Shown here: positions 1-39,443 of the stretch, piece by piece
Layout: each line of letters opens with the position of its first letter
Position numbering within the stretch: the first letter of the stretch is position 1
Virus genome (UHGV): UHGV-0120658
DNA: 39,443 nt
DNA from: a virus
Strand: one strand, 5' to 3'
Made by a program: the position numbers and the translations under genes
Notes under the pieces: model-generated
Seen by the model: only the letters and a program-made list of their open reading frames with translations
What the model was told of the DNA's origin: nothing
Databases searched by the model: none

Positions 1-49
1 TTAGCAAGGTTGTGTACATTTGTACACAATTGCAGAGAGAGGAAATGAC

Positions 50-586
50 ATGCGTCGCGCTAACGATCCGCAACGGCGAGAAAAAATTATCCAGGCCACG
101 CTGGAGGCGGTGAAACTTTACGGAATACATGCTGTTACGCACCGCAAAATTGCTACCCTTGCCGGGGTACCGTTGGGATCGATGACCTACTATTTTTCAG
201 GAATTGATGAGTTGTTGCTGGAGGCGTTCAGCAGTTTTACTGAGATTATGTCCCGGCAATATCAGGCATTTTTTAGCGATGTTAGTGATGCTCAAGGCGC
301 ATGCCAGGCTATCACCGATATGATCTACAGCTCACAGGTTGCAACGCCGGATAATATGGAGCTGATGTACCAGCTCTACGCGCTGGCTAGCCGAAAACCG
401 CTATTAAAAACGGTAATGCAAAACTGGATGCAGCGCAGTCAGCAAACGCTCGAACAATGGTTTGAACCCGGAACCGCCCGCGCGCTTGATGCGTTTATTG
501 AGGGGATGACGCTGCATTTTGTCACCGACCGTAAGCCGCTATCGCGCGAGGAGATTTTGAGGATGGTTGAGAGGGTTGCAGGGTAG
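50..586 (+). CDS. rcdA: TetR-family transcriptional regulator RcdA (YbjK); host gene at left prophage flank
   Basis: Translation from ATG at 50 begins [35 protein letters not shown] with an N-terminal TetR-type HTH; recognised as E. coli RcdA/YbjK from memory. The track ORF from 20 is an upstream extension. Confidence 0.85.
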
Positions 587-602
587 TAGATAAATTTTAG
601 AT

Positions 603-616
603 AACAAAAAACCCAT
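603..616. repeat. Candidate attL core (14-bp direct repeat, copy 1)
   Basis: aacaaaaaacccat is exactly repeated at 36616-36629; each copy is followed by a different hairpin. Confidence 0.4.
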
Positions 617-635
617 TTATGTAAATGGGTTAATG

Positions 636-669
636 AAAACAATAAGTTAGATTAAAAACAATAAGTTAG
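636..669. repeat. Tandem 15-bp direct repeat aaaacaataagttag x2 (candidate Int arm-type or IHF sites)
   Basis: Perfect copies at 636-650 and 655-669 (19-bp period) lie between the candidate att core and int. Function is inferred. Confidence 0.3.
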
Positions 670-710
670 GTTGGTGGTCAGTGGTGGTTATTACGGGGTA
701 ATGCCAACCG

Positions 711-730
711 CTGCCGCCACTTTGTCGCCA
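711..730. repeat. 20-bp direct repeat copy 1 (alternative attL core, or arm-type site)
   Basis: ctgccgccactttgtcgcca matches ctgccgccaatttgtcgcca at 36541-36560 in 19 of 20 positions. Confidence 0.4.
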
Positions 731-736
731 CTTGTT

Positions 737-1006
737 TTACCTTAAACGCCAGGGGCCTCTATCTTCAATCTGTTCGACTAACCCCTCCTCTTCTAGTTCA
801 CGCAATAGTGCAACAACCCAATATTGTTGGTTCGAACTTGTTGCTTTCCGTTTTTCTCCCCAATCGAGGCCGCTTAGACGAAATACCTCAGCTTGCTTAA
901 CGCCGTTGCCGTTTTTTTGGGCATCTGGGTGAGTTTTAAGTACGGATAAAGCCAATTCTTTGGCTCTGTTGCGCAATTCCGCTCCCTGATGCTGAAACTT
1001 ATTCAT
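737..1006 (-). CDS. Hypothetical 89-aa protein next to the att site
   Basis: ORF co-oriented with int, in GC-normal sequence; family not recognised. Confidence 0.4.
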   Translation of the reverse strand: MNKFQHQGAELRNRAKELALSVLKTHPDAQKNGNGVKQAEVFRLSGLDWGEKRKATSSNQQYWVVALLRELEEEGLVEQIEDRGPWRLR

Positions 1007-1064
1007 TGATAGTGCTCCATGTGAAAAAAAAGAATATTAGCTCAACAGGGCAAAATACGCATTT

Positions 1065-2096
1065 TCAAAAACTTGCTATTGATGTTGGTAGTGTTGCCAG
1101 CGGATTAAACCGTAATGCAGTTTCCAGGTGATCCGGTGCCAGATGTGCGTAACGCATAGTCATTTTTATATCGTGATGCCCGAGAATTTTTTGTAAGGCC
1201 AGGATATTTCCACCCGACATCATGAAGTGCGCCGCAAACGTATGGCGCAGAACGTGTGTCAGTTGACCGCGAGGGAGCACGATAGACGTTTTTTCCATCA
1301 CGGATAAAAATTGAAAATAGCAGTCTGTAAAGAAATTGAACCCATCAAGCGCCATGATCTCTTCGTAAAGCTCTTTACTGATAGGGATGCTTCTGTTTTT
1401 CTTCCCCTTCGTTCTTACAAAGGTAATTCGGTATTTGGTCACCTGTGAGCGGGTAAGATTTACGGCTTCACGCCAACGTGCGCCTGTGCTTAAGCATATC
1501 TTAACTACCAGTGCCAGAATTGGGTCCTGACGTTTGCAATCAGCCAGCAATTCAACAATCTGCTCATGGGTAAGCCATGCCATCTCTTTTTCTGCGATGG
1601 TGAATTTTCGCATGTTCTCCAGTGGGTTTGGATACGACCATTCGCCCAGGCGGGATAGTTCGCTAAAAACACTACTTAGATAGCTTTGCTCCAGGTTAAT
1701 GGTGACCGGGCTGGCTCCTTTCTTCCATTTCTCGCTGAAGTAGATCTCACCTGTCAGGCGTTTATCTCGATAGTGGGCAAACATTTTAGAGGTGAGATTG
1801 GTTGCAAGAGGATTGCCTAGAGCGTCAACCATCAGCAGCAATTTGTCATAGACATGCTGCCCAGCAGTCAGAGATTTACCATGTAATTTGAACCATAGCT
1901 CAACCACGTCTTTCAGGGTTCGACGATCCACTGATTCGCCCAGCCAGGGCTTTGATTCGGTTTCTTCCATCGTGTGACGCTCAAAAGCCAGTGCTTCGCC
2001 TTTGGTGGCGAATTGTTTACGCACACGACGCCCACTACGTCCGGCGGGGTAACATTCGCAAAGCCATTTTCCTGTGGTGAGTTTTCGTACTGCCAT
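1065..2096 (-). CDS. int: Tyrosine integrase (P2 Int-like)
   Basis: N-terminus MAVRKLTTGKW aligns with remembered P2 Int MAIKKLDDG; C-terminal catalytic signature LRHTFA...GHHDIKMTMRYAHL (R, H-x-x-R, Y). Start chosen at the ATG at 2094-2096, with GAGGG RBS 8 nt upstream on the minus strand. Confidence 0.9.
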   Translation of the reverse strand: MAVRKLTTGKWLCECYPAGRSGRRVRKQFATKGEALAFERHTMEETESKPWLGESVDRRTLKDVVELWFKLHGKSLTAGQHVYDKLLLMVDALGNPLATNLTSKMFAHYRDKRLTGEIYFSEKWKKGASPVTINLEQSYLSSVFSELSRLGEWSYPNPLENMRKFTIAEKEMAWLTHEQIVELLADCKRQDPILALVVKICLSTGARWREAVNLTRSQVTKYRITFVRTKGKKNRSIPISKELYEEIMALDGFNFFTDCYFQFLSVMEKTSIVLPRGQLTHVLRHTFAAHFMMSGGNILALQKILGHHDIKMTMRYAHLAPDHLETALRFNPLATLPTSIASF

Positions 2097-2122
2097 AAAA
2101 AAAGCCCTCATATCAGAGGGCT
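2097..2122 (-). terminator. Hairpin plus U-run just upstream of the int start (candidate terminator for the repressor-orf314 transcript)
   Basis: Stem agccctc (2103-2109) pairs with gagggct (2116-2122), 6-nt loop; on the minus strand it is followed by TTTTTT (2097-2102). Confidence 0.4.
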
Positions 2123-2124
2123 AA

Positions 2125-2153
2125 ATTTAACTGTATATAAAAACAGTATTCAA
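2125..2153 (-). promoter_or_regulatory. Candidate sigma70 promoter for int with a LexA box filling the spacer
   Basis: Minus strand reads TTGAAT (2153-2148), 17-nt spacer, TTAAAT (2130-2125). The spacer 2131-2146 is CTGTatataaaaACAG on the plus strand (CTGT-N8-ACAG). Confidence 0.45.
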
Positions 2154-2187
2154 TGTATTTTTTACTTAGGAGCATACATGTTCATGA

Positions 2188-3132
2188 TTAATCTGTTTCT
2201 TTATCACTTCCAGTTACTTTAACTTTGTCTTTGATTGTATTCACAAATGACGCAAAGCTCGGTGGTTGCTCTGTCTGACCTGAAAATGCAGAGTCACCTG
2301 AAATATTCCAATCCTTAAAGACTTCTATTGCATCCTCTTTAGTTGCTGTAGAACCGTATATCTGCAAAAAAACTTGACCAAACATCAAAGCATGTCGACG
2401 ATCTTTTCGCCTGATCGATTCATGTGTGTACTTTTTTGAGTTACTAAGGCAGATATATGATAGCCATGAAAGAATGGCGATTCCAACTAATCCTCGCGTG
2501 AAGATATATATTAACTGAAGGTTAGTGAGATTTTTTAAATCTAAGTTCATGTATAATGTAAAAAAAGCAGATACTACCGCAAGGAAGCCAAAAAATACCC
2601 CAGCAATAGACCAGATAATAGACATCAATATAAAATGTTTGTCATCACTAGCAAGATCTGATTTAACATCGTTAACATAGGTAGGGATTTTTTCATCGAT
2701 TCTTTGTTGCTGTACTTGGCTACGGAGTTCCTTATTTTCACTAATCAATGAATTAACTTGTTTTACATTTTTTTCGATTATTGCGTTTTTTCTATTAATA
2801 TCCTGAGTATAATGCTCTAACTGTAGAGTTAATATGCTGTTTCGTTCTTCTAATTGTATTATATGTTCTACATAATTATTAGGTTCAAGTGATTTTACAT
2901 TTTTTCTTTTATTAGTTTCATTTTCATTTATATTGGGTTCTTCATCCATCGCTGGCCTAGTTATGTATTTTTCAATTAGTGCTAGGTTATTATGAGCTTC
3001 AGAAAACTCTCCTGCTTCTATTAAGTTTTTTATATGAGAGTAGAAGTGTTTTGCTATATTTTCAGACTGTGAATCAAGAAAGTCTAATAGGTGTTTTTTT
3101 ATTTCGCTATCTTTATTGGTTGGTTCAGTCAT
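2188..3132 (-). CDS. Hypothetical 314-aa coiled-coil membrane protein (two predicted TM helices); cargo in the lysogenic operon
   Basis: AT-rich ORF between repressor and int on the same strand. Heptad-rich N-terminal half, two hydrophobic helices (ILMSIIWSIAGVFFGFLAVVSAFFTLYM and LQLIYIFTRGLVGIAILSWLSYICL, about 2446-2631), soluble C-terminus. Start codon 12 nt after the repressor stop. Confidence 0.6.
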   Translation of the reverse strand: MTEPTNKDSEIKKHLLDFLDSQSENIAKHFYSHIKNLIEAGEFSEAHNNLALIEKYITRPAMDEEPNINENETNKRKNVKSLEPNNYVEHIIQLEERNSILTLQLEHYTQDINRKNAIIEKNVKQVNSLISENKELRSQVQQQRIDEKIPTYVNDVKSDLASDDKHFILMSIIWSIAGVFFGFLAVVSAFFTLYMNLDLKNLTNLQLIYIFTRGLVGIAILSWLSYICLSNSKKYTHESIRRKDRRHALMFGQVFLQIYGSTATKEDAIEVFKDWNISGDSAFSGQTEQPPSFASFVNTIKDKVKVTGSDKETD

Positions 3133-3143
3133 GATGTTTCTCT

Positions 3144-4079
3144 TTATATATTTTTAGTAAAAACTCTTTTACATTTTGCCAAAACGATAATGTCAGTAAG
3201 TAAGCATTCAAAACTTGTGTTAGTGCCTACAACTTTAACCATACCAACGGGTATGCGAGTCAAATCTTTGATGCTTATTTTCCCTTCAATATTCACAAGC
3301 CACTTGCCATCAGTAACTTCATTAAATTTTGATTCTACAATATATATTTCCTCATCAATGAATACTGCTAAAGGTTGCAGAAAGGTTCCTTCTAACAACT
3401 TAGAGTCAAAAGTCAAGACGGTTTCTTGAGCAAGAGATCCATCAATTATTTTATGATATGGGATAGTGATAGTATTGATTCGAGGCTTTTCAAACATTGC
3501 CCCGTTACCAGTGGTTAGCCATGTTAATGAAGCACCAGTTTCCAGTGAGCATTGAATAATCCAGTCAGCAGGAAAGGTATCTCTCATGTAACGATTGGCT
3601 AATGTACTTTTTGATACACCAATATGATCAGCTAAAGCTTGTCTTGTCTTAAATCCATAAGCCAAAACGATTCGCTCTATTGCTGCTTTTCCGCCTTGGT
3701 TAATAGTAAAAAAGTTCTCATTTTGGATGTCTTGTTCTCTATTGAGATGTTGATGCTTGCTGTCACAATTGTTGTGACTTTTTTCTGCATTATTTGTAAT
3801 GCTTCCCTTCTCGGTATCAGTGCCAAATGCCAACCACTCGACCGGCACTCCAGTCTCCATGCTACAGATAACAACCCAATCAGCAGGGAAAGTGTCACGG
3901 GCATACCTGTTCGCCATTGTACTTTGCGATATACCTAGGTGATTACAGAATGCTTGTCGGGAAGAAAAACCATAGGCTTTCAGTATCCGATCTATAACCG
4001 ATTGCCCTCCGCGATTCTGCATGATTAAGGATTTCTTTTTTTCGTCCACATGGCGAAATGTGATTTCGTGTGTTGACAT
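3144..4079 (-). CDS. Prophage immunity repressor with two tandem CI-type HTH domains and a C-terminal beta-rich domain
   Basis: Residues about 24-86 and 129-191 are about 59% identical repeats (AYGF..RQA...G.S.ST.ANRY.RDTFPADW...CS.ETG...WL..G), resembling the phage CI N-terminal HTH. Divergent from the Apl-like gene across the 4080-4167 intergenic region. Confidence 0.7.
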   Translation of the reverse strand: MSTHEITFRHVDEKKKSLIMQNRGGQSVIDRILKAYGFSSRQAFCNHLGISQSTMANRYARDTFPADWVVICSMETGVPVEWLAFGTDTEKGSITNNAEKSHNNCDSKHQHLNREQDIQNENFFTINQGGKAAIERIVLAYGFKTRQALADHIGVSKSTLANRYMRDTFPADWIIQCSLETGASLTWLTTGNGAMFEKPRINTITIPYHKIIDGSLAQETVLTFDSKLLEGTFLQPLAVFIDEEIYIVESKFNEVTDGKWLVNIEGKISIKDLTRIPVGMVKVVGTNTSFECLLTDIIVLAKCKRVFTKNI

Positions 4080-4167
4080 AACCGATTTGTGATCCTATTC
4101 TCCGAAATGTGAAGTTGAAGCCACGATTAAAACTGACTCACCACAAGCCAATAGGAGATGTTGCATC
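4080..4167. promoter_or_regulatory. Divergent switch region (lytic and lysogenic promoters and operators expected)
   Basis: Intergenic region between the divergently transcribed repressor and Apl-like gene; contains TGTGA-type motifs. No operator or promoter was resolved. Confidence 0.3.
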
Positions 4168-4389
4168 ATGACCCCTAACATTTCAATAACCCTGAATACG
4201 CCACATGTCACAATTGAGCGTTATAGCGAACTTACTGGTCTTTCAATCGACACAATTAACGATATGCTGGCTGACGGTCGCATCCCTCGGCATCGCCTTC
4301 GGAAAGACAAGAAAAGAGAAAAGGTGATGATCAACCTTGCTGCTCTTACCGTTGATGCACTTACTGATTGCAATGTTGTATTCAACTAG
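4168..4389 (+). CDS. Apl/Cox-like excisionase-type HTH protein
   Basis: 73-aa ORF, first in the rightward early operon, with HTH-like segment [25 protein letters not shown]; AGGAG RBS upstream. Confidence 0.6.
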
Positions 4390-4421
4390 TTCCATTTTGG
4401 GATACATCAGGGGTGTCGACC

Positions 4422-4931
4422 ATGTTTGATTACCAAGTTTCCAAACATCCACATTTTGATGAAGCCTGTCGTGCATTCGCATTGCGCCACAACCTGGTGC
4501 AACTGGCAGAACGTGCTGGCATGAATGTGCAGATTCTGCGGAACAAGCTGAACCCAGCTCAACCTCATTTATTAACCGCACCAGAAATCTGGCTGCTTAC
4601 CGATCTGACTGAAGATTCAACGCTGGTAGATGGTTTTTTGGCACAGATTCATTGTCTGCCATGTGTACCGATTAATGAGGTGGCAAAAGAGAAACTGCCA
4701 CATTACGTCATGAGTGCAACCGCAGAGATCGGGCGTGTTGCTGCAGGTGCGGTATCTGGCGATGTAAAAACCAGTGCAGGTCGTCGTGATGCCATCAGCA
4801 GCATTAACTCTGTAACACGACTGATGGCACTGGCTGCTGTTTCATTGCAGGCCCGTTTACAGGCTAACCCTGCGATGGCGAGTGCAGTTGATACCGTAAC
4901 TGGCCTCGGTGCTTCATTCGGTTTGCTGTGA
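4422..4931 (+). CDS. cII: CII-like lysogeny-establishment activator (coliphage 186 CII homolog)
   Basis: 169-aa product starting [45 protein letters not shown]; recognised from memory as very similar to 186 CII. Start ATG at 4422. Confidence 0.75.
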
Positions 4932-4938
4932 GGTGCTT

Positions 4939-5235
4939 ATGCTGACGAAAGAACCATCATTTGCATCGCTGCTGGTAAAACAAAGCCCGGCAATGCACTA
5001 CGGTCACGGCTGGATCATGGGTGAGGATGGTAAACGCTGGCATCCATGTCATTCACAAGATGAATTGCTGTCTGAATTGACCACGAGGAAACGGAGAAAG
5101 TCAAAATGTATGCAGCGGAAAGTGAAGTGGTTTATCAGTTTCGTTACAGAGGGGAAAGTTATTCAGTACCTGAAGATGATTTGCTCTGTTGTTATCCGTC
5201 GTTGTCGGGCGATGGCAGTTACTTTTTCACGCTAA
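4939..5235 (+). CDS. Hypothetical early protein (ORF possibly extended by a frame problem)
   Basis: ATG at 4939 with GAGGTG RBS. The first ~55 aa look protein-like; the C-terminal part overlaps the next ORF in another frame and looks low-complexity. Confidence 0.3.
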   Translation: MLTKEPSFASLLVKQSPAMHYGHGWIMGEDGKRWHPCHSQDELLSELTTRKRRKSKCMQRKVKWFISFVTEGKVIQYLKMICSVVIRRCRAMAVTFSR

Positions 5236-5330
5236 GGGATGGGACGTTTTTACGGGGAGAGCAGGTTAAAGAAACGATACGAAAAAATGTATCTCCTCTT
5301 GAACGTTACCGTAAGAACAAAGAACGATAG
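5106..5330 (+). CDS. Hypothetical early protein (74 aa)
   Basis: ATG at 5106 with GGAG RBS 8 nt upstream; overlaps the previous ORF out of frame. Confidence 0.45.
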   Translation: MYAAESEVVYQFRYRGESYSVPEDDLLCCYPSLSGDGSYFFTLRDGTFLRGEQVKETIRKNVSPLERYRKNKER

Positions 5331-5352
5331 TTGCGTTTTGGGGATATGAATT

Positions 5353-5694
5353 ATGGCAATTAATGGCGCTGCGGCGACTGTTCCATTAAGCCCCGGTGAA
5401 CGCCTGAATGGACTTAATCACATTGCGGAGTTAAGGGCGAAAGTATTTGGCCTGAATATTGAGTCAGAGCTTGAGCGGTTTATTAAAGATATGCGTGATC
5501 CACGGGATATCAATAACGAACAAAATAAACGAGCACTGGCTGCCATATTCTTTATGGCAAAAATTCCAGCTGAACGTCATAGCATCAGCATTAATGAGCT
5601 GACCACTGACGAAAAGCGGGAGTTGATTAAAGCAATGAATCATTTTCGTGCAGTGGTGAGCTTATTTCCCAGACGGCTAACCATGCCGAATTAA
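5353..5694 (+). CDS. Hypothetical early protein (113 aa)
   Basis: ORF in the early operon; no recognised motif. Confidence 0.5.
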   Translation: MAINGAAATVPLSPGERLNGLNHIAELRAKVFGLNIESELERFIKDMRDPRDINNEQNKRALAAIFFMAKIPAERHSISINELTTDEKRELIKAMNHFRAVVSLFPRRLTMPN

Positions 5695-5761
5695 CCAATA
5701 AATAAAATTCATGGCGTAAACCCGCCGGGCATCCCTTTATCTAAATTCAGGAGAATTGATT

Positions 5762-5995
5762 ATGCGTAATATTGAAACCCTCACGACTAAAACCGGACCG
5801 GATGATGCAGGTCTTAATCTTTTACTGACAGAGGCCCGACTTGAAGAACGTCGGGCAAGGGCTGAGGCAATGGCTGCCCGCCTTGATAGCCTGGCGTGTC
5901 ATATCACATCCCGCCAGCTAAACCACGTCGAAGCAGCAGAACTGCTGCGTGTGACCGCTGAAGCAATCCAGAACGAAGCGCAGGAGATCCACTAA
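5762..5995 (+). CDS. Hypothetical early protein (77 aa)
   Basis: ATG at 5762 preceded by CAGGAGAA RBS; its stop overlaps the start of the TraR-like gene. Confidence 0.5.
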   Translation: MRNIETLTTKTGPDDAGLNLLLTEARLEERRARAEAMAARLDSLACHITSRQLNHVEAAELLRVTAEAIQNEAQEIH

Positions 5996-6222
5996 TGGCT
6001 GATGCAATGGATCTCGTACAGCAGCGCGTTGAAGAAGAACGCCAGCGCCATATCCGTGCTGCCCGTGCCAAAACACCGGGCGTGTCTCGCGTGCTTTGCA
6101 TTGAATGTGAAGCACCAATTCCGCCAGCACGCCGCCGTGCCATTCCTGGAGTGCAGCTTTGCATTACCTGTCAGGAAATCGCAGAGCTGAAAGGCAAACA
6201 TTACAACGGAGGTGCTGTATGA
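5995..6222 (+). CDS. TraR/DksA-family C4 zinc-finger protein
   Basis: CIECEAPIPPARRRAIPGVQLCITCQ gives a CxxC-N17-CxxC finger; position matches the small zinc-finger ORF upstream of A in P2-like phages. Confidence 0.75.
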   Translation: MADAMDLVQQRVEEERQRHIRAARAKTPGVSRVLCIECEAPIPPARRRAIPGVQLCITCQEIAELKGKHYNGGAV

Positions 6223-7076
6223 GCACCATCCTGAAATGGGCGGGAAATAAAACCGCAATTATGTCCGAACTGAAAAAATACCTACCTGCTGGCCCGCGAC
6301 TGGTTGAACCTTTCGCGGGTTCCTGTGCTGTGATGATGGAGACGGATTACCCCAGCTATCTGGTTGCGGATATTAATCCTGATTTAATCAACCTCTATAA
6401 AAAGATTGCCGCTGATTGCGAGGCGTTTATATCGCGGACCAGAACTTTGTTTGAGGAAGCAAACAGTGACCTAGCTTATTACAACATAAGGCAGGAGTTT
6501 AATTACTCAACTGAAATTACTGATTTCATGAAAGCGATATATTTCCTGTATCTCAATCGTCATGGTTACCGTGGGTTATGTCGCTATAACAAGAGCGGGC
6601 ATTTCAACATTCCCTACGGTAATTATAAAAATCCGTATTTCCCTGAAAAAGAAATTCGCGCATTTGCAGAAAAAGCCCAGCGGGCAACGTTTATCTGCGC
6701 CAGCTTTGATGAAACGCTGGCGATGTTGAAGGCGGGGGATGTGGTGTATTGCGATCCGCCGTATGACGGCACGTTTTCCGGTTATCACACTGACGGCTTC
6801 ACTGAAGATGACCAGTATCACCTGGCATCCGTTCTTGAATATCGATCATCAGAAGGTCATCCGGTCATTGTTTCTAACAGTGACACATCCCTGATCCGTT
6901 CGCTGTATCGCAATTTCACTCACCACTACATCAAGGCAAAACGCAGCATCGGCGTGTCAGCTGGCGAGAGTAAATCTGCAACAGAAATCATTGCTGTTTC
7001 CGGGTCGCGCTGCTGGATGGGATTTGATCCTTCGCGTGGCGTGGATAGTTCTGCTGTGTACGAGGTGCGTGTATGA
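6219..7076 (+). CDS. dam: DNA adenine methyltransferase (Dam-like, N6-A MTase)
   Basis: N-terminal LKWAGNK and AdoMet motif EPFAGSCAV, catalytic DPPY (VYCDPPYDG). ATGA overlap with the TraR-like gene at the start and with gene A at the end. Confidence 0.85.
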
Positions 7077-9487
7077 GTCATGACGATATGAGCAACTCTA
7101 GCGGCTTTAACGAGGCTGCCGCAGCATTTTCATGGAACGGCCCGAAAAAGGCCATTAACCCTTATCTGGATCCGGCGGAAGTTGCGCCGGAGTCTGCACT
7201 TTCAAACCTGATCACTCTGTACGCTGCCGATAACGAGCAGGAACAACTGCGCCGCGAGGCACTGAGTGAGCAGGTCTGGGAGCGTTATTTCTTTAATGAA
7301 TCCCGTGATCCTGTCCAGCGCGAAATGGAGCAGGATAAGCTCATTAGCCGGGCAAAGCTGGCGCATGAGCAGCAGCGTTTTAACCCGGACATGGTCATTC
7401 TGGCAGATGTCAGCGCCCAGCCTTCTCATATCAGCAAGCCGCTGATGCAAAGTATCGAATACTTCAGCAGCCTGGGCAGGCCAAAGGCTTATTCCCGCTA
7501 TTTGCGTGAGACGATTAAGCCATGTCTGGAGCGACTGGATTGTGTACGTGACAGTCAGCTATCTGTTTCTTTCCGTTTTATGGCAAGCCATCAAGGGCTG
7601 GAGGGGCTGCTGATCCTGCCTGAAATGAGCCAGGATCAGGTGAAACGCCTGTCCACCCTGGTAGCAGCGCATATGAGCATGTGTCTTGAGGCCGCTTGTG
7701 GTGATTTGTACGCCACCGATGACGTTAAGCCAGAAGAAATCCGCAAGACATGGGAAAAGGTGGCTGCGGAAACCCTGCGTCTGGATGTTATCCCGCCTGC
7801 GTTTGAGAAACTTCGTCGGAAAAGAAACCGCCGCAAACCTGTGCCCTATGAACTCATACCGGGTTCGCTGGCACGTATGCTTTGCGCCGACTGGTGGTAT
7901 CGAAAATTGTGGAAGATGCGTTGCGAATGGCGGGAAGAGCAGTTGCGTGCTGTCTGTCTGGTCAGCAAAAAAGCATCTCCCTATGTCAGCTATGAAGCAG
8001 TGACGCATAAACGTGAGCAGCGCCGCAAGTCGCTGGAGTTTTTCCGTTCTCATGAACTGGTGAACGAAGACGGAGACACGCTGGATATGGAAGATGTGGT
8101 AAACGCCAGCAGCAGCAACCCGGCACATCGCCGCAATGAGATGATGGCCTGCGTTAAAGGTCTGGAGCTTATCGCGGAAATGCGCGGTGACTGCGCCGTT
8201 TTCTACACCATCACCTGTCCGTCACGTTTCCATTCCACGCTCAATAACGGCAGACCAAACCCGACCTGGACAAATGCGACGGTAAGACAAAGCAGTGATT
8301 ATCTGGTCGGCATGTTTGCTGCATTTCGTAAGGCGATGCACAAAGCCGGATTGCGGTGGTATGGCGTGCGGGTGGCTGAGCCGCATCATGACGGTACTGT
8401 GCACTGGCATCTCATGTGCTTCATGCGTAAAAAAGACCGCCGCGCCATCACTGCATTACTGCGTAAGTTTGCCATCCGTGAAGACCGCGAGGAACTGGGC
8501 AATAACACGGGGCCACGCTTTAAGTCTGAGCTGATTAACCCGCGCAAAGGAACGCCGACAAGCTACATCGCGAAATACATCAGTAAGAACATTGACGGGC
8601 GTGGTCTGGCTGGCGAGATCAGCAAGGAAACGGGTAAATCCCTGCGTGATAACGCTGAATACGTTAATGCCTGGGCGTCTCTGCATCGTGTTCAGCAATT
8701 CCGCTTCTTTGGCATTCCGGGGCGTCAGGCTTACCGTGAACTGCGATTGCTGGCTGGTCAGGCGGCAAGGCAGCAGGGTGACAAAAAAGCAGGTGCGCCG
8801 GTACTGGATGATCCGCGTCTTGATGCCATTCTGGCTGCTGCTGATGCTGGCTGTTTTGCCACCTACATTATGAAGCAGGGCGGCGTGTTGGTTCCCCGCA
8901 AATATCACTTGATCAGAACCGCTTATGAAATCAACGAAGAGCCGACCGCCTATGGTGATCACGGTATTCGTATTTATGGCATCTGGTCACCCATTGCAGA
9001 GGGCAAGATCTGCACTCATGCAGTGAAGTGGAAAATGGTTCGTAAGGCCGTTGACGTTCAGGAGGCGGCAGCCGACCAGGGCGCTTGCGCCCCTTGGACT
9101 CGTGGCAATAACTGTCCCCTTGCTGAAAATTTGAACCAACAGGAGAAAGATAAATCAGCTGATGGGGACCCCAGAACGGACATTACCAGCATGGATGACA
9201 AGGGGTTGCACGATTACCTGCACAGTATGAGCAAAAAAGAGCGCCGGGAACTGGCAGCAAGGTTATGCCTGGTGAAACCGAAACGGCGTAAAGACTACAA
9301 ACAGCGAATTACAGACCATCAGCGACTGCAGCTCGTGTATGAGCTGAAGTCCAGAGGATTTGATGGCAGCGAGAAAGAGGTCGATTTACTCCTTCGCGGA
9401 GGCAGTATTCCGTCAGGAGCAGGCCTGCGTATCTTCTATCGGAACCAGCGTTTGCAGGAAGATGATCAGTGGCGGAACCTGTATTAA
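7073..9487 (+). CDS. A: Replication initiation protein A (rolling-circle endonuclease, P2 gpA-like)
   Basis: 804 aa with HxH motif VHWHLMCF and the tyrosine pair SYIAKYISK typical of P2 A-type initiators. Confidence 0.85.
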
Positions 9488-9556
9488 TTACGCGGGTTAA
9501 CAATTCGTGCTCTTAATAATACCAGGCATATCAGGCTGATGAATGTAAAAAAACGT

Positions 9557-9597
9557 TTTACATCAGTAAGATTATTATATACTGTAAATATAAACAG
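9557..9597 (+). promoter_or_regulatory. Candidate SOS promoter with a LexA box overlapping the -10
   Basis: TTTACA (9557-9562), 17-nt spacer, TACTGT (9580-9585); CTGTaaatataaACAG at 9582-9597 matches the LexA consensus CTGT-N8-ACAG. Confidence 0.5.
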
Positions 9598-9640
9598 TGG
9601 TTATACATACAGTATTGCGTGTGGTGTCATAGGAGGAAAG

Positions 9641-9829
9641 ATGCAGGACTATTTTTTGGAGTCTTTGAAGCTCCAGCGCATTGATTTTTTTCTTAAGCTT
9701 GTAGCGGCTAGTGAGTGTAGTGATGAAGAGAAGGGGCTGGCTCTGCAGTGGGTTTCTGAATTGACTGATGAACTCATGGCAAAAATCAGAACCCACGAAT
9801 ACAACCGCTCAATGGATGTCATCAGCTGA
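9641..9829 (+). CDS. Small 62-aa protein in the LexA-controlled module (candidate antirepressor partner)
   Basis: ATG at 9641 with AGGAGG RBS, immediately downstream of the LexA box. Function inferred from position. Confidence 0.45.
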   Translation: MQDYFLESLKLQRIDFFLKLVAASECSDEEKGLALQWVSELTDELMAKIRTHEYNRSMDVIS

Positions 9830-9839
9830 GGTGACTTTT

Positions 9840-10073
9840 ATGCGCATTGAAATAATGATCGATAAAGAGCAGAAGATTAGCCAGTCTACCCTGGACGCCC
9901 TTGAATCCGAGCTTTACCGCAATCTGCGCCCCCTGTATCCCAAAACGGTAATTCGCATTCGCAAAGGTAGCTCTAACGGTGTGGAACTAACCGGACTGCA
10001 ACTGGACGAAGAAAGAAAACAAGTGATGAAAATTATGCAGAAGGTGTGGGAAGACGACAGCTGGCTGCATTAA
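9840..10073 (+). CDS. DinI-family protein (Tum/DinI-like SOS module)
   Basis: 77 aa MRIEIMIDKEQKISQSTLDALESELYRNLRPLYP...KIMQKVWEDDSWLH resembles E. coli DinI (MRIEVTIAK...ETWESADDWF); GAGGTG RBS. Confidence 0.65.
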   Translation: MRIEIMIDKEQKISQSTLDALESELYRNLRPLYPKTVIRIRKGSSNGVELTGLQLDEERKQVMKIMQKVWEDDSWLH

Positions 10074-10208
10074 GAAACGTTGCTGGCGTCTGAACTTGCT
10101 TCTGGCGTCAGCAAGGTTGAACAACGAGCCCTTGCGAGGCGTTAGCTCTGTAGTGCATGTCTATGCCGCATGAGATCGCATGATCGTTTGAGGATCGTTT
10201 TTGCTAAG

Positions 10209-10232
10209 GCCCGCCAGAACTGGCGGGCTTTT
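10209..10232 (+). terminator. Rho-independent terminator after the SOS module
   Basis: gcccgcca (10209-10216), loop gaac, tggcgggc (10221-10228), then tttt. Confidence 0.6.
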
Positions 10233-10383
10233 GCGTAGCTCATGCAGGTGCATGAAAACCACTACATAAAGCGGGCAGGCGTGGCGGGGATACGAGCGCG
10301 CGCTTAGCCATGAATCTGTGGACTTGATGGTGAAGCTAAGGTAATTTGTATCAAAAAAAAGCAGTACAATAGGGATATATAGA

Positions 10384-11463
10384 GTGGCGTTATCAGATGC
10401 GTTAATTACAGTAAATCAAGCCGAACGGGGCGGTGAAAACGCGTTGAGAGGCTTTTCATATCAAGCCTCTTGGGGGATAAATTATTTACTTGAGAAACAA
10501 AAAGAAAAGGAGAAATATTTATTTCTATTTGAATATCATGACGATATTCTTGTATTGAATTCATCTGTTTCTCCGACTAGTGCTGAGTTTATCCAAGTTA
10601 AAACAAAAAAAGATGGTAAATGGACACTCGCAGCAATAGTGAACGCAACAAAAGCTAAACCTAAATCATTTGTTGCAAAACTATATGACCATTTCTATCA
10701 ATTCGTTGGTCACGAAATTTATATGGTTCTGTTATCGAATGCTGGATTCGATTTCTTAAATGATAATAACGAAAAAGGTAGTGATCTTAATAATGAGCAT
10801 AAGGAAATTATAATTAGTAAGGTTCAAGAGCAGCTAAATACTAAAAAAGAAGTTCCTCTTGATAAAATAAAATTTAAAACATCTGATCTTAGTTTGTTAG
10901 ATCCTAACTCACATTTATACGGGAAAGTTGCAGTTTTTTTGAATTCTTACTTTGGGGATGATCATGGTATTAATTCAACAGCATTCACTAAATTATTAAT
11001 CAATAAGTGTAATGAGAAGGTTAGTGTTGCTTCTAGTGATATCAAAACTTTTGAAGATTTAGTACTAAAGAAAGGTATATCTTCAGAATTTGTAACTGAT
11101 TTATTATCTGGACTCATTGCAAGCATAAAAATAACGCCAAAATGGGAACAGGTTTGTATGTTGCTTGGTACTTTCTCAGATCCTTATGAGGGGATTAAAT
11201 TACAATCAGTTTTTACACGCATATCAATAAAAGTGCTCAATGTCAATTCAATATACTATCTTTATTTTCTGGAATTTCAATCGGCTCTAAAGAGTATAGA
11301 GCATTATCGTGAGATACCTGTTCGAGACCTCTTCTTTACACTCGAAAAAACAATTGCAGCGGGGGACGGGGATTTCTCTTTATTAAATCAAGAAGAGAAA
11401 TTTATGATTGCTATATATGCAATTATAAAGTTGACTTTTGAGGATGTTTCTTATGAAGAATAA
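10384..11463 (+). CDS. Candidate defence effector: PD-(D/E)xK nuclease of the Cap4/DUF4297 type (LmuA-like)
   Basis: AT-rich gene; N-terminal GFSYQ, then FEYHDDILVL...AEFIQVKTKK, i.e. a D...QxK restriction-endonuclease-like catalytic core (about 10540-10602). GTG start with AGGGA RBS; 11-nt overlap with the downstream ATPase gene. Confidence 0.55.
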   Translation: MALSDALITVNQAERGGENALRGFSYQASWGINYLLEKQKEKEKYLFLFEYHDDILVLNSSVSPTSAEFIQVKTKKDGKWTLAAIVNATKAKPKSFVAKLYDHFYQFVGHEIYMVLLSNAGFDFLNDNNEKGSDLNNEHKEIIISKVQEQLNTKKEVPLDKIKFKTSDLSLLDPNSHLYGKVAVFLNSYFGDDHGINSTAFTKLLINKCNEKVSVASSDIKTFEDLVLKKGISSEFVTDLLSGLIASIKITPKWEQVCMLLGTFSDPYEGIKLQSVFTRISIKVLNVNSIYYLYFLEFQSALKSIEHYREIPVRDLFFTLEKTIAAGDGDFSLLNQEEKFMIAIYAIIKLTFEDVSYEE

Positions 11464-13111
11464 CGTTAAATTTAAAAATATAAAAATACTCTCATTAAGA
11501 GACAGAAAAGCTTTTTCTTATGAGTTTTCAGAAGGGGTTAACTTCATATATGGTACAAATGATGTTGGTAAATCAAGCCTGATTAAAAGTCTTTATTACA
11601 CATTAGGTGGAGATTTAAGGCTTGATGATGCTTGGAAATCAGATGATATAGTTACACTGGTGGAAATTAATAACGGGGAAAATGATTTTATTTTTTTGCG
11701 TTATAAAAAGATTATTGGTGTCTTTGATTTGAAGAATGATGATCTAGTCGTGTATAACACGATTTCGTCATTAGCATCTCGTGTTTCAAATATATTTGGT
11801 TTTAAACTGGAATTACATAATAAATATACGGGTGCTACGACTCAGGCAAACCCTGCTTGTTTGTTTGCCCCATTCTTTATTGATCAGGATGAAGGATGGA
11901 AAGCGGTGATAAATTCTTTCGAAAACATGAGTATGTACTCAGAATGGCAAAAAAACATTCTTTACTATCACTCTGGAATTAAGCCAAAGGAATATTATAC
12001 AGTTCAAGGGAAAATCAAAGAAATTAAAGTTAAAATTTCAGAGTTAGATGGTTTTGTTAAGGTTCTAAAAAGAAGCAAAAGTAAGATTGATGAATCTTTT
12101 GGCGTGGTTTTATTTGATGTTGATTTGGATTTTTATAAATCAAAGTTGGAACGTATATTAAATGAATATTCTAATTTAAATTTAGTTCAGACAGAATATA
12201 GATTGAATCTTTTGAGGTTATATTCTAGGAAGAATTTCCTTGAGAGTGAACTCAAAGAGATAACTGCGATTATTGATAATGAATTTGAGATTTCGAATTT
12301 TCGAGATGATAATGTTGCTTATTCAGTAAATGAATATAATTATATAAACCATAGAGATGAAATGCTCAAAAACATTGCTGTTCTTGCAGATGAGAAAAGC
12401 AAGATTGAGGAAAATATTCCTAAATTGAATCAAAAGCTAGAAGAGTCAAGGGCTGCTTCAGAGGCGTTGCAGGCGCTGATTTTAGAAACTCAATCGGAAA
12501 TAACGCTTCATGATGTTATTAAATCTGCCGCATACCATGAAATTGAATCTACTTTTATTTCACAGTTAGATGAGTTATTCGTTGAGATTGGTCGAAAAGA
12601 AGGCGAGTTGACAGAATTACAAGAAGAATTAGAAGTATACAATGATAAGAAAAGAACTGTTAAAATAAATGACTGTTTCAAAGAGTATTTCGCTAAAGCT
12701 CTTAAAGAGCTTGGTGTCGAAAATACAAAGGTAGGTGGCCTTAGTAGTTATAATAATATTACTAAGGGTAAGACTGGTAGTCGAGGTCCTCGAGGTATAT
12801 TTGCATTTCACTACGCGCTGCTTAGTGTTATGAAAAGCAACTCTTCAGTTGAGAATATGCCTATAGTAATAGACTCTCCAAAGCAACAAGATTTGGATCC
12901 AGAGCATACGCATAAGCTTATAAAACTATGCTTGGATGGGTTTTCCCTTACAAATCAGATTATTATTGGAACTGTTGGTTATGAGAGTTTCATGGATGGT
13001 TTTAATAGCATCAAACTTGAAAATAAATATCATCTTTTAAATGATGAACATTATGATAATGTTTATTCTCAATTAATGCCATTGTTTGAACGGGTGATAC
13101 TTTCAAGATGA
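11453..13111 (+). CDS. Candidate defence ATPase: SMC/Rad50-like coiled-coil ABC ATPase (LmuB-like)
   Basis: Walker A GTNDVGKSS near the N-terminus (about 11552-11578), long central heptad-rich region, C-terminal Walker B-like PIVIDSP. ATG at 11453 overlaps the upstream stop (11461-11463). Confidence 0.55.
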   Translation: MKNNVKFKNIKILSLRDRKAFSYEFSEGVNFIYGTNDVGKSSLIKSLYYTLGGDLRLDDAWKSDDIVTLVEINNGENDFIFLRYKKIIGVFDLKNDDLVVYNTISSLASRVSNIFGFKLELHNKYTGATTQANPACLFAPFFIDQDEGWKAVINSFENMSMYSEWQKNILYYHSGIKPKEYYTVQGKIKEIKVKISELDGFVKVLKRSKSKIDESFGVVLFDVDLDFYKSKLERILNEYSNLNLVQTEYRLNLLRLYSRKNFLESELKEITAIIDNEFEISNFRDDNVAYSVNEYNYINHRDEMLKNIAVLADEKSKIEENIPKLNQKLEESRAASEALQALILETQSEITLHDVIKSAAYHEIESTFISQLDELFVEIGRKEGELTELQEELEVYNDKKRTVKINDCFKEYFAKALKELGVENTKVGGLSSYNNITKGKTGSRGPRGIFAFHYALLSVMKSNSSVENMPIVIDSPKQQDLDPEHTHKLIKLCLDGFSLTNQIIIGTVGYESFMDGFNSIKLENKYHLLNDEHYDNVYSQLMPLFERVILSR

Positions 13112-13117
13112 AAATAT

Positions 13118-13135
13118 GGCCTCAGAAATGAGGCC
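13118..13135. terminator. Hairpin between the convergent ATPase gene and portal gene
   Basis: ggcctca / gaaa / tgaggcc; the minus-strand side is followed by a T-rich tract. Confidence 0.4.
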
Positions 13136-13151
13136 GACTAAATTATCTTAA

Positions 13152-14186
13152 TTAAATTTTTAGTTCGTAGGTTGAAAAATTTATAATTCTATCGTTTAAC
13201 CAATTATTTATTTCTAGAAACATTTTTTGTAGAGGCAGTAGCTCATTTCGTACAAATACTGTGCTTGCCTTTTCGATATCCCCAAACCCCCCGACATTAT
13301 TAGGCATTATCCCCATCATTTGTGGCGGCACACGATGCGCCGCCATCATGTCGTCCCGGCTCACGTTCTTGATATTCAGGAACTCATCCTTCGCCGCCAC
13401 TTCTGACAACGGGATAATCTGAAGCCCGTCCTTTTTACCGTTAGGCGAGTACATAAACAGGTTACGGAAGTTACCAGGACCTTTGGCGCTTTTCATCGCA
13501 TTGCGGAGGTTGTTCACATCCTCCTGGTTCTGCGCAGCATCGGTCATGTACATGATGAAGCCTGCATGACTGCCGTTAATGTAATACTTGCGGCGGAACA
13601 GCGTGGCGGACTCGTTGAGCAGAGCTGACGGAATGGCAGAAAGATAACCGGGCAGGCCGTAGATCTCCTGGTTAATGTCCGGTTCCATCAGATGAAAAAT
13701 GCTGCCTTTCGTGAACTGATACGGCTGGGTTGTCATACCGTATTGCACAAACCAGTAGGTATCCAGGTCTAACCCGCGTCGGGTGTATTTTGCCAGCGCA
13801 GGCTCAAGGGCGATAACTTCACCGAATCGGTTCGTGCGTTTCTCCAGGTAGGCGTTACCAAATACCAGATAGTCCAGCACAAAACGCGAAAAAGCCTGCT
13901 GGCTGAGAAGCGGGTGAGGGATGTAGGTGCTGGTCAGAATGTTGCATTTCACTGCAATTGGTGAACTGTGATGCACGGCAGCGCGGAAGGTGCGCGCCAG
14001 TCCGTCAAAGCTGACGGGAGGCTCATACCAGCGATCTGTCTGTACGCATTCCACATAGTCCAGCAGTTCGCGGCGGTCAAGTACTGGAATGGGATCACCG
14101 AAGCTGAATGCTTCGGCTGAAGCTTGGCTTTTATGCTGGATCTGGTTCGTCGCCGCAGCGCGTTTTTTTTTACTCTTTCCCATCAA
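13152..14186 (-). CDS. Q: Portal protein (P2 gpQ-like)
   Basis: 344 aa, same length as P2 Q; sits next to the terminase gene in the conserved Q-P leftward operon. Confidence 0.85.
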   Translation of the reverse strand: MMGKSKKKRAAATNQIQHKSQASAEAFSFGDPIPVLDRRELLDYVECVQTDRWYEPPVSFDGLARTFRAAVHHSSPIAVKCNILTSTYIPHPLLSQQAFSRFVLDYLVFGNAYLEKRTNRFGEVIALEPALAKYTRRGLDLDTYWFVQYGMTTQPYQFTKGSIFHLMEPDINQEIYGLPGYLSAIPSALLNESATLFRRKYYINGSHAGFIMYMTDAAQNQEDVNNLRNAMKSAKGPGNFRNLFMYSPNGKKDGLQIIPLSEVAAKDEFLNIKNVSRDDMMAAHRVPPQMMGIMPNNVGGFGDIEKASTVFVRNELLPLQKMFLEINNWLNDRIINFSTYELKI

Positions 14187-15949
14187 AAAATCTCCACAAT
14201 ATTGCTGGTATTGGCGGACTCGCCCTGCAGCGGTTCGTTAAACAGTGCGTGCATTGTTGCCCAGGCCAGATCGGCATGGCTGGCTTCTTCACTGCGGCTT
14301 GCTTCATAGGTCGGGCGGTTGCCGCTGGCGGTGGTTGCGCGACGGATTGCCATAAATGACTGCGCTATGTCGGTGTGTCCGGCGTCAAACTCCAGACGAC
14401 GGTGACTGATAATGTCGTAGGCCTTGAGTACCAGGGCGTTTTTAACGTTGGGGTTGTAGACAAACTCCCGGACGGCTGGAAAAAACGCTTTCACGTTTTC
14501 ATAAACCCCGTGACCGACACCCGTCGAGTCGATGCCGATATAGGTCACGTTGTACTGTTCGGTCAGTTTTTTGATGGCGTCAGCCTGGGCGCGGAAGTCC
14601 ATCCCGCGCCACTGGTGACGCTCAAGAATGCGGAACTTACCGCCCGGCACGGCTGGCGGTGCCACCACCACGCATCCGGCGCTGTCGCCGTTTTGCGTAC
14701 CTTTTGCCGGGTCATAACCGATCCACACCTCGCGCCAGCCAAACGGGCGCAGGGCCAGTGCATGAAAGTCGGTCCAGACTTCCCAGCTGTCCACCATGCA
14801 CGCCTGCAGCTCGCTGAGCGGGAACACGGACGCGAGATCGTCCACGAACTCGCACATCAGCAGGTTCTGGTATTCGTCCGGGCTGTACTCCATGCGCAAC
14901 TGGTCAAGGTCGAACAGGTTACAGCCGCCGCGCACCGCATCTTCCACGGTGACTATCTGGCGGTATTGCCCGTCTGCGCACAGCAGGCCGGGGGCCAGAT
15001 TGCTATGGGACAGGTCGATGTCCACCTTGTCGGCTTTGTTGCGTCCACGGTTGAACAGCGCACCGGACCAGAACGGATAAGCACTGTGTGTCAGGCTGGA
15101 TGGCGTGGAAAAATAGGTTTGTCGCCATTTTTTGTGAATAGCCATACCGGAAGCCACTTTGCGCAGCTCCTGGAATTTCGGTATCCAGAAATATTCATCC
15201 AGATACAGGTTGCCGTGGTAACTCTGGGCCGTGCGGGCATTGGTGCCGAGGAAGTAAAGAGTGGCCCCGTTGGGAAGCACCATCGGATCGCCTTTCAGCT
15301 CCACCTCCACTTCTTTGGCGAAGTCGATGATGTACTGTTTAAAGACGTGGGCCTGTGCCTTACTGGCAGAAAGGAAAATCTGGTTACGTCCGGTTAGCAG
15401 GGCGTCAATCAGGGCTTCACGGGCAAAATAGAAGGTCGCGCCGATCTGGCGTGACTTCAGCAGGTTGCGGATGCGGTTGGTTTTTCCGGCTTCCCACCAG
15501 TGGCACTGGTAGTTGAACATGGAGGAATGGAAGATTTCTTCCAGCTTCTCAATCTGTTCATCGGTGAAAACATTCTTTTCCGGCTGACGGCGCGGGCCTT
15601 TGTTGCGGTTGGCGACGTTAGGGTTTAAGTCGGCTTCGTTGCCGCCATTGTTAAACTTGCCGATCCGCGCGTGGCGCTCCGACTGGCGCGCCAGCAGGTC
15701 AATTTCTTTAAAGTCTTTCCCTTCTTTGTGCTCCTTCATGATGAGCTGGCAGTAGCGTGCGGCGGTGGTGAGCTGCATCTGATCCAGCGGCCCATAGTCA
15801 CCCCACTTGTCGCGTTTTTTCCAGCTGTGAACGGTTGCAACTTTCTCGCCCAGCATTTCAGCAATGCGGGCTACGCGGTATCCCTGAAAGTACAGCAGCA
15901 TGGCCTGCCGACGGGGATCGAGATCTGCGGATGTCAGTGTGGTGTTCAT
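14183..15949 (-). CDS. P: Terminase large subunit, ATPase (P2 gpP-like)
   Basis: 588 aa; terminase-type deviant Walker A LLKSRQIGATF; ATGA overlap with Q. Confidence 0.85.
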   Translation of the reverse strand: MNTTLTSADLDPRRQAMLLYFQGYRVARIAEMLGEKVATVHSWKKRDKWGDYGPLDQMQLTTAARYCQLIMKEHKEGKDFKEIDLLARQSERHARIGKFNNGGNEADLNPNVANRNKGPRRQPEKNVFTDEQIEKLEEIFHSSMFNYQCHWWEAGKTNRIRNLLKSRQIGATFYFAREALIDALLTGRNQIFLSASKAQAHVFKQYIIDFAKEVEVELKGDPMVLPNGATLYFLGTNARTAQSYHGNLYLDEYFWIPKFQELRKVASGMAIHKKWRQTYFSTPSSLTHSAYPFWSGALFNRGRNKADKVDIDLSHSNLAPGLLCADGQYRQIVTVEDAVRGGCNLFDLDQLRMEYSPDEYQNLLMCEFVDDLASVFPLSELQACMVDSWEVWTDFHALALRPFGWREVWIGYDPAKGTQNGDSAGCVVVAPPAVPGGKFRILERHQWRGMDFRAQADAIKKLTEQYNVTYIGIDSTGVGHGVYENVKAFFPAVREFVYNPNVKNALVLKAYDIISHRRLEFDAGHTDIAQSFMAIRRATTASGNRPTYEASRSEEASHADLAWATMHALFNEPLQGESANTSNIVEIF

Positions 15950-15995
15950 GGCACAAACCTACAGCCTTGAATAAAGGCTTTCCCCGCCTGCGGTT

Positions 15996-16013
15996 TGTGT
16001 GGTTGTCGGTACA
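15996..16013. promoter_or_regulatory. Candidate late-activator (Ogr) site TGT-N12-ACA in the P/O divergent region
   Basis: TGTgtggttgtcggtACA centred about 88 bp upstream of the O start codon, as expected for a site at -55 of a P2-type late promoter. Confidence 0.4.
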
Positions 16014-16091
16014 AATACCGCGCATTGTTTCACTGCCCCCATCACCGCAACCATAAGGCTCCAGTAAGTTTTTTCTAACGGAGCACGGCTC

Positions 16092-16925
16092 ATGACAGTG
16101 AAAGCAAAGCGTTTTCGCATCGGGGTGGAAGGTGCCACCACCGACGGACGCGAAATCCAGCGTGAATGGCTGGAACAGATGGCAGCCAGCTACAACCCGG
16201 CGGTGTACACCGCGCTGATTAACCTTGAGCACATCAAGTCTTATCTGCCGGACAGCACCTTTAACCGCTACGGCAAGGTGACGGCGCTGTTTGCTGAAGA
16301 AATCACGGAAGGTCCGCTGGCAGGCAAGATGGCATTGTATGCCGACGTTGAGCCAACGGAGTCCCTGGTGGAACTGGTGAAAAAAGGCCAGAAATTATTC
16401 ACCTCTATGGAAGTCAGCCCGAAGTTCGCTGATACGGGCAAAGCCTACCTGGTTGGCCTGGCCGCCACTGATGATCCCGCCAGTCTGGGTACGGAAATGC
16501 TGACATTCAGCGCCAGTGCAGCCCATAACCCGCTGGCAAACCGCAAGCAGAATCCCGCCAATCTTTTTACCGCTGCAGAGGAAACGGTGATCGAACTGGA
16601 AGAAATCCAGGAGGACAAGCCGTCCCTGTTTGCCCGTGTCACGGCGCTGTTTACCAAAAAAGAGCAGTCCGATGACGCCCGGTTCTCTGATGTGCATAAG
16701 GCCGTGGAGCTGGTCGCCACTGAGCAGCAGAACCTGAGCGCACGCACCGAAAAATCCCTGTCTGAGCAGGAAGAACGCCTGTCTGAGCTGGAGACTGCTC
16801 TGCAGGAGCAGCAAACCGCCTTAAACGAACTGGTGAATAAGCTGAGTCATGAAGACAGCCGCCAGGACTACCGCCAGCGTGCAACAGGCGGTAACGCCCC
16901 CGCTGACACTCTGACCAATTGCTGA
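16092..16925 (+). CDS. O: Capsid scaffolding protein (P2 gpO-like)
   Basis: 277 aa, first gene of the rightward head operon, with a coiled-coil-rich C-terminus. Confidence 0.8.
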   Translation: MTVKAKRFRIGVEGATTDGREIQREWLEQMAASYNPAVYTALINLEHIKSYLPDSTFNRYGKVTALFAEEITEGPLAGKMALYADVEPTESLVELVKKGQKLFTSMEVSPKFADTGKAYLVGLAATDDPASLGTEMLTFSASAAHNPLANRKQNPANLFTAAEETVIELEEIQEDKPSLFARVTALFTKKEQSDDARFSDVHKAVELVATEQQNLSARTEKSLSEQEERLSELETALQEQQTALNELVNKLSHEDSRQDYRQRATGGNAPADTLTNC

Positions 16926-16941
16926 TGGAGCACAAAACCTG

Positions 16942-18000
16942 ATGAAGAAGAATACCCGCTTTGCTTTTAACGCTTACCTGCAGCAACTGGCACGTCTGAA
17001 CGGTGTGGCAGTTGAAGAACTGTCCAGCAAGTTCACTGTAGAGCCGTCTGTGCAGCAGACGCTGGAAGACCAGATCCAGCAGTCCGCCGCTTTCCTGACG
17101 CTGATTAACGTCACGCCAGTGCCTGAGCAGTCCGGTCAGCTGCTGGGGCTGGGTGTTGGCAGCACCATTGCCGGAACCACTGACACCACCGCGAAAGAGC
17201 GTGAACCTGTCGATCCGACGCTGATGGTCGATGTGGAATACAAATGCGAACAGACCAACTTTGACACGGTGCTGACCTACGCGAAGCTGGACCTGTGGGC
17301 GAAGTTTCAGGATTTCCAGGTGCGTATCCGTAACGCCATCGTGAAACGTCAGGCACTGGACCGCATCATGATTGGCTTTAACGGCGTGAAGCGTGCGAAA
17401 ACCTCTAACCGTAGCGAAAACCCGCTGCTGCAGGATGTGAACAAAGGCTGGCTGCAGAAAATCCGTGAGGATGCACCGGATCACGTCATGGGCAGCACCA
17501 CCACGGGCGGTGAAACCACACCGGGTGCGGTGAAAGTCGGGAAAGGTGGCGAATATGCCAACCTGGACGCCGTGGTGATGGATGCCGTCAATGAGCTTAT
17601 CGACGTGGTCTACCAGGACGATGACGATCTGGTGGTGATTTGCGGTCGTGAACTGCTGTCTGACAAGTATTTCCCGCTGGTCAACAAAGAGCAGGAAAAC
17701 AGTGAAAAACTGGCTGCCGATATGATCATCAGTCAGAAACGCATGGGTGGCCTTCAGGCCGTGCGTGCGCCGTTCTTCCCGCCGAATGCGCTGCTGATCA
17801 CCCGTCTGGATAACCTGTCCATCTACTGGCAGGAAGACACCCGCCGCCGTTCAGTTATCGACAACCCGAAACGTGACCGGATTGAAAACTTTGAATCCGT
17901 TAACGAAGCCTATGTGGTTGAGGACTACCGCTGCGCCGCACTGGTGGAAAACATCCAGATTGGTGATTTCAGCGCCGCCGCAGCCGAAACCGGAGCGTAA
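16942..18000 (+). CDS. N: Major capsid protein (P2 gpN-like)
   Basis: 352 aa; position and size match P2 N. Confidence 0.85.
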   Translation: MKKNTRFAFNAYLQQLARLNGVAVEELSSKFTVEPSVQQTLEDQIQQSAAFLTLINVTPVPEQSGQLLGLGVGSTIAGTTDTTAKEREPVDPTLMVDVEYKCEQTNFDTVLTYAKLDLWAKFQDFQVRIRNAIVKRQALDRIMIGFNGVKRAKTSNRSENPLLQDVNKGWLQKIREDAPDHVMGSTTTGGETTPGAVKVGKGGEYANLDAVVMDAVNELIDVVYQDDDDLVVICGRELLSDKYFPLVNKEQENSEKLAADMIISQKRMGGLQAVRAPFFPPNALLITRLDNLSIYWQEDTRRRSVIDNPKRDRIENFESVNEAYVVEDYRCAALVENIQIGDFSAAAAETGA

Positions 18001-18003
18001 TCC

Positions 18004-18654
18004 ATGAGCCTGAGTCCCGCACGGCAGCATCGCCTGCGCGTTCAGGCTGAACAGGCCGCCCGCGAGGGCGGCAGTGTTCGCCACGCATCGGGCTATGACC
18101 TGATGCTGCTGCAACTGGCGGAAGACCGCCGCCGTCTCAAGGGCGTTCAGTCCACGGTCAAAAAAGCGGAAATCAAGGTGGAGCTGCTGCCGAAGTACGC
18201 CGCCTGGGCAGAGGGTGTCCTGGCTGCCGGAGGCGCTCAACAGGATGACGTGCTGATGTACGTGATGCTGTGGCGCATTGATGCCGGAGATTATGCCGGG
18301 GCGCTGGAGATCGGGCGTCATGCCCTGCGTCATGGCTGGGTGATGCCGCTGGGTAACCGCAACGTGCAGACCGTGCTGGCAGAGGAAATGGCAGACGCCG
18401 CGCAGAGCGCAATGCTTGCCGCCACCGGCTTTGATGCCGATCTGTTGTTGCAGACGCTGGAGCTGACAGACGGTCTGGATATGCCGGACCAGTCACGGGC
18501 GCGTCTGCATAAAGCGATTGGCGCTGTCCTGAGTGAAAGCAATCCGGCTTCCGCCCTTAATCATCTCAACCATGCGTTACAGCTCGATCCCCGCTGTGGC
18601 GTGAAAAAAGACAAACAGCAGCTGGAGCGCAGACTGCGCAATGACAGCCGCTGA
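18004..18654 (+). CDS. M: Terminase small (endonuclease) subunit (P2 gpM-like)
   Basis: 216 aa following N, as in P2. Confidence 0.75.
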   Translation: MSLSPARQHRLRVQAEQAAREGGSVRHASGYDLMLLQLAEDRRRLKGVQSTVKKAEIKVELLPKYAAWAEGVLAAGGAQQDDVLMYVMLWRIDAGDYAGALEIGRHALRHGWVMPLGNRNVQTVLAEEMADAAQSAMLAATGFDADLLLQTLELTDGLDMPDQSRARLHKAIGAVLSESNPASALNHLNHALQLDPRCGVKKDKQQLERRLRNDSR

Positions 18655-18748
18655 CAGAACGTGCCCCGCGCACGGGCGGCACGGGGTGGCGAAAGGCACC
18701 GCCACATCAAAACCCCGTCCACCGCCCTCTATTTCAGGAGAAAGCAGC

Positions 18749-19213
18749 ATGAAGTTTGTTGCGCCAGAACAGGCACCGGAACAGGCGGAAATCATCAGGA
18801 ATACGCCGTTCTGGCCTGATGTGGACTTGTCGGAGTTTCGCAGTGTCATGCGCACTGACGGTACGGTGACGCAGCCGCGTTTAAAGCAGGTTGCGCTGTC
18901 GGCAATTTCGGAGGTCAACGCAGAGCTGTATGAGTTTCGCAGACGTCAGCAGATGCTGGGGTATGCGTCGCTGGCTGAGGTTCCGGCGGAACAGCTGGAC
19001 GGCAAAAGTGAGCGCATTCAGCATTATTTCAACGCGGTTTACTGCTGGGCACGCGCCATGCTCAACGAACGTTACCAGGACTATGACGCCACGGCGTCCG
19101 GTGTGAAGCGGGGCGAGGAACTGGCGGAAGCAAGCGGTGATTTGTGGCGTGACGCCCGCAGGGCCATCAGCCGGGTGCAGGATGCGCCGCACTGCACAGT
19201 GGAGCTTATCTGA
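18749..19213 (+). CDS. L: Head completion protein (P2 gpL-like)
   Basis: ATG at 18749 with CAGGAG RBS; NTPFWPDVDL...AELYEFRRRQ resembles P2 L. Confidence 0.75.
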   Translation: MKFVAPEQAPEQAEIIRNTPFWPDVDLSEFRSVMRTDGTVTQPRLKQVALSAISEVNAELYEFRRRQQMLGYASLAEVPAEQLDGKSERIQHYFNAVYCWARAMLNERYQDYDATASGVKRGEELAEASGDLWRDARRAISRVQDAPHCTVELI

Positions 19214-19416
19214 TGAAAGTGCGTGCGCATCAGTATGACACGGTGGACGCGCTTTGCTGGCGTCATTACGGGCGCACGCAGGGTGTCACGGAGCAGGTAC
19301 TGAAGGCAAATCCGGGGCTTGCCGAATACGGCCCCTTTTTACCTCACGGGCTGCAGGTGGAGCTGCCGGACATTCCGACCACCACCACCGTGCAGACCGT
19401 CCAGCTATGGGACTGA
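19213..19416 (+). CDS. X: Tail protein X (P2 gpX-like)
   Basis: 67 aa MKVRAHQYDTVDALCWRHYGRTQGV...LPHGLQVELPDI, very similar to P2 X. Confidence 0.85.
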   Translation: MKVRAHQYDTVDALCWRHYGRTQGVTEQVLKANPGLAEYGPFLPHGLQVELPDIPTTTTVQTVQLWD

Positions 19417-19419
19417 ATT

Positions 19420-19635
19420 ATGACGCTTGAGCGAATCAGTGCCTTTATCACGTATTGCATCGCCGTCGTGCTGGCCTGGCTGGGCGATTTGTCCATCAAG
19501 GATGCCTCAACGCTGGGCGGCCTGATGATTGGTGTGCTGATGCTGGCTATCAACTGGTACTACAAACATAAAGCCTACCAGCTTCTGCGCGACGGGCAGA
19601 TCTCGCGGGAGGACTATGAATCCATCAATCGTTAA
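19420..19635 (+). CDS. Holin (small two-TM, pinholin-like)
   Basis: 71 aa with two hydrophobic helices and a charged C-terminus, immediately upstream of the endolysin. Confidence 0.65.
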   Translation: MTLERISAFITYCIAVVLAWLGDLSIKDASTLGGLMIGVLMLAINWYYKHKAYQLLRDGQISREDYESINR

Positions 19636-20131
19636 ACGCTGCCTTGTCGGGGCCGTGCTGGCTATTGCAGCTACGTTGCCGGGTTTTCAGCAGCTTCACA
19701 CCTCCGTGGAGGGGCTGAAACTAATTGCCGATTACGAAGGCTGCCGTCTGCAGCCGTATCAGTGCAGTGCAGGTGTCTGGACCGACGGCATTGGTAATAC
19801 ATCGGGCGTCATTCCCGGCAAAACAATCACGGAACGACAGGCAGCAGAAGGGCTGATTTCCAACGTGCTGCGTGTGGAGCGGGCGCTGGAAAGGTGTGTG
19901 AAGCAACAGCCGCCGCAGAAGGTATATGACGCTACGGTGTCGTTTGCCTTCAACGTGGGAACGGGCAATGCCTGCAGTTCCACACTGGTGAAATTACTCA
20001 ATCAGCGGCGCTGGGCAGAAGCGTGCCGACAGTTGCCGCGCTGGGTTTATGTGAAAGGTGTGTTTAATCAGGGGCTGGATAACCGCCGTGCGCGGGAGAT
20101 GGCCTGGTGCCTTAAAGGAGCTGGACTATGA
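19616..20131 (+). CDS. Endolysin, T4-lysozyme-type muramidase with an N-terminal SAR-like segment
   Basis: N-terminal Gly/Ala-rich weakly hydrophobic stretch KRCLVGAVLAIAATLPGF followed by the lysozyme motif EGLKLIADYEGCRLQPYQCSAGVWTDGIGNT. Confidence 0.8.
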   Translation: MNPSIVKRCLVGAVLAIAATLPGFQQLHTSVEGLKLIADYEGCRLQPYQCSAGVWTDGIGNTSGVIPGKTITERQAAEGLISNVLRVERALERCVKQQPPQKVYDATVSFAFNVGTGNACSSTLVKLLNQRRWAEACRQLPRWVYVKGVFNQGLDNRRAREMAWCLKGAGL

Positions 20132-20556
20132 CGCGTGCGCTGGCGGTAGTGGCGGCGCTGGCACTCGTTGCGCTGGGCTGGCAGTCGTGGCGGCTTAACA
20201 GCGCCAGCCACACCATCGAAACGCAGCGCGCGGCGCTGAAAAGTAAAGCGCACGAACTAACGAAGAAAAATAGCCAGCTGATCAGTCTGTCCATTCTGGC
20301 TGAAACCAATAACCGGGAGCAGGCGCGGCTCTATGCCGAAGCAGAACAGACCAGCGCGCTGCTGAGACAACGACAACACCGGATCGAGGAACTGAAACGT
20401 GAGAACGAGGATTTACGCCGCTGGGCTGATACTCCTTTGCCTGCTGACATTATCCGGCTGCGAAAACGTCCGGTATTCACCGGAGGTGCAGCTTACCGTC
20501 AGTGGTTGTCCGCGAGTGACGCCGTGTCGGCTGGATCAGGCAACGCCGCGCACTAA
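20128..20556 (+). CDS. i-spanin (Rz/LysB-like)
   Basis: N-terminal TM segment ALAVVAALALVALGW, then a coiled-coil periplasmic domain. Confidence 0.7.
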   Translation: MTRALAVVAALALVALGWQSWRLNSASHTIETQRAALKSKAHELTKKNSQLISLSILAETNNREQARLYAEAEQTSALLRQRQHRIEELKRENEDLRRWADTPLPADIIRLRKRPVFTGGAAYRQWLSASDAVSAGSGNAAH

Positions 20557-20689
20557 CGGTGATCTGAACGCGTTGCTGGATGAAACGGAGGCCGCCTGGG
20601 CGGTCTGTGCAGACAAAGTGGACATGATTATTGCGTGTCAGGAGCGAAACAGTGAACAAACCACAATCCCTGCGCCACGCCCTCAATAA
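20399..20689 (+). CDS. o-spanin lipoprotein (Rz1/LysC-like), overlapping the i-spanin in the +1 frame
   Basis: Signal peptide with lipobox LTLSGC; GTG start with GAGGA RBS. Begins inside the i-spanin gene and runs past its end. Confidence 0.65.
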   Translation: MRTRIYAAGLILLCLLTLSGCENVRYSPEVQLTVSGCPRVTPCRLDQATPRTNGDLNALLDETEAAWAVCADKVDMIIACQERNSEQTTIPAPRPQ

Positions 20690-21083
20690 AGCAGTGCCTT
20701 ATGTCCGCAATAACCCGGACAAACTGCATCTGTTTGTGGATAACGGTTCGCTGGTTGCCACGGGGGCCAGCTCCATGTCATGGGAGTACCGCTATACCCT
20801 GAACGTGGTGATTGAGGATTTCAGCGGCGACCAGAATCTGCTGATGGCCCCGGTTTTGCTGTGGCTGCGGGATAATCAGCCTGATGCCATCAATAACCCG
20901 GCGTTACGGGAAAAGTTATTCACCTTTGAGGTGGATATTCTGCGCAATGATGTCTGTGATATCAGCCTTAACCTGCAACTGACGGAGCGTGTGCTGGTCA
21001 GCACTGATGGCAGTGTGTCGAGTGTTGAAGCTGTAGCGGAACCCGATGAACCTGAAGAAATGTGGACGGTGAAACGTGGCTGA
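20652..21083 (+). CDS. R: Tail completion protein (P2 gpR-like)
   Basis: GTG start with AGGAG RBS; VNKPQSLRHALNKAV...FVDNGS aligns with P2 R. Confidence 0.75.
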   Translation: MNKPQSLRHALNKAVPYVRNNPDKLHLFVDNGSLVATGASSMSWEYRYTLNVVIEDFSGDQNLLMAPVLLWLRDNQPDAINNPALREKLFTFEVDILRNDVCDISLNLQLTERVLVSTDGSVSSVEAVAEPDEPEEMWTVKRG

Positions 21084-21522
21084 ATTGCAGAAGGTGGACG
21101 GCTGGTTGAGTGCCTTGCTGGCGAATCTGGAGCCAGCCGCAAGAAGCCGTATGATGCGCCAGCTGGCGCAAGAACTGCGCCGGACACAGCAGCAGAACAT
21201 CAGGATGCAGCGCAATCCAGATGGCAGTAGTTATGAGCCGCGCAGAGTAACAGCACGCAGCAAAAAGGGGCGCATCAAACGTCAGATGTTTGCAAAGCTG
21301 CGCACCAAAAAATACCTGAAAACTGCCGCCAGCGCCGATTCTGCCAGCGTGCAGTTTGAAGGTAAGGTGCAGCGCATTGCCCGCGTTCATCACTACGGCC
21401 TGCGTGATCGTGTTAGTCGTAAGGGGCCGGAGGTACGTTATGCTGAGCGGCGGCTATTGGGTTTCAACGATGAAGCTACTCTTCAAATTAAGACAATTTT
21501 ATCTAGTTACTTAATGGGGTGA
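21076..21522 (+). CDS. S: Tail completion protein (P2 gpS-like); last ~13 codons come from AT-rich inserted DNA
   Basis: 148 aa; conserved through ...GPEVRYAERRLLGFNDE, then the sequence turns AT-rich (from about 21470) and the C-terminal tail ATLQIKTILSSYLMG lies in that AT-rich DNA. Confidence 0.75.
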   Translation: MAELQKVDGWLSALLANLEPAARSRMMRQLAQELRRTQQQNIRMQRNPDGSSYEPRRVTARSKKGRIKRQMFAKLRTKKYLKTAASADSASVQFEGKVQRIARVHHYGLRDRVSRKGPEVRYAERRLLGFNDEATLQIKTILSSYLMG

Positions 21523-21614
21523 AGATTCATGCTTTTGCTAGCTTCTACAAGGTTTTATGCTTCTAAACACTGTATGTTTAATTTGACATATAACTATTTG
21601 TACAAGCGGTGAGT

Positions 21615-22838
21615 ATGAAAAAGCAAGATGAGTCCCCCAAAGCTGATAAATCAAATTTAGATAAAAGTGAGTCTGAACCACCAAAAGCGAACTCTATGGC
21701 AGATGCCATGGCCATAGCGGCAGAGGTTGCTACGACAGCAACGTCAGTTCAAACATCAACCTTTGCAATTATCGCGGATTTTCTACGTTCAGGTGGTATA
21801 GAAAAACTAACTTCAAATGCTATCAAAAATTTAGAAATAAAAGTAAAGGGCCATTCTCAAGCGACAAGAACTACGGTATTGAGGAACCTGAAGACCTCTT
21901 TCAAAGAGGAGAATTTAGTTCTTGTTTTAGGTGCTGGCATTTCTTTAGATTACAGCATACCAACATGGAGTGAATTATTAAAGCGGCTATTGGCAAGAGC
22001 TTTGGATGATAAAAATGAAAATCAGAAAATGGTATCGGTTTTGTTTAATGAGGTTTTCGGTCCGAACGCACTCATAGCAGCCAGATATCTAAAACTACAC
22101 TTTGATGGTATTAATACTCCCTTGGAAAAAGAAATTCAGCATGTTTTGTATGAATATTATCAGGAGGAAGAAAGCAGTACATTGAAAGCAATCAAGAAAT
22201 TGTGCATATCGGCAGGCAAGTCACCAGGTCTAGATTCCGTTATTACATATAACTATGATGATATTTTGGAACAGACATTAACTAGAGCTGATGTTTGTAT
22301 AAAGTATAAGGTGATTTCAAAGACGGGACAGCATGCAAAAAATGATGAACTGCCGATCTACCATGTGCATGGCTATCTCCCATTGCAGGGGAAAGTTGAA
22401 CTCGATGACACGCTAGTCCTTTCTGATGAAAGCTATCATAGGCAATACATGGATTTATACCATTGGAGCAATATGGTTCAGTTGAATAAATTCAAAGATG
22501 GAAATTGCCTGTTTGTTGGTCATTCCTTTACAGATCCAAACCTCAGAAGGTTGATGGATACAGCCAAAAAACTTAGAGGGAATGATTCTAAACCTCATTA
22601 TTTAATTAAGTGTAGACATTCGAAAGAAGATGTGATTGCTAATATTCAAAGAATTGTTAGTGACTCAAGAAATGGATTTGATAATAAACTGAATATTAAT
22701 GAGGATGCAATCGCGACCTCTCTTTTACAGACAGTGCATACTTTTGAAGAAATCGATGCTAATTCATTTGGCGTGAATGTTATTTGGATCGACTCTTACG
22801 ATGAGATTGCACCAATACTTAATGATCTAACACAATAA
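21615..22838 (+). CDS. Standalone SIR2-like (SIR2_2 family) protein; candidate NAD+-depleting defence effector
   Basis: AT-rich gene between S and V. Motifs in family order: LVLVLGAGISLDYSIPTWSELL (GAGIS at 21930-21944), ITYNYDDILE, IYHVHGYL, LVLSDESYHRQY, CLFVGHSFTDPNLRRL. About 100-aa charged N-terminal extension. The track ORF starts at GTG 21609. Confidence 0.65.
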   Translation: MKKQDESPKADKSNLDKSESEPPKANSMADAMAIAAEVATTATSVQTSTFAIIADFLRSGGIEKLTSNAIKNLEIKVKGHSQATRTTVLRNLKTSFKEENLVLVLGAGISLDYSIPTWSELLKRLLARALDDKNENQKMVSVLFNEVFGPNALIAARYLKLHFDGINTPLEKEIQHVLYEYYQEEESSTLKAIKKLCISAGKSPGLDSVITYNYDDILEQTLTRADVCIKYKVISKTGQHAKNDELPIYHVHGYLPLQGKVELDDTLVLSDESYHRQYMDLYHWSNMVQLNKFKDGNCLFVGHSFTDPNLRRLMDTAKKLRGNDSKPHYLIKCRHSKEDVIANIQRIVSDSRNGFDNKLNINEDAIATSLLQTVHTFEEIDANSFGVNVIWIDSYDEIAPILNDLTQ

Positions 22839-22849
22839 TCTCCCTAAGT

Positions 22850-22867
22850 TGTGCCAGAAATGGCACA
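22850..22867. promoter_or_regulatory. TGT-N12-ACA palindrome upstream of V (late-activator site or hairpin terminator of the SIR2-like gene)
   Basis: TGTgccagaaatggcACA; also a 7-bp stem-loop. Its centre is only 57 bp from the V start codon, so assignment is ambiguous. Confidence 0.3.
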
Positions 22868-22915
22868 GCTTTAAATCCTATCCTAATGACGGCAGCATTT
22901 GGCAATCTAATTGCC

Positions 22916-23494
22916 ATGAACGCTCAACTAACAGAAATCATGCGCCTTATCACCAATCTGATCCGCACTGGTGTAGTCACCGAAGTGGACCGGGAAAACT
23001 GGCTTTGTCGGGTGAAAACGGGCGACCTTGAAACCAACTGGATTAACTGGCTGACACTGCGCGCGGGCAAATCGCGCACCTGGTGGAAACCGTCTGTGGG
23101 TGAGCAGGTTGTGCTGTTCAGCCTTGGCGGCAATCTGGAAACCGCGTTTGCCCTGCCTGCGGTCTACTCAAACCAGTTTCCGCCACCTTCAGATTCTGAG
23201 AACGGTAACGTGACGGAATACCCGGACGGTGGCTGGTTTGAATACGAACCCGCCACCGGGCGCTGGTATGTCAGGGGCATCAAATCAATGGTCATTGAGG
23301 CCGCTGACAACATCACCATGAAAGCCAGTGAGTTTGTACTGGAGGCTGACCGCACGCGCATTAACAGCGAAGTGGTGATCAATGGTGGCGTTACCCAGGG
23401 CGGCGGAGCGATGAGTTCTAACGGGATCGTGGTTGATGCGCATCAGCATACTGGCGTCCTGAAAGGCGGCGATACAACCGGAGGCCCGGTATGA
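22916..23494 (+). CDS. V: Baseplate spike/assembly protein (P2 gpV-like)
   Basis: MNAQLTEIMRLITNLIRTGVVTEVD aligns with the remembered P2 V N-terminus; the track ORF from 22886 is an upstream extension. Confidence 0.85.
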   Translation: MNAQLTEIMRLITNLIRTGVVTEVDRENWLCRVKTGDLETNWINWLTLRAGKSRTWWKPSVGEQVVLFSLGGNLETAFALPAVYSNQFPPPSDSENGNVTEYPDGGWFEYEPATGRWYVRGIKSMVIEAADNITMKASEFVLEADRTRINSEVVINGGVTQGGGAMSSNGIVVDAHQHTGVLKGGDTTGGPV

Positions 23495-23850
23495 CGCTTT
23501 ATAGCGGGATGAACAATACCAGCGGCAAAGTCATTACTGATATTGACCATCTGAGCCAGTCGGTACGGGACATTCTGCTGACACCGCAGGGTAGCCGTAT
23601 TGCCCGTCGTGAATATGGTTCCCTGCTGTCGGCACTGATAGACCAGCCACAAAATCCAGCATTACGCCTGCAGGTCATGTCGGCAGTGTATGTAGCGCTG
23701 AGTCGCTGGGAGCCACGGCTGACGCTGGACTCCATCACCATTAACAGCAATTTTGACGGTTCAATGGTGGTGGGGCTGACCGGGCGGCGTAATAACGGTG
23801 TGCCTGTTTCCCTTTCCGTATCAACAGGAGCAGAGAATGGCAGTGATTGA
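23491..23850 (+). CDS. W: Baseplate wedge protein (P2 gpW-like)
   Basis: 119 aa; ATGA overlap with V. Confidence 0.8.
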   Translation: MTLYSGMNNTSGKVITDIDHLSQSVRDILLTPQGSRIARREYGSLLSALIDQPQNPALRLQVMSAVYVALSRWEPRLTLDSITINSNFDGSMVVGLTGRRNNGVPVSLSVSTGAENGSD

Positions 23851-24745
23851 CCTTTCGCAGTTGCCTGCGCCGCAGATTGTGGATGTGCCGGACTTTGAGA
23901 CGCTGCTTGCCGAACGCAAGGCAGAATTTGTGGCGCTTCATCCGAAAGATGAGCAGGAAGCAGTGATGCGTACGCTGGAACTGGAATCTGAACCCGTCAC
24001 CAAATTGCTGCAGGAGAACGCTTACCGTGAGTTGCTTCTGCGCCAGCGCATTAACGAAGCCGCGCAGGCTGTGATGGTGGCTTACGCGATGGGCGGCGAT
24101 CTTGACCATCTCGCTGCTAACTACAACGTGAAACGCCTGACGGTGACACCTGCTGATGATGACGCTGTACCGCCCGTTGCGGCTGTGATGGAAAGTGATG
24201 AAGCGTTACGCCTGCGTGTGCCTGCAGCCTTTGAAGGGCTTTCTGTTGCTGGGCCAACTGCCGCTTATGAGTTTCATGCACGAAGCGCCGACGGTCGGGT
24301 GGCGGATGCCAGTGCAACCAGTCCGGCACCTGCAGAGGTGGTGCTTACGGTCCTAAGCCGTGAAGGCGACGGAACAGCAGAAAAAGACCTGCTGGATGTG
24401 GTGGAGAAAGCCCTGAACAGTGAGAACGTCCGCCCGGTGGCTGACCGTCTGACGGTTCGCAGCGCGGAAATCATCCCGTACCGCGTGGAAGCCACCATTT
24501 TTCTCTATCCGGGGCCGGAAGCAGAGCCGGTAATGGCAGCGGCAAAAGCCAGCCTGCAGAGGTACATCGCCAGTCAGACGCGGCTTGGTCGGGATATTCG
24601 CCGTAGCGCCATTTTTGCCGCGCTGCATGTTGAGGGTGTTCAGCGTGTGGAACTAGCTTCCCCGCTGGCGGATGTGGTCATGAACAAAACGCAGGCGGCA
24701 TCATGTACGCAGTGGAGCGTGACCAACGGGGGTACGGATGAATAG
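23837..24745 (+). CDS. J: Baseplate assembly protein J (P2 gpJ-like)
   Basis: ATG at 23837 gives 302 aa, the P2 J length; overlaps the W stop. Confidence 0.8.
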   Translation: MAVIDLSQLPAPQIVDVPDFETLLAERKAEFVALHPKDEQEAVMRTLELESEPVTKLLQENAYRELLLRQRINEAAQAVMVAYAMGGDLDHLAANYNVKRLTVTPADDDAVPPVAAVMESDEALRLRVPAAFEGLSVAGPTAAYEFHARSADGRVADASATSPAPAEVVLTVLSREGDGTAEKDLLDVVEKALNSENVRPVADRLTVRSAEIIPYRVEATIFLYPGPEAEPVMAAAKASLQRYIASQTRLGRDIRRSAIFAALHVEGVQRVELASPLADVVMNKTQAASCTQWSVTNGGTDE

Positions 24746-25343
24746 TCTGCTGCCACCGGGTTCAACGCCACTGGAGCGCCGACTGGCGCAAACCTGCAGC
24801 GGGATTTCTGATCTGCAGGTGCCGCTGCGTGACTTGTGGAATCCGGCAACCTGTCCGGTCAGTTTCCTGCCTTATCTCGCCTGGGCGTTCTCTGTGGATC
24901 GCTGGGACGAGGGCTGGACAGAAAGCGTCAAACGTCAGGTGGTGAAGGATGCTTTTTATATTCATCAGCATAAAGGAACCACCAGTGCCGTGCGGCGGGT
25001 GGTGGAGCCGTTCGGCTTTCTGATCCGCATTATTGAGTGGTGGCAGACCGGAGAGGCACCGGGCACGTTTCGTCTGGATATCGGCGTGCAGGACCAGGGC
25101 ATCACTGAAGATACCTATCTGGAACTTGAGCGACTGATAAGCGATGCCAAACCATGTAGCCGTCACATGATCGGCATGTCCATCAACCTGCAGACCAGCG
25201 GCCCGCACTGGGTGGGAGCCGCCAGCTATCTTGGCGAAGAAATCACGATCTATCCGTATATCAACGAAACAATTATTTCCGGCGGCACCGCGCATGAAGG
25301 CGGGGCGGTCCATGTTATTGACACAATGAGAGTGAATCCATGA
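24738..25343 (+). CDS. I: Baseplate/tail protein I (P2 gpI-like)
   Basis: 201 aa between J and H. Confidence 0.75.
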   Translation: MNSLLPPGSTPLERRLAQTCSGISDLQVPLRDLWNPATCPVSFLPYLAWAFSVDRWDEGWTESVKRQVVKDAFYIHQHKGTTSAVRRVVEPFGFLIRIIEWWQTGEAPGTFRLDIGVQDQGITEDTYLELERLISDAKPCSRHMIGMSINLQTSGPHWVGAASYLGEEITIYPYINETIISGGTAHEGGAVHVIDTMRVNP

Positions 25344-26884
25344 GCACAAAATTTTATACCCTGCTGACGGATATTGGCGCGGCGAAACTTGCCAGCGCCG
25401 CCGCGCTCGGTGTGCCGCTAAAAATTACCCATATGGCGGTGGGCGATGGCGGCGGAGTATTGCCGACGCCGGACGCAAAGCAGACTGCACTGGTAAATGA
25501 GAAACGCCGGGCTGCGCTGAATATGCTCTATATCGACCCGCAGAACAGCAGCCAGATTATTGCTGAACAGGTGATCCCTGAAAACGAGGGCGGTTGGTGG
25601 ATACGTGAAGTGGGCCTGTTTGATGAGTCAGGGGCATTGATTGCCGTGGGGAACTGCCCGGAAAGCTATAAACCGCAACTGGCTGAAGGCAGCGGGCGCA
25701 CCCAGACCGTGCGCATGGTGCTGATTACCAGCAGCAAGGAAAATATCACCCTGAAAATCGATCCTGCTGTAGTGCTGGCAACCCGCAAGTATGTGGATGA
25801 CAAGGTACTGGAGCTGAAGGTGTATGTGGATGACCTGATGGCAAAACACCTTGCCGCACAGGACCCACATTCACAGTATGCACAGAAAGAAAGTCCGACG
25901 TTTACCGGGAAACCCAAAGCGCCAACGCCAGCAGCAGGGAATAACACCACGCAGATTGCGACCACCGCGTTTGTTCAGGCGGCACTGATGGCCCTTATTA
26001 ATGGTGCGCCAGCCACACTGGATACGCTGAAAGAAATTGCCGCTGCCATTAATAATGACCCGAAATTCAGTACCACCATTAACAATGCGCTGGCACTGAA
26101 AGCGCCGTTGTCGAGTCCGGCACTCACCGGAACGCCAACAGCCCCCACGGCGGCGCAGTCGGTCAACAATACACAGATTGCCACTACGGCTTTTGTGAAA
26201 TCGGCGATTGCGGCAATGGTGGGTTCTGCACCTGCGGCACTGGATACACTGAACGAACTGGCGGCGGCGCTGGGGAATGACCCGAACTTTGCCACGACAA
26301 TGCTTAATGCACTGGCAGGTAAACAACCGCTGGACAATACGCTGACTAATTTGAGTGGAAAGGATGTAGCTGGTCTTCTCACATACCTTGGTTTGGGAGA
26401 AGGCTCAGCGTTACCCGTTGGTGTGCCTGTTCCGTGGCCTTCAGCCACACCACCAACAGGCTGGCTGAAATGCAACGGTGCACCTTTTTCTGCCGAAGAG
26501 TACCCAAAACTGGCAAAGGCTTACCCAAAGTTAAAATTACCGGATTTGCGCGGTGAGTTTATTCGCGGGTGGGATGATGGGCGAGGTGTTGATTCCGCGA
26601 GACTGCTACTTTCAAGTCAGGCGGCATCTATCCTTGAACATAACCATGAAATGCATGGATGGACAGGGAACCCACTCATGGCTAGAGATGTTTATTCATC
26701 CGGTTCATCCGTATTTGCGGTGCAGTTGAGCATTGGCGATGGCGGGTTATTGTATTCGTGGAAGGATGGGAGTGGAACAACAAATGACAGTAAACGAATG
26801 GATAGAACAAATCATGTCAGTTCCGGCGCCGGTGATGGTAGCCCGCGAAACATTGCATTTAACTACATTGTGAGGGCTGCATAA
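25340..26884 (+). CDS. H: Tail fibre protein (P2 gpH-like); C-terminal part lies in the invertible segment
   Basis: Conserved N-terminus MSTKFYTLLTDIGAAKLA; the variable C-terminal part begins downstream of the inversion site at about 26388. Confidence 0.85.
   Translation: MSTKFYTLLTDIGAAKLASAAALGVPLKITHMAVGDGGGVLPTPDAKQTALVNEKRRAALNMLYIDPQNSSQIIAEQVIPENEGGWWIREVGLFDESGALIAVGNCPESYKPQLAEGSGRTQTVRMVLITSSKENITLKIDPAVVLATRKYVDDKVLELKVYVDDLMAKHLAAQDPHSQYAQKESPTFTGKPKAPTPAAGNNTTQIATTAFVQAALMALINGAPATLDTLKEIAAAINNDPKFSTTINNALALKAPLSSPALTGTPTAPTAAQSVNNTQIATTAFVKSAIAAMVGSAPAALDTLNELAAALGNDPNFATTMLNALAGKQPLDNTLTNLSGKDVAGLLTYLGLGEGSALPVGVPVPWPSATPPTGWLKCNGAPFSAEEYPKLAKAYPKLKLPDLRGEFIRGWDDGRGVDSARLLLSSQAASILEHNHEMHGWTGNPLMARDVYSSGSSVFAVQLSIGDGGLLYSWKDGSGTTNDSKRMDRTNHVSSGAGDGSPRNIAFNYIVRAA
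26376..26401. repeat. Left inversion site (hix/gix-like 26-bp site) inside H
   Basis: TTCTCACATACC-TT-GGTTTGGGAGAA; the half-sites are an imperfect inverted repeat and resemble the remembered Gin/Hin half-site pattern TTxTCxxAAACC. Confidence 0.6.
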
Positions 26885-27487
26885 ATGGAACAGGTTATTT
26901 TGGGAAAAGACGGTTACGCTTTAAATGATGGGGAAATCATCGTACATAACTATGATGGCGAAACGCGGGAATATATTTCCACATCAACTGAATATCTTGC
27001 GGTTGGCGTCGGTATCCCGGCATGTTCTTGTTTAGATGCACCAGTTACACATAAAGCTGGTTATACAATTTGCCGTTCTGTGGATTTAAAATCATGGGAA
27101 TATGTGTCAGACCATCGCGGTGAAATCGTCTATAACACCGAAACGGGAGACGCCAAAGAAATCACAGCTCCGGGTGATTACCCTGAAAATACAACCACTA
27201 TCGCCCCATTAACGCCATACGATAAATGGGATGGTGAGAAATGGGTGACCGATACTGAGGCACAGCATCGCGCCGCAGTAGACGCGACAGAAGCACAGCG
27301 TCAGTCACTGATTGATACTGCAATGGCTTCCATTAGTCTGATTCAACTGAAATTACAGGCCGGGCGGAAACTGACGCAGGCAGAAACAACCCGGCTTAAC
27401 GCTGTGCTGGATTACATTGACGCGGTGACGGCAACAGATACCAGCACCGCGCCGGATGTCATCTGGCCTGAACTGCCGGAGGAGTAG
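26885..27487 (+). CDS. G: Tail fibre assembly protein (P2 gpG-like)
   Basis: 200 aa after H; its C-terminus resembles that of the alternative Tfa on the other strand. Confidence 0.8.
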   Translation: MEQVILGKDGYALNDGEIIVHNYDGETREYISTSTEYLAVGVGIPACSCLDAPVTHKAGYTICRSVDLKSWEYVSDHRGEIVYNTETGDAKEITAPGDYPENTTTIAPLTPYDKWDGEKWVTDTEAQHRAAVDATEAQRQSLIDTAMASISLIQLKLQAGRKLTQAETTRLNAVLDYIDAVTATDTSTAPDVIWPELPEE

Positions 27488-27899
27488 GCCATTCAATATC
27501 TGGTGCACTGGAAGTATCGACCAGCTCCAGTGCGTCCAGATAATCCAGCCACAAATTATATTGCGCCAGTTCCTCACCTTTCAGACGACCAATTGATGCT
27601 TTACCTGGCCATTGTTTACTGTTGATGTATTCGTTGGCCTGGTTAATCAATTGCTGCTTTTTAGTTTCGGCTGATGCAATTTGTTCTTCACGTGTTGGTG
27701 GAGGAACATCTGCCCAAGCTGGCATTCCGTCGCCTGCGGTAATTCTGCGCTTACCTTCGGGCGGCGTGTCATAGAAATATTCCCTGAAAATAGCTTCGTC
27801 TATATCCACGCCTTTACCTTCGGGCCATTGGCCTTTTGCAGCGTAAACAGACTGGAGGGCATAAGGGTACGCCAGATTATCAACATACAAATATTTCAT
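27459..27899 (-). CDS. Alternative tail fibre assembly protein (tfa'), inverted orientation
   Basis: 146 aa on the minus strand, convergent with and overlapping G; C-terminal SAPDIEWPTPP parallels TAPDVIWPELP in G. Confidence 0.7.
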   Translation of the reverse strand: MKYLYVDNLAYPYALQSVYAAKGQWPEGKGVDIDEAIFREYFYDTPPEGKRRITAGDGMPAWADVPPPTREEQIASAETKKQQLINQANEYINSKQWPGKASIGRLKGEELAQYNLWLDYLDALELVDTSSAPDIEWPTPPAVQAR

Positions 27900-27901
27900 A
27901 A

Positions 27902-28231
27902 TTAACGCCCTTTCGCGTAGAAGGCTCCACCTTCAAAGCCATAGTTACAATGAGCAACGAAACCTGTTTTCGTCCAGTTAGTTGCGCCCCACATATTCCC
28001 ACCACCAAAACCGCCGTCATATACAATCACTACGTCTGGCTCCTGCGTAAAAGGAATGGTGAAAGTCACATTTGTAGATACCGCCGCGGCGTTATTCGGG
28101 AAATTAATTCTTCCCCACTGTTCAATTGAACCATCAGGCAATTTTTGCCAGCCAGATCCTGATGAATAAGCTGACATATCAGGTATCTGATTTTCCCCTG
28201 TCCCTACATCCCGTTTTGCCGCCTCTCCCAA
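27902..28231 (-). other. Promoterless alternative tail fibre C-terminal cassette (H'), expressed only after inversion
   Basis: Minus-strand ORF with no ATG, starting at the right inversion site; in frame with the H constant part across the shared GLGE crossover codons. Confidence 0.65.
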
Positions 28232-28248
28232 ACCAACCTTTGAAAATG
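28223..28248. repeat. Right inversion site (inverted copy)
   Basis: CTCTCCCAAACC-AA-CCTTTGAAAATG; the core TCTCCCAAACCAA (28224-28236) is the exact reverse complement of TTGGTTTGGGAGA (26388-26400). Confidence 0.6.
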
Positions 28249-28270
28249 GTCACCTATATAGGTGACCATT
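28245..28270. other. Perfect 26-bp palindrome AATGGTCACCTATATAGGTGACCATT (terminator or protein-binding site)
   Basis: Exact reverse-complement symmetry; sits between the orf140 stop and the right inversion site. Confidence 0.5.
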
Positions 28271-28274
28271 CGGG

Positions 28275-28697
28275 TTAATGCAGCGTTGTAGTTGAGCTGG
28301 ACTCTGCCATTGCCACTGTCAATTCATCGCCTTCGGCTGAGATCTTAATGGTATTACTTCCTTCTGATTTAGCGCCTTTTGGTAGACCTAGCTGATCATA
28401 GATACACAAGAATCTTGAATCATTTATAAAGGTGATTTCTGTTACAGTCCCACCTTCAACGACCTTAGAGTCTATTGATTTTATCAAATTGATATCCTGA
28501 ACATTAATGTGCTTTATCGCATCCCAGTTAAGGCTGATGTCCACGTTATCCTTTTGCATCGTTATCACATGACCGGCCTTATGCTGGGTTGTGACTTTTC
28601 CATCAGGGCTCATCGTAATCTTTTGCCCCATGTGATAAATAATTTGAGTTCCGTCTTCGAGACACTCGATTTTTGGCTCTTTAGTAAAGTCGTTCAT
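28275..28697 (-). CDS. Hypothetical 140-aa protein at the Z/fun-equivalent position
   Basis: AT-rich ORF between the invertible segment and the invertase gene; no recognised motif. Confidence 0.5.
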   Translation of the reverse strand: MNDFTKEPKIECLEDGTQIIYHMGQKITMSPDGKVTTQHKAGHVITMQKDNVDISLNWDAIKHINVQDINLIKSIDSKVVEGGTVTEITFINDSRFLCIYDQLGLPKGAKSEGSNTIKISAEGDELTVAMAESSSTTTLH

Positions 28698-28902
28698 GAA
28701 AATCCTTCAATTATCTGTTGCTGGAAGGTGCTAATCTACACGAATCCTTGGTTATGTATGTAATGAGGCTCTAGAAATCCACTTGAATATAAATAAATTT
28801 TTATGGTGTTGGCTTGTAATGCTCGCGTAGCTCTTTGTCAAAAGTGAAACTCTGATAACCTGGTTCTACTGACGAACAGAAGGATGAGCAGGAGATCGCT
28901 TT

Positions 28903-29463
28903 ATGATTATTGGGTATGCACGAGTATCAAGTAACCATCAGGACACCGAGCTTCAGATGCAGGCGCTCAGAGCTGCTGGCTGTAAGTTAATTTTTGAGGA
29001 AAAGGCTTCTGGCCGTAAGACGAATCGACCAATCTTGAAGAAAGTGGTTGAGATGCTTGAACCCGGTGACGAACTGGTCATCTGGAAGTTAGATCGTATC
29101 GGTCGCAATGTACTGCACGCATTATTGACCTTTCAGAGCCTCGCAGAACGCAATGTTAATATTCGTTCTATTACAGATGGCGTTGACCTGAGCACTGCCA
29201 GTGGGCGCTATAACTTCCGTAATATTCTCTCTGCGGCACAATATGAGTCTGATCTGAATAGTGAACGCACTCTGGCAGGGTTAGCGGTTGCCCGCGCTAA
29301 GGGGAGGATTGGCGGACGTAAGCCTAAGTATACTGATGAGCACTGGGATGCGTTTGAACGGGAAATTAAGTCCGGCTGCTCACATCGTGATATAGCTCTC
29401 AAATATGGGGTCGGCCTGTCGACTCTCTACAAACGTTATCCGCCTCAGCAAGAGCATCACTAA
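28903..29463 (+). CDS. Serine recombinase, DNA invertase (Hin/Gin/Pin/Cin family)
   Basis: N-terminal catalytic domain MIIGYARVSSNHQDTELQMQAL with the active-site serine in RVSS; C-terminal HTH. Confidence 0.85.
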   Translation: MIIGYARVSSNHQDTELQMQALRAAGCKLIFEEKASGRKTNRPILKKVVEMLEPGDELVIWKLDRIGRNVLHALLTFQSLAERNVNIRSITDGVDLSTASGRYNFRNILSAAQYESDLNSERTLAGLAVARAKGRIGGRKPKYTDEHWDAFEREIKSGCSHRDIALKYGVGLSTLYKRYPPQQEHH

Positions 29464-29599
29464 ACACTCTTTGCGTTCATTTTTGCACTGTGCAGAATGT
29501 GTCTTTTTGGCACCTTCTGGCAGTGCAAAATTTATCGCGTTTTGGTGCAAAAAAAATCGCCGCGCTACAATCTGCGGGGATTTTTTTTGCCCCTTCCAT

Positions 29600-29617
29600 T
29601 GTGCCATTCTCCACACA
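29600..29617. promoter_or_regulatory. Candidate late-activator site TGT-N12-ACA upstream of FI
   Basis: TGTgccattctccacACA centred about 84 bp upstream of the FI start codon. Confidence 0.4.
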
Positions 29618-29691
29618 TAGCCCGGTGCGTGCGCAGTGCGCATATCAACCAGAACATAGGCAGACACCCTGTAAACCGGAGAGACTGCCTT

Positions 29692-30864
29692 ATGGCTCAG
29701 GACTACCACCACGGCGTGCGCGTTGTTGAAATCAACGAGGGCACCCGATCCATTACCACGGTGAGCACCGCCATTGTGGGCATGGTATGCACCGGCGATG
29801 ATGCTGATGCGTCCATGTTTCCACTCAATAAGCCGGTTCTGCTGACCGATGTGTTGACCGCCAGCGGTAAAGCGGGCGAGTCCGGCACGCTGGCCCGTTC
29901 GCTGGATGCGATTGCAGACCAGGCTAAACCCGTGACCGTCGTTGTACGTGTGGCGCAGGGCGAAACCGAAGCGGAAACCACCTCCAACATTATCGGCGGC
30001 GTGACCGCTGACGGTAAAAAGACGGGCATGAAAGCGCTGCTTTCGGCGCAGTCGCAGCTCGGCGTCAAGCCGCGCATTCTCGGCGTGCCGGGACACGACA
30101 CGCAGGCGGTTGCCACTGAGCTGCTGAGCGTGGCGCAGAGCCTGCGCGGGTTTGCTTATCTGTCCGCCTATGGCTGCAAAACGGTGGAAGAAGCGATTGC
30201 CTACCGTGACAATTTCAGCCAGCGCGAGGGGATGCTGATCTGGCCTGACTTCATCAACTTTGACACCGTGCTGAATGCAGATGCGACGGCTTACGCCTCC
30301 GCTCGTGCGCTCGGCCTGCGTGCCAAAATTGACGAGCAGACCGGCTGGCACAAAACCCTGTCCAACGTGGGCGTGAATGGTGTCACCGGCATTTCCGCTG
30401 ATGTGTTCTGGGATCTGCAGGACCCGGCAACCGATGCGGGACTGTTGAACCAGAACGACGTCACCACGCTTATCCGCAAAGACGGCTTCCGCTTCTGGGG
30501 TTCCCGCTGCCTCAGTGACGATCCGCTGTTTGCCTTTGAGAACTACACCCGCACGGCGCAGGTGCTGGCTGACACCATCGCAGAAGCGCACATGTGGGCG
30601 GTGGATGGCGTGCTTAACCCATCGCTGGCCCGTGACATTATCGAAGGTATCCGCGCCAAGCTGCGCAGCCTGAAAGCGCAGGGTTACATCATCGGCGCAG
30701 ACTGCTGGCTGGATGAGTCGGTGAACGATAAAGACTCCCTGAAAGCCGGGAAGCTCACTATCGACTACGACTACACGCCGGTGCCGCCGCTTGAAAACCT
30801 GATGCTGCGCCAGCGCATCACCGATCAGTACCTGCTGGATTTCTCCAGCCAGGTCAGCGCGTAA
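29692..30864 (+). CDS. FI: Tail sheath protein (P2 gpFI-like)
   Basis: ATG at 29692 with GGAGAG RBS gives 390 aa, close to P2 FI; the track ORF from 29497 is an upstream extension. Confidence 0.85.
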
Positions 30865-30873
30865 GGGGACACC

Positions 30874-31389
30874 ATGGCTTTACCACGTAAGTTAAAACAC
30901 CTGAACCTGTTCAACGACGGGAACAACTGGCAGGGGATCGTTGAGTCTCTGACCCTGCCGAAATTCACCCGCAAGTTTGAGAAGTATCGCGGCGGCGGTA
31001 TGCCGGGCGCGGTGGACGTGGATATGGGGCTGGATGACGGCGCACTGGACACGGAATTTTCAATCGGTGGCACTGAACTGCTGTTATTCAAGCAGATGGG
31101 CAAGGCCACCGTTGACGGCATCCAGCTGCGTTTCACCGGCTCCATTCAGCGTGACGATACCGGGGAAGTGCAGGCCGTTGAGCTGGTTGTGCGCGGGCGC
31201 CATAAAGAAGTGGATTCCGGCGAGTGGAAAACCGGCGAGAGCAGCAGCACCAAAGTCAGCAGCACCAACAGCTACGCGAAGCTGACCATTAACGGTGAGG
31301 TGCTCTATGAGGTCGATCTGGTCAACATGGTTGAAATCGTTGACGGCGTGGACCTGATGGAAGAACACCGTAACGCCCTCGGCCTCTGA
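30874..31389 (+). CDS. FII: Tail tube protein (P2 gpFII-like)
   Basis: 171 aa following FI, with AAGGGGA RBS. Confidence 0.85.
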   Translation: MALPRKLKHLNLFNDGNNWQGIVESLTLPKFTRKFEKYRGGGMPGAVDVDMGLDDGALDTEFSIGGTELLLFKQMGKATVDGIQLRFTGSIQRDDTGEVQAVELVVRGRHKEVDSGEWKTGESSSTKVSSTNSYAKLTINGEVLYEVDLVNMVEIVDGVDLMEEHRNALGL

Positions 31390-31400
31390 TTAACCTTAAC

Positions 31401-31418
31401 GGCGCGGGAAGCCGCGCC
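31401..31418 (+). other. GC-rich stem-loop between FII and E (weak terminator or attenuator)
   Basis: ggcgcgg / gaag / ccgcgcc, followed by only a weak T tract. Confidence 0.25.
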
Positions 31419-31443
31419 AGTATTTCATTAACAGGAAACGAAC

Positions 31444-31746
31444 ATGAGCGACAAGCTGACTGAAAAGACCGTAAAACTAGATACCACCATCATGCGCGGT
31501 AAAACTGAAATTACCGAAATTGTGCTGCGTAAGCCGCAGTCCGGCGCACTGCGTGGCACCCGTCTGCAGGCCATTATGGATATGGACGTGGGCGCGATGA
31601 TGACTGTGATCCCGCGAATCTCCTCCCCGACGCTGACTGCGCAGGAAATGGCAGAGCTGGACCCCGCCGATCTGACAGCAATGGCTGTAGAGGTGGTTAC
31701 TTTTTTGTTGCCGAAGTCGGTGCTTGCCGATTTGCCGACAACCTGA
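31444..31746 (+). CDS. E: Tail assembly chaperone E (P2 gpE-like)
   Basis: 100 aa upstream of the tape measure gene; contains the T TTT TTG slippery site at 31701-31707. Confidence 0.8.
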   Translation: MSDKLTEKTVKLDTTIMRGKTEITEIVLRKPQSGALRGTRLQAIMDMDVGAMMTVIPRISSPTLTAQEMAELDPADLTAMAVEVVTFLLPKSVLADLPTT

Positions 31747-31880
31747 CGGTTGATGATCTGGTGGCAGATATTGCCACCATCTTTCACTGGTCGCCGTCCA
31801 TCACTGACGTTATGCCGCTGACTGATGTGCTGGAGTGGCGGCATAAGGCAATTCAGAGAAGCGGGGCCAGCGATGAGTGA
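31444..31880 (+). CDS. E+E' fusion made by a programmed -1 frameshift
   Basis: After a -1 slip at TTTTTTG the reading frame continues (FFVAEVGACRFADNLTVDDLVADIATIFHWSPSITDVMPLTDVLEWRHKAIQRSGASDE) to the TGA at 31878-31880, overlapping the T start. Same arrangement as P2 E/E+E'. Confidence 0.6.
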
Positions 31881-34650
31881 TAATAACCTGCGACTGCAGG
31901 TAGTTCTGGGGGCGGTGGATAAGTTAACCCGCCCATTTAAAAATGCACAGGCTGGCTCTAAGGAGCTGGCATCAGCTATTCGACAAACCCGCGATCAGAT
32001 TAAAAAGCTGAGTGATGCTGGAGGTCAGCTTAAATCTTTCGATCAGCTAACTCAAAGTGTTAGCCGTACTGGTGCCGAACTGGATCAGGCGAGGCTACGC
32101 GCTCAAATGATGACGCGCGAAATGTCTTCTTTGGAATCCCCGACAAAAAAACAAACGCAGGCGCTTGAAGCTCAGTGGCGTGCTGTTTCACGTCTTGAAC
32201 AAAAACAGCAACAGGAAACTCGCCAGATGGCGGCAGCCAGGGCTGAGCTTTATCGGCTGGGGTTATCTGCTGGGGGCGGAGCGCGTGAGACGGCACGGAT
32301 TGCACAAGAAACTGAGCGGTATAACCGACAGTTGGCTGAGCAGGAGCGCAGGCTGCGTGAAGTTGGCGAGCGTCAGCGAAAGCTCAACGCCATCAAAGCC
32401 AAGGCTGAAAAGACCCGCGAGTTAAGGAACTCTCTGGCAGGTAATGGTGCAGGGGCGATGGCGGCTGGGGTAACTACTGGCATGACGTTGCTGGCTCCAG
32501 TAAAAGCCTATTCAGAATCAGAAAATGCAGCGAATCAGCTCGCCGGTTCAATGATGGGGCCGGGCGGAAAGGTAGCGCCTGAATTTGAAAAAATTAACCG
32601 GCTTGCAGTTGCTTTGGGCGATAAGCTGCCGGGAACAACAGCCGACTTTCAGAACATGATGACTATGCTACGCCGTCAGGGTATGTCGGCGCAGGTCATC
32701 CTGGGCGGCTTGGGAGAGTCAGCAGCTTATCTTGGCGTGCAGTTACAGATGGCTCCCACTGCAGCAGCTGAGTTTGCGGCTAAGTTACAAGATGCTACCC
32801 AGACCTCCGAAAAAGACATGATGAATCTGATGGACGTGATCCAGAAAGGATTCTACGCAGGGGTAGATTCAGGAAATATGCTGCAGGGGTTCTCAAAAAT
32901 CAGCAGTGCGATGGATATTATTCATAAAAAGGGATTGGACGCGGCTAAGACATTTGCTCCTCTATTAGTTATGGCTGATCAGGCTGGTATGGCTGGAGAG
33001 TCAGCTGGTAATGCCTACCGAAAAGTATTTCAGTCCGTCATGAATACGGAAAAAGTGAAGGATGCTAATGATGAACTAAAAGGCACCGGTGTTAAGTTCG
33101 ATTTTACGGATGGCAAGGGGGAGTTTGGCGGGCTGGAGAAAATGTACACGCAGTTAGCTCAACTCCAAAAGCTTAATACTGAGAAAAGGTTAGCTACTCT
33201 AAAAGGTATTTTTGGGGATGATGCGGAAACGCTGCAGGTGCTAAATATTATGATTACCAAAGGCATCTCAGGGTATCGAGAAACGGCTTCAAAGCTACAA
33301 AATCAGGCTTCTCTGCGCGAGCGTGTTGATGCCTCCTTGAATACTCTTGGTAATAAATGGGAAGCCGCTACAGGTTCCTTTACCAATGCTATGGCTAGTA
33401 TCGGTGAAACAGTCGCCCCTGCATTAAAGAAGCTGGCTGACTGGTTGGGTGAACTGGCTTCGCGTCTGGATGGTTTTGTTAAACGACACCCACAATTGAC
33501 CTCTGCGCTGTTTAAGCTGGCAGCTGGCTTTGCGATTGTTGCTACCGCCGCTGGGGTTGTTTCACTGGCGCTGGCGTCCGTGTTAGGACCGATGGCAGTA
33601 GTGCGAATGAGCGCAGGGGTGATGGGGCTAAAATTTTCATCTGCATTTGGTCTTATTGGGAAAGCAATCAGTTCTGTTGGCAAGTCAGTTATATGGCTGG
33701 GCCGATTGATGTTTGCAAATCCTATACTGGCTGTCATTGGGTTGATCGCCGCTGGTGCTATTTATATCTGGCAGAATTGGGACACGCTTGGGCCAAAGTT
33801 CAAGGCCATGTGGGATGCCGTATGTAATGCCACAGGTACGGCATGGGATTGGATTAAAGAAAAGGCCAGCGCCGCATGGGAGGGGATTAAATCACTGTTC
33901 TTTAATTATACCTTGCCGGGATTAATAGCTAAAAATTGGGATGCAATAAAATCTGGCGTTTCTGAGGCGTGGGCTAATATCAGGCAATCTATTAGTGATA
34001 AATGGAATTCGATCTTGGCTGATGTTGCCGCGCTTCCTGCGAAGTTTCAGGACATGGGCAGCGCCATTATTGACAGTATTCTTAATGGAATTAATGCCAA
34101 ATGGGAGACACTAAAAAGCAAGCTTTCCTCAGTCACCGATTATCTGCCTGACTGGATGACCGGAAATAATAAAACACAAGGCAAAGCACAGGTGCAGGTG
34201 GTTGGTGGAGCAGCGGCTGCTGCGGTTCCGTTTGCTGGCATGTATGACAGCGGTGGCACGATCCCGCGTGGTCAGTTTGGCATCGTTGGGGAGAACGGCC
34301 CCGAAATAGTGAACGGTCCCGCAAATGTGACCAGCAGACGGCGCACTGCTGCGCTGGCTTCCGTCGTTGCAGGCGTTATGGGCGTAGCGGCAGCGCCTGC
34401 AGAGGCTGCTCCACTACATCCTTACAGTCTGCCTACTGTGGCATATAAACAAAGCCAGCCAGCGAAATCAGCCAGCGCGCCGCCTGTGATGCACTTTGAA
34501 ACTCACGCGCCGATCACTATCTATGCTCAGCCAGGGCAAAGTGCGCAGGATATTGCCCGTGAAGTGGCGCGGCAGCTCGACGAGCGTGAACGCAGGGCCA
34601 GGGCTAAAGCACGCAGTAATTTCAGCGATCAAGGGGGATATGAATCATGA
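31873..34650 (+). CDS. T: Tail tape measure protein (P2 gpT-like)
   Basis: 925 aa from ATG 31873; coiled-coil N-terminal part and Gly/Ala-rich hydrophobic segments. Confidence 0.85.
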   Translation: MSDNNLRLQVVLGAVDKLTRPFKNAQAGSKELASAIRQTRDQIKKLSDAGGQLKSFDQLTQSVSRTGAELDQARLRAQMMTREMSSLESPTKKQTQALEAQWRAVSRLEQKQQQETRQMAAARAELYRLGLSAGGGARETARIAQETERYNRQLAEQERRLREVGERQRKLNAIKAKAEKTRELRNSLAGNGAGAMAAGVTTGMTLLAPVKAYSESENAANQLAGSMMGPGGKVAPEFEKINRLAVALGDKLPGTTADFQNMMTMLRRQGMSAQVILGGLGESAAYLGVQLQMAPTAAAEFAAKLQDATQTSEKDMMNLMDVIQKGFYAGVDSGNMLQGFSKISSAMDIIHKKGLDAAKTFAPLLVMADQAGMAGESAGNAYRKVFQSVMNTEKVKDANDELKGTGVKFDFTDGKGEFGGLEKMYTQLAQLQKLNTEKRLATLKGIFGDDAETLQVLNIMITKGISGYRETASKLQNQASLRERVDASLNTLGNKWEAATGSFTNAMASIGETVAPALKKLADWLGELASRLDGFVKRHPQLTSALFKLAAGFAIVATAAGVVSLALASVLGPMAVVRMSAGVMGLKFSSAFGLIGKAISSVGKSVIWLGRLMFANPILAVIGLIAAGAIYIWQNWDTLGPKFKAMWDAVCNATGTAWDWIKEKASAAWEGIKSLFFNYTLPGLIAKNWDAIKSGVSEAWANIRQSISDKWNSILADVAALPAKFQDMGSAIIDSILNGINAKWETLKSKLSSVTDYLPDWMTGNNKTQGKAQVQVVGGAAAAAVPFAGMYDSGGTIPRGQFGIVGENGPEIVNGPANVTSRRRTAALASVVAGVMGVAAAPAEAAPLHPYSLPTVAYKQSQPAKSASAPPVMHFETHAPITIYAQPGQSAQDIAREVARQLDERERRARAKARSNFSDQGGYES

Positions 34651-35132
34651 TGATGGTGCTGGGGTTATATGTCTTCATGTTGCGTACAGTGCCATATCAG
34701 GAGCTGCAGTATCAGCGCAGCTGGCGACACGCTGCGAACAACCGGGTGAACCGTCGTCCGTCAACGCAGTTCCTTGGGCCGGATAATGACTCGCTCACGT
34801 TATCTGGCGTACTGCTGCCGGAAGTCACCGGCGGCAGGCTGTCATTGCTGGCGCTGGAGTTGATGGCGGAGCAGGGAAAAGCCTGGCCTCTGATTGAAGG
34901 AAGTGGAACCATTTACGGTATGTTTGTGATTGAAAGTCTGAGCCAGACCAAAACGGAGTTTTTTGCAAGCGGCATGCCTCGACGCATTGAGTTTACGATT
35001 ACCCTCAAACGGGTTGATGAGTCGCTGTCTGACTTGTTCGGGAGCCTGAGTGACCAGCTGAGCAACCTGCAGGATTCTGCAGCCTCTGCAGTTGGGGGAA
35101 TTAAAAACACAGTTGGAGGATTGCTGCAGTGA
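34647..35132 (+). CDS. U: Tail protein U (P2 gpU-like)
   Basis: 161 aa; ATGA overlap with T. Confidence 0.8.
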   Translation: MMMVLGLYVFMLRTVPYQELQYQRSWRHAANNRVNRRPSTQFLGPDNDSLTLSGVLLPEVTGGRLSLLALELMAEQGKAWPLIEGSGTIYGMFVIESLSQTKTEFFASGMPRRIEFTITLKRVDESLSDLFGSLSDQLSNLQDSAASAVGGIKNTVGGLLQ

Positions 35133-36229
35133 ATTTTAATTCTGATCTCCTGAACCTTAACAGCAAAAGCCCGGCTTTCAGTATCACCATTGAAGGTAAG
35201 GACGTGACTGCCGCGCTGGATGCGCGTCTGATGAGTCTGACGCTCACCGATAACCGGGGTTTTGAAGCGGACCAGCTTGATCTGGAGCTGGACGACGCCG
35301 ACGGGCAGATCGTTCTGCCGCGACGTGGTGCCGTTATTCAGCTGGCGCTGGGATGGAAGGGCCAGCCGCTTTTCCCAAAAGGGGCCTTTACCGTGGATGA
35401 GATTGAACACACTGGCGCACCGGACCGCCTGACTATCCGGGCGCGAAGTGCTGATTTTCGTGAAACGCTGAATACCCGCCGTGAAAAGTCGTGGCACAAG
35501 ACCACCGTCGGGGAAGTGGTGAAGGAAATAGCTGTGCGGCACAAACTGAAGATGGCATTGGGTAAAGACCTGTCAGATAAACCCGTGGAACATATAGACC
35601 AGACCAATGAGAGTGACGGCAGTTTTCTGATGCGGCTGGCGCGCCAGTACGGTGCTATTGCGTCGGTGAAAAATGGCAATCTGTTATTCATCCGGCAGGG
35701 ACAGGGTAAAAGCGCCAGCGGTAAACCACTACCGGTGATCACTATCACACGTAAGGACGGCGACAGTCACCGCTTTACCCTGGCAGATCGCGGAGCCTAC
35801 ACGGGCGTAATTGCCAGCTGGTTGCATACCCGCGAACCCGCGAAGAATGAAAGCACCACGGTGAAGCGTAAGCGCAGGACTAAGAAGCAGAAGAAAGAGC
35901 CGGAAGCGAAGCAGGGCGATTACCTGGTGGGTACAGATGAAAACGTGCTGGTACTTAATCGCACCTATGCCAACCGGAGCAATGCCGAACGGGCGGCGAA
36001 AATGCAGTGGGAACGCCTGCAACGCGGCGTTGCGTCATTCTCGCTACAACTGGCAGAAGGTCGGGCAGATCTCTACACGGAAATGCCAGTGAAAGTCAGT
36101 GGCTTTAAACAGCCGATAGATGATGCGGAATGGACCATTACGACTCTGACGCATACCGTCAGCCCCGATAACGGTTTTACAACCAGTCTGGAGCTTGAAG
36201 TGAGGATTGATGATTTCGAAATGGAATGA
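35129..36229 (+). CDS. D: Tail protein D (P2 gpD-like)
   Basis: 366 aa; GTGA overlap with U; last gene of the tail operon, before ogr. Confidence 0.8.
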   Translation: MNFNSDLLNLNSKSPAFSITIEGKDVTAALDARLMSLTLTDNRGFEADQLDLELDDADGQIVLPRRGAVIQLALGWKGQPLFPKGAFTVDEIEHTGAPDRLTIRARSADFRETLNTRREKSWHKTTVGEVVKEIAVRHKLKMALGKDLSDKPVEHIDQTNESDGSFLMRLARQYGAIASVKNGNLLFIRQGQGKSASGKPLPVITITRKDGDSHRFTLADRGAYTGVIASWLHTREPAKNESTTVKRKRRTKKQKKEPEAKQGDYLVGTDENVLVLNRTYANRSNAERAAKMQWERLQRGVASFSLQLAEGRADLYTEMPVKVSGFKQPIDDAEWTITTLTHTVSPDNGFTTSLELEVRIDDFEME

Positions 36230-36319
36230 TTCTTCGCAATGGAGAACTTTTAAGTTTGCAAAATGGAATAATGCGGTATCATTATTGTGAATTTAGCAAA
36301 AATGGGGAGAACTCGAAAA

Positions 36320-36538
36320 ATGATGATTTGCCCACTGTGTGGAAGTGCCGCCCATACTCGCAGCAGTTTTCAGGTATCTTCATTGACCAAAGAGCGTTAC
36401 AACCAGTGCCAGAACATTAACTGCAGCCATACTTTTGTTACCCATGAAACTTTTGTTCGTTCGATTGCAACGCCAAAAGAGTCAAATCCGGTTCAGCCGC
36501 ATCCAATGAAATCAGGACAGGTGGCGCTCTCTCTTTGA
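36320..36538 (+). CDS. ogr: Late-gene transcriptional activator Ogr (zinc finger; 186 B homolog)
   Basis: 72 aa MMICPLCGSAAHTRSSFQVSSLTKERYNQCQNINCSHTF with CxxC...CxxxxC, aligning with remembered P2 Ogr. Confidence 0.85.
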   Translation: MMICPLCGSAAHTRSSFQVSSLTKERYNQCQNINCSHTFVTHETFVRSIATPKESNPVQPHPMKSGQVALSL

Positions 36539-36540
36539 CT

Positions 36541-36560
36541 CTGCCGCCAATTTGTCGCCA
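36541..36560. repeat. 20-bp direct repeat copy 2 (alternative attR core, or arm-type site)
   Basis: ctgccgccaatttgtcgcca, 19/20 identical to 711-730. Confidence 0.4.
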
Positions 36561-36615
36561 TCGTTAAAAAACAGCGCTTCTAACATCATGATTTTAAACG
36601 GCATAAATTTCAGGC

Positions 36616-36629
36616 AACAAAAAACCCAT
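36616..36629. repeat. Candidate attR core (14-bp direct repeat, copy 2)
   Basis: aacaaaaaacccat, identical to 603-616. Confidence 0.4.
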
Positions 36630-36661
36630 CAACCTTGAACCGAAATGGCGGGGTTGATGGG
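36616..36661 (-). terminator. Candidate ybjL terminator
   Basis: cccatcaacc (36625-36634) pairs with ggttgatggg (36652-36661) around a 17-nt loop; on the minus strand it is followed by a U-run (complement of the A-run at 36616-36624). Confidence 0.35.
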
Positions 36662-36773
36662 CTCCACAAAATGGGGACATCAAAGAAAAGCAGTGGCACT
36701 AATTAAGACTGATGCCCTGCGGAAAAGTTCTGCGGTTGTGCAAAAAAATTTCATTTTCAGGGCAACTTCAGTT

Positions 36774-38459
36774 TTATCCTAATCCTGGCCATACCATGAC
36801 GATGATTGTCCCTGCCAGCGTCAGCAGGACGTTGGCGATTGCGTAGGTGCCCGCATAGCCCAGCGCAGGGATGTTACTGCGAGCTGTATCACTGATGATC
36901 TCCATTGCCGGCGCGCAGGTGCGTGCGCCCATCATTGCGCCGAACAACAGTGCGCGGTTCATTCGCAATACATAAGCACCGAACAAGAAACAGATAACCA
37001 CGGGCACAAGACTGACAATTAATCCGGCAATCAACATCTGACCGCCAATCGCGCCCAGGCCGTTATTAATACCGCTACCGGCGCTCAGACCAACGCCTGC
37101 CATAAACACCATCAAGCCGAACTCTTTCACCATGCTTAATGCACCTTGCGGAATGTAACCGAAGGTCGGGTGGTTAGCACGCATAAAGCCCAGCATAATT
37201 CCGGCGAATAACAACCCGGCAGCGTTCCCCATGCCGAAACTGAATGTGCTGAACTGGAAGGTGATCATCCCGATCATCAGCCCAATAACAAAGAAGGCGC
37301 AAAATGCCAGCAGGTCAGTGACCTGGCTGTGAATCGAGATAAAGCCGATGCGATCGGCGATGGTTTTTACGCGACGGGCATCACCGCTGACTTGTAAAAC
37401 GTCACCTTTGTTAAGCACGACGTTGTCATCTATCGGCATCTCAATCTGGCTACGAATGACGCGGTTAAGGAAGCAACCGTGATCGGTCAACTTCAGTTGT
37501 GCGAGACGTTTACCTACAGCGTTATGGTTTTTAACGACCACTTCTTCAGTGACGATACGCATGTCGAGAAGGTCACGATCGAAAACTTCTTTACCGTTAC
37601 GGAAGCTGGGATCGAGTCGGGCATGGGCGTCGGGATAGCCTACCAACGCTATTTCATCGCCCATTTGTAGCACGGCATCACCGTCTGGATTTGCCAGAAT
37701 CCCGTTACGTCGAATACGTTCAATGTAGCAGCCGGTTTGTCGATAAATACCCAGTTCACGCAGATTTTTGCCGTCGGTCCAGGCCACCAGCTCCGGGCCG
37801 ACGCGATAGGCGCGGATCACCGGTAAATAAACCTTACGGTTGGCATCAGTGTCCAGGCCACGTTCGCGGGCGATTTGCTGGGCGCTGGTCTGTAAGTCCT
37901 GATGCTGCAATTTCGGCAAGTAACGCGCACCAACAATCAAACTCACCAGACCGATTAAATAGGTTAAGGCATACCCGAGGCTCAGATTATCCAGTGCCAG
38001 TGAGAGCTGCCTGCTTTCCATGCCGAAATGACGCAGTGTATCGCCAGCACCGACCAGAACCGGTGTCGACGTCATAGAGCCTGCTAACATACCGGCCGTC
38101 AGGCCAATATCCCAGCCAAACAGCTTACCTAACCCTAAGGCGATCACCAGCGCACTGCCAACCATCACCAGTGCTAACATTAGGTAATTTTTCCCATCGC
38201 GAAAAAAAATGGAAAAAAAGTTCGGTCCGGCTTCGACCCCGACGCAGAAAATAAACAGCATAAAGCCAAGATTAAGCGCATCGGTGTTAATGCTGAAATG
38301 TTGTTGGCCTAATAACAGCGATACGACTAAAACGCCAATGGAATTACCCAGTTGGATCGAACCAAGTCGTAACTTTCCGAGACATAGCCCAAGCGCGAGG
38401 ACCACAAATAATAACAGAATGTAATTCCCATTTAACAATTCGGCGACGTTTATATTCAC
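36774..38459 (-). CDS. ybjL: AAE-family transporter YbjL; host gene at right prophage flank
   Basis: 561-aa polytopic membrane protein [28 protein letters not shown] with central soluble domains; recognised as E. coli YbjL. Confidence 0.85.
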
Positions 38460-38728
38460 GGAGGCTAACTTCTTGTTTACTAGTAAGCTGTTGAAAGAAA
38501 TGGTAATTTACGATAATGTTTTTTACCAGAATTCAGGGCGCAGATTCATTCAGCGCACCTAAACGATAGTAAAGTAACAATATATTTTACTAGTGTAATC
38601 ACATTAGGTATCAACGGCTATATGAATTGCGTTGGCCTATATTAGCATGGAATGCGAAGCGGCTTTATCTTACTGAACGCCACACTGGCGAAAAATGTGT
38701 TCGATAGACGCAGTGTCAGGAGGAACGA

Positions 38729-39106
38729 GTGAAACATAAACAACGTTGGGCGGGGGCAATCTGCTGTTTTGTCCTCTTCATTGTGGTGTGCCTTTTTCTG
38801 GCGACGCACATGAAAGGCGCTTTTCGGGCTGCCGGGCATCCTGAAATCGGCTTGCTATTTTTCATTCTTCCTGGAGCAGTTGCCAGTTTCTTTTCACAGC
38901 GTAGAGAAGTCCTGAAACCTCTATTTGGCGCAATGCTGGCGGCACCCTGTTCAATGCTCATTATGCGGCTGTTTTTTTCACCGACGCGCTCATTCTGGCA
39001 AGAGCTGGCATGGTTACTAAGCGCGGTGTTCTGGTGTGCGCTGGGGGCACTGTGTTTCTTATTTATCAGTAGTTTGTTTAAACCACAGCACAGAAAAAAT
39101 CAGTAA
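38729..39106 (+). CDS. ybjM: Inner membrane protein YbjM
   Basis: 125 aa from a GTG start with AGGAGG RBS; begins (M)KHKQRWAGAICCFVLFIVV; recognised as E. coli YbjM. Confidence 0.8.
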   Translation: MKHKQRWAGAICCFVLFIVVCLFLATHMKGAFRAAGHPEIGLLFFILPGAVASFFSQRREVLKPLFGAMLAAPCSMLIMRLFFSPTRSFWQELAWLLSAVFWCALGALCFLFISSLFKPQHRKNQ

Positions 39107-39125
39107 AGCCCTCAACGCGAGGGCT
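39103..39125 (-). terminator. Terminator between convergent ybjM and grxA (mainly for grxA)
   Basis: agccctc (39107-39113), loop aacgc, gagggct (39119-39125); on the minus strand it is followed by a U-rich tract. Confidence 0.55.
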
Positions 39126-39135
39126 TGTCAGACGA

Positions 39136-39393
39136 TCAGGCGTCCAGATTTTCTTTCACCCATGCAGCAAAATCGGTATAGCCGCCGATATGTTGCTGAT
39201 CGACAAAAATCTGCGGCACGGTTTCTACGGGTTTACCTGCCTTTTGTTGTAGATCTTCTTTAGTGATCCCTTCCGCACGAATATCTACATACTGATACTG
39301 AAAATCATCGCGTTCATTGCTCAATTTCTCAGCCAGATCTTTTGCACGCACACAGTAAGGGCAACCCGAACGACCAAAAATAACGGTTTGCAT
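39136..39393 (-). CDS. grxA: Glutaredoxin 1
   Basis: 85 aa MQTVIFGRSGCPYCVRAKDLAEKL with the CPYC active site; recognised as E. coli GrxA. The track ORF extends 5 codons upstream. Confidence 0.9.
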   Translation of the reverse strand: MQTVIFGRSGCPYCVRAKDLAEKLSNERDDFQYQYVDIRAEGITKEDLQQKAGKPVETVPQIFVDQQHIGGYTDFAAWVKENLDA

Positions 39394-39443
39394 TATTTCT
39401 CTCCTCATAGATTTATGCCTGTAATGATCACGCTAAAATGTAT

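Follow-up and report, generated by a model that had tools for sequence, protein, structure and literature searches.

The P2-like (Peduoviridae, Elveevirus-type) prophage in the window, by which we mean the entire 39,443-nucleotide stretch analyzed (UHGV virus genome UHGV-0120658), contains three TGT-N12-ACA dyads that are very probably the binding sites of its own Ogr-family late activator. Such sites are a textbook feature of P2-like phages. Work on P2, 186, and P4 established that the target of Ogr is an inverted repeat whose center is ~55 bp before the start of each late transcript, and that Ogr recruits sigma-70 RNA polymerase, via the alpha subunit, to promoters without a usable -35. The prophage encodes a cognate activator, a 72-aa zinc-finger Ogr homolog with a CX2CX22CX4C pattern (36320..36538, plus strand; Pfam Ogr_Delta PF04606, E = 6.7e-22) that shares 51% identity with P2 Ogr along its full length; a 72-aa CX2CX22CX4C activator gene follows D in P2 as well. 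TGT-N12-ACA is the published consensus for such sites (PMC3931495), the binding of Ogr to inverted repeats at about -55 and its need for the alpha subunit have been reported (PMC3152322), and suppressors of rpoA109 were located in ogr (PMC11434276). A preliminary description of this DNA had read the motifs as Ogr/B-type late-activator sites, and the core of that reading is strongly supported here, whereas two of its corollaries, a V promoter altered by cargo and a P-Q operon lacking a site, did not survive.

A pattern scan of the window found exact 18-mer matches at 15996-16013 (TGTGTGGTTGTCGGTACA), 22850-22867 (TGTGCCAGAAATGGCACA), and 29600-29617 (TGTGCCATTCTCCACACA), all where the preliminary description had placed them. 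The distances from dyad center to ATG are 87.5 bp for O, 57.5 bp for V, and 83.5 bp for FI, in agreement with its values of 84-88 bp for O and FI and 57 bp for V, and the extended left half-site TTGTG is present in all three dyads. The late genes, as identified by Pfam, follow the order P, O/GPO, V, and FI sheath, as they do in P2 and Cartapus. The dyads lie upstream of the gene that opens each late operon (P-Q, O..S, V..G, and FI..D), with P-Q covered by a dyad shared between P and O; P2 also has four late operons in this gene order and one dyad between divergent P and O. At none of the four late-promoter positions did a consensus scan of 15800-30000 call a sigma-70-like promoter (a -35/-10 pair), as expected of promoters that depend on an activator. 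That Ogr binds the dyads, where exactly each transcript starts, and that P and V are translated without a leader are inferences. The -10 hexamers predicted below are weak matches; they have the form xAnnnT and share the register of the mapped P2 and 186 promoters.

The V dyad (22850..22867, center 22858.5) is a perfect 7+4+7 palindrome, with arms TGTGCCA and TGGCACA around GAAA. It lies between a SIR2-like cargo ORF (Pfam SIR2_2; 21609/21615-22838, plus strand), which is co-directional with V, and gene V itself (22916-23494, plus strand; Pfam). Here the dyad would activate pV, with a predicted extended -10, TGgCAATCT (22900..22908, plus strand), and with transcription predicted to begin on or beside the V ATG (~22915/6). 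It had been suggested that cargo insertion altered this promoter. However, the upstream regions of V in related phage contigs, which fall into 15 unalignable families of unrelated cassettes, place an exact dyad 54.5-57.5 bp from the V ATG in 30 of 30 variants. P2 has the same geometry, with its pV dyad ~56 bp from the V ATG, GCAATCT at the same distance from that ATG as in the window, and a pV transcript start that its GenBank record puts on the V ATG. By these comparisons, the short V spacing is ordinary P2 architecture and not a product of cargo insertion.

The V site does double as a hairpin after the SIR2-like gene, as had been noted: the RNA/DNA structure enclosing the dyad (22846..22871, plus strand), 12 nt past the SIR2-like stop codon, folds at -16.9 kcal/mol with z = -6.2. 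The palindrome might therefore be mainly an RNA hairpin serving the cargo, as a terminator, insulator, or 3'-end stabilizer, with the activator match incidental or the element having a dual role. Besides the strength of the fold and its position, this idea draws on a survey of 18 V-site cores, in which the two strongest hairpins each stand behind a SIR2-type ORF that is co-directional and each have a loop of the GNRA type (GAAA in the window, GCAA in the second cassette, which keeps the hairpin), and in which sites behind minus-strand cargo mostly fold weakly. The two cassettes are homologous (69% aa and 73% nt identity), though, and so represent only one evolutionary event. The tail of the hairpin, GCTTTAAATCC, is not a U-tract and the terminator scan passed the structure over, which leaves a terminator role unsupported. 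In addition, its arms are repeats of TTGTGCCA, an extended half-site often seen at F and P-O sites, so a perfect dyad accounts for the palindrome, and motif and offset at V are kept irrespective of the cargo. We thus consider a primary role as a cargo hairpin unlikely and favor an activator site that, behind co-directional cargo, may also form an RNA hairpin.

The palindromic dyad at 15996..16013 (center 16004.5) would serve two divergent promoters. To its left is gene P (14183..15949, minus strand; Pfam Terminase_5/6N/6C), which encodes the terminase large subunit and opens the leftward P-Q operon; its only usable start is the ATG at 15949, because the Terminase_5 domain begins at residue 11. 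To the right is gene O (GPO; 16092-16925, plus strand; Pfam), with a Shine-Dalgarno GGAG before the ATG at 16092. Rightward, the dyad would activate pO, where a predicted -10-like AACCAT (16049..16054, plus strand) has the register of GAAACT in P2 pO; transcription from that P2 promoter was mapped to begin 55.5 bp from the dyad center, and in the window the predicted start is near 16060 (~16060-16062). Leftward, it would activate pP through a predicted -10-like TAGGTT (15956..15961, minus strand), and transcription is predicted to begin at 15949, which is the A of the P ATG and lies 55.5 bp from the dyad center. This hexamer aligns position by position with TAGCCT of P2, and the pP start mapped in P2 falls on that same A in the alignment.

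The preliminary description had found no equivalent site for the P-Q operon. The database records for P2 and 186 annotate one site for both divergent promoters: a shared pO/pP site in P2, with starts 55.5 bp either side of the center, and a single B site for p12 and pV in 186. Similarly, pP' and pO' of Smp131 were assigned the same 18-mer on opposite strands (PMC3931495). An exact dyad is present in the P-O intergenic region of 16/16 close variants and 78/79 further ones, and its distance to the P ATG is fixed at 55.5 or 56.5 bp across at least six genera, while that to the O ATG ranges from 84.5 to 97.5 bp. Judged against these records and variants, the absence of a separate P-Q site is normal P2 architecture, and nothing is missing.

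The fixed distance to P also bears on how its mRNA begins. Because the P ATG is 55.5 bp from the dyad instead of 78.5 bp as in P2, the 23-nt P leader of P2 is absent in the window; 186 also differs from the window in having this leader on its P homolog (78.5 bp). Among the variants, a Shine-Dalgarno core precedes the ATG in 28/28 for O and 22/23 for FI, compared with 1/20 for V and 0/35 for P. At the same time, TAnnnT occupies -12..-7 of P in 34 of 35 unique variants, and V has an xAnnnT -10-like hexamer in 20 of 20. Given TAnnnT at this position and no Shine-Dalgarno sequence, the P mRNA of the Elveevirus-type lineage is predicted to be leaderless, as is the V mRNA, with its start at or next to the V ATG. 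In lambda cI transcribed from pRM and in P2 gene V, both leaderless, the start codon is at the transcript start and a -10 hexamer replaces the Shine-Dalgarno sequence; V of the window matches P2 V in this signature, and P of the window's lineage does likewise, a likeness that concerns the prediction for P only. Among the papers searched, none was found that reports a leaderless P mRNA. A passage of PMC4633059 that credits Christie & Calendar 1985 describes a leaderless P2 gene, and leaderless translation is reported to be inefficient in E. coli (PMC4633059), an awkward fit with a terminase gene that is essential.

An alternative is that the P-Q operon owes its transcription not to the 15996-16013 dyad and an ATG start but to a separate promoter or site, and that it has a conventional leader. 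A candidate site exists at 16026-16043, a degenerate TGT-N12-ATC that is exact in Yersinia-phage relatives; in that lineage, another exact TGT-N12-ACA is often present 30 bp rightward of the first, 86.5 bp from the P ATG. P2 and 186 have the 23-nt leader, and AGG at -11..-9 of P in the window might pass as a weak Shine-Dalgarno sequence. However, in the window, as in most lineages, that second element is degenerate, and the GC-rich DNA that would have to supply a -10 for a start 55 bp away contains none. The inner bases of the conserved P hexamer (TATGTT, TAACCT, TAGCCT) are not Shine-Dalgarno-like, and neither they nor the constant spacing of dyad and ATG fit such an arrangement, to which we give little credence. 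On balance, we lean towards one Ogr dyad driving two divergent promoters, with a terminase mRNA that would start at its own ATG, throughout a large P2-like clade that includes Elveevirus, Felsduovirus, Gegevirus, Graikaemvirus, and Senquatrovirus, as well as Aeromonas LPM4 with an N13 spacing. If P is indeed leaderless, the P-Q and V-G operons, half of the four late ones, would open with leaderless mRNAs.

The third dyad (29600..29617, center 29608.5) precedes the ATG of the sheath gene FI (29692-30864, plus strand; Pfam) at 29692. Just before it, an intrinsic-terminator-like hairpin with a T-run (29560..29588, plus strand; -15.9 kcal/mol, z = -3.0), identified by the terminator scan and by folding, would end upstream transcription; it is the counterpart of the terminator annotated before pF in P2. 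The dyad would activate pF, with a predicted -10-like GAACAT (29652..29657, plus strand) and a start near 29665 (~29664-29667), which was placed by register with the mapped P2 pF and 186 pJ starts, 56.5-58.5 bp from the center. FI has a Shine-Dalgarno GGAG at 29678-29681. The spacing resembles that of P2 pF (~83 bp; 82.5 bp by our measure) and 186 pJ (81.5 bp from the sheath-gene ATG), and all 69 distinct FI-upstream variants have an exact dyad 78.5-85.5 bp from the FI ATG.

Across related phage contigs, the spacer and flanks of the dyad vary freely. Cartapus, SEN8, phi13.6, and YenM31.17 each have an exact dyad at the same offsets with differing spacers. Homology with Cartapus restarts exactly at the V and FI ATGs, so pV and pF are in swapped, non-homologous DNA, yet motif and spacing are kept. 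Other P2-like phages differ in the site itself. Whereas the window sites are perfect TGT-N12-ACA, P2 has TGT-N12-CCA at pO/pP and pF and TGT-N11-ACA at pV, 186 has a CCA half-site, and Aeromonas LPM4 and phiCTX have N13 spacing. TGTTGT-N13-ACAACA was described for Ralstonia phages (PMC5694545), and sites in Smp131 and phiRSY1/phiRSA1 were, as here, predicted from the motif alone. The O protein of the window is 44-46% identical to that of P2. The window has an early region of the 186 type (CI, Apl/Cox, CII, Fil), a trait shared with the close relative Cartapus. Since the sites of P2 and 186 are themselves imperfect and Ogr is only 51% identical to that of P2, details of recognition may differ.

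The dyads might instead be bound by a host regulator that recognizes a TGT...ACA core, for example CRP, whose half-sites likewise begin with TGTGA and end with TCACA. The spacing argues against this: TGT and ACA are 10 bp apart in the CRP consensus, TGTGA-N6-TCACA, and 12 bp apart in the window and in essentially all relatives. Moreover, the dyads accompany the late operons of P2-like phages, all with ogr, and fit the published Ogr/B/delta consensus, which makes a CRP-type site very improbable.

The bare TGT-N12-ACA pattern is not over-represented in the window (14 matches against 10.45 +/- 3.3 expected), so the case against chance comes from position and relatives rather than from window counts. 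For the extended form TTGTG-N11-ACA, enrichment is mild: 7 matches where 1.7 are expected, a count reached in 1 of 100 shuffles. That the three motifs are chance matches of a pattern with six specified bases in intergenic DNA gains something from the at least 11 matches in the window without promoter context and from P2, where none of 5 exact matches is at a late promoter, but it is effectively refuted by exact matches at fixed offsets in 15/15 unalignable V families, 69/69 FI variants, and 78/79 P-O variants, given a probability of ~1e-3 per family for a match in a 4-position window.

These results settle the late-promoter map for a common Klebsiella/E. coli prophage type, for use in annotation, and correct two misreadings that are easily made: that the V promoter is "damaged" and that the P promoter is "missing". 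They also provide an unusually clean natural footprint, in which six bases and their spacing remain constant over more than 100 free-drifting or non-homologous promoter variants. One prediction is that a large clade of P2-like phages makes a leaderless terminase mRNA. Another follows from the breaks in homology at the V and FI ATGs, which put pV and pF inside the swapped cargo cassettes, so that each cassette would have to carry or regenerate a correctly spaced dyad: defense-cargo cassettes at the tail-gene hotspots would supply their own activator-dependent promoter for the essential operon downstream. Such cassette-borne promoters would bear on how phages can exchange cargo while their late genes continue to be expressed.

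The window is a P2-like prophage, and Pfam assigned its genes P, encoding the terminase large subunit (14183-15949, minus strand), O, the GPO scaffold/protease (16092-16925), S (21076-21522), an ORF with a SIR2_2 domain (21609/21615-22838, plus strand), V (22916-23494), a Gin-type invertase (28903-29463), and the sheath gene FI (29692-30864). Pfam also identified an ogr homolog (36320-36538 after trimming to the homologous start), an Ogr_Delta zinc finger of 72 aa with the pattern CX2CX22CX4C that is 51% identical to P2 Ogr. The late region is ~96% identical to that of Escherichia phage Cartapus (Peduoviridae, Elveevirus), and the O protein shares only ~44-46% identity with P2 O. Activation of late genes by Ogr is well established for the P2 family. 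Upstream of three late genes we found exact copies of TGT-N12-ACA, TGTGTGGTTGTCGGTACA between P and O (15996-16013), TGTGCCAGAAATGGCACA before V (22850-22867), and TGTGCCATTCTCCACACA before FI (29600-29617), each 18-mer lying precisely where the preliminary description had placed it. The dyad centers are 87.5, 57.5, and 83.5 bp from the O, V, and FI ATGs, respectively.

Counting occurrences in the whole window was uninformative, with 14 copies of TGT-N12-ACA against 10.45 +/- 3.3 expected; the extended form TTGTG-N11-ACA was mildly enriched (7 versus 1.7 expected). The case that these sites exceed chance comes from their positions and from relatives rather than from such counts. The exact motif recurs with all three offsets unchanged in Cartapus, Salmonella SEN8 (Felsduovirus), Klebsiella phi13.6 (Gegevirus), and Yersinia YenM31.17 (Graikaemvirus), with a different N12 spacer in each. 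A search with the V protein gave 80 IMG/VR loci, which together with the window yielded 30 distinct 100-nt V-upstream variants that fall into 15 mutually unalignable clusters, and an exact site lies 54.5-57.5 bp from the V ATG in all 30. Similarly, 79 FI loci plus the window gave 69 distinct variants, every one with an exact site 78.5-85.5 bp from the FI ATG. Our first scan with the O protein returned only 98-100% identical relatives with nearly invariant intergenic DNA (16 close variants), and the O proteins of YenM31.17 and phi13.6 were used for added scans, yielding 79 further P-O variants from two other lineages. An exact site lies 55.5 or 56.5 bp from the P ATG in 16/16 of the close and 78/79 of the further variants; the sole exception, locus L286, carries a degenerate version, TGT-N12-CAG, in that position. 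With a per-family chance of ~1e-3 for a match within a four-position window, and matches in every V cluster and FI variant, a chance origin is excluded. No exact N12 site was found between P and O in Vibrio Kappa or in the 705R2/Chuche/ST16phi5.4 group, so the rule does not extend to all Peduoviridae. Position and comparison with relatives thus bear out the assignment as Ogr/B-type activator sites before late operons, and we conclude from these sequence comparisons that the three motifs are very probably Ogr-type late-promoter sites.

Several other matches were considered. At 15938-15955 (minus strand TTGTGCC ATG AAC ACC ACA), an exact TGT-N12-ACA with a good extended half-site covers the P start codon. 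Only 10/23 unique variants have it, so it is probably not a required element, but it may be a secondary or autoregulatory Ogr site. Thirty bp rightward of the dyad shared by pP and pO, the window has a conserved element, GTTGTTTCAC...CCATC (TGT-N12-ATC, 16026-16043). In many Yersinia-phage relatives (L250, L252, L256, L258, L260, L276, and others) this element is itself an exact TGT-N12-ACA, the second in the region, at 86.5 bp from the P ATG; it may serve either as the pO -35 region or as an additional activator site. A further exact copy in the AT-rich S-SIR2 spacer (21571-21588) contains a perfect TTGACA. Its center is 35.5 bp from the SIR2 ATG, a geometry on which we rejected it as a late-promoter site, and it probably arose by chance or belongs to a sigma-70 promoter that serves the cargo gene. 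A position weight matrix built from the relatives' sites was used just to search for extra sites, as homologous flanks inflated its O and F scores, and it revealed none that was convincing in the window. The third-best score went to a near-consensus GTTGCGTCATTCTCGCTACAAC (TGC-N12-ACA, 36031-36048) inside the 3' portion of gene D, with ogr ~280 bp downstream. A near-perfect palindrome at 10-29, TTGTGTACATTTGTACACAA, also matches the motif; it lies left of the integrase gene, apparently outside the prophage, and presumably serves a host regulator as its operator.

The consensus of the activator site is TGT-N12-ACA (PMC3931495), and Ogr, which requires the RNA polymerase alpha subunit, binds inverted repeats located around -55 (PMC3152322; PMC11434276). 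The P2 record assigns pO and pP a single activator binding site (3057-3087), with the P and O transcripts starting at 3016 and 3127, each 55.5 bp from the center of a TGT-N12-CCA; it also annotates a pF site and a pV site, with the V transcript starting at the first base of the V ATG. The record for phage 186 has one B-protein site for the divergent p12 and pV and another for pJ. The leftward P-Q operon, thought at first to lack a site, is therefore not an exception, as the palindromic dyad at 15996-16013 is shared with pO, just as annotated in P2 and 186. The promoter regions were too divergent from P2 for MAFFT pairwise alignment, and we instead anchored alignments on the dyad center and the ATG. 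In the dyad-centered alignment, xAnnnT hexamers at all four promoters of the window stand in the same register as those of the mapped P2 and 186 promoters: TAGGTT at pP (TAGCCT in P2), AACCAT at pO (GAAACT in P2), TGgCAATCT at pV (TGCAATCT in P2), and GAACAT at pF. No canonical sigma-70 promoter was called by our scan at any of the four, and this combination is the architecture expected of activator-dependent promoters. The late-promoter sites of P2 and 186 are all imperfect, being TGT-N12-CCA or, at P2 pV, TGT-N11-ACA (P2 positions 3063-3080, 10243-10259, and 17561-17578), unlike the perfect TGT-N12-ACA sites of Elveevirus, Felsduovirus, Gegevirus, and Graikaemvirus, which hints that Ogr clades differ in their half-site preference.

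In the window's lineage, 55.5 bp separate the dyad center from the A of the P start codon, exactly the position of the mapped pP start of P2 in the dyad-anchored alignment. In P2, 186, and ST147-VIM1phi7.1, the distance from dyad to P ATG is 78.5 bp, equivalent to a 23-nt leader. The sequence just before the start codons separates O and FI from V and P cleanly. A Shine-Dalgarno core precedes O in 28/28 unique variants and FI in 22/23, with TAnnnT at -12 to -7 in none of the 28 or the 23. Upstream of V, the core is present in 1/20 unique variants and xAnnnT lies within 1 nt of -12 to -7 in 20/20; upstream of P, the core is found in 0/35 and TAnnnT at -12 to -7 in 34/35. The inner bases of the P hexamer vary (TATGTT, TAGCCT, TAACCT, and others), a pattern typical of a -10 element rather than of a Shine-Dalgarno sequence. 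The Terminase_5 domain begins at residue 11 with no alternative start codon upstream of it, and the ATG at 15949 is thus the P start. Spacing and the hexamer/Shine-Dalgarno pattern together predict leaderless V and P mRNAs in the window's lineage. Few leaderless messages are known in E. coli, and P2 itself supplies one of them (PMC4633059, citing Christie & Calendar 1985). We consider it reasonably likely that the P mRNA is leaderless here. The fixed P distance of 55.5 or 56.5 bp, with TAnnnT and no Shine-Dalgarno sequence, recurs in the related phage loci L247-L371, L380, and L373 and in the window (15949-16013), and SEN4 shows the same geometry, as does Aeromonas LPM4 with a spacer of N13. 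This suggests a leaderless P mRNA in Elveevirus, Felsduovirus, Gegevirus, Graikaemvirus, Senquatrovirus, and Aeromonas LPM4.

Cargo hotspots at tail genes have been mentioned (PMC13586616). The S-V hotspot of the window holds the SIR2_2-domain protein (407 aa, 21615-22838), co-directional with the late operons, with weak PADLOC matches to LmuA-SIR2 and ThsA-like proteins (~1e-20) and a 69%-identical homolog at the same locus in the related contig L135; no terminator was predicted between S and this gene. The gpA-gpQ hotspot holds a two-gene Lamassu defense system (10384-13111; LmuA, DUF4297, E = 4e-143; LmuB, E = 9e-254). Ahead of FI is an invertible tail-fiber segment (26885-29463) of opposed tail-fiber and assembly ORFs followed by the DNA invertase (28903-29463), a Gin/Hin-type protein with Resolvase and HTH_7 domains that is annotated the same way in Cartapus and SEN8.

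Between the window and Cartapus, homology picks up again exactly at the start codons of V (22916) and FI (29691/2); with SEN8 and phi13.6 it likewise breaks and resumes exactly at the V and FI starts (at window position 29628 for FI in the SEN8 comparison). pV and pF thus lie in swapped, non-homologous cargo DNA in which motif and spacing are kept, and their promoter DNA belongs to the S-V and G-FI cassettes. The idea that cargo insertion had altered the V spacing fails, since the same spacing is found in every cassette family and in P2. The hairpin described at the V site is real (-16.9 kcal/mol, z = -6.2). A terminator role is not supported, as it has no U-tract and was not called by the terminator scan. 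Both arms of the hairpin consist of the extended half-site TTGTGCCA, which is frequent at F and P-O sites, so the perfect dyad accounts for the structure. A residual hint against this dyad-only reading is that, of 18 V-site cores, the two with the strongest hairpins have GNRA loops and each lie behind a co-directional SIR2-type gene, but the two SIR2 cassettes are homologous and this co-occurrence counts as one event.

In this phage, Ogr produced once replication has begun would occupy each dyad and, by contacting the alpha-CTD, recruit RNA polymerase to weak extended -10 promoters, with the central P/O dyad acting in both directions. The V and P messages would begin at their own AUG, and the O and FI messages would carry leaders of ~25-32 nt with a GGAG Shine-Dalgarno sequence. 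The dyads add another example to a well-known class of regulatory site, and their comparative footprint is unusually clean. Two points, for which we found no earlier report in the literature searched, are modest additions to this picture: that promoters would be carried within hotspot cargo cassettes, and that a large clade is predicted to make a leaderless terminase mRNA.

Follow-up and report, generated by a model that had tools for sequence, protein, structure and literature searches.

A stand-alone SIR2_2 gene, candidate for a one-gene anti-phage defence, carried between the S and V genes of a P2-like prophage

NADases of the SIR2 type are already established as defence effectors, and in the characterised cases a fused domain or a partner protein signals when the enzyme should fire. 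In type I Thoeris, the SIR2-SLOG effector ThsA (PDB 6LHX, 8BTO and 7UXT) carries a C-terminal SLOG/STALD domain that binds gcADPR from the neighbouring TIR protein ThsB. KomC, the 264-aa effector of Kongming (PDB 8ZSF and 9XVC), is a bare SIR2 domain that lacks a fused sensor and acts as a filament; it is activated by dITP via its partners KomA and KomB, the three genes forming one operon (review PMC13434031). DSR1 and DSR2 are single-gene systems with a SIR2 NADase; these proteins, of at least about 1000 aa, have a large sensor at the C-terminus, which in DSR2 binds the phage tail tube. FAM118A/B, vertebrate SIR2_2 proteins (SIRal/SIRanc), are stand-alone and depend for activity on forming filaments by self-assembly (PMC12700824). 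Gene neighbourhoods of the SIRim clade are reportedly 12-fold enriched for defence systems (preprint 10.1101/2024.09.18.613514), and a 2026 paper on P2 and P4 describes a test of a P4 "Thoeris with a single ThsA gene" (PMC13586616). The integron defence preprint does not mention SIR2. The SIR2 of Vassallo et al. was considered as a stand-alone precedent and rejected, being part of the two-gene PD-T7-2. The literature searched contained neither a validated stand-alone SIR2 system nor a published experimental test of the SIR2 family described below. To our knowledge, no defence sirtuin characterised so far lacks both a sensor domain and a partner, and a sensor-less one has no proven precedent.

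The site concerned has a counterpart in phage P2. In the P2 reference record, the gap that separates the late O operon, of which S is the last gene, from the V operon is occupied by the non-essential gene orf30. Its product has 261 aa and is of unknown family; the gene is on the opposite strand, behind the O-operon terminator that directly follows S. An activator-binding site is located 42-69 nt upstream of V, with transcription starting at the V ATG. No Pfam or PADLOC match was obtained for the orf30 product, and no description of the S-V gap by name was found in the papers on hotspots that were consulted.

The window analysed here is the whole 39,443-nt stretch of UHGV virus genome UHGV-0120658, which contains a P2-like prophage with the same layout. 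An AT-rich block at 21463-22915, flanked by the P2-type genes S and V, holds a SIR2 gene in the S-V gap. The earlier note had described an AT-rich interruption of the GC-rich late operon at about 21470. The change of composition is confirmed, as the GC content falls from 0.55-0.60 outside to 0.35-0.41 between about 21450 and about 22950; the operon itself is not interrupted, however, because the late O operon ends before the gene and the V operon begins after it. The block contains a single long open reading frame on the + strand (21609/21615-22838; 407 aa from the ATG at 21615). No second frame of at least 50 aa lies within it, the small frames of 25-48 aa showed no conservation in the variant inserts described below, and an Rfam scan of 21300-23100 gave no RNA family. 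The features of the locus are as follows.

21076-21462, + strand: conserved part of the tail-completion gene S (codons 1-129), left homology arm of the exchangeable module
21463-21522, + strand: variable 3' end of S (codons 130-148 and stop), AT-rich and cargo-specific
21523-21614, + strand: S-SIR2 spacer of 92 nt, in which no convincing sigma-70 promoter or intrinsic terminator was found
21615-21866, + strand: N-terminal tail of the SIR2 protein (aa 1-84), low in complexity and unconserved
21867-22838, + strand: SIR2_2 (SIRim-type) catalytic domain (aa 85-407 and stop), assigned by Pfam, PADLOC and Foldseek
22850-22867, no strand assigned: TGT-N12-ACA dyad TGTGCCAGAAATGGCACA, ending 48 nt before the V start codon
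22916-23494, + strand: baseplate gene V, first gene of the V late operon and right homology arm, with Phage_base_V and Apex motif

The two flanking genes were identified by matches to Pfam Phage_tail_S (21076-21522, E 1.1e-40) and Phage_base_V (E 8.6e-18). About 30 P2-like phages of Klebsiella and Escherichia that align on both sides lack about 1.3 kb at this position, so the proposal of a foreign insertion was borne out by the comparison of junctions. The right limit of the block is exactly the V start codon at 22916, a start also annotated by RefSeq in E. coli E41, and homology among all the compared phages picks up again exactly at this ATG. The left limit is at S codon 129/130 (window position about 21463): residues 1-129 of S are nearly identical in nine phages with different cargo, and the last 19 residues change with every cargo type and differ in the empty-site phage too. 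The Phage_tail_S profile match still extends to residue 146, into this variable tail. The 3' end of S thus belongs to the exchanged module, as proposed, except that the replaced tail comprises 19 codons and not about 13. Among 5426 complete E. coli genomes, the identical insert was found in four and a variant insert of 75% nucleotide identity in four others. One copy of the gene carries an interruption by an IS5 element.

Occupancy of the junction was surveyed in 60 records, taken as a spread sample from the 1069 E. coli records that matched. Some 30 of these sites were empty, and about 20, or around a third, contained one swappable gene, the products including TIR, DUF6216, DUF2971, P-loop ATPase, PcfJ, FRG and hypothetical proteins; the DUF6216 and DUF2971 genes, like P2 orf30, lie on the strand opposite to S and V. 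The S-V junction had been thought to fall outside the two cargo hotspots of P2-like phages, but in this sample it is itself a busy single-gene cargo site. The P2 locus agrees with this pattern with respect to the shared flanking genes, the V-promoter activator site at the same position relative to V, and the non-essential, AT-rich nature of the cargo. It differs in orientation, the SIR2 gene sharing the strand of S, and in the terminator, none being detectable behind S here. In P2-like prophages of E. coli, the S-V (orf30) gap is often filled by a single cargo gene.

The encoded protein matches Pfam SIR2_2 (PF13289) with 71.2 bits against a cut-off of 24.5 (E 1.3e-19), and the predicted structure agrees with the profile search on the family membership suggested earlier. 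All the motifs quoted at that time are present: GAGIS at aa 106-110 (21930-21944), YNYDD at 212-216, HVHG at 250-253 and FVGHSFTDP at 300-308. GAGIS, Asn213 (22251-22253), Asp215 and His252 (22368-22370) are invariant among 56 homologues from Proteobacteria, Firmicutes and Bacteroidota; 51 columns of this alignment are invariant, and the core retains about 40% identity across phyla. Asn213 and His252 align with Asn112 and His152 of ThsA, the aligned Asn position being occupied by Ala in one ThsA entry used for cryo-EM. PADLOC models of LmuA-SIR2 (6e-21) and ThsA (1.2e-20) were matched over the SIR2 part only, and none of the PADLOC or NCBIfam models assigns the protein to a system. With Foldseek, the AlphaFold2 model (residues 85-407) matched the NADase domains of ThsA, KomC and DSR2 at probability 1.0, the best TM-score being 0.84 when normalised to KomC. 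The canonical Pfam SIR2 family was not matched, and the sequence contains no CxxC pair, therefore lacking the zinc-ribbon module of deacylases. These data show a predicted NAD-binding pocket and catalytic Asn/His pair that are intact in a bare SIR2_2 (SIRim-class) domain, and a function as a candidate abortive-infection NADase is plausible.

The N-terminal region is of a different nature. Residues 1-84 vary in both length and sequence among the 56 homologues, the AlphaFold2 model has pLDDT below 50 at residues 1-54, 60-66 and 73-81, and profile searches with Pfam, PADLOC and NCBIfam gave no match over aa 1-84. A sensor had been suggested for this region in the earlier note; since the roughly 85 residues are unconserved and the model is of low confidence there, nothing points to one and the suggestion is unsupported.

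The family includes 458 cluster representatives at E 1e-30 or better, and the same full-length architecture is shared by hundreds of homologues. No HerA, STAND, TIR, Argonaute, SLOG or SMC partner was found at the gene or across 110 homologous loci, in which all-against-all clustering detected no recurrent neighbour other than P2 genes; together with the single gene of the block, this strongly supports the absence of a partner claimed beforehand. The highest recurrence of any neighbour was four among 80 diverse species. Among the 149 nearest neighbours in 75 diverse genomes, no Pfam family occurred more than three times and no single PADLOC model was matched by more than two; most of these neighbours were housekeeping genes, and guilt by association is therefore weak outside mobile contexts. 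The Vibrio, Shewanella and Priestia loci have mutually unrelated genes upstream. A Vibrio homologue (51% identity) forms one integron cassette between attC-type repeats, which argues for autonomy, and other homologues are lone chromosomal genes outside any phage operon. The Priestia homologue adjoins GmrSD and an integrase, and an Enterobacter copy is retained intact in a decayed P2 remnant. In rare relatives, the same core is fused C-terminally to LRR-Roc-COR or to Mrr_N, both sensor-type domains, which favours an effector role for it. No homologue was found among 50,697 phage isolates or in BFVD, and a counter-defence reading was rejected on this basis. The absence from both collections, the Enterobacter remnant and the Priestia locus count for benefit to the host rather than to the phage.

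With regard to expression, a consensus scan of the S-SIR2 spacer detected neither a promoter on the + strand nor a terminator. By weight matrix, the highest promoter score in the spacer (6.1) was below the shuffled median (7.2), and sigma-70 scans of the spacers in the variants were likewise not above the shuffled background. The predicted RNA fold of the spacer is one long imperfect hairpin covering the start codon (z = -2.6). An upstream frame of 27 codons (21529-21612), ending 2 nt before the SIR2 ATG, was dismissed because it is not conserved in the variants. No intrinsic terminator was found by the search after S, nor was a counterpart of the P2 O-operon terminator found at that place in the window. 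Since neither a promoter nor a terminator after S was found, the SIR2 gene may be transcribed only together with the late O operon, an arrangement that would ill suit a defence needed ready in the lysogen. Downstream of the gene, the dyad at 22850-22867 is the Ogr/Delta-type activator site of the late V promoter, as judged from its sequence and position. It is kept in all the SIR2-carrying variants, a different TGT-N12-ACA being present at the same distance from V in the empty site, and it is also predicted to form the only RNA hairpin after the SIR2 stop codon.

Most likely, the gene is a candidate one-gene anti-phage defence. The other single genes at the same site in related prophages, TIR and P-loop ATPase genes among them, and the reported defence enrichment around SIRim genes count in favour of this. 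The reading that we favour, with somewhat better than even confidence, is that the block at 21463-22915 is a horizontally acquired one-gene cargo and that the SIR2 protein is a self-contained, single-polypeptide abortive-infection NADase. The module would be swapped through recombination between the conserved S body and the V start, and it brings along an S tail and a V-promoter activator site of its own. We infer that the protein is kept inactive in the lysogen and that infection by another phage would convert it into an active state, probably oligomeric or filamentous as for ThsA, KomC, Avs5 and FAM118B; the activated protein would then hydrolyse NAD+ and the infection would be aborted. A conserved ligand, an altered cell state or a protein binding to the helical lid might serve as the cue. 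Given the unconserved tail and the very strongly conserved core, it is more probable that the SIR2 core reads such a cue than that a dedicated sensor domain does. A bolder proposal, that the bare SIR2 domain with neither sensor nor partner is a complete immune system, is rather unlikely. It comes in two versions: the core might read the cue directly and, like a bacterial equivalent of FAM118 in vertebrates, self-assemble into a polymer with NADase activity, or the sensing might be transcriptional, the gene being wired to the Ogr-dependent late operon so that an incoming P2-like phage or P4-type satellite, by supplying the late activator in trans, would trigger its own killer.

The same late operon is central to an explanation that we consider unlikely, in which the gene has no promoter of its own, is the last gene of the Ogr-dependent O operon and serves the phage. 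The enzyme would be made only in the phage's own lytic cycle, or with the late activator from a superinfecting P2-like phage or P4-type satellite, and NAD+ depletion might, for example, cost a satellite or competitor its yield or blunt NAD-dependent host defences. The location of the SIR2 gene 92 nt downstream of S on the same strand fits this explanation, as do the lack of a terminator after S and of a promoter above the shuffled background, and the fact that the only hairpin after the SIR2 stop coincides with the activator dyad of the V promoter. The AT-rich DNA makes promoter prediction unreliable in both directions, however, and the opposite-strand cargo genes indicate that use of the S-V site does not depend on late read-through. 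The homologues that stand as lone chromosomal genes or integron cassettes outside phage operons also argue against a service to the phage, as does the absence of the gene from the isolated phages searched. A decaying, non-functional remnant of illegitimate recombination is highly improbable: the gene is rare (eight of the 5426 E. coli genomes) and one of its copies is the IS5-broken one, but the reading frame is intact with all the catalytic residues, the DNA is 99.6-99.7% identical in four unrelated strains, the architecture is full-length in hundreds of homologues, and the Enterobacter copy has stayed intact while the prophage around it decayed.

Two further explanations concern the activity of the protein rather than its transcription. 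It is quite improbable that the protein is an orphan effector with its partner elsewhere, be it a signal producer such as a TIR, a pair resembling KomA/KomB, or the Lamassu SMC ATPase LmuB of the same prophage. The best PADLOC matches are indeed effectors of multi-gene systems (LmuA-SIR2, ThsA and the SIR2 of SIR2-HerA), the closest solved structures, ThsA and KomC, both need a partner-made signal, and a complete Lamassu pair is present in the prophage at 10384-13111. The protein has neither the SLOG/STALD nor the LmuA C-terminal domain, however, and the prophage Lamassu pair has its own DUF4297 effector (LmuA), its LmuB being 8.5 kb away. A link to this Lamassu was rejected because the prophage of E. 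coli PS10-3, which carries the SIR2 variant, has a PIN-domain gene and a hypothetical gene in its place; the Enterobacter remnant likewise has an FRG gene where Lamassu would be. The lack of a recurrent neighbour in the 110 loci and the spread as a single integron cassette are also against a distant partner. Some sirtuins are ADP-ribosyltransferases, and a SIR2-type transferase (ADP-ribosyltransferase or deacylase) modifying a specific host, phage or virion target is doubtful to a similar degree. The name "NAD-dependent protein deacylase" given to close relatives in some RefSeq records would agree with it, and recognition of a conserved target would fit the identity across phyla and the invariant columns of the core; these RefSeq product names, however, are automatic labels, the canonical Pfam SIR2 family is not matched, the zinc-ribbon module is missing, and the close structural neighbours are all NADases.

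Compared with the known systems, the self-contained NADase favoured here resembles ThsA most among solved structures, in both sequence and fold, sharing the catalytic layout of GAGxS, N-x-D and H-G and belonging, as ThsA does, to the SIR2_2 class without the zinc module. The ThsA profile, however, is matched only at positions 4-275 of 478, SLOG/STALD being absent, and no thsB gene of Thoeris is present, the neighbours at this locus being the phage genes S and V. KomC gives the highest target-normalised TM-score, with a sequence match of E 4.5e-6; the core of the present protein exceeds that of KomC by about 60 residues, the N-terminal tail of about 85 residues comes in addition, and the genes for the KomA deaminase and the HAM1-like pyrophosphatase KomB are not beside the SIR2 gene or its homologues. 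The single-gene DSR systems share the NADase fold, but the NCBIfam Dsr1 model was matched only weakly and in the SIR2 part (29.8 bits against a cut-off of 1400), and the protein of 407 aa is far shorter than the DSR proteins. From Lamassu with a SIR2 effector it differs by ending, in the LmuA match, at position 236 of 433 (from position 4), and the HerA of SIR2-HerA, the short Argonaute/APAZ partner of SPARSA and the fused STAND NTPase of Avs5 are all absent from the block and the homologous loci. FAM118A/B are of similar size; no FAM118 chain was found among solved structures at E 0.01 or better in the sequence search or among the top 50 fold matches, and the resemblance is one of architecture only. 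Set beside these systems, the family is the effector alone, spreading as a single gene via prophage hotspots, integron cassettes and genomic islets. If protective, it would define a minimal sirtuin defence, and one would then have to ask how infection can be sensed by a SIR2 core on its own where ThsA, KomC and DSR2 have a domain or partner for this purpose.

The GC fraction was found to fall from 0.55-0.60 to 0.35-0.41 between about 21450 and 22950, and the sole substantial ORF within this low-GC stretch is the SIR2 gene, which is flanked by two P2-type late genes:

21076-21522: S, tail-completion gene, the last of the late O operon (Pfam Phage_tail_S, E 1.1e-40)
21615-22838, plus strand: SIR2 gene, 407 aa
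22916 onward: V, baseplate gene, the first of the V operon (Pfam Phage_base_V, E 8.6e-18)

In about 30 Klebsiella and Escherichia P2-like phages, both flanks align at 92% identity and about 1.3 kb is missing at the position of the SIR2 gene, indicating that the insertion is real. The AT-rich insertion between S and V described in the earlier note was thus confirmed by both base composition and the comparison of related phages. The right boundary of the module coincides exactly with the V start codon at 22916, and the left boundary is located inside S. Nine S proteins associated with different cargo are near-identical up to residue 129, and their last 19 residues are unrelated in detail; the exchanged module therefore corresponds to 21463-22915. 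As had been proposed, the 3' end of S is supplied by the inserted DNA, but the alignment of these nine proteins gives 19 codons instead of about 13. Each alternative cargo gene brings its own 19-residue S tail, and a phage with the empty site has its own version as well.

In the RefSeq record of phage P2, S is followed by the rho-independent O-operon terminator, then by the non-essential Orf30, which is encoded on the opposite strand, and by the activator site of the V promoter, with a transcription start annotated at the V ATG. A TGT-N12-ACA dyad is present at 22850-22867, ending 48 nt upstream of the V ATG, and a like dyad lies 46-48 nt from V in the empty site and in all the SIR2-carrying variants. 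From this layout and the retained dyad, the cargo must lie between two late transcription units, and the earlier description of a late operon interrupted by the gene has to be withdrawn.

A search with the empty site through 5426 complete E. coli genomes located the prophage lineage in 1063 of them, and 60 evenly spaced records were inspected as a sample. The S-V site is empty in about half (about 30 of the 60), and about 20 contain one additional gene of 0.5-1.7 kb on either strand; six match from V onward only, with a second place in the same record, and four match the query in part only. The annotated cargo in this sample includes DUF6216 (with strain BL21 among its carriers), TIR, DUF2971, Sll1717-family P-loop ATPase, PcfJ-domain, FRG-domain and hypothetical proteins, and a P-loop ATPase occupies the same gap in a Klebsiella phage. 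SIR2 cargo is rare, the identical insert being found in four of the 5426 genomes and a variant of 75% identity in four more. Other cargo was located in the following loci (own coordinates):

L117: 1087-1887
L118: 913-1719
L119: 980-1849
L120: 1077-2588
L004: 2529-4040

The cargo of these loci comprises a 266-aa TIR protein, DUF6216 (from E. coli BL21), DUF2971 and a 503-aa Sll1717-family P-loop ATPase. No PADLOC match was obtained for the 503-aa ATPase, and none of the TIR, DUF6216, DUF2971 and P-loop ATPase genes was found as validated defence. The hotspots named in published surveys are A-Q and Z/fun (PMC9122126, PMC9519451, 10.1101/2024.10.15.618418), to which a survey of 2026 added sites described as 'within the tail genes' and 'downstream of GpL' (PMC13586616); in the available portions of these four sources, the S-V gap does not appear by name.

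The assignment of the protein to SIR2_2 was borne out by the Pfam profile (71.2 bits against the cut-off of 24.5) and by the predicted structure. In PADLOC, the protein matched best to the SIR2 parts of LmuA (6e-21) and ThsA (1.2e-20) and next to PDC-S25, Dsr1, the SIR2 of SIR2-HerA and the Argonaute-associated SIR2, all of these matches being restricted to its SIR2 domain; the NCBIfam search gave a match to Dsr1 only, far under its cut-off. Among solved structures, ThsA and KomC are the best sequence matches, and Asn213 (YNYDD) and His252 (HVHG) align with Asn112 and His152 of ThsA, the residues required for its NADase activity; the position of Asn112 is Ala in one ThsA entry solved by cryo-EM. 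The AlphaFold2 model, built with 56 homologues as input (mean pLDDT 73.7), consists of a sirtuin-like Rossmann domain with a helical lid at residues 85-407, and Foldseek against the PDB relates it with probability 1.0 to ThsA, KomC and DSR2. No CxxC pair is present in the 407-aa sequence, and the zinc ribbon of deacylating sirtuins is therefore absent.

The word-indexed search, in which 8000 candidates were scored, identified 991 proteins with E of 1e-5 or lower, and the exhaustive search of cluster representatives identified 3179 with E of 1e-3 or lower, 458 of them at 1e-30 or lower; the usual length is 340-420 aa. Among 56 aligned members, including those from Enterobacteria, Vibrio, Shewanella, Bacillus and Bacteroidota, all 51 invariant columns are within residues 105-391. 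The N-terminal region varies in sequence and in length (about 10 to 100 residues), which argues against a conserved N-terminal sensor; since residues 1 to about 81 are also modelled at pLDDT below 50, the sensor region of its own that the earlier note proposed for the protein was not substantiated. In rare relatives, the SIR2 core forms the C-terminus of LRR-Roc-COR or Mrr_N proteins and thus serves as the effector module, and one sub-branch is extended at the N-terminus by 140-200 unassigned residues; where a sensor-like domain exists, its position is the N-terminus. In a Halomonas metagenome-assembled genome (L071, 4618-6879), two paralogues of the family are arranged in tandem, recalling the vertebrate pairing of FAM118A/B.

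The survey of neighbours covered 80 loci of different species, 15 viral contigs and a further 16 loci obtained by exact protein look-up; ORFs called up to 3.5 kb away from the SIR2 gene were clustered all-against-all. Apart from the P2 genes of enterobacterial copies, no cluster recurs in more than four of the 80 diverse loci. Among the 149 nearest neighbours, housekeeping genes are frequent, no Pfam family occurs in more than three (those at three being phage integrases) and any single PADLOC model matches at most two, in agreement with the earlier view that the gene has no partner. A Vibrio parahaemolyticus homologue (51% identity) is located inside a chromosomal integron, with attC-type repeats on both sides (L008, 5823-5964 and 7243-7363), and is therefore one cassette; a Priestia megaterium homologue adjoins GmrSD and an integrase. 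Enterobacter keeps an intact copy (73% identity) in a P2 remnant from which most phage genes are gone. These observations altogether indicate that members of the family are self-sufficient as single genes. The Enterobacter remnant (L010-L013), beside ybjL, retains CI, gpA and portal fragments, S, the intact SIR2 gene and a V stub; in E. coli EC05 (L121), an IS5-family element interrupts the SIR2 copy of a decayed P2-like remnant that is likewise located beside ybjL.

The window is a complete P2-like prophage integrated beside ybjL, and its other features are as follows:

1065-2111: integrase
2188-3132, minus strand: AT-rich 314-aa gene, between the integrase and the CI repressor
3144-4079, minus strand: CI repressor, 311 aa, two Phage_CI_repr helix-turn-helix copies followed by one Phage_CI_C domain
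7073-9487: gpA
9768-10073, plus strand: DinI-like gene (Pfam DinI, E 1.3e-22), directly 3' of gpA and 5' of the Lamassu cargo
10384-13111, plus strand: complete Lamassu type I pair, a known system, at the classical gpA-portal hotspot
13152-15949: portal and terminase genes, followed by capsid, lysis and tail genes
27459-27899 and 27902-28231, minus strand: two tail-fibre and fibre-assembly genes
28275-28697: 140-aa ORF, no Pfam match
28903-29463: resolvase-type DNA invertase, adjoining the fibre genes and the 140-aa ORF

The repressor is the P2/186 type in its tandem-HTH version, and 27459-29463, located at the Z/fun position, resembles an invertible segment for host range. The 314-aa gene, without match in Pfam and PADLOC profile searches, has about 160 homologues, in Enterobacterales only and with few exceptions labelled 'hypothetical protein'; judging from its sequence, it would have a coiled coil in the N-terminal half and hydrophobic segments towards the C-terminus. 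A related prophage of E. coli PS10-3 carries a 660-aa AAA ATPase in its place, and the integrase-CI interval looks like a further cargo hotspot with the 314-aa gene as an uncharacterised candidate. The Lamassu pair consists of LmuA with a DUF4297 domain (359 aa, PADLOC E 4e-143) and the SMC-like ATPase LmuB (557 aa, E 8.6e-254). A link between this pair and the SIR2 gene was rejected, because an effector is already included in the pair and because, in PS10-3, the SIR2-variant prophage bears other cargo at the gpA-portal hotspot.

The sequence comparisons establish the SIR2 gene product as a foreign, mobile and autonomous SIR2_2 domain with its predicted NAD-processing centre intact, and single genes with domains of defence type are exchanged at the prophage site. 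The protein is most likely an abortive-infection NADase that would combine sensing and killing in one domain, activated probably through a change in assembly state, as is the activating step in ThsA, KomC, Avs5 and FAM118B (PMC12700824, PMC13434031). A role protective of host or prophage is favoured over a phage-offensive one, because no homologue was found in 50,697 phage isolates or in BFVD, and because the family is found in chromosomes and integrons and is kept in decayed prophages. The source of expression divides this explanation from its chief rival, a passenger of the late operon transcribed with the Ogr-dependent O operon. No sigma-70 promoter was found in the 92-nt S-SIR2 spacer (weight-matrix score 6.1 against a shuffled median of 7.2), nor a terminator after S by sequence scan and RNA folding, the sole stable hairpin being 3' of the SIR2 stop codon and coincident with the activator dyad; read-through from the O operon is the simplest reading of these signals. 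However, promoter predictions carry little weight in AT-rich DNA, and opposite-strand cargo in the same gap must carry its own promoters.

As a member of the SIR2_2/SIRim class, the protein lacks the defining features of Thoeris, Kongming, Lamassu-SIR2, DSR1/2, SIR2-HerA, SPARSA and Avs5, all of which need a fused sensor or partner, neither being found here. The nearest conceptual precedent is 'Thoeris with a single ThsA gene' of a P4 satellite, which the available text of the source gives as one of 11 candidates tested, eight of the 11 being protective overall (PMC13586616). The SIR2 gene represents a clean and easily testable minimal system, unsurprising in kind: its effector and likely chemistry are familiar, and its stand-alone architecture and triggering are unfamiliar.

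Follow-up and report, generated by a model that had tools for sequence, protein, structure and literature searches.

The window analysed here, a stretch of 39,443 nucleotides of viral DNA (UHGV-0120658), carries late genes in the order V-W-J-I-H-G, an accessory slot and then FI-FII-E-T-U-D, as drawn from the ORF map and Pfam, with the accessory genes lying between G and FI. Pfam matches elsewhere in the prophage include GPA, GPD and tail genes, and the annotation of related loci shows this order as well. The prophage also carries defence cargo, namely Lamassu and a SIR2-domain protein. In the P2 reference, the G-FI slot is occupied by fun(Z), on the minus strand, and classic P2 has no switch of the kind described below, as the initial annotation had stated. 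Here, the interval from the end of the V operon to FI is filled instead by an orphan gene, ORF140, and a serine DNA invertase.

The tail-fibre gene H (25340-26884, plus strand; Pfam Phage_tail_fib and Collar) encodes 514 amino acids in its present state and is made of two parts. The constant N-terminal part (25340-26387; PF12571 Phage_tail_fib, E=2.8e-64) comprises 349 codons up to the crossover and keeps 95-96% identity among relatives, irrespective of the cassette that comes after it. The variable C-terminus that is now in the expressed position (cassette A, 26388-26884, plus strand) shows a Collar domain (PF07484) at residues 361-408 and is followed by its chaperone gene, G/tfa (26885-27487, plus strand; Caudo_TAP, E=8.6e-32); cassette A shares about 91% DNA identity with stf/tfa of HK97. 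Facing it on the minus strand lies cassette B, formed by the silent C-terminus H' (27902-28236; gp53-like_C, E=1.3e-08) and the chaperone gene tfa' (27459-27899; Caudo_TAP, E=2.2e-31; PHROG 188, E=6e-52), which is convergent with G and overlaps it by 29 bp. H' has neither a start codon of its own nor a ribosome-binding site ahead of it. The arrangement proposed initially, with the H C-terminus and G in one direction and the H' C-terminus and tfa' in the other, is thus recovered, each cassette having its own Caudo_TAP chaperone. The two tips belong to unrelated folds or families (Collar in A, gp53-like_C in B), and a tblastn comparison of the cassettes with P1 S/U or with Mu gave no similarity at E=1e-3. 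The same annotation had placed an in-frame crossover at shared GLGE codons and named an out-of-frame H fusion as the outcome that would speak against a switch; when the segment is inverted in silico, H' is joined to H in frame, giving a protein of 460 amino acids, as compared with 514, in which TYLGLGE is fused to AAKRD. Cassette B is found joined to H in AP027754 and CP015088.

The boundaries of the segment are defined by a 13-bp core, TTGGTTTGGGAGA, at 26388-26400, whose exact reverse complement was located at 28224-28236, as originally reported. Each copy lies within a 26-bp site made of two imperfect 12-bp half-sites, inverted relative to each other, on either side of a central dinucleotide. 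The left site (26376-26401, plus strand) reads TTCTCACATACC, TT, GGTTTGGGAGAA, with the crossover dinucleotide at 26388-26389, and the right site (28223-28248, minus strand) reads CATTTTCAAAGG, TT, GGTTTGGGAGAG, with the crossover at 28235-28236. The inner halves of the two sites are identical and the central TT is common to both. The sites had been described as Gin/Hin-like with a common central dinucleotide; the shared dinucleotide holds, but the closest relatives of the window sites are the cix sites of P1 rather than hix or gix, the inner half GGTTTGGGAGAA agreeing with its P1 cixL counterpart, GGTTTAAGAGAA, in 10 of 12 bases. The right outer half-site, CATTTTCAAAGG, matches the canonical half weakly, and it is typical of the invertase clade described below, falling inside the natural range of the clade's proximal half-sites (for instance ATATTTGAAAGG and GTTTTAAAAAGG).

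Taken by itself, the 13-bp repeat was rejected as a significant feature, as exact inverted repeats of this length within 3 kb arise readily in shuffled sequence. We counted 22 k-mer pairs of this kind in the window, which amount to about 10 distinct repeats, as compared with 5.9 on average in dinucleotide shuffles; a search for the P1 half-site that allowed 3 or fewer mismatches also performed no better than chance. What gives the repeat significance is where it lies, how well it matches cix and the fact that it is conserved. The same two sites are present at the same codons in every relative examined, and an A/G difference at position 12 of the inner half-site moves with the cassette among relatives, as expected if exchange occurs at the central TT. 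A third site, as in the shufflon of one EPEC prophage, was not found when the core was searched at up to 2 mismatches, the only matches being the two sites and the left site's own outer half.

Between the right site and the invertase sits a 572-bp block (28242-28813), which is an insertion relative to relatives lacking ORF140: in blastn comparisons with two such loci (L111 and L023), homology covers 28175-28241 and resumes over 28814-29569. The insertion starts within the outer half of the right site and replaced the outer 7 bp of that half-site. It carries ORF140 (28275-28697, minus strand), an orphan cargo gene in the slot of fun(Z) in P2; searches of Pfam, PHROGs, PADLOC and NCBIfam returned nothing for it, and similarity was detected neither to fun(Z) nor to the defence families searched. 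In a set of 5.8 billion proteins it falls into a single cluster at 90% identity, and a set of 1.84 billion contains five representatives; its distant homologues number only four, in contexts that say little about function, one adjoining a gp25/TssE-like gene and one lying among DUF genes, and its single-sequence AlphaFold model, with a pLDDT of 43, was too poor to use. Transcription of ORF140 would be directed into the silent cassette. A perfect 26-bp palindrome, AATGGTCACCTATATAGGTGACCATT (28245-28270), which is kept in all ORF140-type loci, separates the ORF140 stop codon from the right site and is possibly the terminator hairpin of this gene; the terminator scan did not call it.

The invertase gene (28903-29463, plus strand) starts 655 bp past the right site, in agreement with the Hin/Gin-family enzyme noted initially at a distance of 0.65 kb, and encodes 186 amino acids with Pfam Resolvase (residues 2-135) and HTH_7 (138-177) domains. 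Among solved structures, the best match is Gin (3uj3, E=2.3e-54 over residues 1-185), with gamma-delta resolvase at 4.5e-21, and the protein falls in PHROG 125, 'DNA invertase' (E=4e-69). The catalytic residues Y5/R7/S9, D64-R65...R68 and E121-R122, lying in the motifs YARVSS (with S9), DR..R and ERT, align with those of Gin, as does the GGRKPK arm. The structure and PHROG matches place the predicted enzyme clearly on the invertase rather than the resolvase side of the family. Pairwise identities within the group of Gin, Cin, Pin and Hin typically lie around 60-70%. The identity of the window invertase is 48.6% to Gin, 51.7% to Cin and 49-50% to the common E. coli P2-type invertase (WP_000905033 type, Cin/Pin-like). 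Its helix-E region reads GRYNFRNILSAAQYESDLNSERT, whereas Cin has GRFFFHVMGALAEMERELIVERT; the motif common to Gin, Cin and the E. coli P2-type invertase is therefore replaced in the window, in the region where Fis-independent mutations of Gin and Hin map.

The enzyme belongs to a clade, widespread in Enterobacterales prophages and represented by 164 retrieved loci at 60% identity or more, which we read as a probable sister clade to the Gin/Cin type. The alternative helix-E motif is invariant in 161 of these loci. A site of the type AAACC-AA-CCTTT (equivalently AAAGG-TT-GGTTT), which is the invertase-proximal site in the clade, is found upstream of the gene in 146 of the 159 loci with enough upstream sequence, with a median distance to the start codon of 66 bp, as compared with a chance expectation of about 0.03 matches per locus.

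The control of this enzyme was approached through the stretch positionally homologous, by alignment, to the annotated P1 cin enhancer (gene nucleotides 19-90), that is, a candidate enhancer at 28921-28992 on the plus strand. A Fis scan with a crude consensus recovers in cin and gin the sites at nt 23 and nt 71, 48 bp apart and within the annotated P1 enhancer. With the same crude consensus, these positions score 5/7 and 3/7 in the window, against 6/7 and 7/7 in cin/gin, the window's best candidates being at nt 20 and nt 76, with a spacing of 56 bp, and only the first position (nt 16/20) is conserved across the clade. Synonymous-site variation in 85 unique genes shows a weak dip at codons 1-15. 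Altogether, alignment with cin/gin, synonymous-site conservation and Fis-consensus scans yielded no convincing site pair for a canonical Fis enhancer in the invertase gene. Promoter and terminator scans of 26300-29750 gave no more hits than in shuffles and no clear invertase promoter.

Comparison with related prophages demonstrates that the segment occurs both ways round, with breakpoints exactly at the 26-bp sites. The predicted inverted junction is contiguous in 11 complete E. coli genomes (86-96% identity), the window's orientation is found in at least 11 others, and homology to the inverted-state relatives breaks at window positions 26388 and 28236. In the clearest pair, AP027754 and CP110996, the flanks are collinear (96.6% and 99.1%) and the central 1,864 bp are inverted at 98.3%; WP_033544663 is encoded in opposite directions in the two genomes. 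These prophages use the same G-FI slot, and their H constant part and A/B segment are 96% and 95-96% identical to those of the window, respectively; in them, however, an invertase of the WP_000905033 type, Cin/Pin-like, abuts a right site with the outer half TTTTC(A/T)TAAACG, where the window has ORF140 and an invertase of the other clade. Within the window's own invertase clade, a stretch of 1,074 bp is common to L023 and L111 (96.8% identity) and lies on opposite strands in the two loci.

Among the loci that also contain ORF140, the A-type cassette lies on the left in the window and L102 and on the right in L002 and L185, with boundaries at 26388. The right flanks of these loci are 99.6-99.9% identical, whereas the shared cassettes reach only 85-91%, so the opposite orientations could reflect import of whole segments instead of flipping in place. 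The cassette positions would thus be compatible with flipping of the ORF140-bearing lineage, but they are not decisive. Two further loci of this type, L183 and L184, have the invertase and a degraded right site with no left partner site, which indicates that the module can persist without a working switch. E. coli strains in which the ORF140-invertase module occurs include E41, MB51 and ET734.

A number of known systems share this architecture. In the P1 C segment, an invertase likewise lies beside two opposed fibre C-termini, each with a chaperone, and the crossover falls inside the fibre gene at a TT core. The P1 segment, however, spans 4.2 kb as compared with 1.85 kb here, its S/U cassettes are unrelated to those of the window (tblastn, E=1e-3), its enhancer geometry is not conserved in the window, and Cin is only 51.7% identical to the window invertase, which differs in helix E and is parted from its site by an inserted gene. 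The Mu G segment presents the same order, with the constant fibre part, left site, cassette, opposed cassette, right site and plus-strand invertase, and a site-to-invertase spacing of 67 bp, against about 66 bp in the relatives without ORF140; it differs in its gix core (GA/TC instead of TT), in Gin itself (48.6% identity) and in its host element, which is Mu-like rather than P2-like. Segments of the same kind as that of the window, in the same G-FI slot, are those of Fels-2 (fin) and of the EPEC E2348/69 prophages. Invertible tail-fibre segments have been described in EPEC P2-like prophages (PMC4272514), and tail-fibre inversion by fin in the P2-like prophage Fels-2 (PMC7953296), inversion having been demonstrated in these elements experimentally or by strain comparison (PMC4272514, PMC7953296). 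A survey of the Z/fun hotspot also reported invertases, receptor-binding-protein swaps and defence-like cargo (bioRxiv 10.1101/2024.10.15.618418). The rarity implied in the initial annotation is contradicted by this literature and by the fact that about 3,300 of 5,426 complete E. coli genomes match parts of the region. The device is common in P2-like prophages; what is unusual here is only the recombinase subtype and the inserted orphan gene.

Judged from the DNA, the locus is probably an invertible tail-fibre segment of the Mu-G/P1-C type in a complete P2-like E. coli prophage. In such a model, dimers of the invertase would bind both inverted 26-bp sites (26376-26401 and 28223-28248) and cut each of them at the central TT, and strand exchange would then flip the 1.85-kb segment between them; an enhancer and Fis would presumably take part. 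The late V-W-J-I-H operon would consequently continue past the constant region of H into one cassette or the other, giving the collar-domain tip with chaperone G in state A, as in the window, or the gp53-like tip with tfa' in state B, and a population of lysogens would release particles with two receptor specificities. By analogy, host range would change on inversion, and we infer that the window copy still flips. The features that we count against a working switch are the departure from the Fis geometry of cin/gin, the only mild dip in synonymous-site variation, the partial replacement of the right outer half-site, the divergence of the cassettes between ORF140-type loci with near-identical right flanks, and the retention of the module in L183 and L184 without a left site.

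Alternatively, the switch could be locked or decaying, its parts being present in a lineage that no longer inverts, either because the ORF140 insertion altered the outer half of the right site and moved the invertase 0.65 kb away, or because a functional enhancer is missing. The start of the insertion within the outer half-site, the reduced scores at the canonical Fis positions and the persistence of the ORF140-invertase module beside a dead site in L183 and L184 all point in this direction. Nevertheless, the invertase reading frame is uninterrupted, its copies in E. coli, Citrobacter and metagenomes are 97-100% identical, the inner halves and the TT core do not differ between the two sites, and CATTTTCAAAGG lies within the half-site spread of its clade. 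Moreover, sites with one degenerate half, hixR for example, still function in known systems, and recombinational enhancers work at a distance, both of them textbook properties. We consider a locked switch unlikely.

The 13-bp repeat might also be nothing but a conserved coding junction, the LGLGE linker serving homologous cassette exchange between phages. HK97 stf indeed has the same junction (GCACAAACC, TT, GGTTTGGGAGAA) with no invertase, homology to many phages starts exactly at this point, and chance alone produces 13-bp inverted repeats often enough. Such a junction would not account for copies that are inverted and flank two opposed cassettes beside an invertase, for relatives that differ by a clean inversion between collinear, near-identical flanks, or for the fact that 146 of 159 loci of the invertase clade have this type of site at a constant spacing of about 66 bp, and this explanation is accordingly very improbable as a substitute for inversion, the two roles not being mutually exclusive. 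We give still less credence to the proposal that inversion chiefly serves the lysogen, with a chimeric fibre or chaperone made in one orientation blocking the adsorption of other phages. This has a precedent in a cryptic prophage, such blocking being reported for PinQ and e14 StfE2 (PMC12529663), and it would suit a prophage rich in defence cargo in which ORF140 points towards the silent cassette. The prophage examined here, however, looks complete, H belongs to a late operon that, judging from P2 biology, would be silent in lysogens, and H' is preceded by neither a start codon nor a ribosome-binding site.

The invertible-segment reading leaves room for two further proposals on the unusual components. 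The wide spread of the invertase clade, together with its alternative helix-E motif, its own form of site and the lack of a conserved Fis pair spaced by 48 bp, suggests that these enzymes may be controlled differently. It is conceivable, at a rather low level of confidence, that they represent an uncharacterised sister clade of Gin/Cin/Hin/Pin working with no enhancer or with another cofactor and, separately, that ORF140 is a new lysogenic-conversion or anti-phage gene.

The recombination site is also a mosaic joint, at which the right-hand modules (the invertase, with or without cargo) and the cassettes are swapped between phage lineages. The switch adds little scientifically beyond those of Mu, P1, e14, Fels-2 and the EPEC prophages. 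From a practical point of view, two receptor-binding tips should be assumed for the prophage, as well as for phages or tailocins obtained from it, and assemblies of such strains may show either orientation. A populous invertase clade, about 50% identical to Gin/Cin, with its own flavour of site and no obvious canonical enhancer, offers a cheap test of how general the Fis/enhancer requirement is.

The complete P2-like prophage in the window (integrase, CI-type repressor, gpA, portal, terminase, V-W-J-I-H-G, FI-FII to D, and an ogr-like gene) lies in E. coli beside ybjL-ybjM-grxA, in a flank with 99.9% identity to E. coli chromosomes. Its tail-fibre region likely contains a structurally intact inversion switch of the Mu/P1 type. 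The H gene (25340-26884, + strand, 514 aa) begins with a Phage_tail_fib N-terminus and carries a Collar domain (residues 361-408) within the segment; together with the chaperone gene G/tfa (27487 being its last position, from 26885, + strand), its C-terminus forms cassette A. On the minus strand, tfa' (27459-27899) and a gp53-like H' C-terminus without a start codon of its own (27902-28236) form cassette B. Domain searches agree with the two opposed cassettes proposed in the initial annotation, assigning a Caudo_TAP chaperone to each. Inversion of 26388-28236 in silico generates an in-frame H fusion of 460 aa (...TYLGLGE/AAKRDVG...) with tfa' directly after it, as expected from the proposed crossover at the GLGE codons.

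The 13-bp core TTGGTTTGGGAGA at 26388-26400 and its reverse complement at 28224-28236, separated by 1,823 nt, are exact copies, as had been noticed. By itself such a repeat is unremarkable, the window containing 22 pairs of exact inverted 13-mers no more than 3 kb apart (about 10 distinct repeats) against a mean of 5.9 in dinucleotide shuffles; its significance comes from the context. The left site (26376-26401) reads TTCTCACATACC-TT-GGTTTGGGAGAA and the right site, on the minus strand (28248-28223), CATTTTCAAAGG-TT-GGTTTGGGAGAG, so that the central dinucleotide is indeed shared, and 11 of the 12 inner half-site positions agree. Although 26-bp sites of the general type described are present, their suggested likeness to Gin/Hin sites needs amending: the inner half GGTTTGGGAGAA equals that of P1 cixL (GGTTTAAGAGAA) at 10 of 12 positions, with the TT core in common, whereas the core of Mu gix is GA/TC, and the sites therefore resemble cix more closely than they do hix or gix.

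The nearby recombinase (28903-29463, + strand, 186 aa), followed by FI, is a Gin-family serine invertase, as originally claimed. Residues 1-185 align with Gin structures (3uj3, E=2.3e-54, versus 4.5e-21 for gamma-delta resolvase), the top PHROG family is 'DNA invertase', and the protein keeps the catalytic serine S9 (YARVSS), the DR..R and ERT motifs, and a GGRKPK arm followed by a helix-turn-helix. It shares only 48.6% identity with Gin, 51.7% with Cin, and about 50% with the usual invertase of E. coli P2-like prophages. Scans of genome, viral, and metagenome collections retrieved 164 full-length relatives at ≥60% identity, including proteins from Citrobacter murliniae (99%), Morganella, Erwinia tracheiphila, Kluyvera, and Trabulsiella; in 161 of them the sequence GRYNFRNILSAAQYESDLNSERT is invariant, at a position taken by GRFFFHVMGALAEMERELI(I/V)ERT in Gin, Cin, and the invertase common in E. 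coli. From these sequences, we read the group as a probable sister clade of the classical invertases.

Among the 159 clade relatives with sufficient upstream sequence, 146 have an AAAGG-TT-GGTTT site in the 800 bp that precede the invertase start codon, with about 0.03 matches per locus expected by chance, so that this type of site goes with this clade. The right outer half CATTTTCAAAGG lies inside the clade's spread (e.g., ATATTTGAAAGG and GTTTTAAAAAGG), and the distal sites have outer halves of the TTCTCNCANACC type, resembling the left site of the window. The proximal site lies at a median of 66 bp from the start codon, comparable to the gixR-gin spacing of 67 bp in Mu; in seven loci bearing ORF140, an orphan gene between right site and invertase, this interval is about 650 bp. 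Dozens of predicted prophage contigs from IMG/VR (L022-L101), about 40-45 kb long, contain a clade invertase of about 72% identity whose end is no more than about 10 bp from that of the contig; this invertase hence tends to mark the edge of the predicted prophage.

The cin enhancer is annotated in P1 at nt 19-90 of the gene. With the degenerate Fis consensus GNNYRNNWNNYRNNC, both cin and gin match at nt 23 and nt 71, exactly 48 bp apart; at these positions the window gene scores 5/7 and 3/7, its top candidates being nt 20 (7/7) and nt 76 (6/7), spaced by 56 bp. In 66 unique clade members, the only conserved candidate is the one at nt 16/20, and synonymous-site variation dips over codons 1-15 only.

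ORF140 (28275-28697, minus strand, 140 aa) is separated from the invertase by a 205-bp spacer and occupies the place of fun(Z) in P2; the P2 reference has fun(Z) and no invertase in this interval, in line with the statement that classic P2 has no such switch. The palindrome, the gene, and its upstream region (28242-28813, 572 bp) stand in place of 13 bp in clade members without ORF140, the insertion starting within the right outer half-site, at its sixth base. Searches of Pfam, PHROGs, PADLOC, and NCBIfam assign ORF140 to no family; it falls into a single cluster of 24 members when 5.8 billion proteins are grouped at 90% identity, and 1.84 billion representatives include four distant homologues. 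One of these, at 38% identity, is encoded directly downstream of a gp25/TssE-like baseplate gene, possibly a type VI secretion context. The AlphaFold model (pLDDT 43) is unusable. The perfect 26-bp palindrome AATGGTCACCTATATAGGTGACCATT (28245-28270), between the ORF140 stop codon and the right site, whose outer half it overlaps, is conserved in all ORF140-type loci and followed by ATTTTC on the minus strand; it could be a terminator hairpin of ORF140 or a protein-binding site.

Two related prophages, L183 and L184 (GCA_025888915.1 and GCA_031785095.1; locus coordinates 4235-8630), carry the ORF140-invertase module with a degraded right site (CATTTTCAAAGG-TT-GGTTTACGACAA) and no left partner site; their invertible cassettes are replaced by a different H gene, of 581 aa, and by an acyltransferase (Acyl_transf_3) that may modify O antigen. 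Other cargo of the window prophage comprises a Lamassu anti-phage system between replication gene A and the portal gene (10384-13111, + strand; LmuA with a Cap4 nuclease domain, PADLOC E=4e-143, and LmuB, E=9e-254) and, among the tail genes upstream of V, a 409-aa SIR2-domain protein (21609-22838, + strand; Pfam SIR2_2 E=1e-19, PADLOC ThsA-like and SIR2-LmuA-like about 1e-20), probably a further defence gene. Adjoining the integrase on the minus strand is an ORF of 314 aa that matches no Pfam or PADLOC family (2188-3132); beside it, on the same strand (3144-4079), is an unusually long repressor-like protein (311 aa), in which the Phage_CI_repr match is split in two stretches.

Both orientations are found in relatives. 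The predicted inverted junction (constant H, cassette B, tfa') is contiguous in 11 complete E. coli genomes (best identity 95-96%), and the window arrangement in at least 11 others; segment-only matches begin or end at query positions 486-489 and 2337-2349 (window 26385-26388 and 28236-28248). In AP027754 and CP110996, the left (96.6%) and right (99.1%) flanks are collinear and the central 1,864 bp are inverted (98.3%), with overlaps coinciding with the sites; chaperone WP_033544663 and sheath WP_000046120 are present in both. The polymorphic twelfth inner half-site base (A or G) travels with the cassette, as predicted for exchange at the central TT. These relatives encode a Cin-like invertase. 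The window is collinear with CP110996 at 95% over 22900-28248, unrelated until 29691, and 86% identical thereafter, across the genes for sheath and tube.

Evidence of inversion is weaker for the clade to which the window invertase belongs. Two clade loci (L023 and L111), whose flanks are identical and whose invertases agree at 97.8%, share one cassette (1,074 bp, 96.8%) that is on the left in one locus and on the right in the other. Among ORF140-type loci, the window and L102 have an A-type cassette on the left, whereas L002 and L185 have it on the right; the boundaries are at 26388. In the latter comparison, however, identity is 85-91% for the cassettes and 99.6-99.9% for the flanks, so that whole segments may have been imported instead of flipping in place. 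The main rival to a working switch is one that has recently become locked, which we regard as unlikely; if the element is an intact switch, this particular copy probably still flips.

Systems of this kind are already known. Tail-fibre inversion has been measured in P2-like prophages of EPEC E2348/69, where one locus has two states and another is a shufflon with three sites (PMC4272514), and inferred for Salmonella Fels-2, with its fin gene, by comparing LT2 and LT7 (PMC7953296). A survey of the Z/fun hotspot in P2-like phages describes invertases, inverted neighbours, receptor-binding-protein swaps, and defence-like cargo (bioRxiv 10.1101/2024.10.15.618418). PinQ-driven inversion of the e14 segment is reported to block T2 adsorption (PMC12529663), and by analogy the window segment might serve the lysogen, though this is unlikely. 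What sets this element apart is its divergent invertase clade and the orphan gene between site and invertase. The stf gene of HK97 (L186, NC_002167, 1500-1530), a phage without an invertase, has a complete cix-like site (GCACAAACC-TT-GGTTTGGGAGAA) at which its homology to cassette A starts; the inversion site is thus also a general exchange boundary of tail-fibre modules.

Follow-up and report, generated by a model that had tools for sequence, protein, structure and literature searches.

In phage P2, the fun(Z) gene is located downstream of the tail-fibre and tail-fibre assembly genes, and precedes the late promoter pF and the sheath gene FI. It is a lysogenic-conversion gene, an AT-rich, non-essential cargo carried on the opposite strand, and an annotated terminator lies 8 nt from its 3' end, at a convergent junction. 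The interval between the genes G and FI is also known as 'moron position 2', and features an opposite-strand AT-rich gene (PMC3573123). It is a mixed-purpose hotspot, hosting receptor-binding-protein swaps, invertases and defence-like cargo (10.1101/2024.10.15.618418). A precedent for G/FI cargo mattering to host fitness is neaT, found in the E. coli CFT073 prophage b0847 (PMC3573123).

The locus described here is hosted by the virus genome UHGV-0120658, a P2-like prophage, and the window is the whole stretch of 39,443 nucleotides analysed. In the preliminary description, a 140-aa AT-rich ORF, here ORF140, had been placed between an invertible segment and an invertase gene, at the position equivalent to Z/fun. 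This placement was borne out by the annotation of the region (Table 1). The GC content is 40.7% in ORF140 and 38.5% in the adjacent intergenic region, versus 53% in the tail-fibre gene H and 60% in the sheath gene. ORF140 features two hallmarks of morons, as it is extra DNA between genes adjacent in relatives, and its GC content deviates.

Table 1. Features of the ORF140 locus in the window
Feature	Position	Strand	Remarks
Left crossover (inversion) site within tail-fibre gene H, TTCTCACATACC TT GGTTTGGGAGAA	26376-26401		19/20 Din-family consensus positions
Active tail-fibre assembly gene (U/G-like), 3' of the H variable part	26885-27487	+	ORF list
Silent tail-fibre assembly gene U' of the alternative cassette	27459-27899	-	Pfam Caudo_TAP, E=2.2e-31
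Silent tail-fibre C-terminal cassette Hv'	27902-28234	-	Pfam Gp53-like_C, E=1.3e-8
Right crossover site, CTCTCCCAAACC AA CCTTTGAAAATG	28223-28248		14/20 consensus positions
Perfect 26-bp palindrome	28245-28270	-	Putative hairpin at the 3' end of the ORF140 mRNA, as terminator or insulator
ORF140	28275-28697	-	140 aa, ATG start, program-made ORF list
Insert-specific region upstream of ORF140	28698-28813	-	AAGGA ribosome-binding site and AT-rich putative promoter region; missing from L015
Invertase upstream region	28814-28902	+	Common to the ORF-less relative L015, 96% identity from 28814 onward
Serine DNA invertase, Hin/Gin/Cin/Pin type, 186 aa	28903-29463	+	Pfam Resolvase E=2.8e-37, HTH_7 E=6.4e-6
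Two strong hairpins 3' of the invertase gene	29481-29591	+	Fold z=-7.4
TGT-N12-ACA motif of the Ogr-dependent late promoter pF	29600-29617	+	Upstream of the tail sheath gene, ATG at 29692

ORF140 shares with fun(Z) the slot, the orientation, the character of non-essential AT-rich cargo, and a hairpin at the convergent junction, putatively a terminator in ORF140, located in the two loci within 4-8 nt of the gene 3' end. The proteins differ in length, P2 Fun(Z) (NP_046777) being made of 528 aa, and have no sequence similarity. ORF140 was rejected as a Fun(Z) homologue, as the best BLASTP match has an E value of 1.6 over 18 residues. The P2 slot lacks the invertible segment and the invertase, while ORF140 shares its slot with both. 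The T-run of the P2 terminator faces the late V operon, whereas the T-run of the ORF140 hairpin faces the cargo gene. An exclusion function analogous to that of Fun(Z), which acts on phage T5, may be envisaged for ORF140 from its position. Likewise, neaT is a single, phyletically rare, AT-rich gene, which a P2-like prophage carries in opposite orientation between FI and the gene for tail-fibre assembly. It encodes a membrane acyltransferase (PF01757), whereas the predicted product of ORF140 is small, soluble and all-beta, and lacks any enzymatic signature.

The flanking DNA resembles Din-family inversion systems (Mu Gin/G segment, P1 Cin, e14 Pin, Salmonella Hin) in hosting a serine invertase with Resolvase and HTH_7 domains, inverted 26-bp crossover sites with the same central dinucleotide, one of which is inside the fibre gene, and alternative Hv/U cassettes. 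Both sites have the Din-type architecture, in which a 2-bp core (TT in one and AA in the other) is flanked by two 12-bp half-sites in inverted orientation. In the repeat listing of the window, the 13-nt core of the left site is perfectly complementary to 28224-28236. The 26843-28241 interval has 92.8% DNA identity to the P2-like locus L004, in which the counterpart of the active assembly gene is annotated as tail fiber assembly protein. Hv' lacks its own start and begins at the crossover site; it is annotated as gp53-like domain protein in many E. coli genomes. The invertase is 99.5% identical (1 aa difference) to WP_003030312.1, and its gene and ORF140 are divergently transcribed across a common 205-bp AT-rich region. 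The second of the hairpins following the invertase gene is organized as A-run, stem and U-run, is terminator-like, and a terminator-like site was scanned at 29560-29577. The TGT-N12-ACA motif found farther on marks the return to the phage backbone; an activator-binding site is annotated in P2 at the matching relative position.

In L004 and L005, two ordinary P2-like loci with the same H' cassette, the invertase gene is directly 3' of the right crossover site, starting 27-55 bp after it with no ORF between, while a cargo gene and a hairpin are wedged there in the ORF140 locus. The limits of the insertion are set by L015, a plasmid remnant which encodes an invertase 96% identical to that of the window and lacks ORF140. 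The segment missing from L015 corresponds to window positions ~28242-28813, and homology resumes at ~28814. The insert is ~570 bp long, includes the palindrome, ORF140 and ~116 bp upstream of it, and supplies the outer 7 bp of the right half-site. The outer half of this site, which is degenerate, is fixed and is located on the ORF140/invertase side, and the inner half varies with the cassette. Comparison of eight loci shows no variation as far as the central dinucleotide, and divergence directly beyond it. ORF140 is on the fixed side of the right site, outside the invertible segment. The possibility that it is a third tail-fibre (Hv) cassette was therefore discarded: it has its own ATG and ribosome-binding site, and no fibre domains.

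ORF140 would move along with its neighbours because it is placed between the crossover site and the invertase gene. The module spanning 28235-29570 (1.34 kb) is shared, with 99.5-100% identity, by P2-like backbones and a Citrobacter prophage with a Mu-like tail. The flanks of the latter have almost no blastn similarity to the window, the exception being a single 151-bp match (84%) located in the L006 tail-fibre-assembly region. Identity with L006, L019 and L015 stops at 29569-29570, and the right edge of the module (~29570) falls inside the second of the hairpins following the invertase gene. Close copies of ORF140, which have 0-1 differences within the ORF, always adjoin the invertase, and one invertase allele only.

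The palindrome AATGGTCACCTATATAGGTGACCATT, reported in the preliminary description at the 3' end of the ORF, is made of perfect 13+13 arms with no spacer, and begins 4 bases past the stop codon. Its adjacency to the right inversion site was also correctly noted; the two elements do more than abut, as the palindrome shares with the site the outermost 4 bp, AATG (28245-28248). It is the longest perfect palindrome of the whole window. Arms of 13 nt were reached in 0 of 200 block shuffles, and the analytic expectation is ~6e-4 per window. In the ORF140 sense strand, the palindrome gives a 12-bp stem (5 G-C) with a 4-nt AUAU loop, followed by UUUUCAAAGG. A 56-nt segment including it folds with -22 kcal/mol and z=-3.9 (z range -3.9 to -4.5). 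The hairpin lacks the five or more U's in a row that a canonical intrinsic (rho-independent) terminator would feature in the 8 nt past its stem, and a consensus terminator scan did not list it. With the full stem formed, the U-tail is either UUUU or a single U; 2-3 U's of UUUUCAAAGG can pair into the stem. No known RNA family came near threshold in 27800-29800.

The palindrome accompanies ORF140 in all the loci examined, and in all of them the constant sequence stops exactly at the crossover dinucleotide. Among the near-identical module copies, neither covariation nor dN/dS evidence was found for the hairpin or for ORF140. Stand-alone homologues in L008 and L010 end with unrelated GC-rich hairpins followed by U-runs, and in L021 a hairpin directly follows the stop codon. 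Two roles, terminator insulating H' or dimeric protein-binding site, had been proposed for the palindrome. The former, as terminator or insulator, is better supported, because the stem follows the stop codon, distant homologues feature hairpins and U-runs, and P2 fun(Z) has a terminator. Nothing supports the palindrome as a protein-binding site. Copies of its half-site elsewhere in the window are not above chance, and the half-site not being enriched, a repeated operator was also rejected.

The strict linkage to one invertase allele could reflect an inversion-related function instead. ORF140 might be an accessory or regulatory partner of the invertase, or the palindrome a binding or cruciform element modulating the adjacent degenerate half-site. 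ORF140 is found beside one invertase allele only, is divergent from it and moves with it as one module; moreover, the palindrome overlaps 4 bp of the 26-bp site, and the insert gives the outer 7 bp of a half-site. Yet the L015 invertase is 96% identical and lacks ORF140, distant homologues have no adjacent invertase, and the palindrome half-site neither resembles that of the crossover site nor recurs in the rest of the window. Invertases of the Hin/Gin/Cin/Pin type are known to need only Fis and an enhancer. The linkage is more simply explained if ORF140 hitch-hikes in the interval from the crossover site to the invertase gene, and a partnership with the invertase looks quite improbable.

An AAGGA motif at 28707-28703, 5 nt upstream of the ATG, provides ORF140 with a good ribosome-binding site. 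No good-consensus promoter was found upstream, where only weak sigma-70-like matches (8-9/12) were detected. The minus strand features a perfect TTGACA at 28840-28835, the accompanying -10 (TACAAG) being poor. In the window, TGT-N12-ACA motifs precede gene V (motif at 22850) and the sheath gene (motif at 29600), and also occur in the divergent region at ~15938-16013. None of these Ogr-type motifs was detected in 28698-28902 by motif scan, and ORF140 was rejected as an Ogr-dependent late gene, since it has none upstream.

The ORF140 protein is identical to WP_003030314.1. Its exact sequence is found on 816 contigs, from Escherichia, Citrobacter and Kluyvera, and only 3 of 5426 complete E. coli genomes have the gene. 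P2-like tails are common, unlike ORF140. The family, extending down to ~27% identity, includes eight 90%-identity clusters among 5.8 billion proteins, and is restricted to Enterobacterales. A 7-sequence alignment was too divergent for locus scans, and a 3-sequence alignment recovered close copies only. No ORF140 matches were obtained by tblastn in phage and plasmid collections. Two candidates were set aside: P0019, a 538-aa fish Ig-repeat protein retrieved by exhaustive search, as spurious repeat-driven similarity, and a 140-aa ORF located beside the invertase in Raoultella (L021), which is unrelated to ORF140.

Full-length homologues with 27-38% identity keep length, register and the full reading frame, and share the motifs EDGTQII, GH, F-x-N, C and G. 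ORF140 is a real gene, as indicated by the good ribosome-binding site, the length and register kept at 27-38% identity, and the occurrence of the exact sequence on 816 contigs. The ORF is intact in relatives, except for a distant start-less copy (L009). It is scarcely credible that ORF140 is a non-functional hitch-hiker and the palindrome a product of chance or an insertion scar. The copies are near-identical, so that purifying selection is unmeasurable among them, and no function or family has been found. However, the distant homologues keep the full frame and the conserved motifs, the ribosome-binding site is good, and the palindrome is far beyond chance and is placed exactly where a terminator is expected.

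No family match to ORF140 was found in Pfam, PHROGs, PADLOC and NCBIfam. The sole exception to the lack of recognisable motifs, noted at the outset, is a sub-threshold resemblance to Tcp10_C (G-box) repeats. Defence models of PADLOC-DB 2.0 gave no match to ORF140 and four relatives with E values up to 1, and defence, immunity or anti-defence families did not match ORF140 either. The protein family has never been studied, and is annotated nowhere. Remote homology searches indicate that it is very small and uncharacterised, and structure prediction gives it an all-beta fold.

ORF140 is an acidic protein (pI 5.1), hydrophilic as a whole. Inspection revealed neither a signal peptide nor a membrane segment, and the product is predicted to be cytoplasmic and soluble; its sequence features no enzymatic motif or signature. 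Structure models are all-beta, with mean pLDDT 63-64; residues 9-55 are more confident, and residues 114-140 are unmodelled. A second prediction using 8 sequences did not improve confidence. The N-terminal half is modelled as a hairpin meander resembling the G-box, a single-layer beta-sheet with a surface of peptide-binding type. The reference for this fold is the TCP10 G-box of CPAP/SAS-4 (PF07202; PDB 4bxp, 4ld1), a eukaryotic centriole protein with no counterpart to the ORF140 C-terminal half. All ORF140 family members are below the Pfam threshold: the best, P0022, scores 23.9 bits versus a gathering threshold of 36, and ORF140 itself is not reported. The likeness is one of fold and repeat type, and denotes neither membership nor shared function. 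Nothing significant was found in the BFVD viral structure library.

Spike folds also match ORF140, at 4-8 A rmsd, and these matches reflect a generic beta-meander. That ORF140 is an accessory structural or assembly part of contractile injection machines, as an add-on of the phage tail or of the T6SS baseplate or spike, is highly improbable. The gene is on the strand opposite to the late operons and has no late-promoter motif, is AT-rich, and is rare in complete E. coli genomes though P2-like tails are common; in addition to the loose spike matches, no PHROGs match was found.

ORF140 relatives are all found in accessory or conflict contexts. Two belong to T6SS clusters, in which they immediately follow tssE (TIGR03357, above cutoff), and effector-like genes are found alongside. 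The two contigs carry nearly the same tssE, and count as one independent association. In L009, the cluster also hosts a gene with a toxin-like C-terminal domain and, just upstream of tssE, a 359-aa gene; between the homologue and the effector-like gene lie tssE and a 156-aa gene. The L009 copy has lost the start codon, and is therefore dispensable there. ORF140 could be in this light an orphan immunity-type protein directed against T6SS or other polymorphic toxins, allowing lysogens to survive attack by neighbours. The protective-binder idea would here take a specific form, the target being a bacterial toxin rather than a phage. The T6SS-linked relatives and the toxin-like gene of L009 speak for it, and many immunity proteins are, like ORF140, small, acidic and cytoplasmic. 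Nonetheless, immunity to toxins is rather unlikely: no effector gene adjoins ORF140 in the window or in L007, the T6SS linkage reduces to the single association in which one copy is start-less, the other relatives are in phage or mobile-element contexts without T6SS genes, and no known immunity family matches.

Among the latter relatives, one is at the end of a lambdoid prophage, after dinI-umuDC, and those of Serratia and L008 adjoin a 2758-aa polyvalent protein with LPD/MuF_C domains. This class of proteins is linked to counter-defence in phages and conjugative elements. Such neighbours, along with the small acidic single-gene product, the binding-type fold and the lack of enzymatic motifs, would suit a counter-defence protein, which could sequester a defence protein, for instance, and so help the phage or mobile element against host immunity instead of protecting the lysogen. 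The arrangement of the locus makes this unlikely, as ORF140 is opposite to the late genes, with its own region, at a classic site of lysogenic conversion and not in an early operon. Moreover, the other two cargo sites of the prophage encode Lamassu (LmuA/LmuB) and a SIR2-domain protein, which are defence and not anti-defence cargo.

By position and context, ORF140 is probably a host-protecting add-on gene. The reading we prefer, to which we assign about an even chance, is that ORF140 and the palindrome are a self-contained moron inserted in the G/FI (Z/fun) hotspot, the product of which is a lysogen-protecting binder. An accessory unit of ~570 bp (~28242-28813) would have entered the DNA separating the invertase gene from the right crossover site. 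Leftward transcription of ORF140 would start in the AT-rich region preceding the gene, with no need for Ogr-activated late promoters, and we propose that ORF140 is for this reason probably expressed in the lysogen. In the mRNA, the palindrome would fold into a 12-bp hairpin directly after the stop codon, setting the 3' end of the transcript. The hairpin may keep transcription out of the silent Hv'/U' genes (sense) and of the active fibre genes (antisense). The short U-tail (UUUUCAAAGG) falls in the fixed outer half of the crossover site; hence the hairpin would be unaffected by inversion, and work alike in either orientation of the segment. With the crossover site and the invertase, ORF140 would travel as the 1.34-kb module, recently moved between unrelated phage backbones. 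The protein may bind stoichiometrically another protein and protect the lysogen, by exclusion of, or immunity against, a competing phage, mobile element or injected toxin, its role being plausibly neither enzymatic nor virion-structural. The anatomy, insertion, linkage and mobility of the unit are demonstrated, as are the reality of the gene and its fold class, whereas we infer promoter use, termination efficiency and protective function.

A bolder reading, speculative and distinctly unlikely, is that ORF140 founds a new family of single-gene, G-box-like beta-sheet inhibitors serving mobile-element conflicts in Enterobacterales, as anti-phage exclusion or toxin immunity factors. From its slot beside the invertase, ORF140 would be carried between unrelated phages by invertase-mediated or site-adjacent recombination, and the hairpin would double as part of the half-site, coupling cargo expression to tail-fibre switching.

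New defence systems have already been discovered in the old/tin hotspot of P2-like phages and in that of the P4 satellite. In the recognised G/FI cargo hotspot, ORF140 stands as a clean candidate, being a single gene and easily cloned. If no phenotype is associated to it, ORF140 would be one more orphan moron with a terminator. If it confers exclusion or immunity, it would define a new protein family, with a fold unusual for bacteria. The placement of ORF140 illustrates how cargo genes hitch-hike on tail-fibre inversion modules across phage types.

The AT-rich 140-aa ORF (ORF140), the perfect 26-bp palindrome and their location at the Z/fun-equivalent position, reported in the preliminary description, were borne out in every detail. 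The palindrome is made of two 13-bp arms with no spacer, begins 4 nt past the ORF140 stop codon, and overlaps the right crossover site by its outermost 4 bp. It is the longest in the window, and its length was matched in 0 of 200 block shuffles. The anatomy of the ORF140/palindrome unit is very likely correct as drawn here. The P2-like prophage in the window features integrase, baseplate, tail-fibre, sheath and tape-measure genes, as well as late-promoter motifs.

Features of the ORF140 region and of the flanking prophage
Feature	Coordinates	Strand	Remarks
Integrase	1065-2111		
Tail-fibre gene H	25340-26884	+	
Left crossover site	26376-26401		TTCTCACATACC TT GGTTTGGGAGAA; 19/20 consensus positions
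Fibre-assembly gene	26885-27487	+	
Silent assembly gene U'	27459-27899	-	Caudo_TAP
Silent fibre tip Hv'	27902-28234	-	Gp53-like_C
Right crossover site	28223-28248		CTCTCCCAAACC AA CCTTTGAAAATG; 14/20 consensus positions
Palindrome	28245-28270		
ORF140	28275-28697	-	
AT-rich intergenic region	28698-28902		205 bp
Serine invertase	28903-29463	+	Resolvase + HTH_7
Two strong hairpins	29481-29591		
Late-promoter motif	29600-29617		TGT-N12-ACA
Tail sheath gene	from 29692	+	
Host permease gene	36774-38459		

Read on the ORF140 sense strand, the palindrome gives a stem of 12 bp, 5 of them G-C pairs, closed by an AUAU loop and leading into UUUUCAAAGGUU (z=-3.9 to -4.5). On the opposite strand, CGGGUUAAUG comes after the identical stem and no U-run is present; termination, if any, would therefore serve ORF140. 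The U-tail is unaffected by inversion of the segment, because it lies inside the fixed outer half-site. Unrelated GC-rich hairpins followed by U-runs are found at the end of two stand-alone relatives (L008 and L010), and in the Raoultella copy a hairpin lies directly 3' of the stop codon. In P2, a rho-independent terminator is annotated 8 nt from the fun(Z) 3' end, at the equivalent convergent junction. The U-tract of the palindrome is short, and a consensus terminator scan left the site uncalled; covariation is not assessable, since the module is invariant. On balance, the hairpin probably marks the 3' end of the ORF140 transcript. The other role envisaged in the preliminary description, a dimeric protein-binding site, is unsupported: further copies of the half-site are no more frequent than expected by chance, it shows no resemblance to the half-site used for crossover, and Rfam gives no matching family.

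Whether the palindrome goes with the inversion site or with the ORF is answered by eight loci, which are constant through ...CCATT TTCAAAGG TT and carry different fibre cassettes directly past the central dinucleotide. As divergence starts there, the palindrome belongs to the ORF140/invertase side. ORF140 is found in 3 of 5426 complete E. coli genomes, each time accompanied by the palindrome and by one and the same allele of the invertase. The 28235-29570 stretch is 99.5-100% identical across P2-like and Mu-like-tail backbones (matching 7130-8468 of Citrobacter murliniae L006 and 1822-3157 of the IMG/VR contig L019). Carriers other than P2-like phages are the IMG/VR contigs L019 and L020 and, in the yojI-alkB-ada locus of C. 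murliniae, a prophage whose tail module is Mu-like (GpP/gp44-like hub, Baseplate_J). By blastn, the flanks of all three have almost no similarity to the window, the one match being 151 bp long (84%), in the tail-fibre-assembly region of L006. This near-identity in differing backbones shows that ORF140 rides in a mobile 1.34-kb module, with the crossover core at one end and a hairpin at the other. The module contains the outer half-site, the palindrome, ORF140 and the invertase. In Mu-like-tail Citrobacter prophages it is located at the end of the prophage, directly after one fibre/assembly gene pair, and the tail-fibre-assembly stop codon adjoins the crossover core (TAG GAACC TT).

In L005, an ordinary P2-like prophage that shares the silent cassette, and in the e14/Mu-like L004, the right crossover site and the start of the invertase are 27-55 bp apart. 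ORF140 is missing from L015, a remnant on a plasmid which carries an invertase of 96% identity together with the 89 bp upstream of it; homology to the window is limited on the crossover side to AACCTTT at the crossover core, and picks up again at about 28814. From this spacing and these limits, an insert of about 570 bp (about 28242-28813) can be delineated, which comprises the palindrome, ORF140 and some 116 bp on its upstream side. The insert also contributes the outer 7 bp of the half-site on the right, and its GC content is 38-41%, vs 53-60% in the adjoining genes. The place of insertion makes ORF140 co-mobilised with the tail-fibre invertase. An invertase-linked role is one of the rival readings, favoured by the allele shared by the three E. 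coli genomes and opposed by the ORF140-free invertase of L015. A perfect TTGACA (28835-28840, minus strand) faces ORF140 in the invertase-upstream region common to L015. Its best -10 partner, TACAAG (28817-28812), lies across the insert boundary, and the pair may be a promoter created by the junction.

TGT-N12-ACA motifs at 29600-29617, 22850-22867 and 15938-16013 occupy the positions expected for the Ogr-activated pF, pV and divergent pP/pO; no Ogr-type motif is found upstream of ORF140. The hairpins 3' of the invertase are very stable (146-nt fold, -59.8 kcal/mol, z=-7.4). A run of A and a run of U border the second, as in a bidirectional terminator, and identity with other backbones stops inside it, at about 29570. 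In the ORF140-carrying E. coli E41 prophage (L001), an IS1A element (4156-4853) lies inside the invertible tail-fibre segment and probably inactivates one fibre cassette.

The ATG of ORF140 is preceded by AAGGA at 5-nt spacing. The product is identical to WP_003030314.1, which three complete E. coli genomes list as a 'hypothetical protein', and the exact sequence is found on 816 contigs (Escherichia, Citrobacter, Kluyvera). The family is very small. A word-indexed search of 5.8 billion proteins retrieved one 90% cluster only. Three further true relatives came from exhaustive phmmer against 1.84 billion representatives (P0016, P0017 and P0018; 38%, 42% and 33% identity). Two profile rounds led to P0020 (Serratia plymuthica), P0021 and P0022 (Raoultella ornithinolytica). 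Full-length relatives keep length and register, and conserve an N-terminal EDGTQII, GH at 42-43, F90, N92, C98, G104 and G123. In such distant relatives, this is the pattern left by purifying selection on a protein, and speaks against the rival view of ORF140 as a junk ORF; close copies are uninformative on selection, since they differ by 0-1 nucleotides within the ORF.

ORF140 is hydrophilic overall (pI 5.1). No signal peptide or hydrophobic segment was seen on inspection, and nothing above threshold was found in Pfam, PHROGs, NCBIfam or PADLOC. Two AlphaFold2 runs (7 and 8 sequences) agree on an all-beta secondary structure, at moderate confidence (mean pLDDT 63-64, pTM 0.44-0.54); residues 9-55 are best defined, and the models leave out 114-140. 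G-box entries again ranked on top in Foldseek against PDB, without significance, the family profile matches CPAP sequences (E=0.003), and several members give sub-threshold matches to Pfam Tcp10_C (23.9 bits at best vs 36). Taken together, these data point to an N-terminal half modelled as a hairpin repeat like that of the G-box, with the kind of surface that binds proteins or peptides, by resemblance and not by membership. The C-terminal half is a predicted beta domain of uncertain fold. A BFVD search with the structure gave no significant match.

P2 fun(Z), non-essential and blocking T5, occupies the equivalent slot on the opposite strand, and has no sequence similarity to ORF140. The slot is 'moron position 2' of P2-like phages (PMC3573123), also described as a mixed-purpose hotspot where receptor-binding proteins are swapped and where invertases and defence-like cargo are found (preprint 10.1101/2024.10.15.618418). 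Replication gene A and portal gene Q flank the P2 old/tin hotspot, which in this prophage hosts a two-gene Lamassu system (10384-13111); LmuA has a Cap4-nuclease/DUF4297 domain (PADLOC, E=4e-143), and LmuB scores E=8.6e-254. A third cargo site (21609-22838), which separates baseplate gene V from the tail-completion genes, encodes a SIR2_2-domain protein of 409 aa, for which PADLOC gives weak ThsA/LmuA-SIR2-like matches. In E. coli E41 (L001), the equivalent place has an annotated SIR2 family protein. A counter-defence role of ORF140 is another rival reading, against which such defence cargo speaks.

The relatives occupy further accessory regions, some of them T6SS clusters, where they lie directly 3' of tssE (L007 and L009). 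The gene next to the L007 relative is ImpA/TssA-like by eye; the L009 relative, whose start codon is lost, adjoins effector-like genes. T6SS immunity specifically and an accessory of contractile injection machines are two more of the rival readings. Upstream of tssE, L009 (1-2264) encodes the 395-aa C-terminal part of a protein with a toxin-domain-like end by eye (YVTYTIPPGKPLKVWEGRAGTQ...GGAVQIVLD), and a 359-aa product, conceivably the matching immunity protein; Pfam and NCBIfam have no match for either. Elsewhere, the Serratia relative is convergent with a gene for a 2758-aa polyvalent protein. The 194-aa ORF adjoining the L008 relative (1555-2139, compared with L010 933-9209) is an internally deleted remnant of the latter, joining the N-terminal 60 aa to the C-terminal 80 aa. 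P0022 (147 aa) is located at a lambdoid prophage end, after invertase-dinI-umuDC, and is followed by a convergent gene in all 6 contigs recovered (L021 10001-11407; L022-L026). The partner is 266 aa long where the contig is long enough, has only a sub-threshold DUF5677 match, and may form a two-gene unit with P0022.

The best-supported reading is that of a classic moron, an AT-rich single-gene unit, independently transcribed, with a 3' hairpin, in a known hotspot. We predict that ORF140 is a stoichiometric binding or inhibitor protein protecting the lysogen, by exclusion or immunity; the protective function is a tentative assignment, somewhat short of an even chance. The category itself is known, and the only really new element is the uncharacterised protein family.
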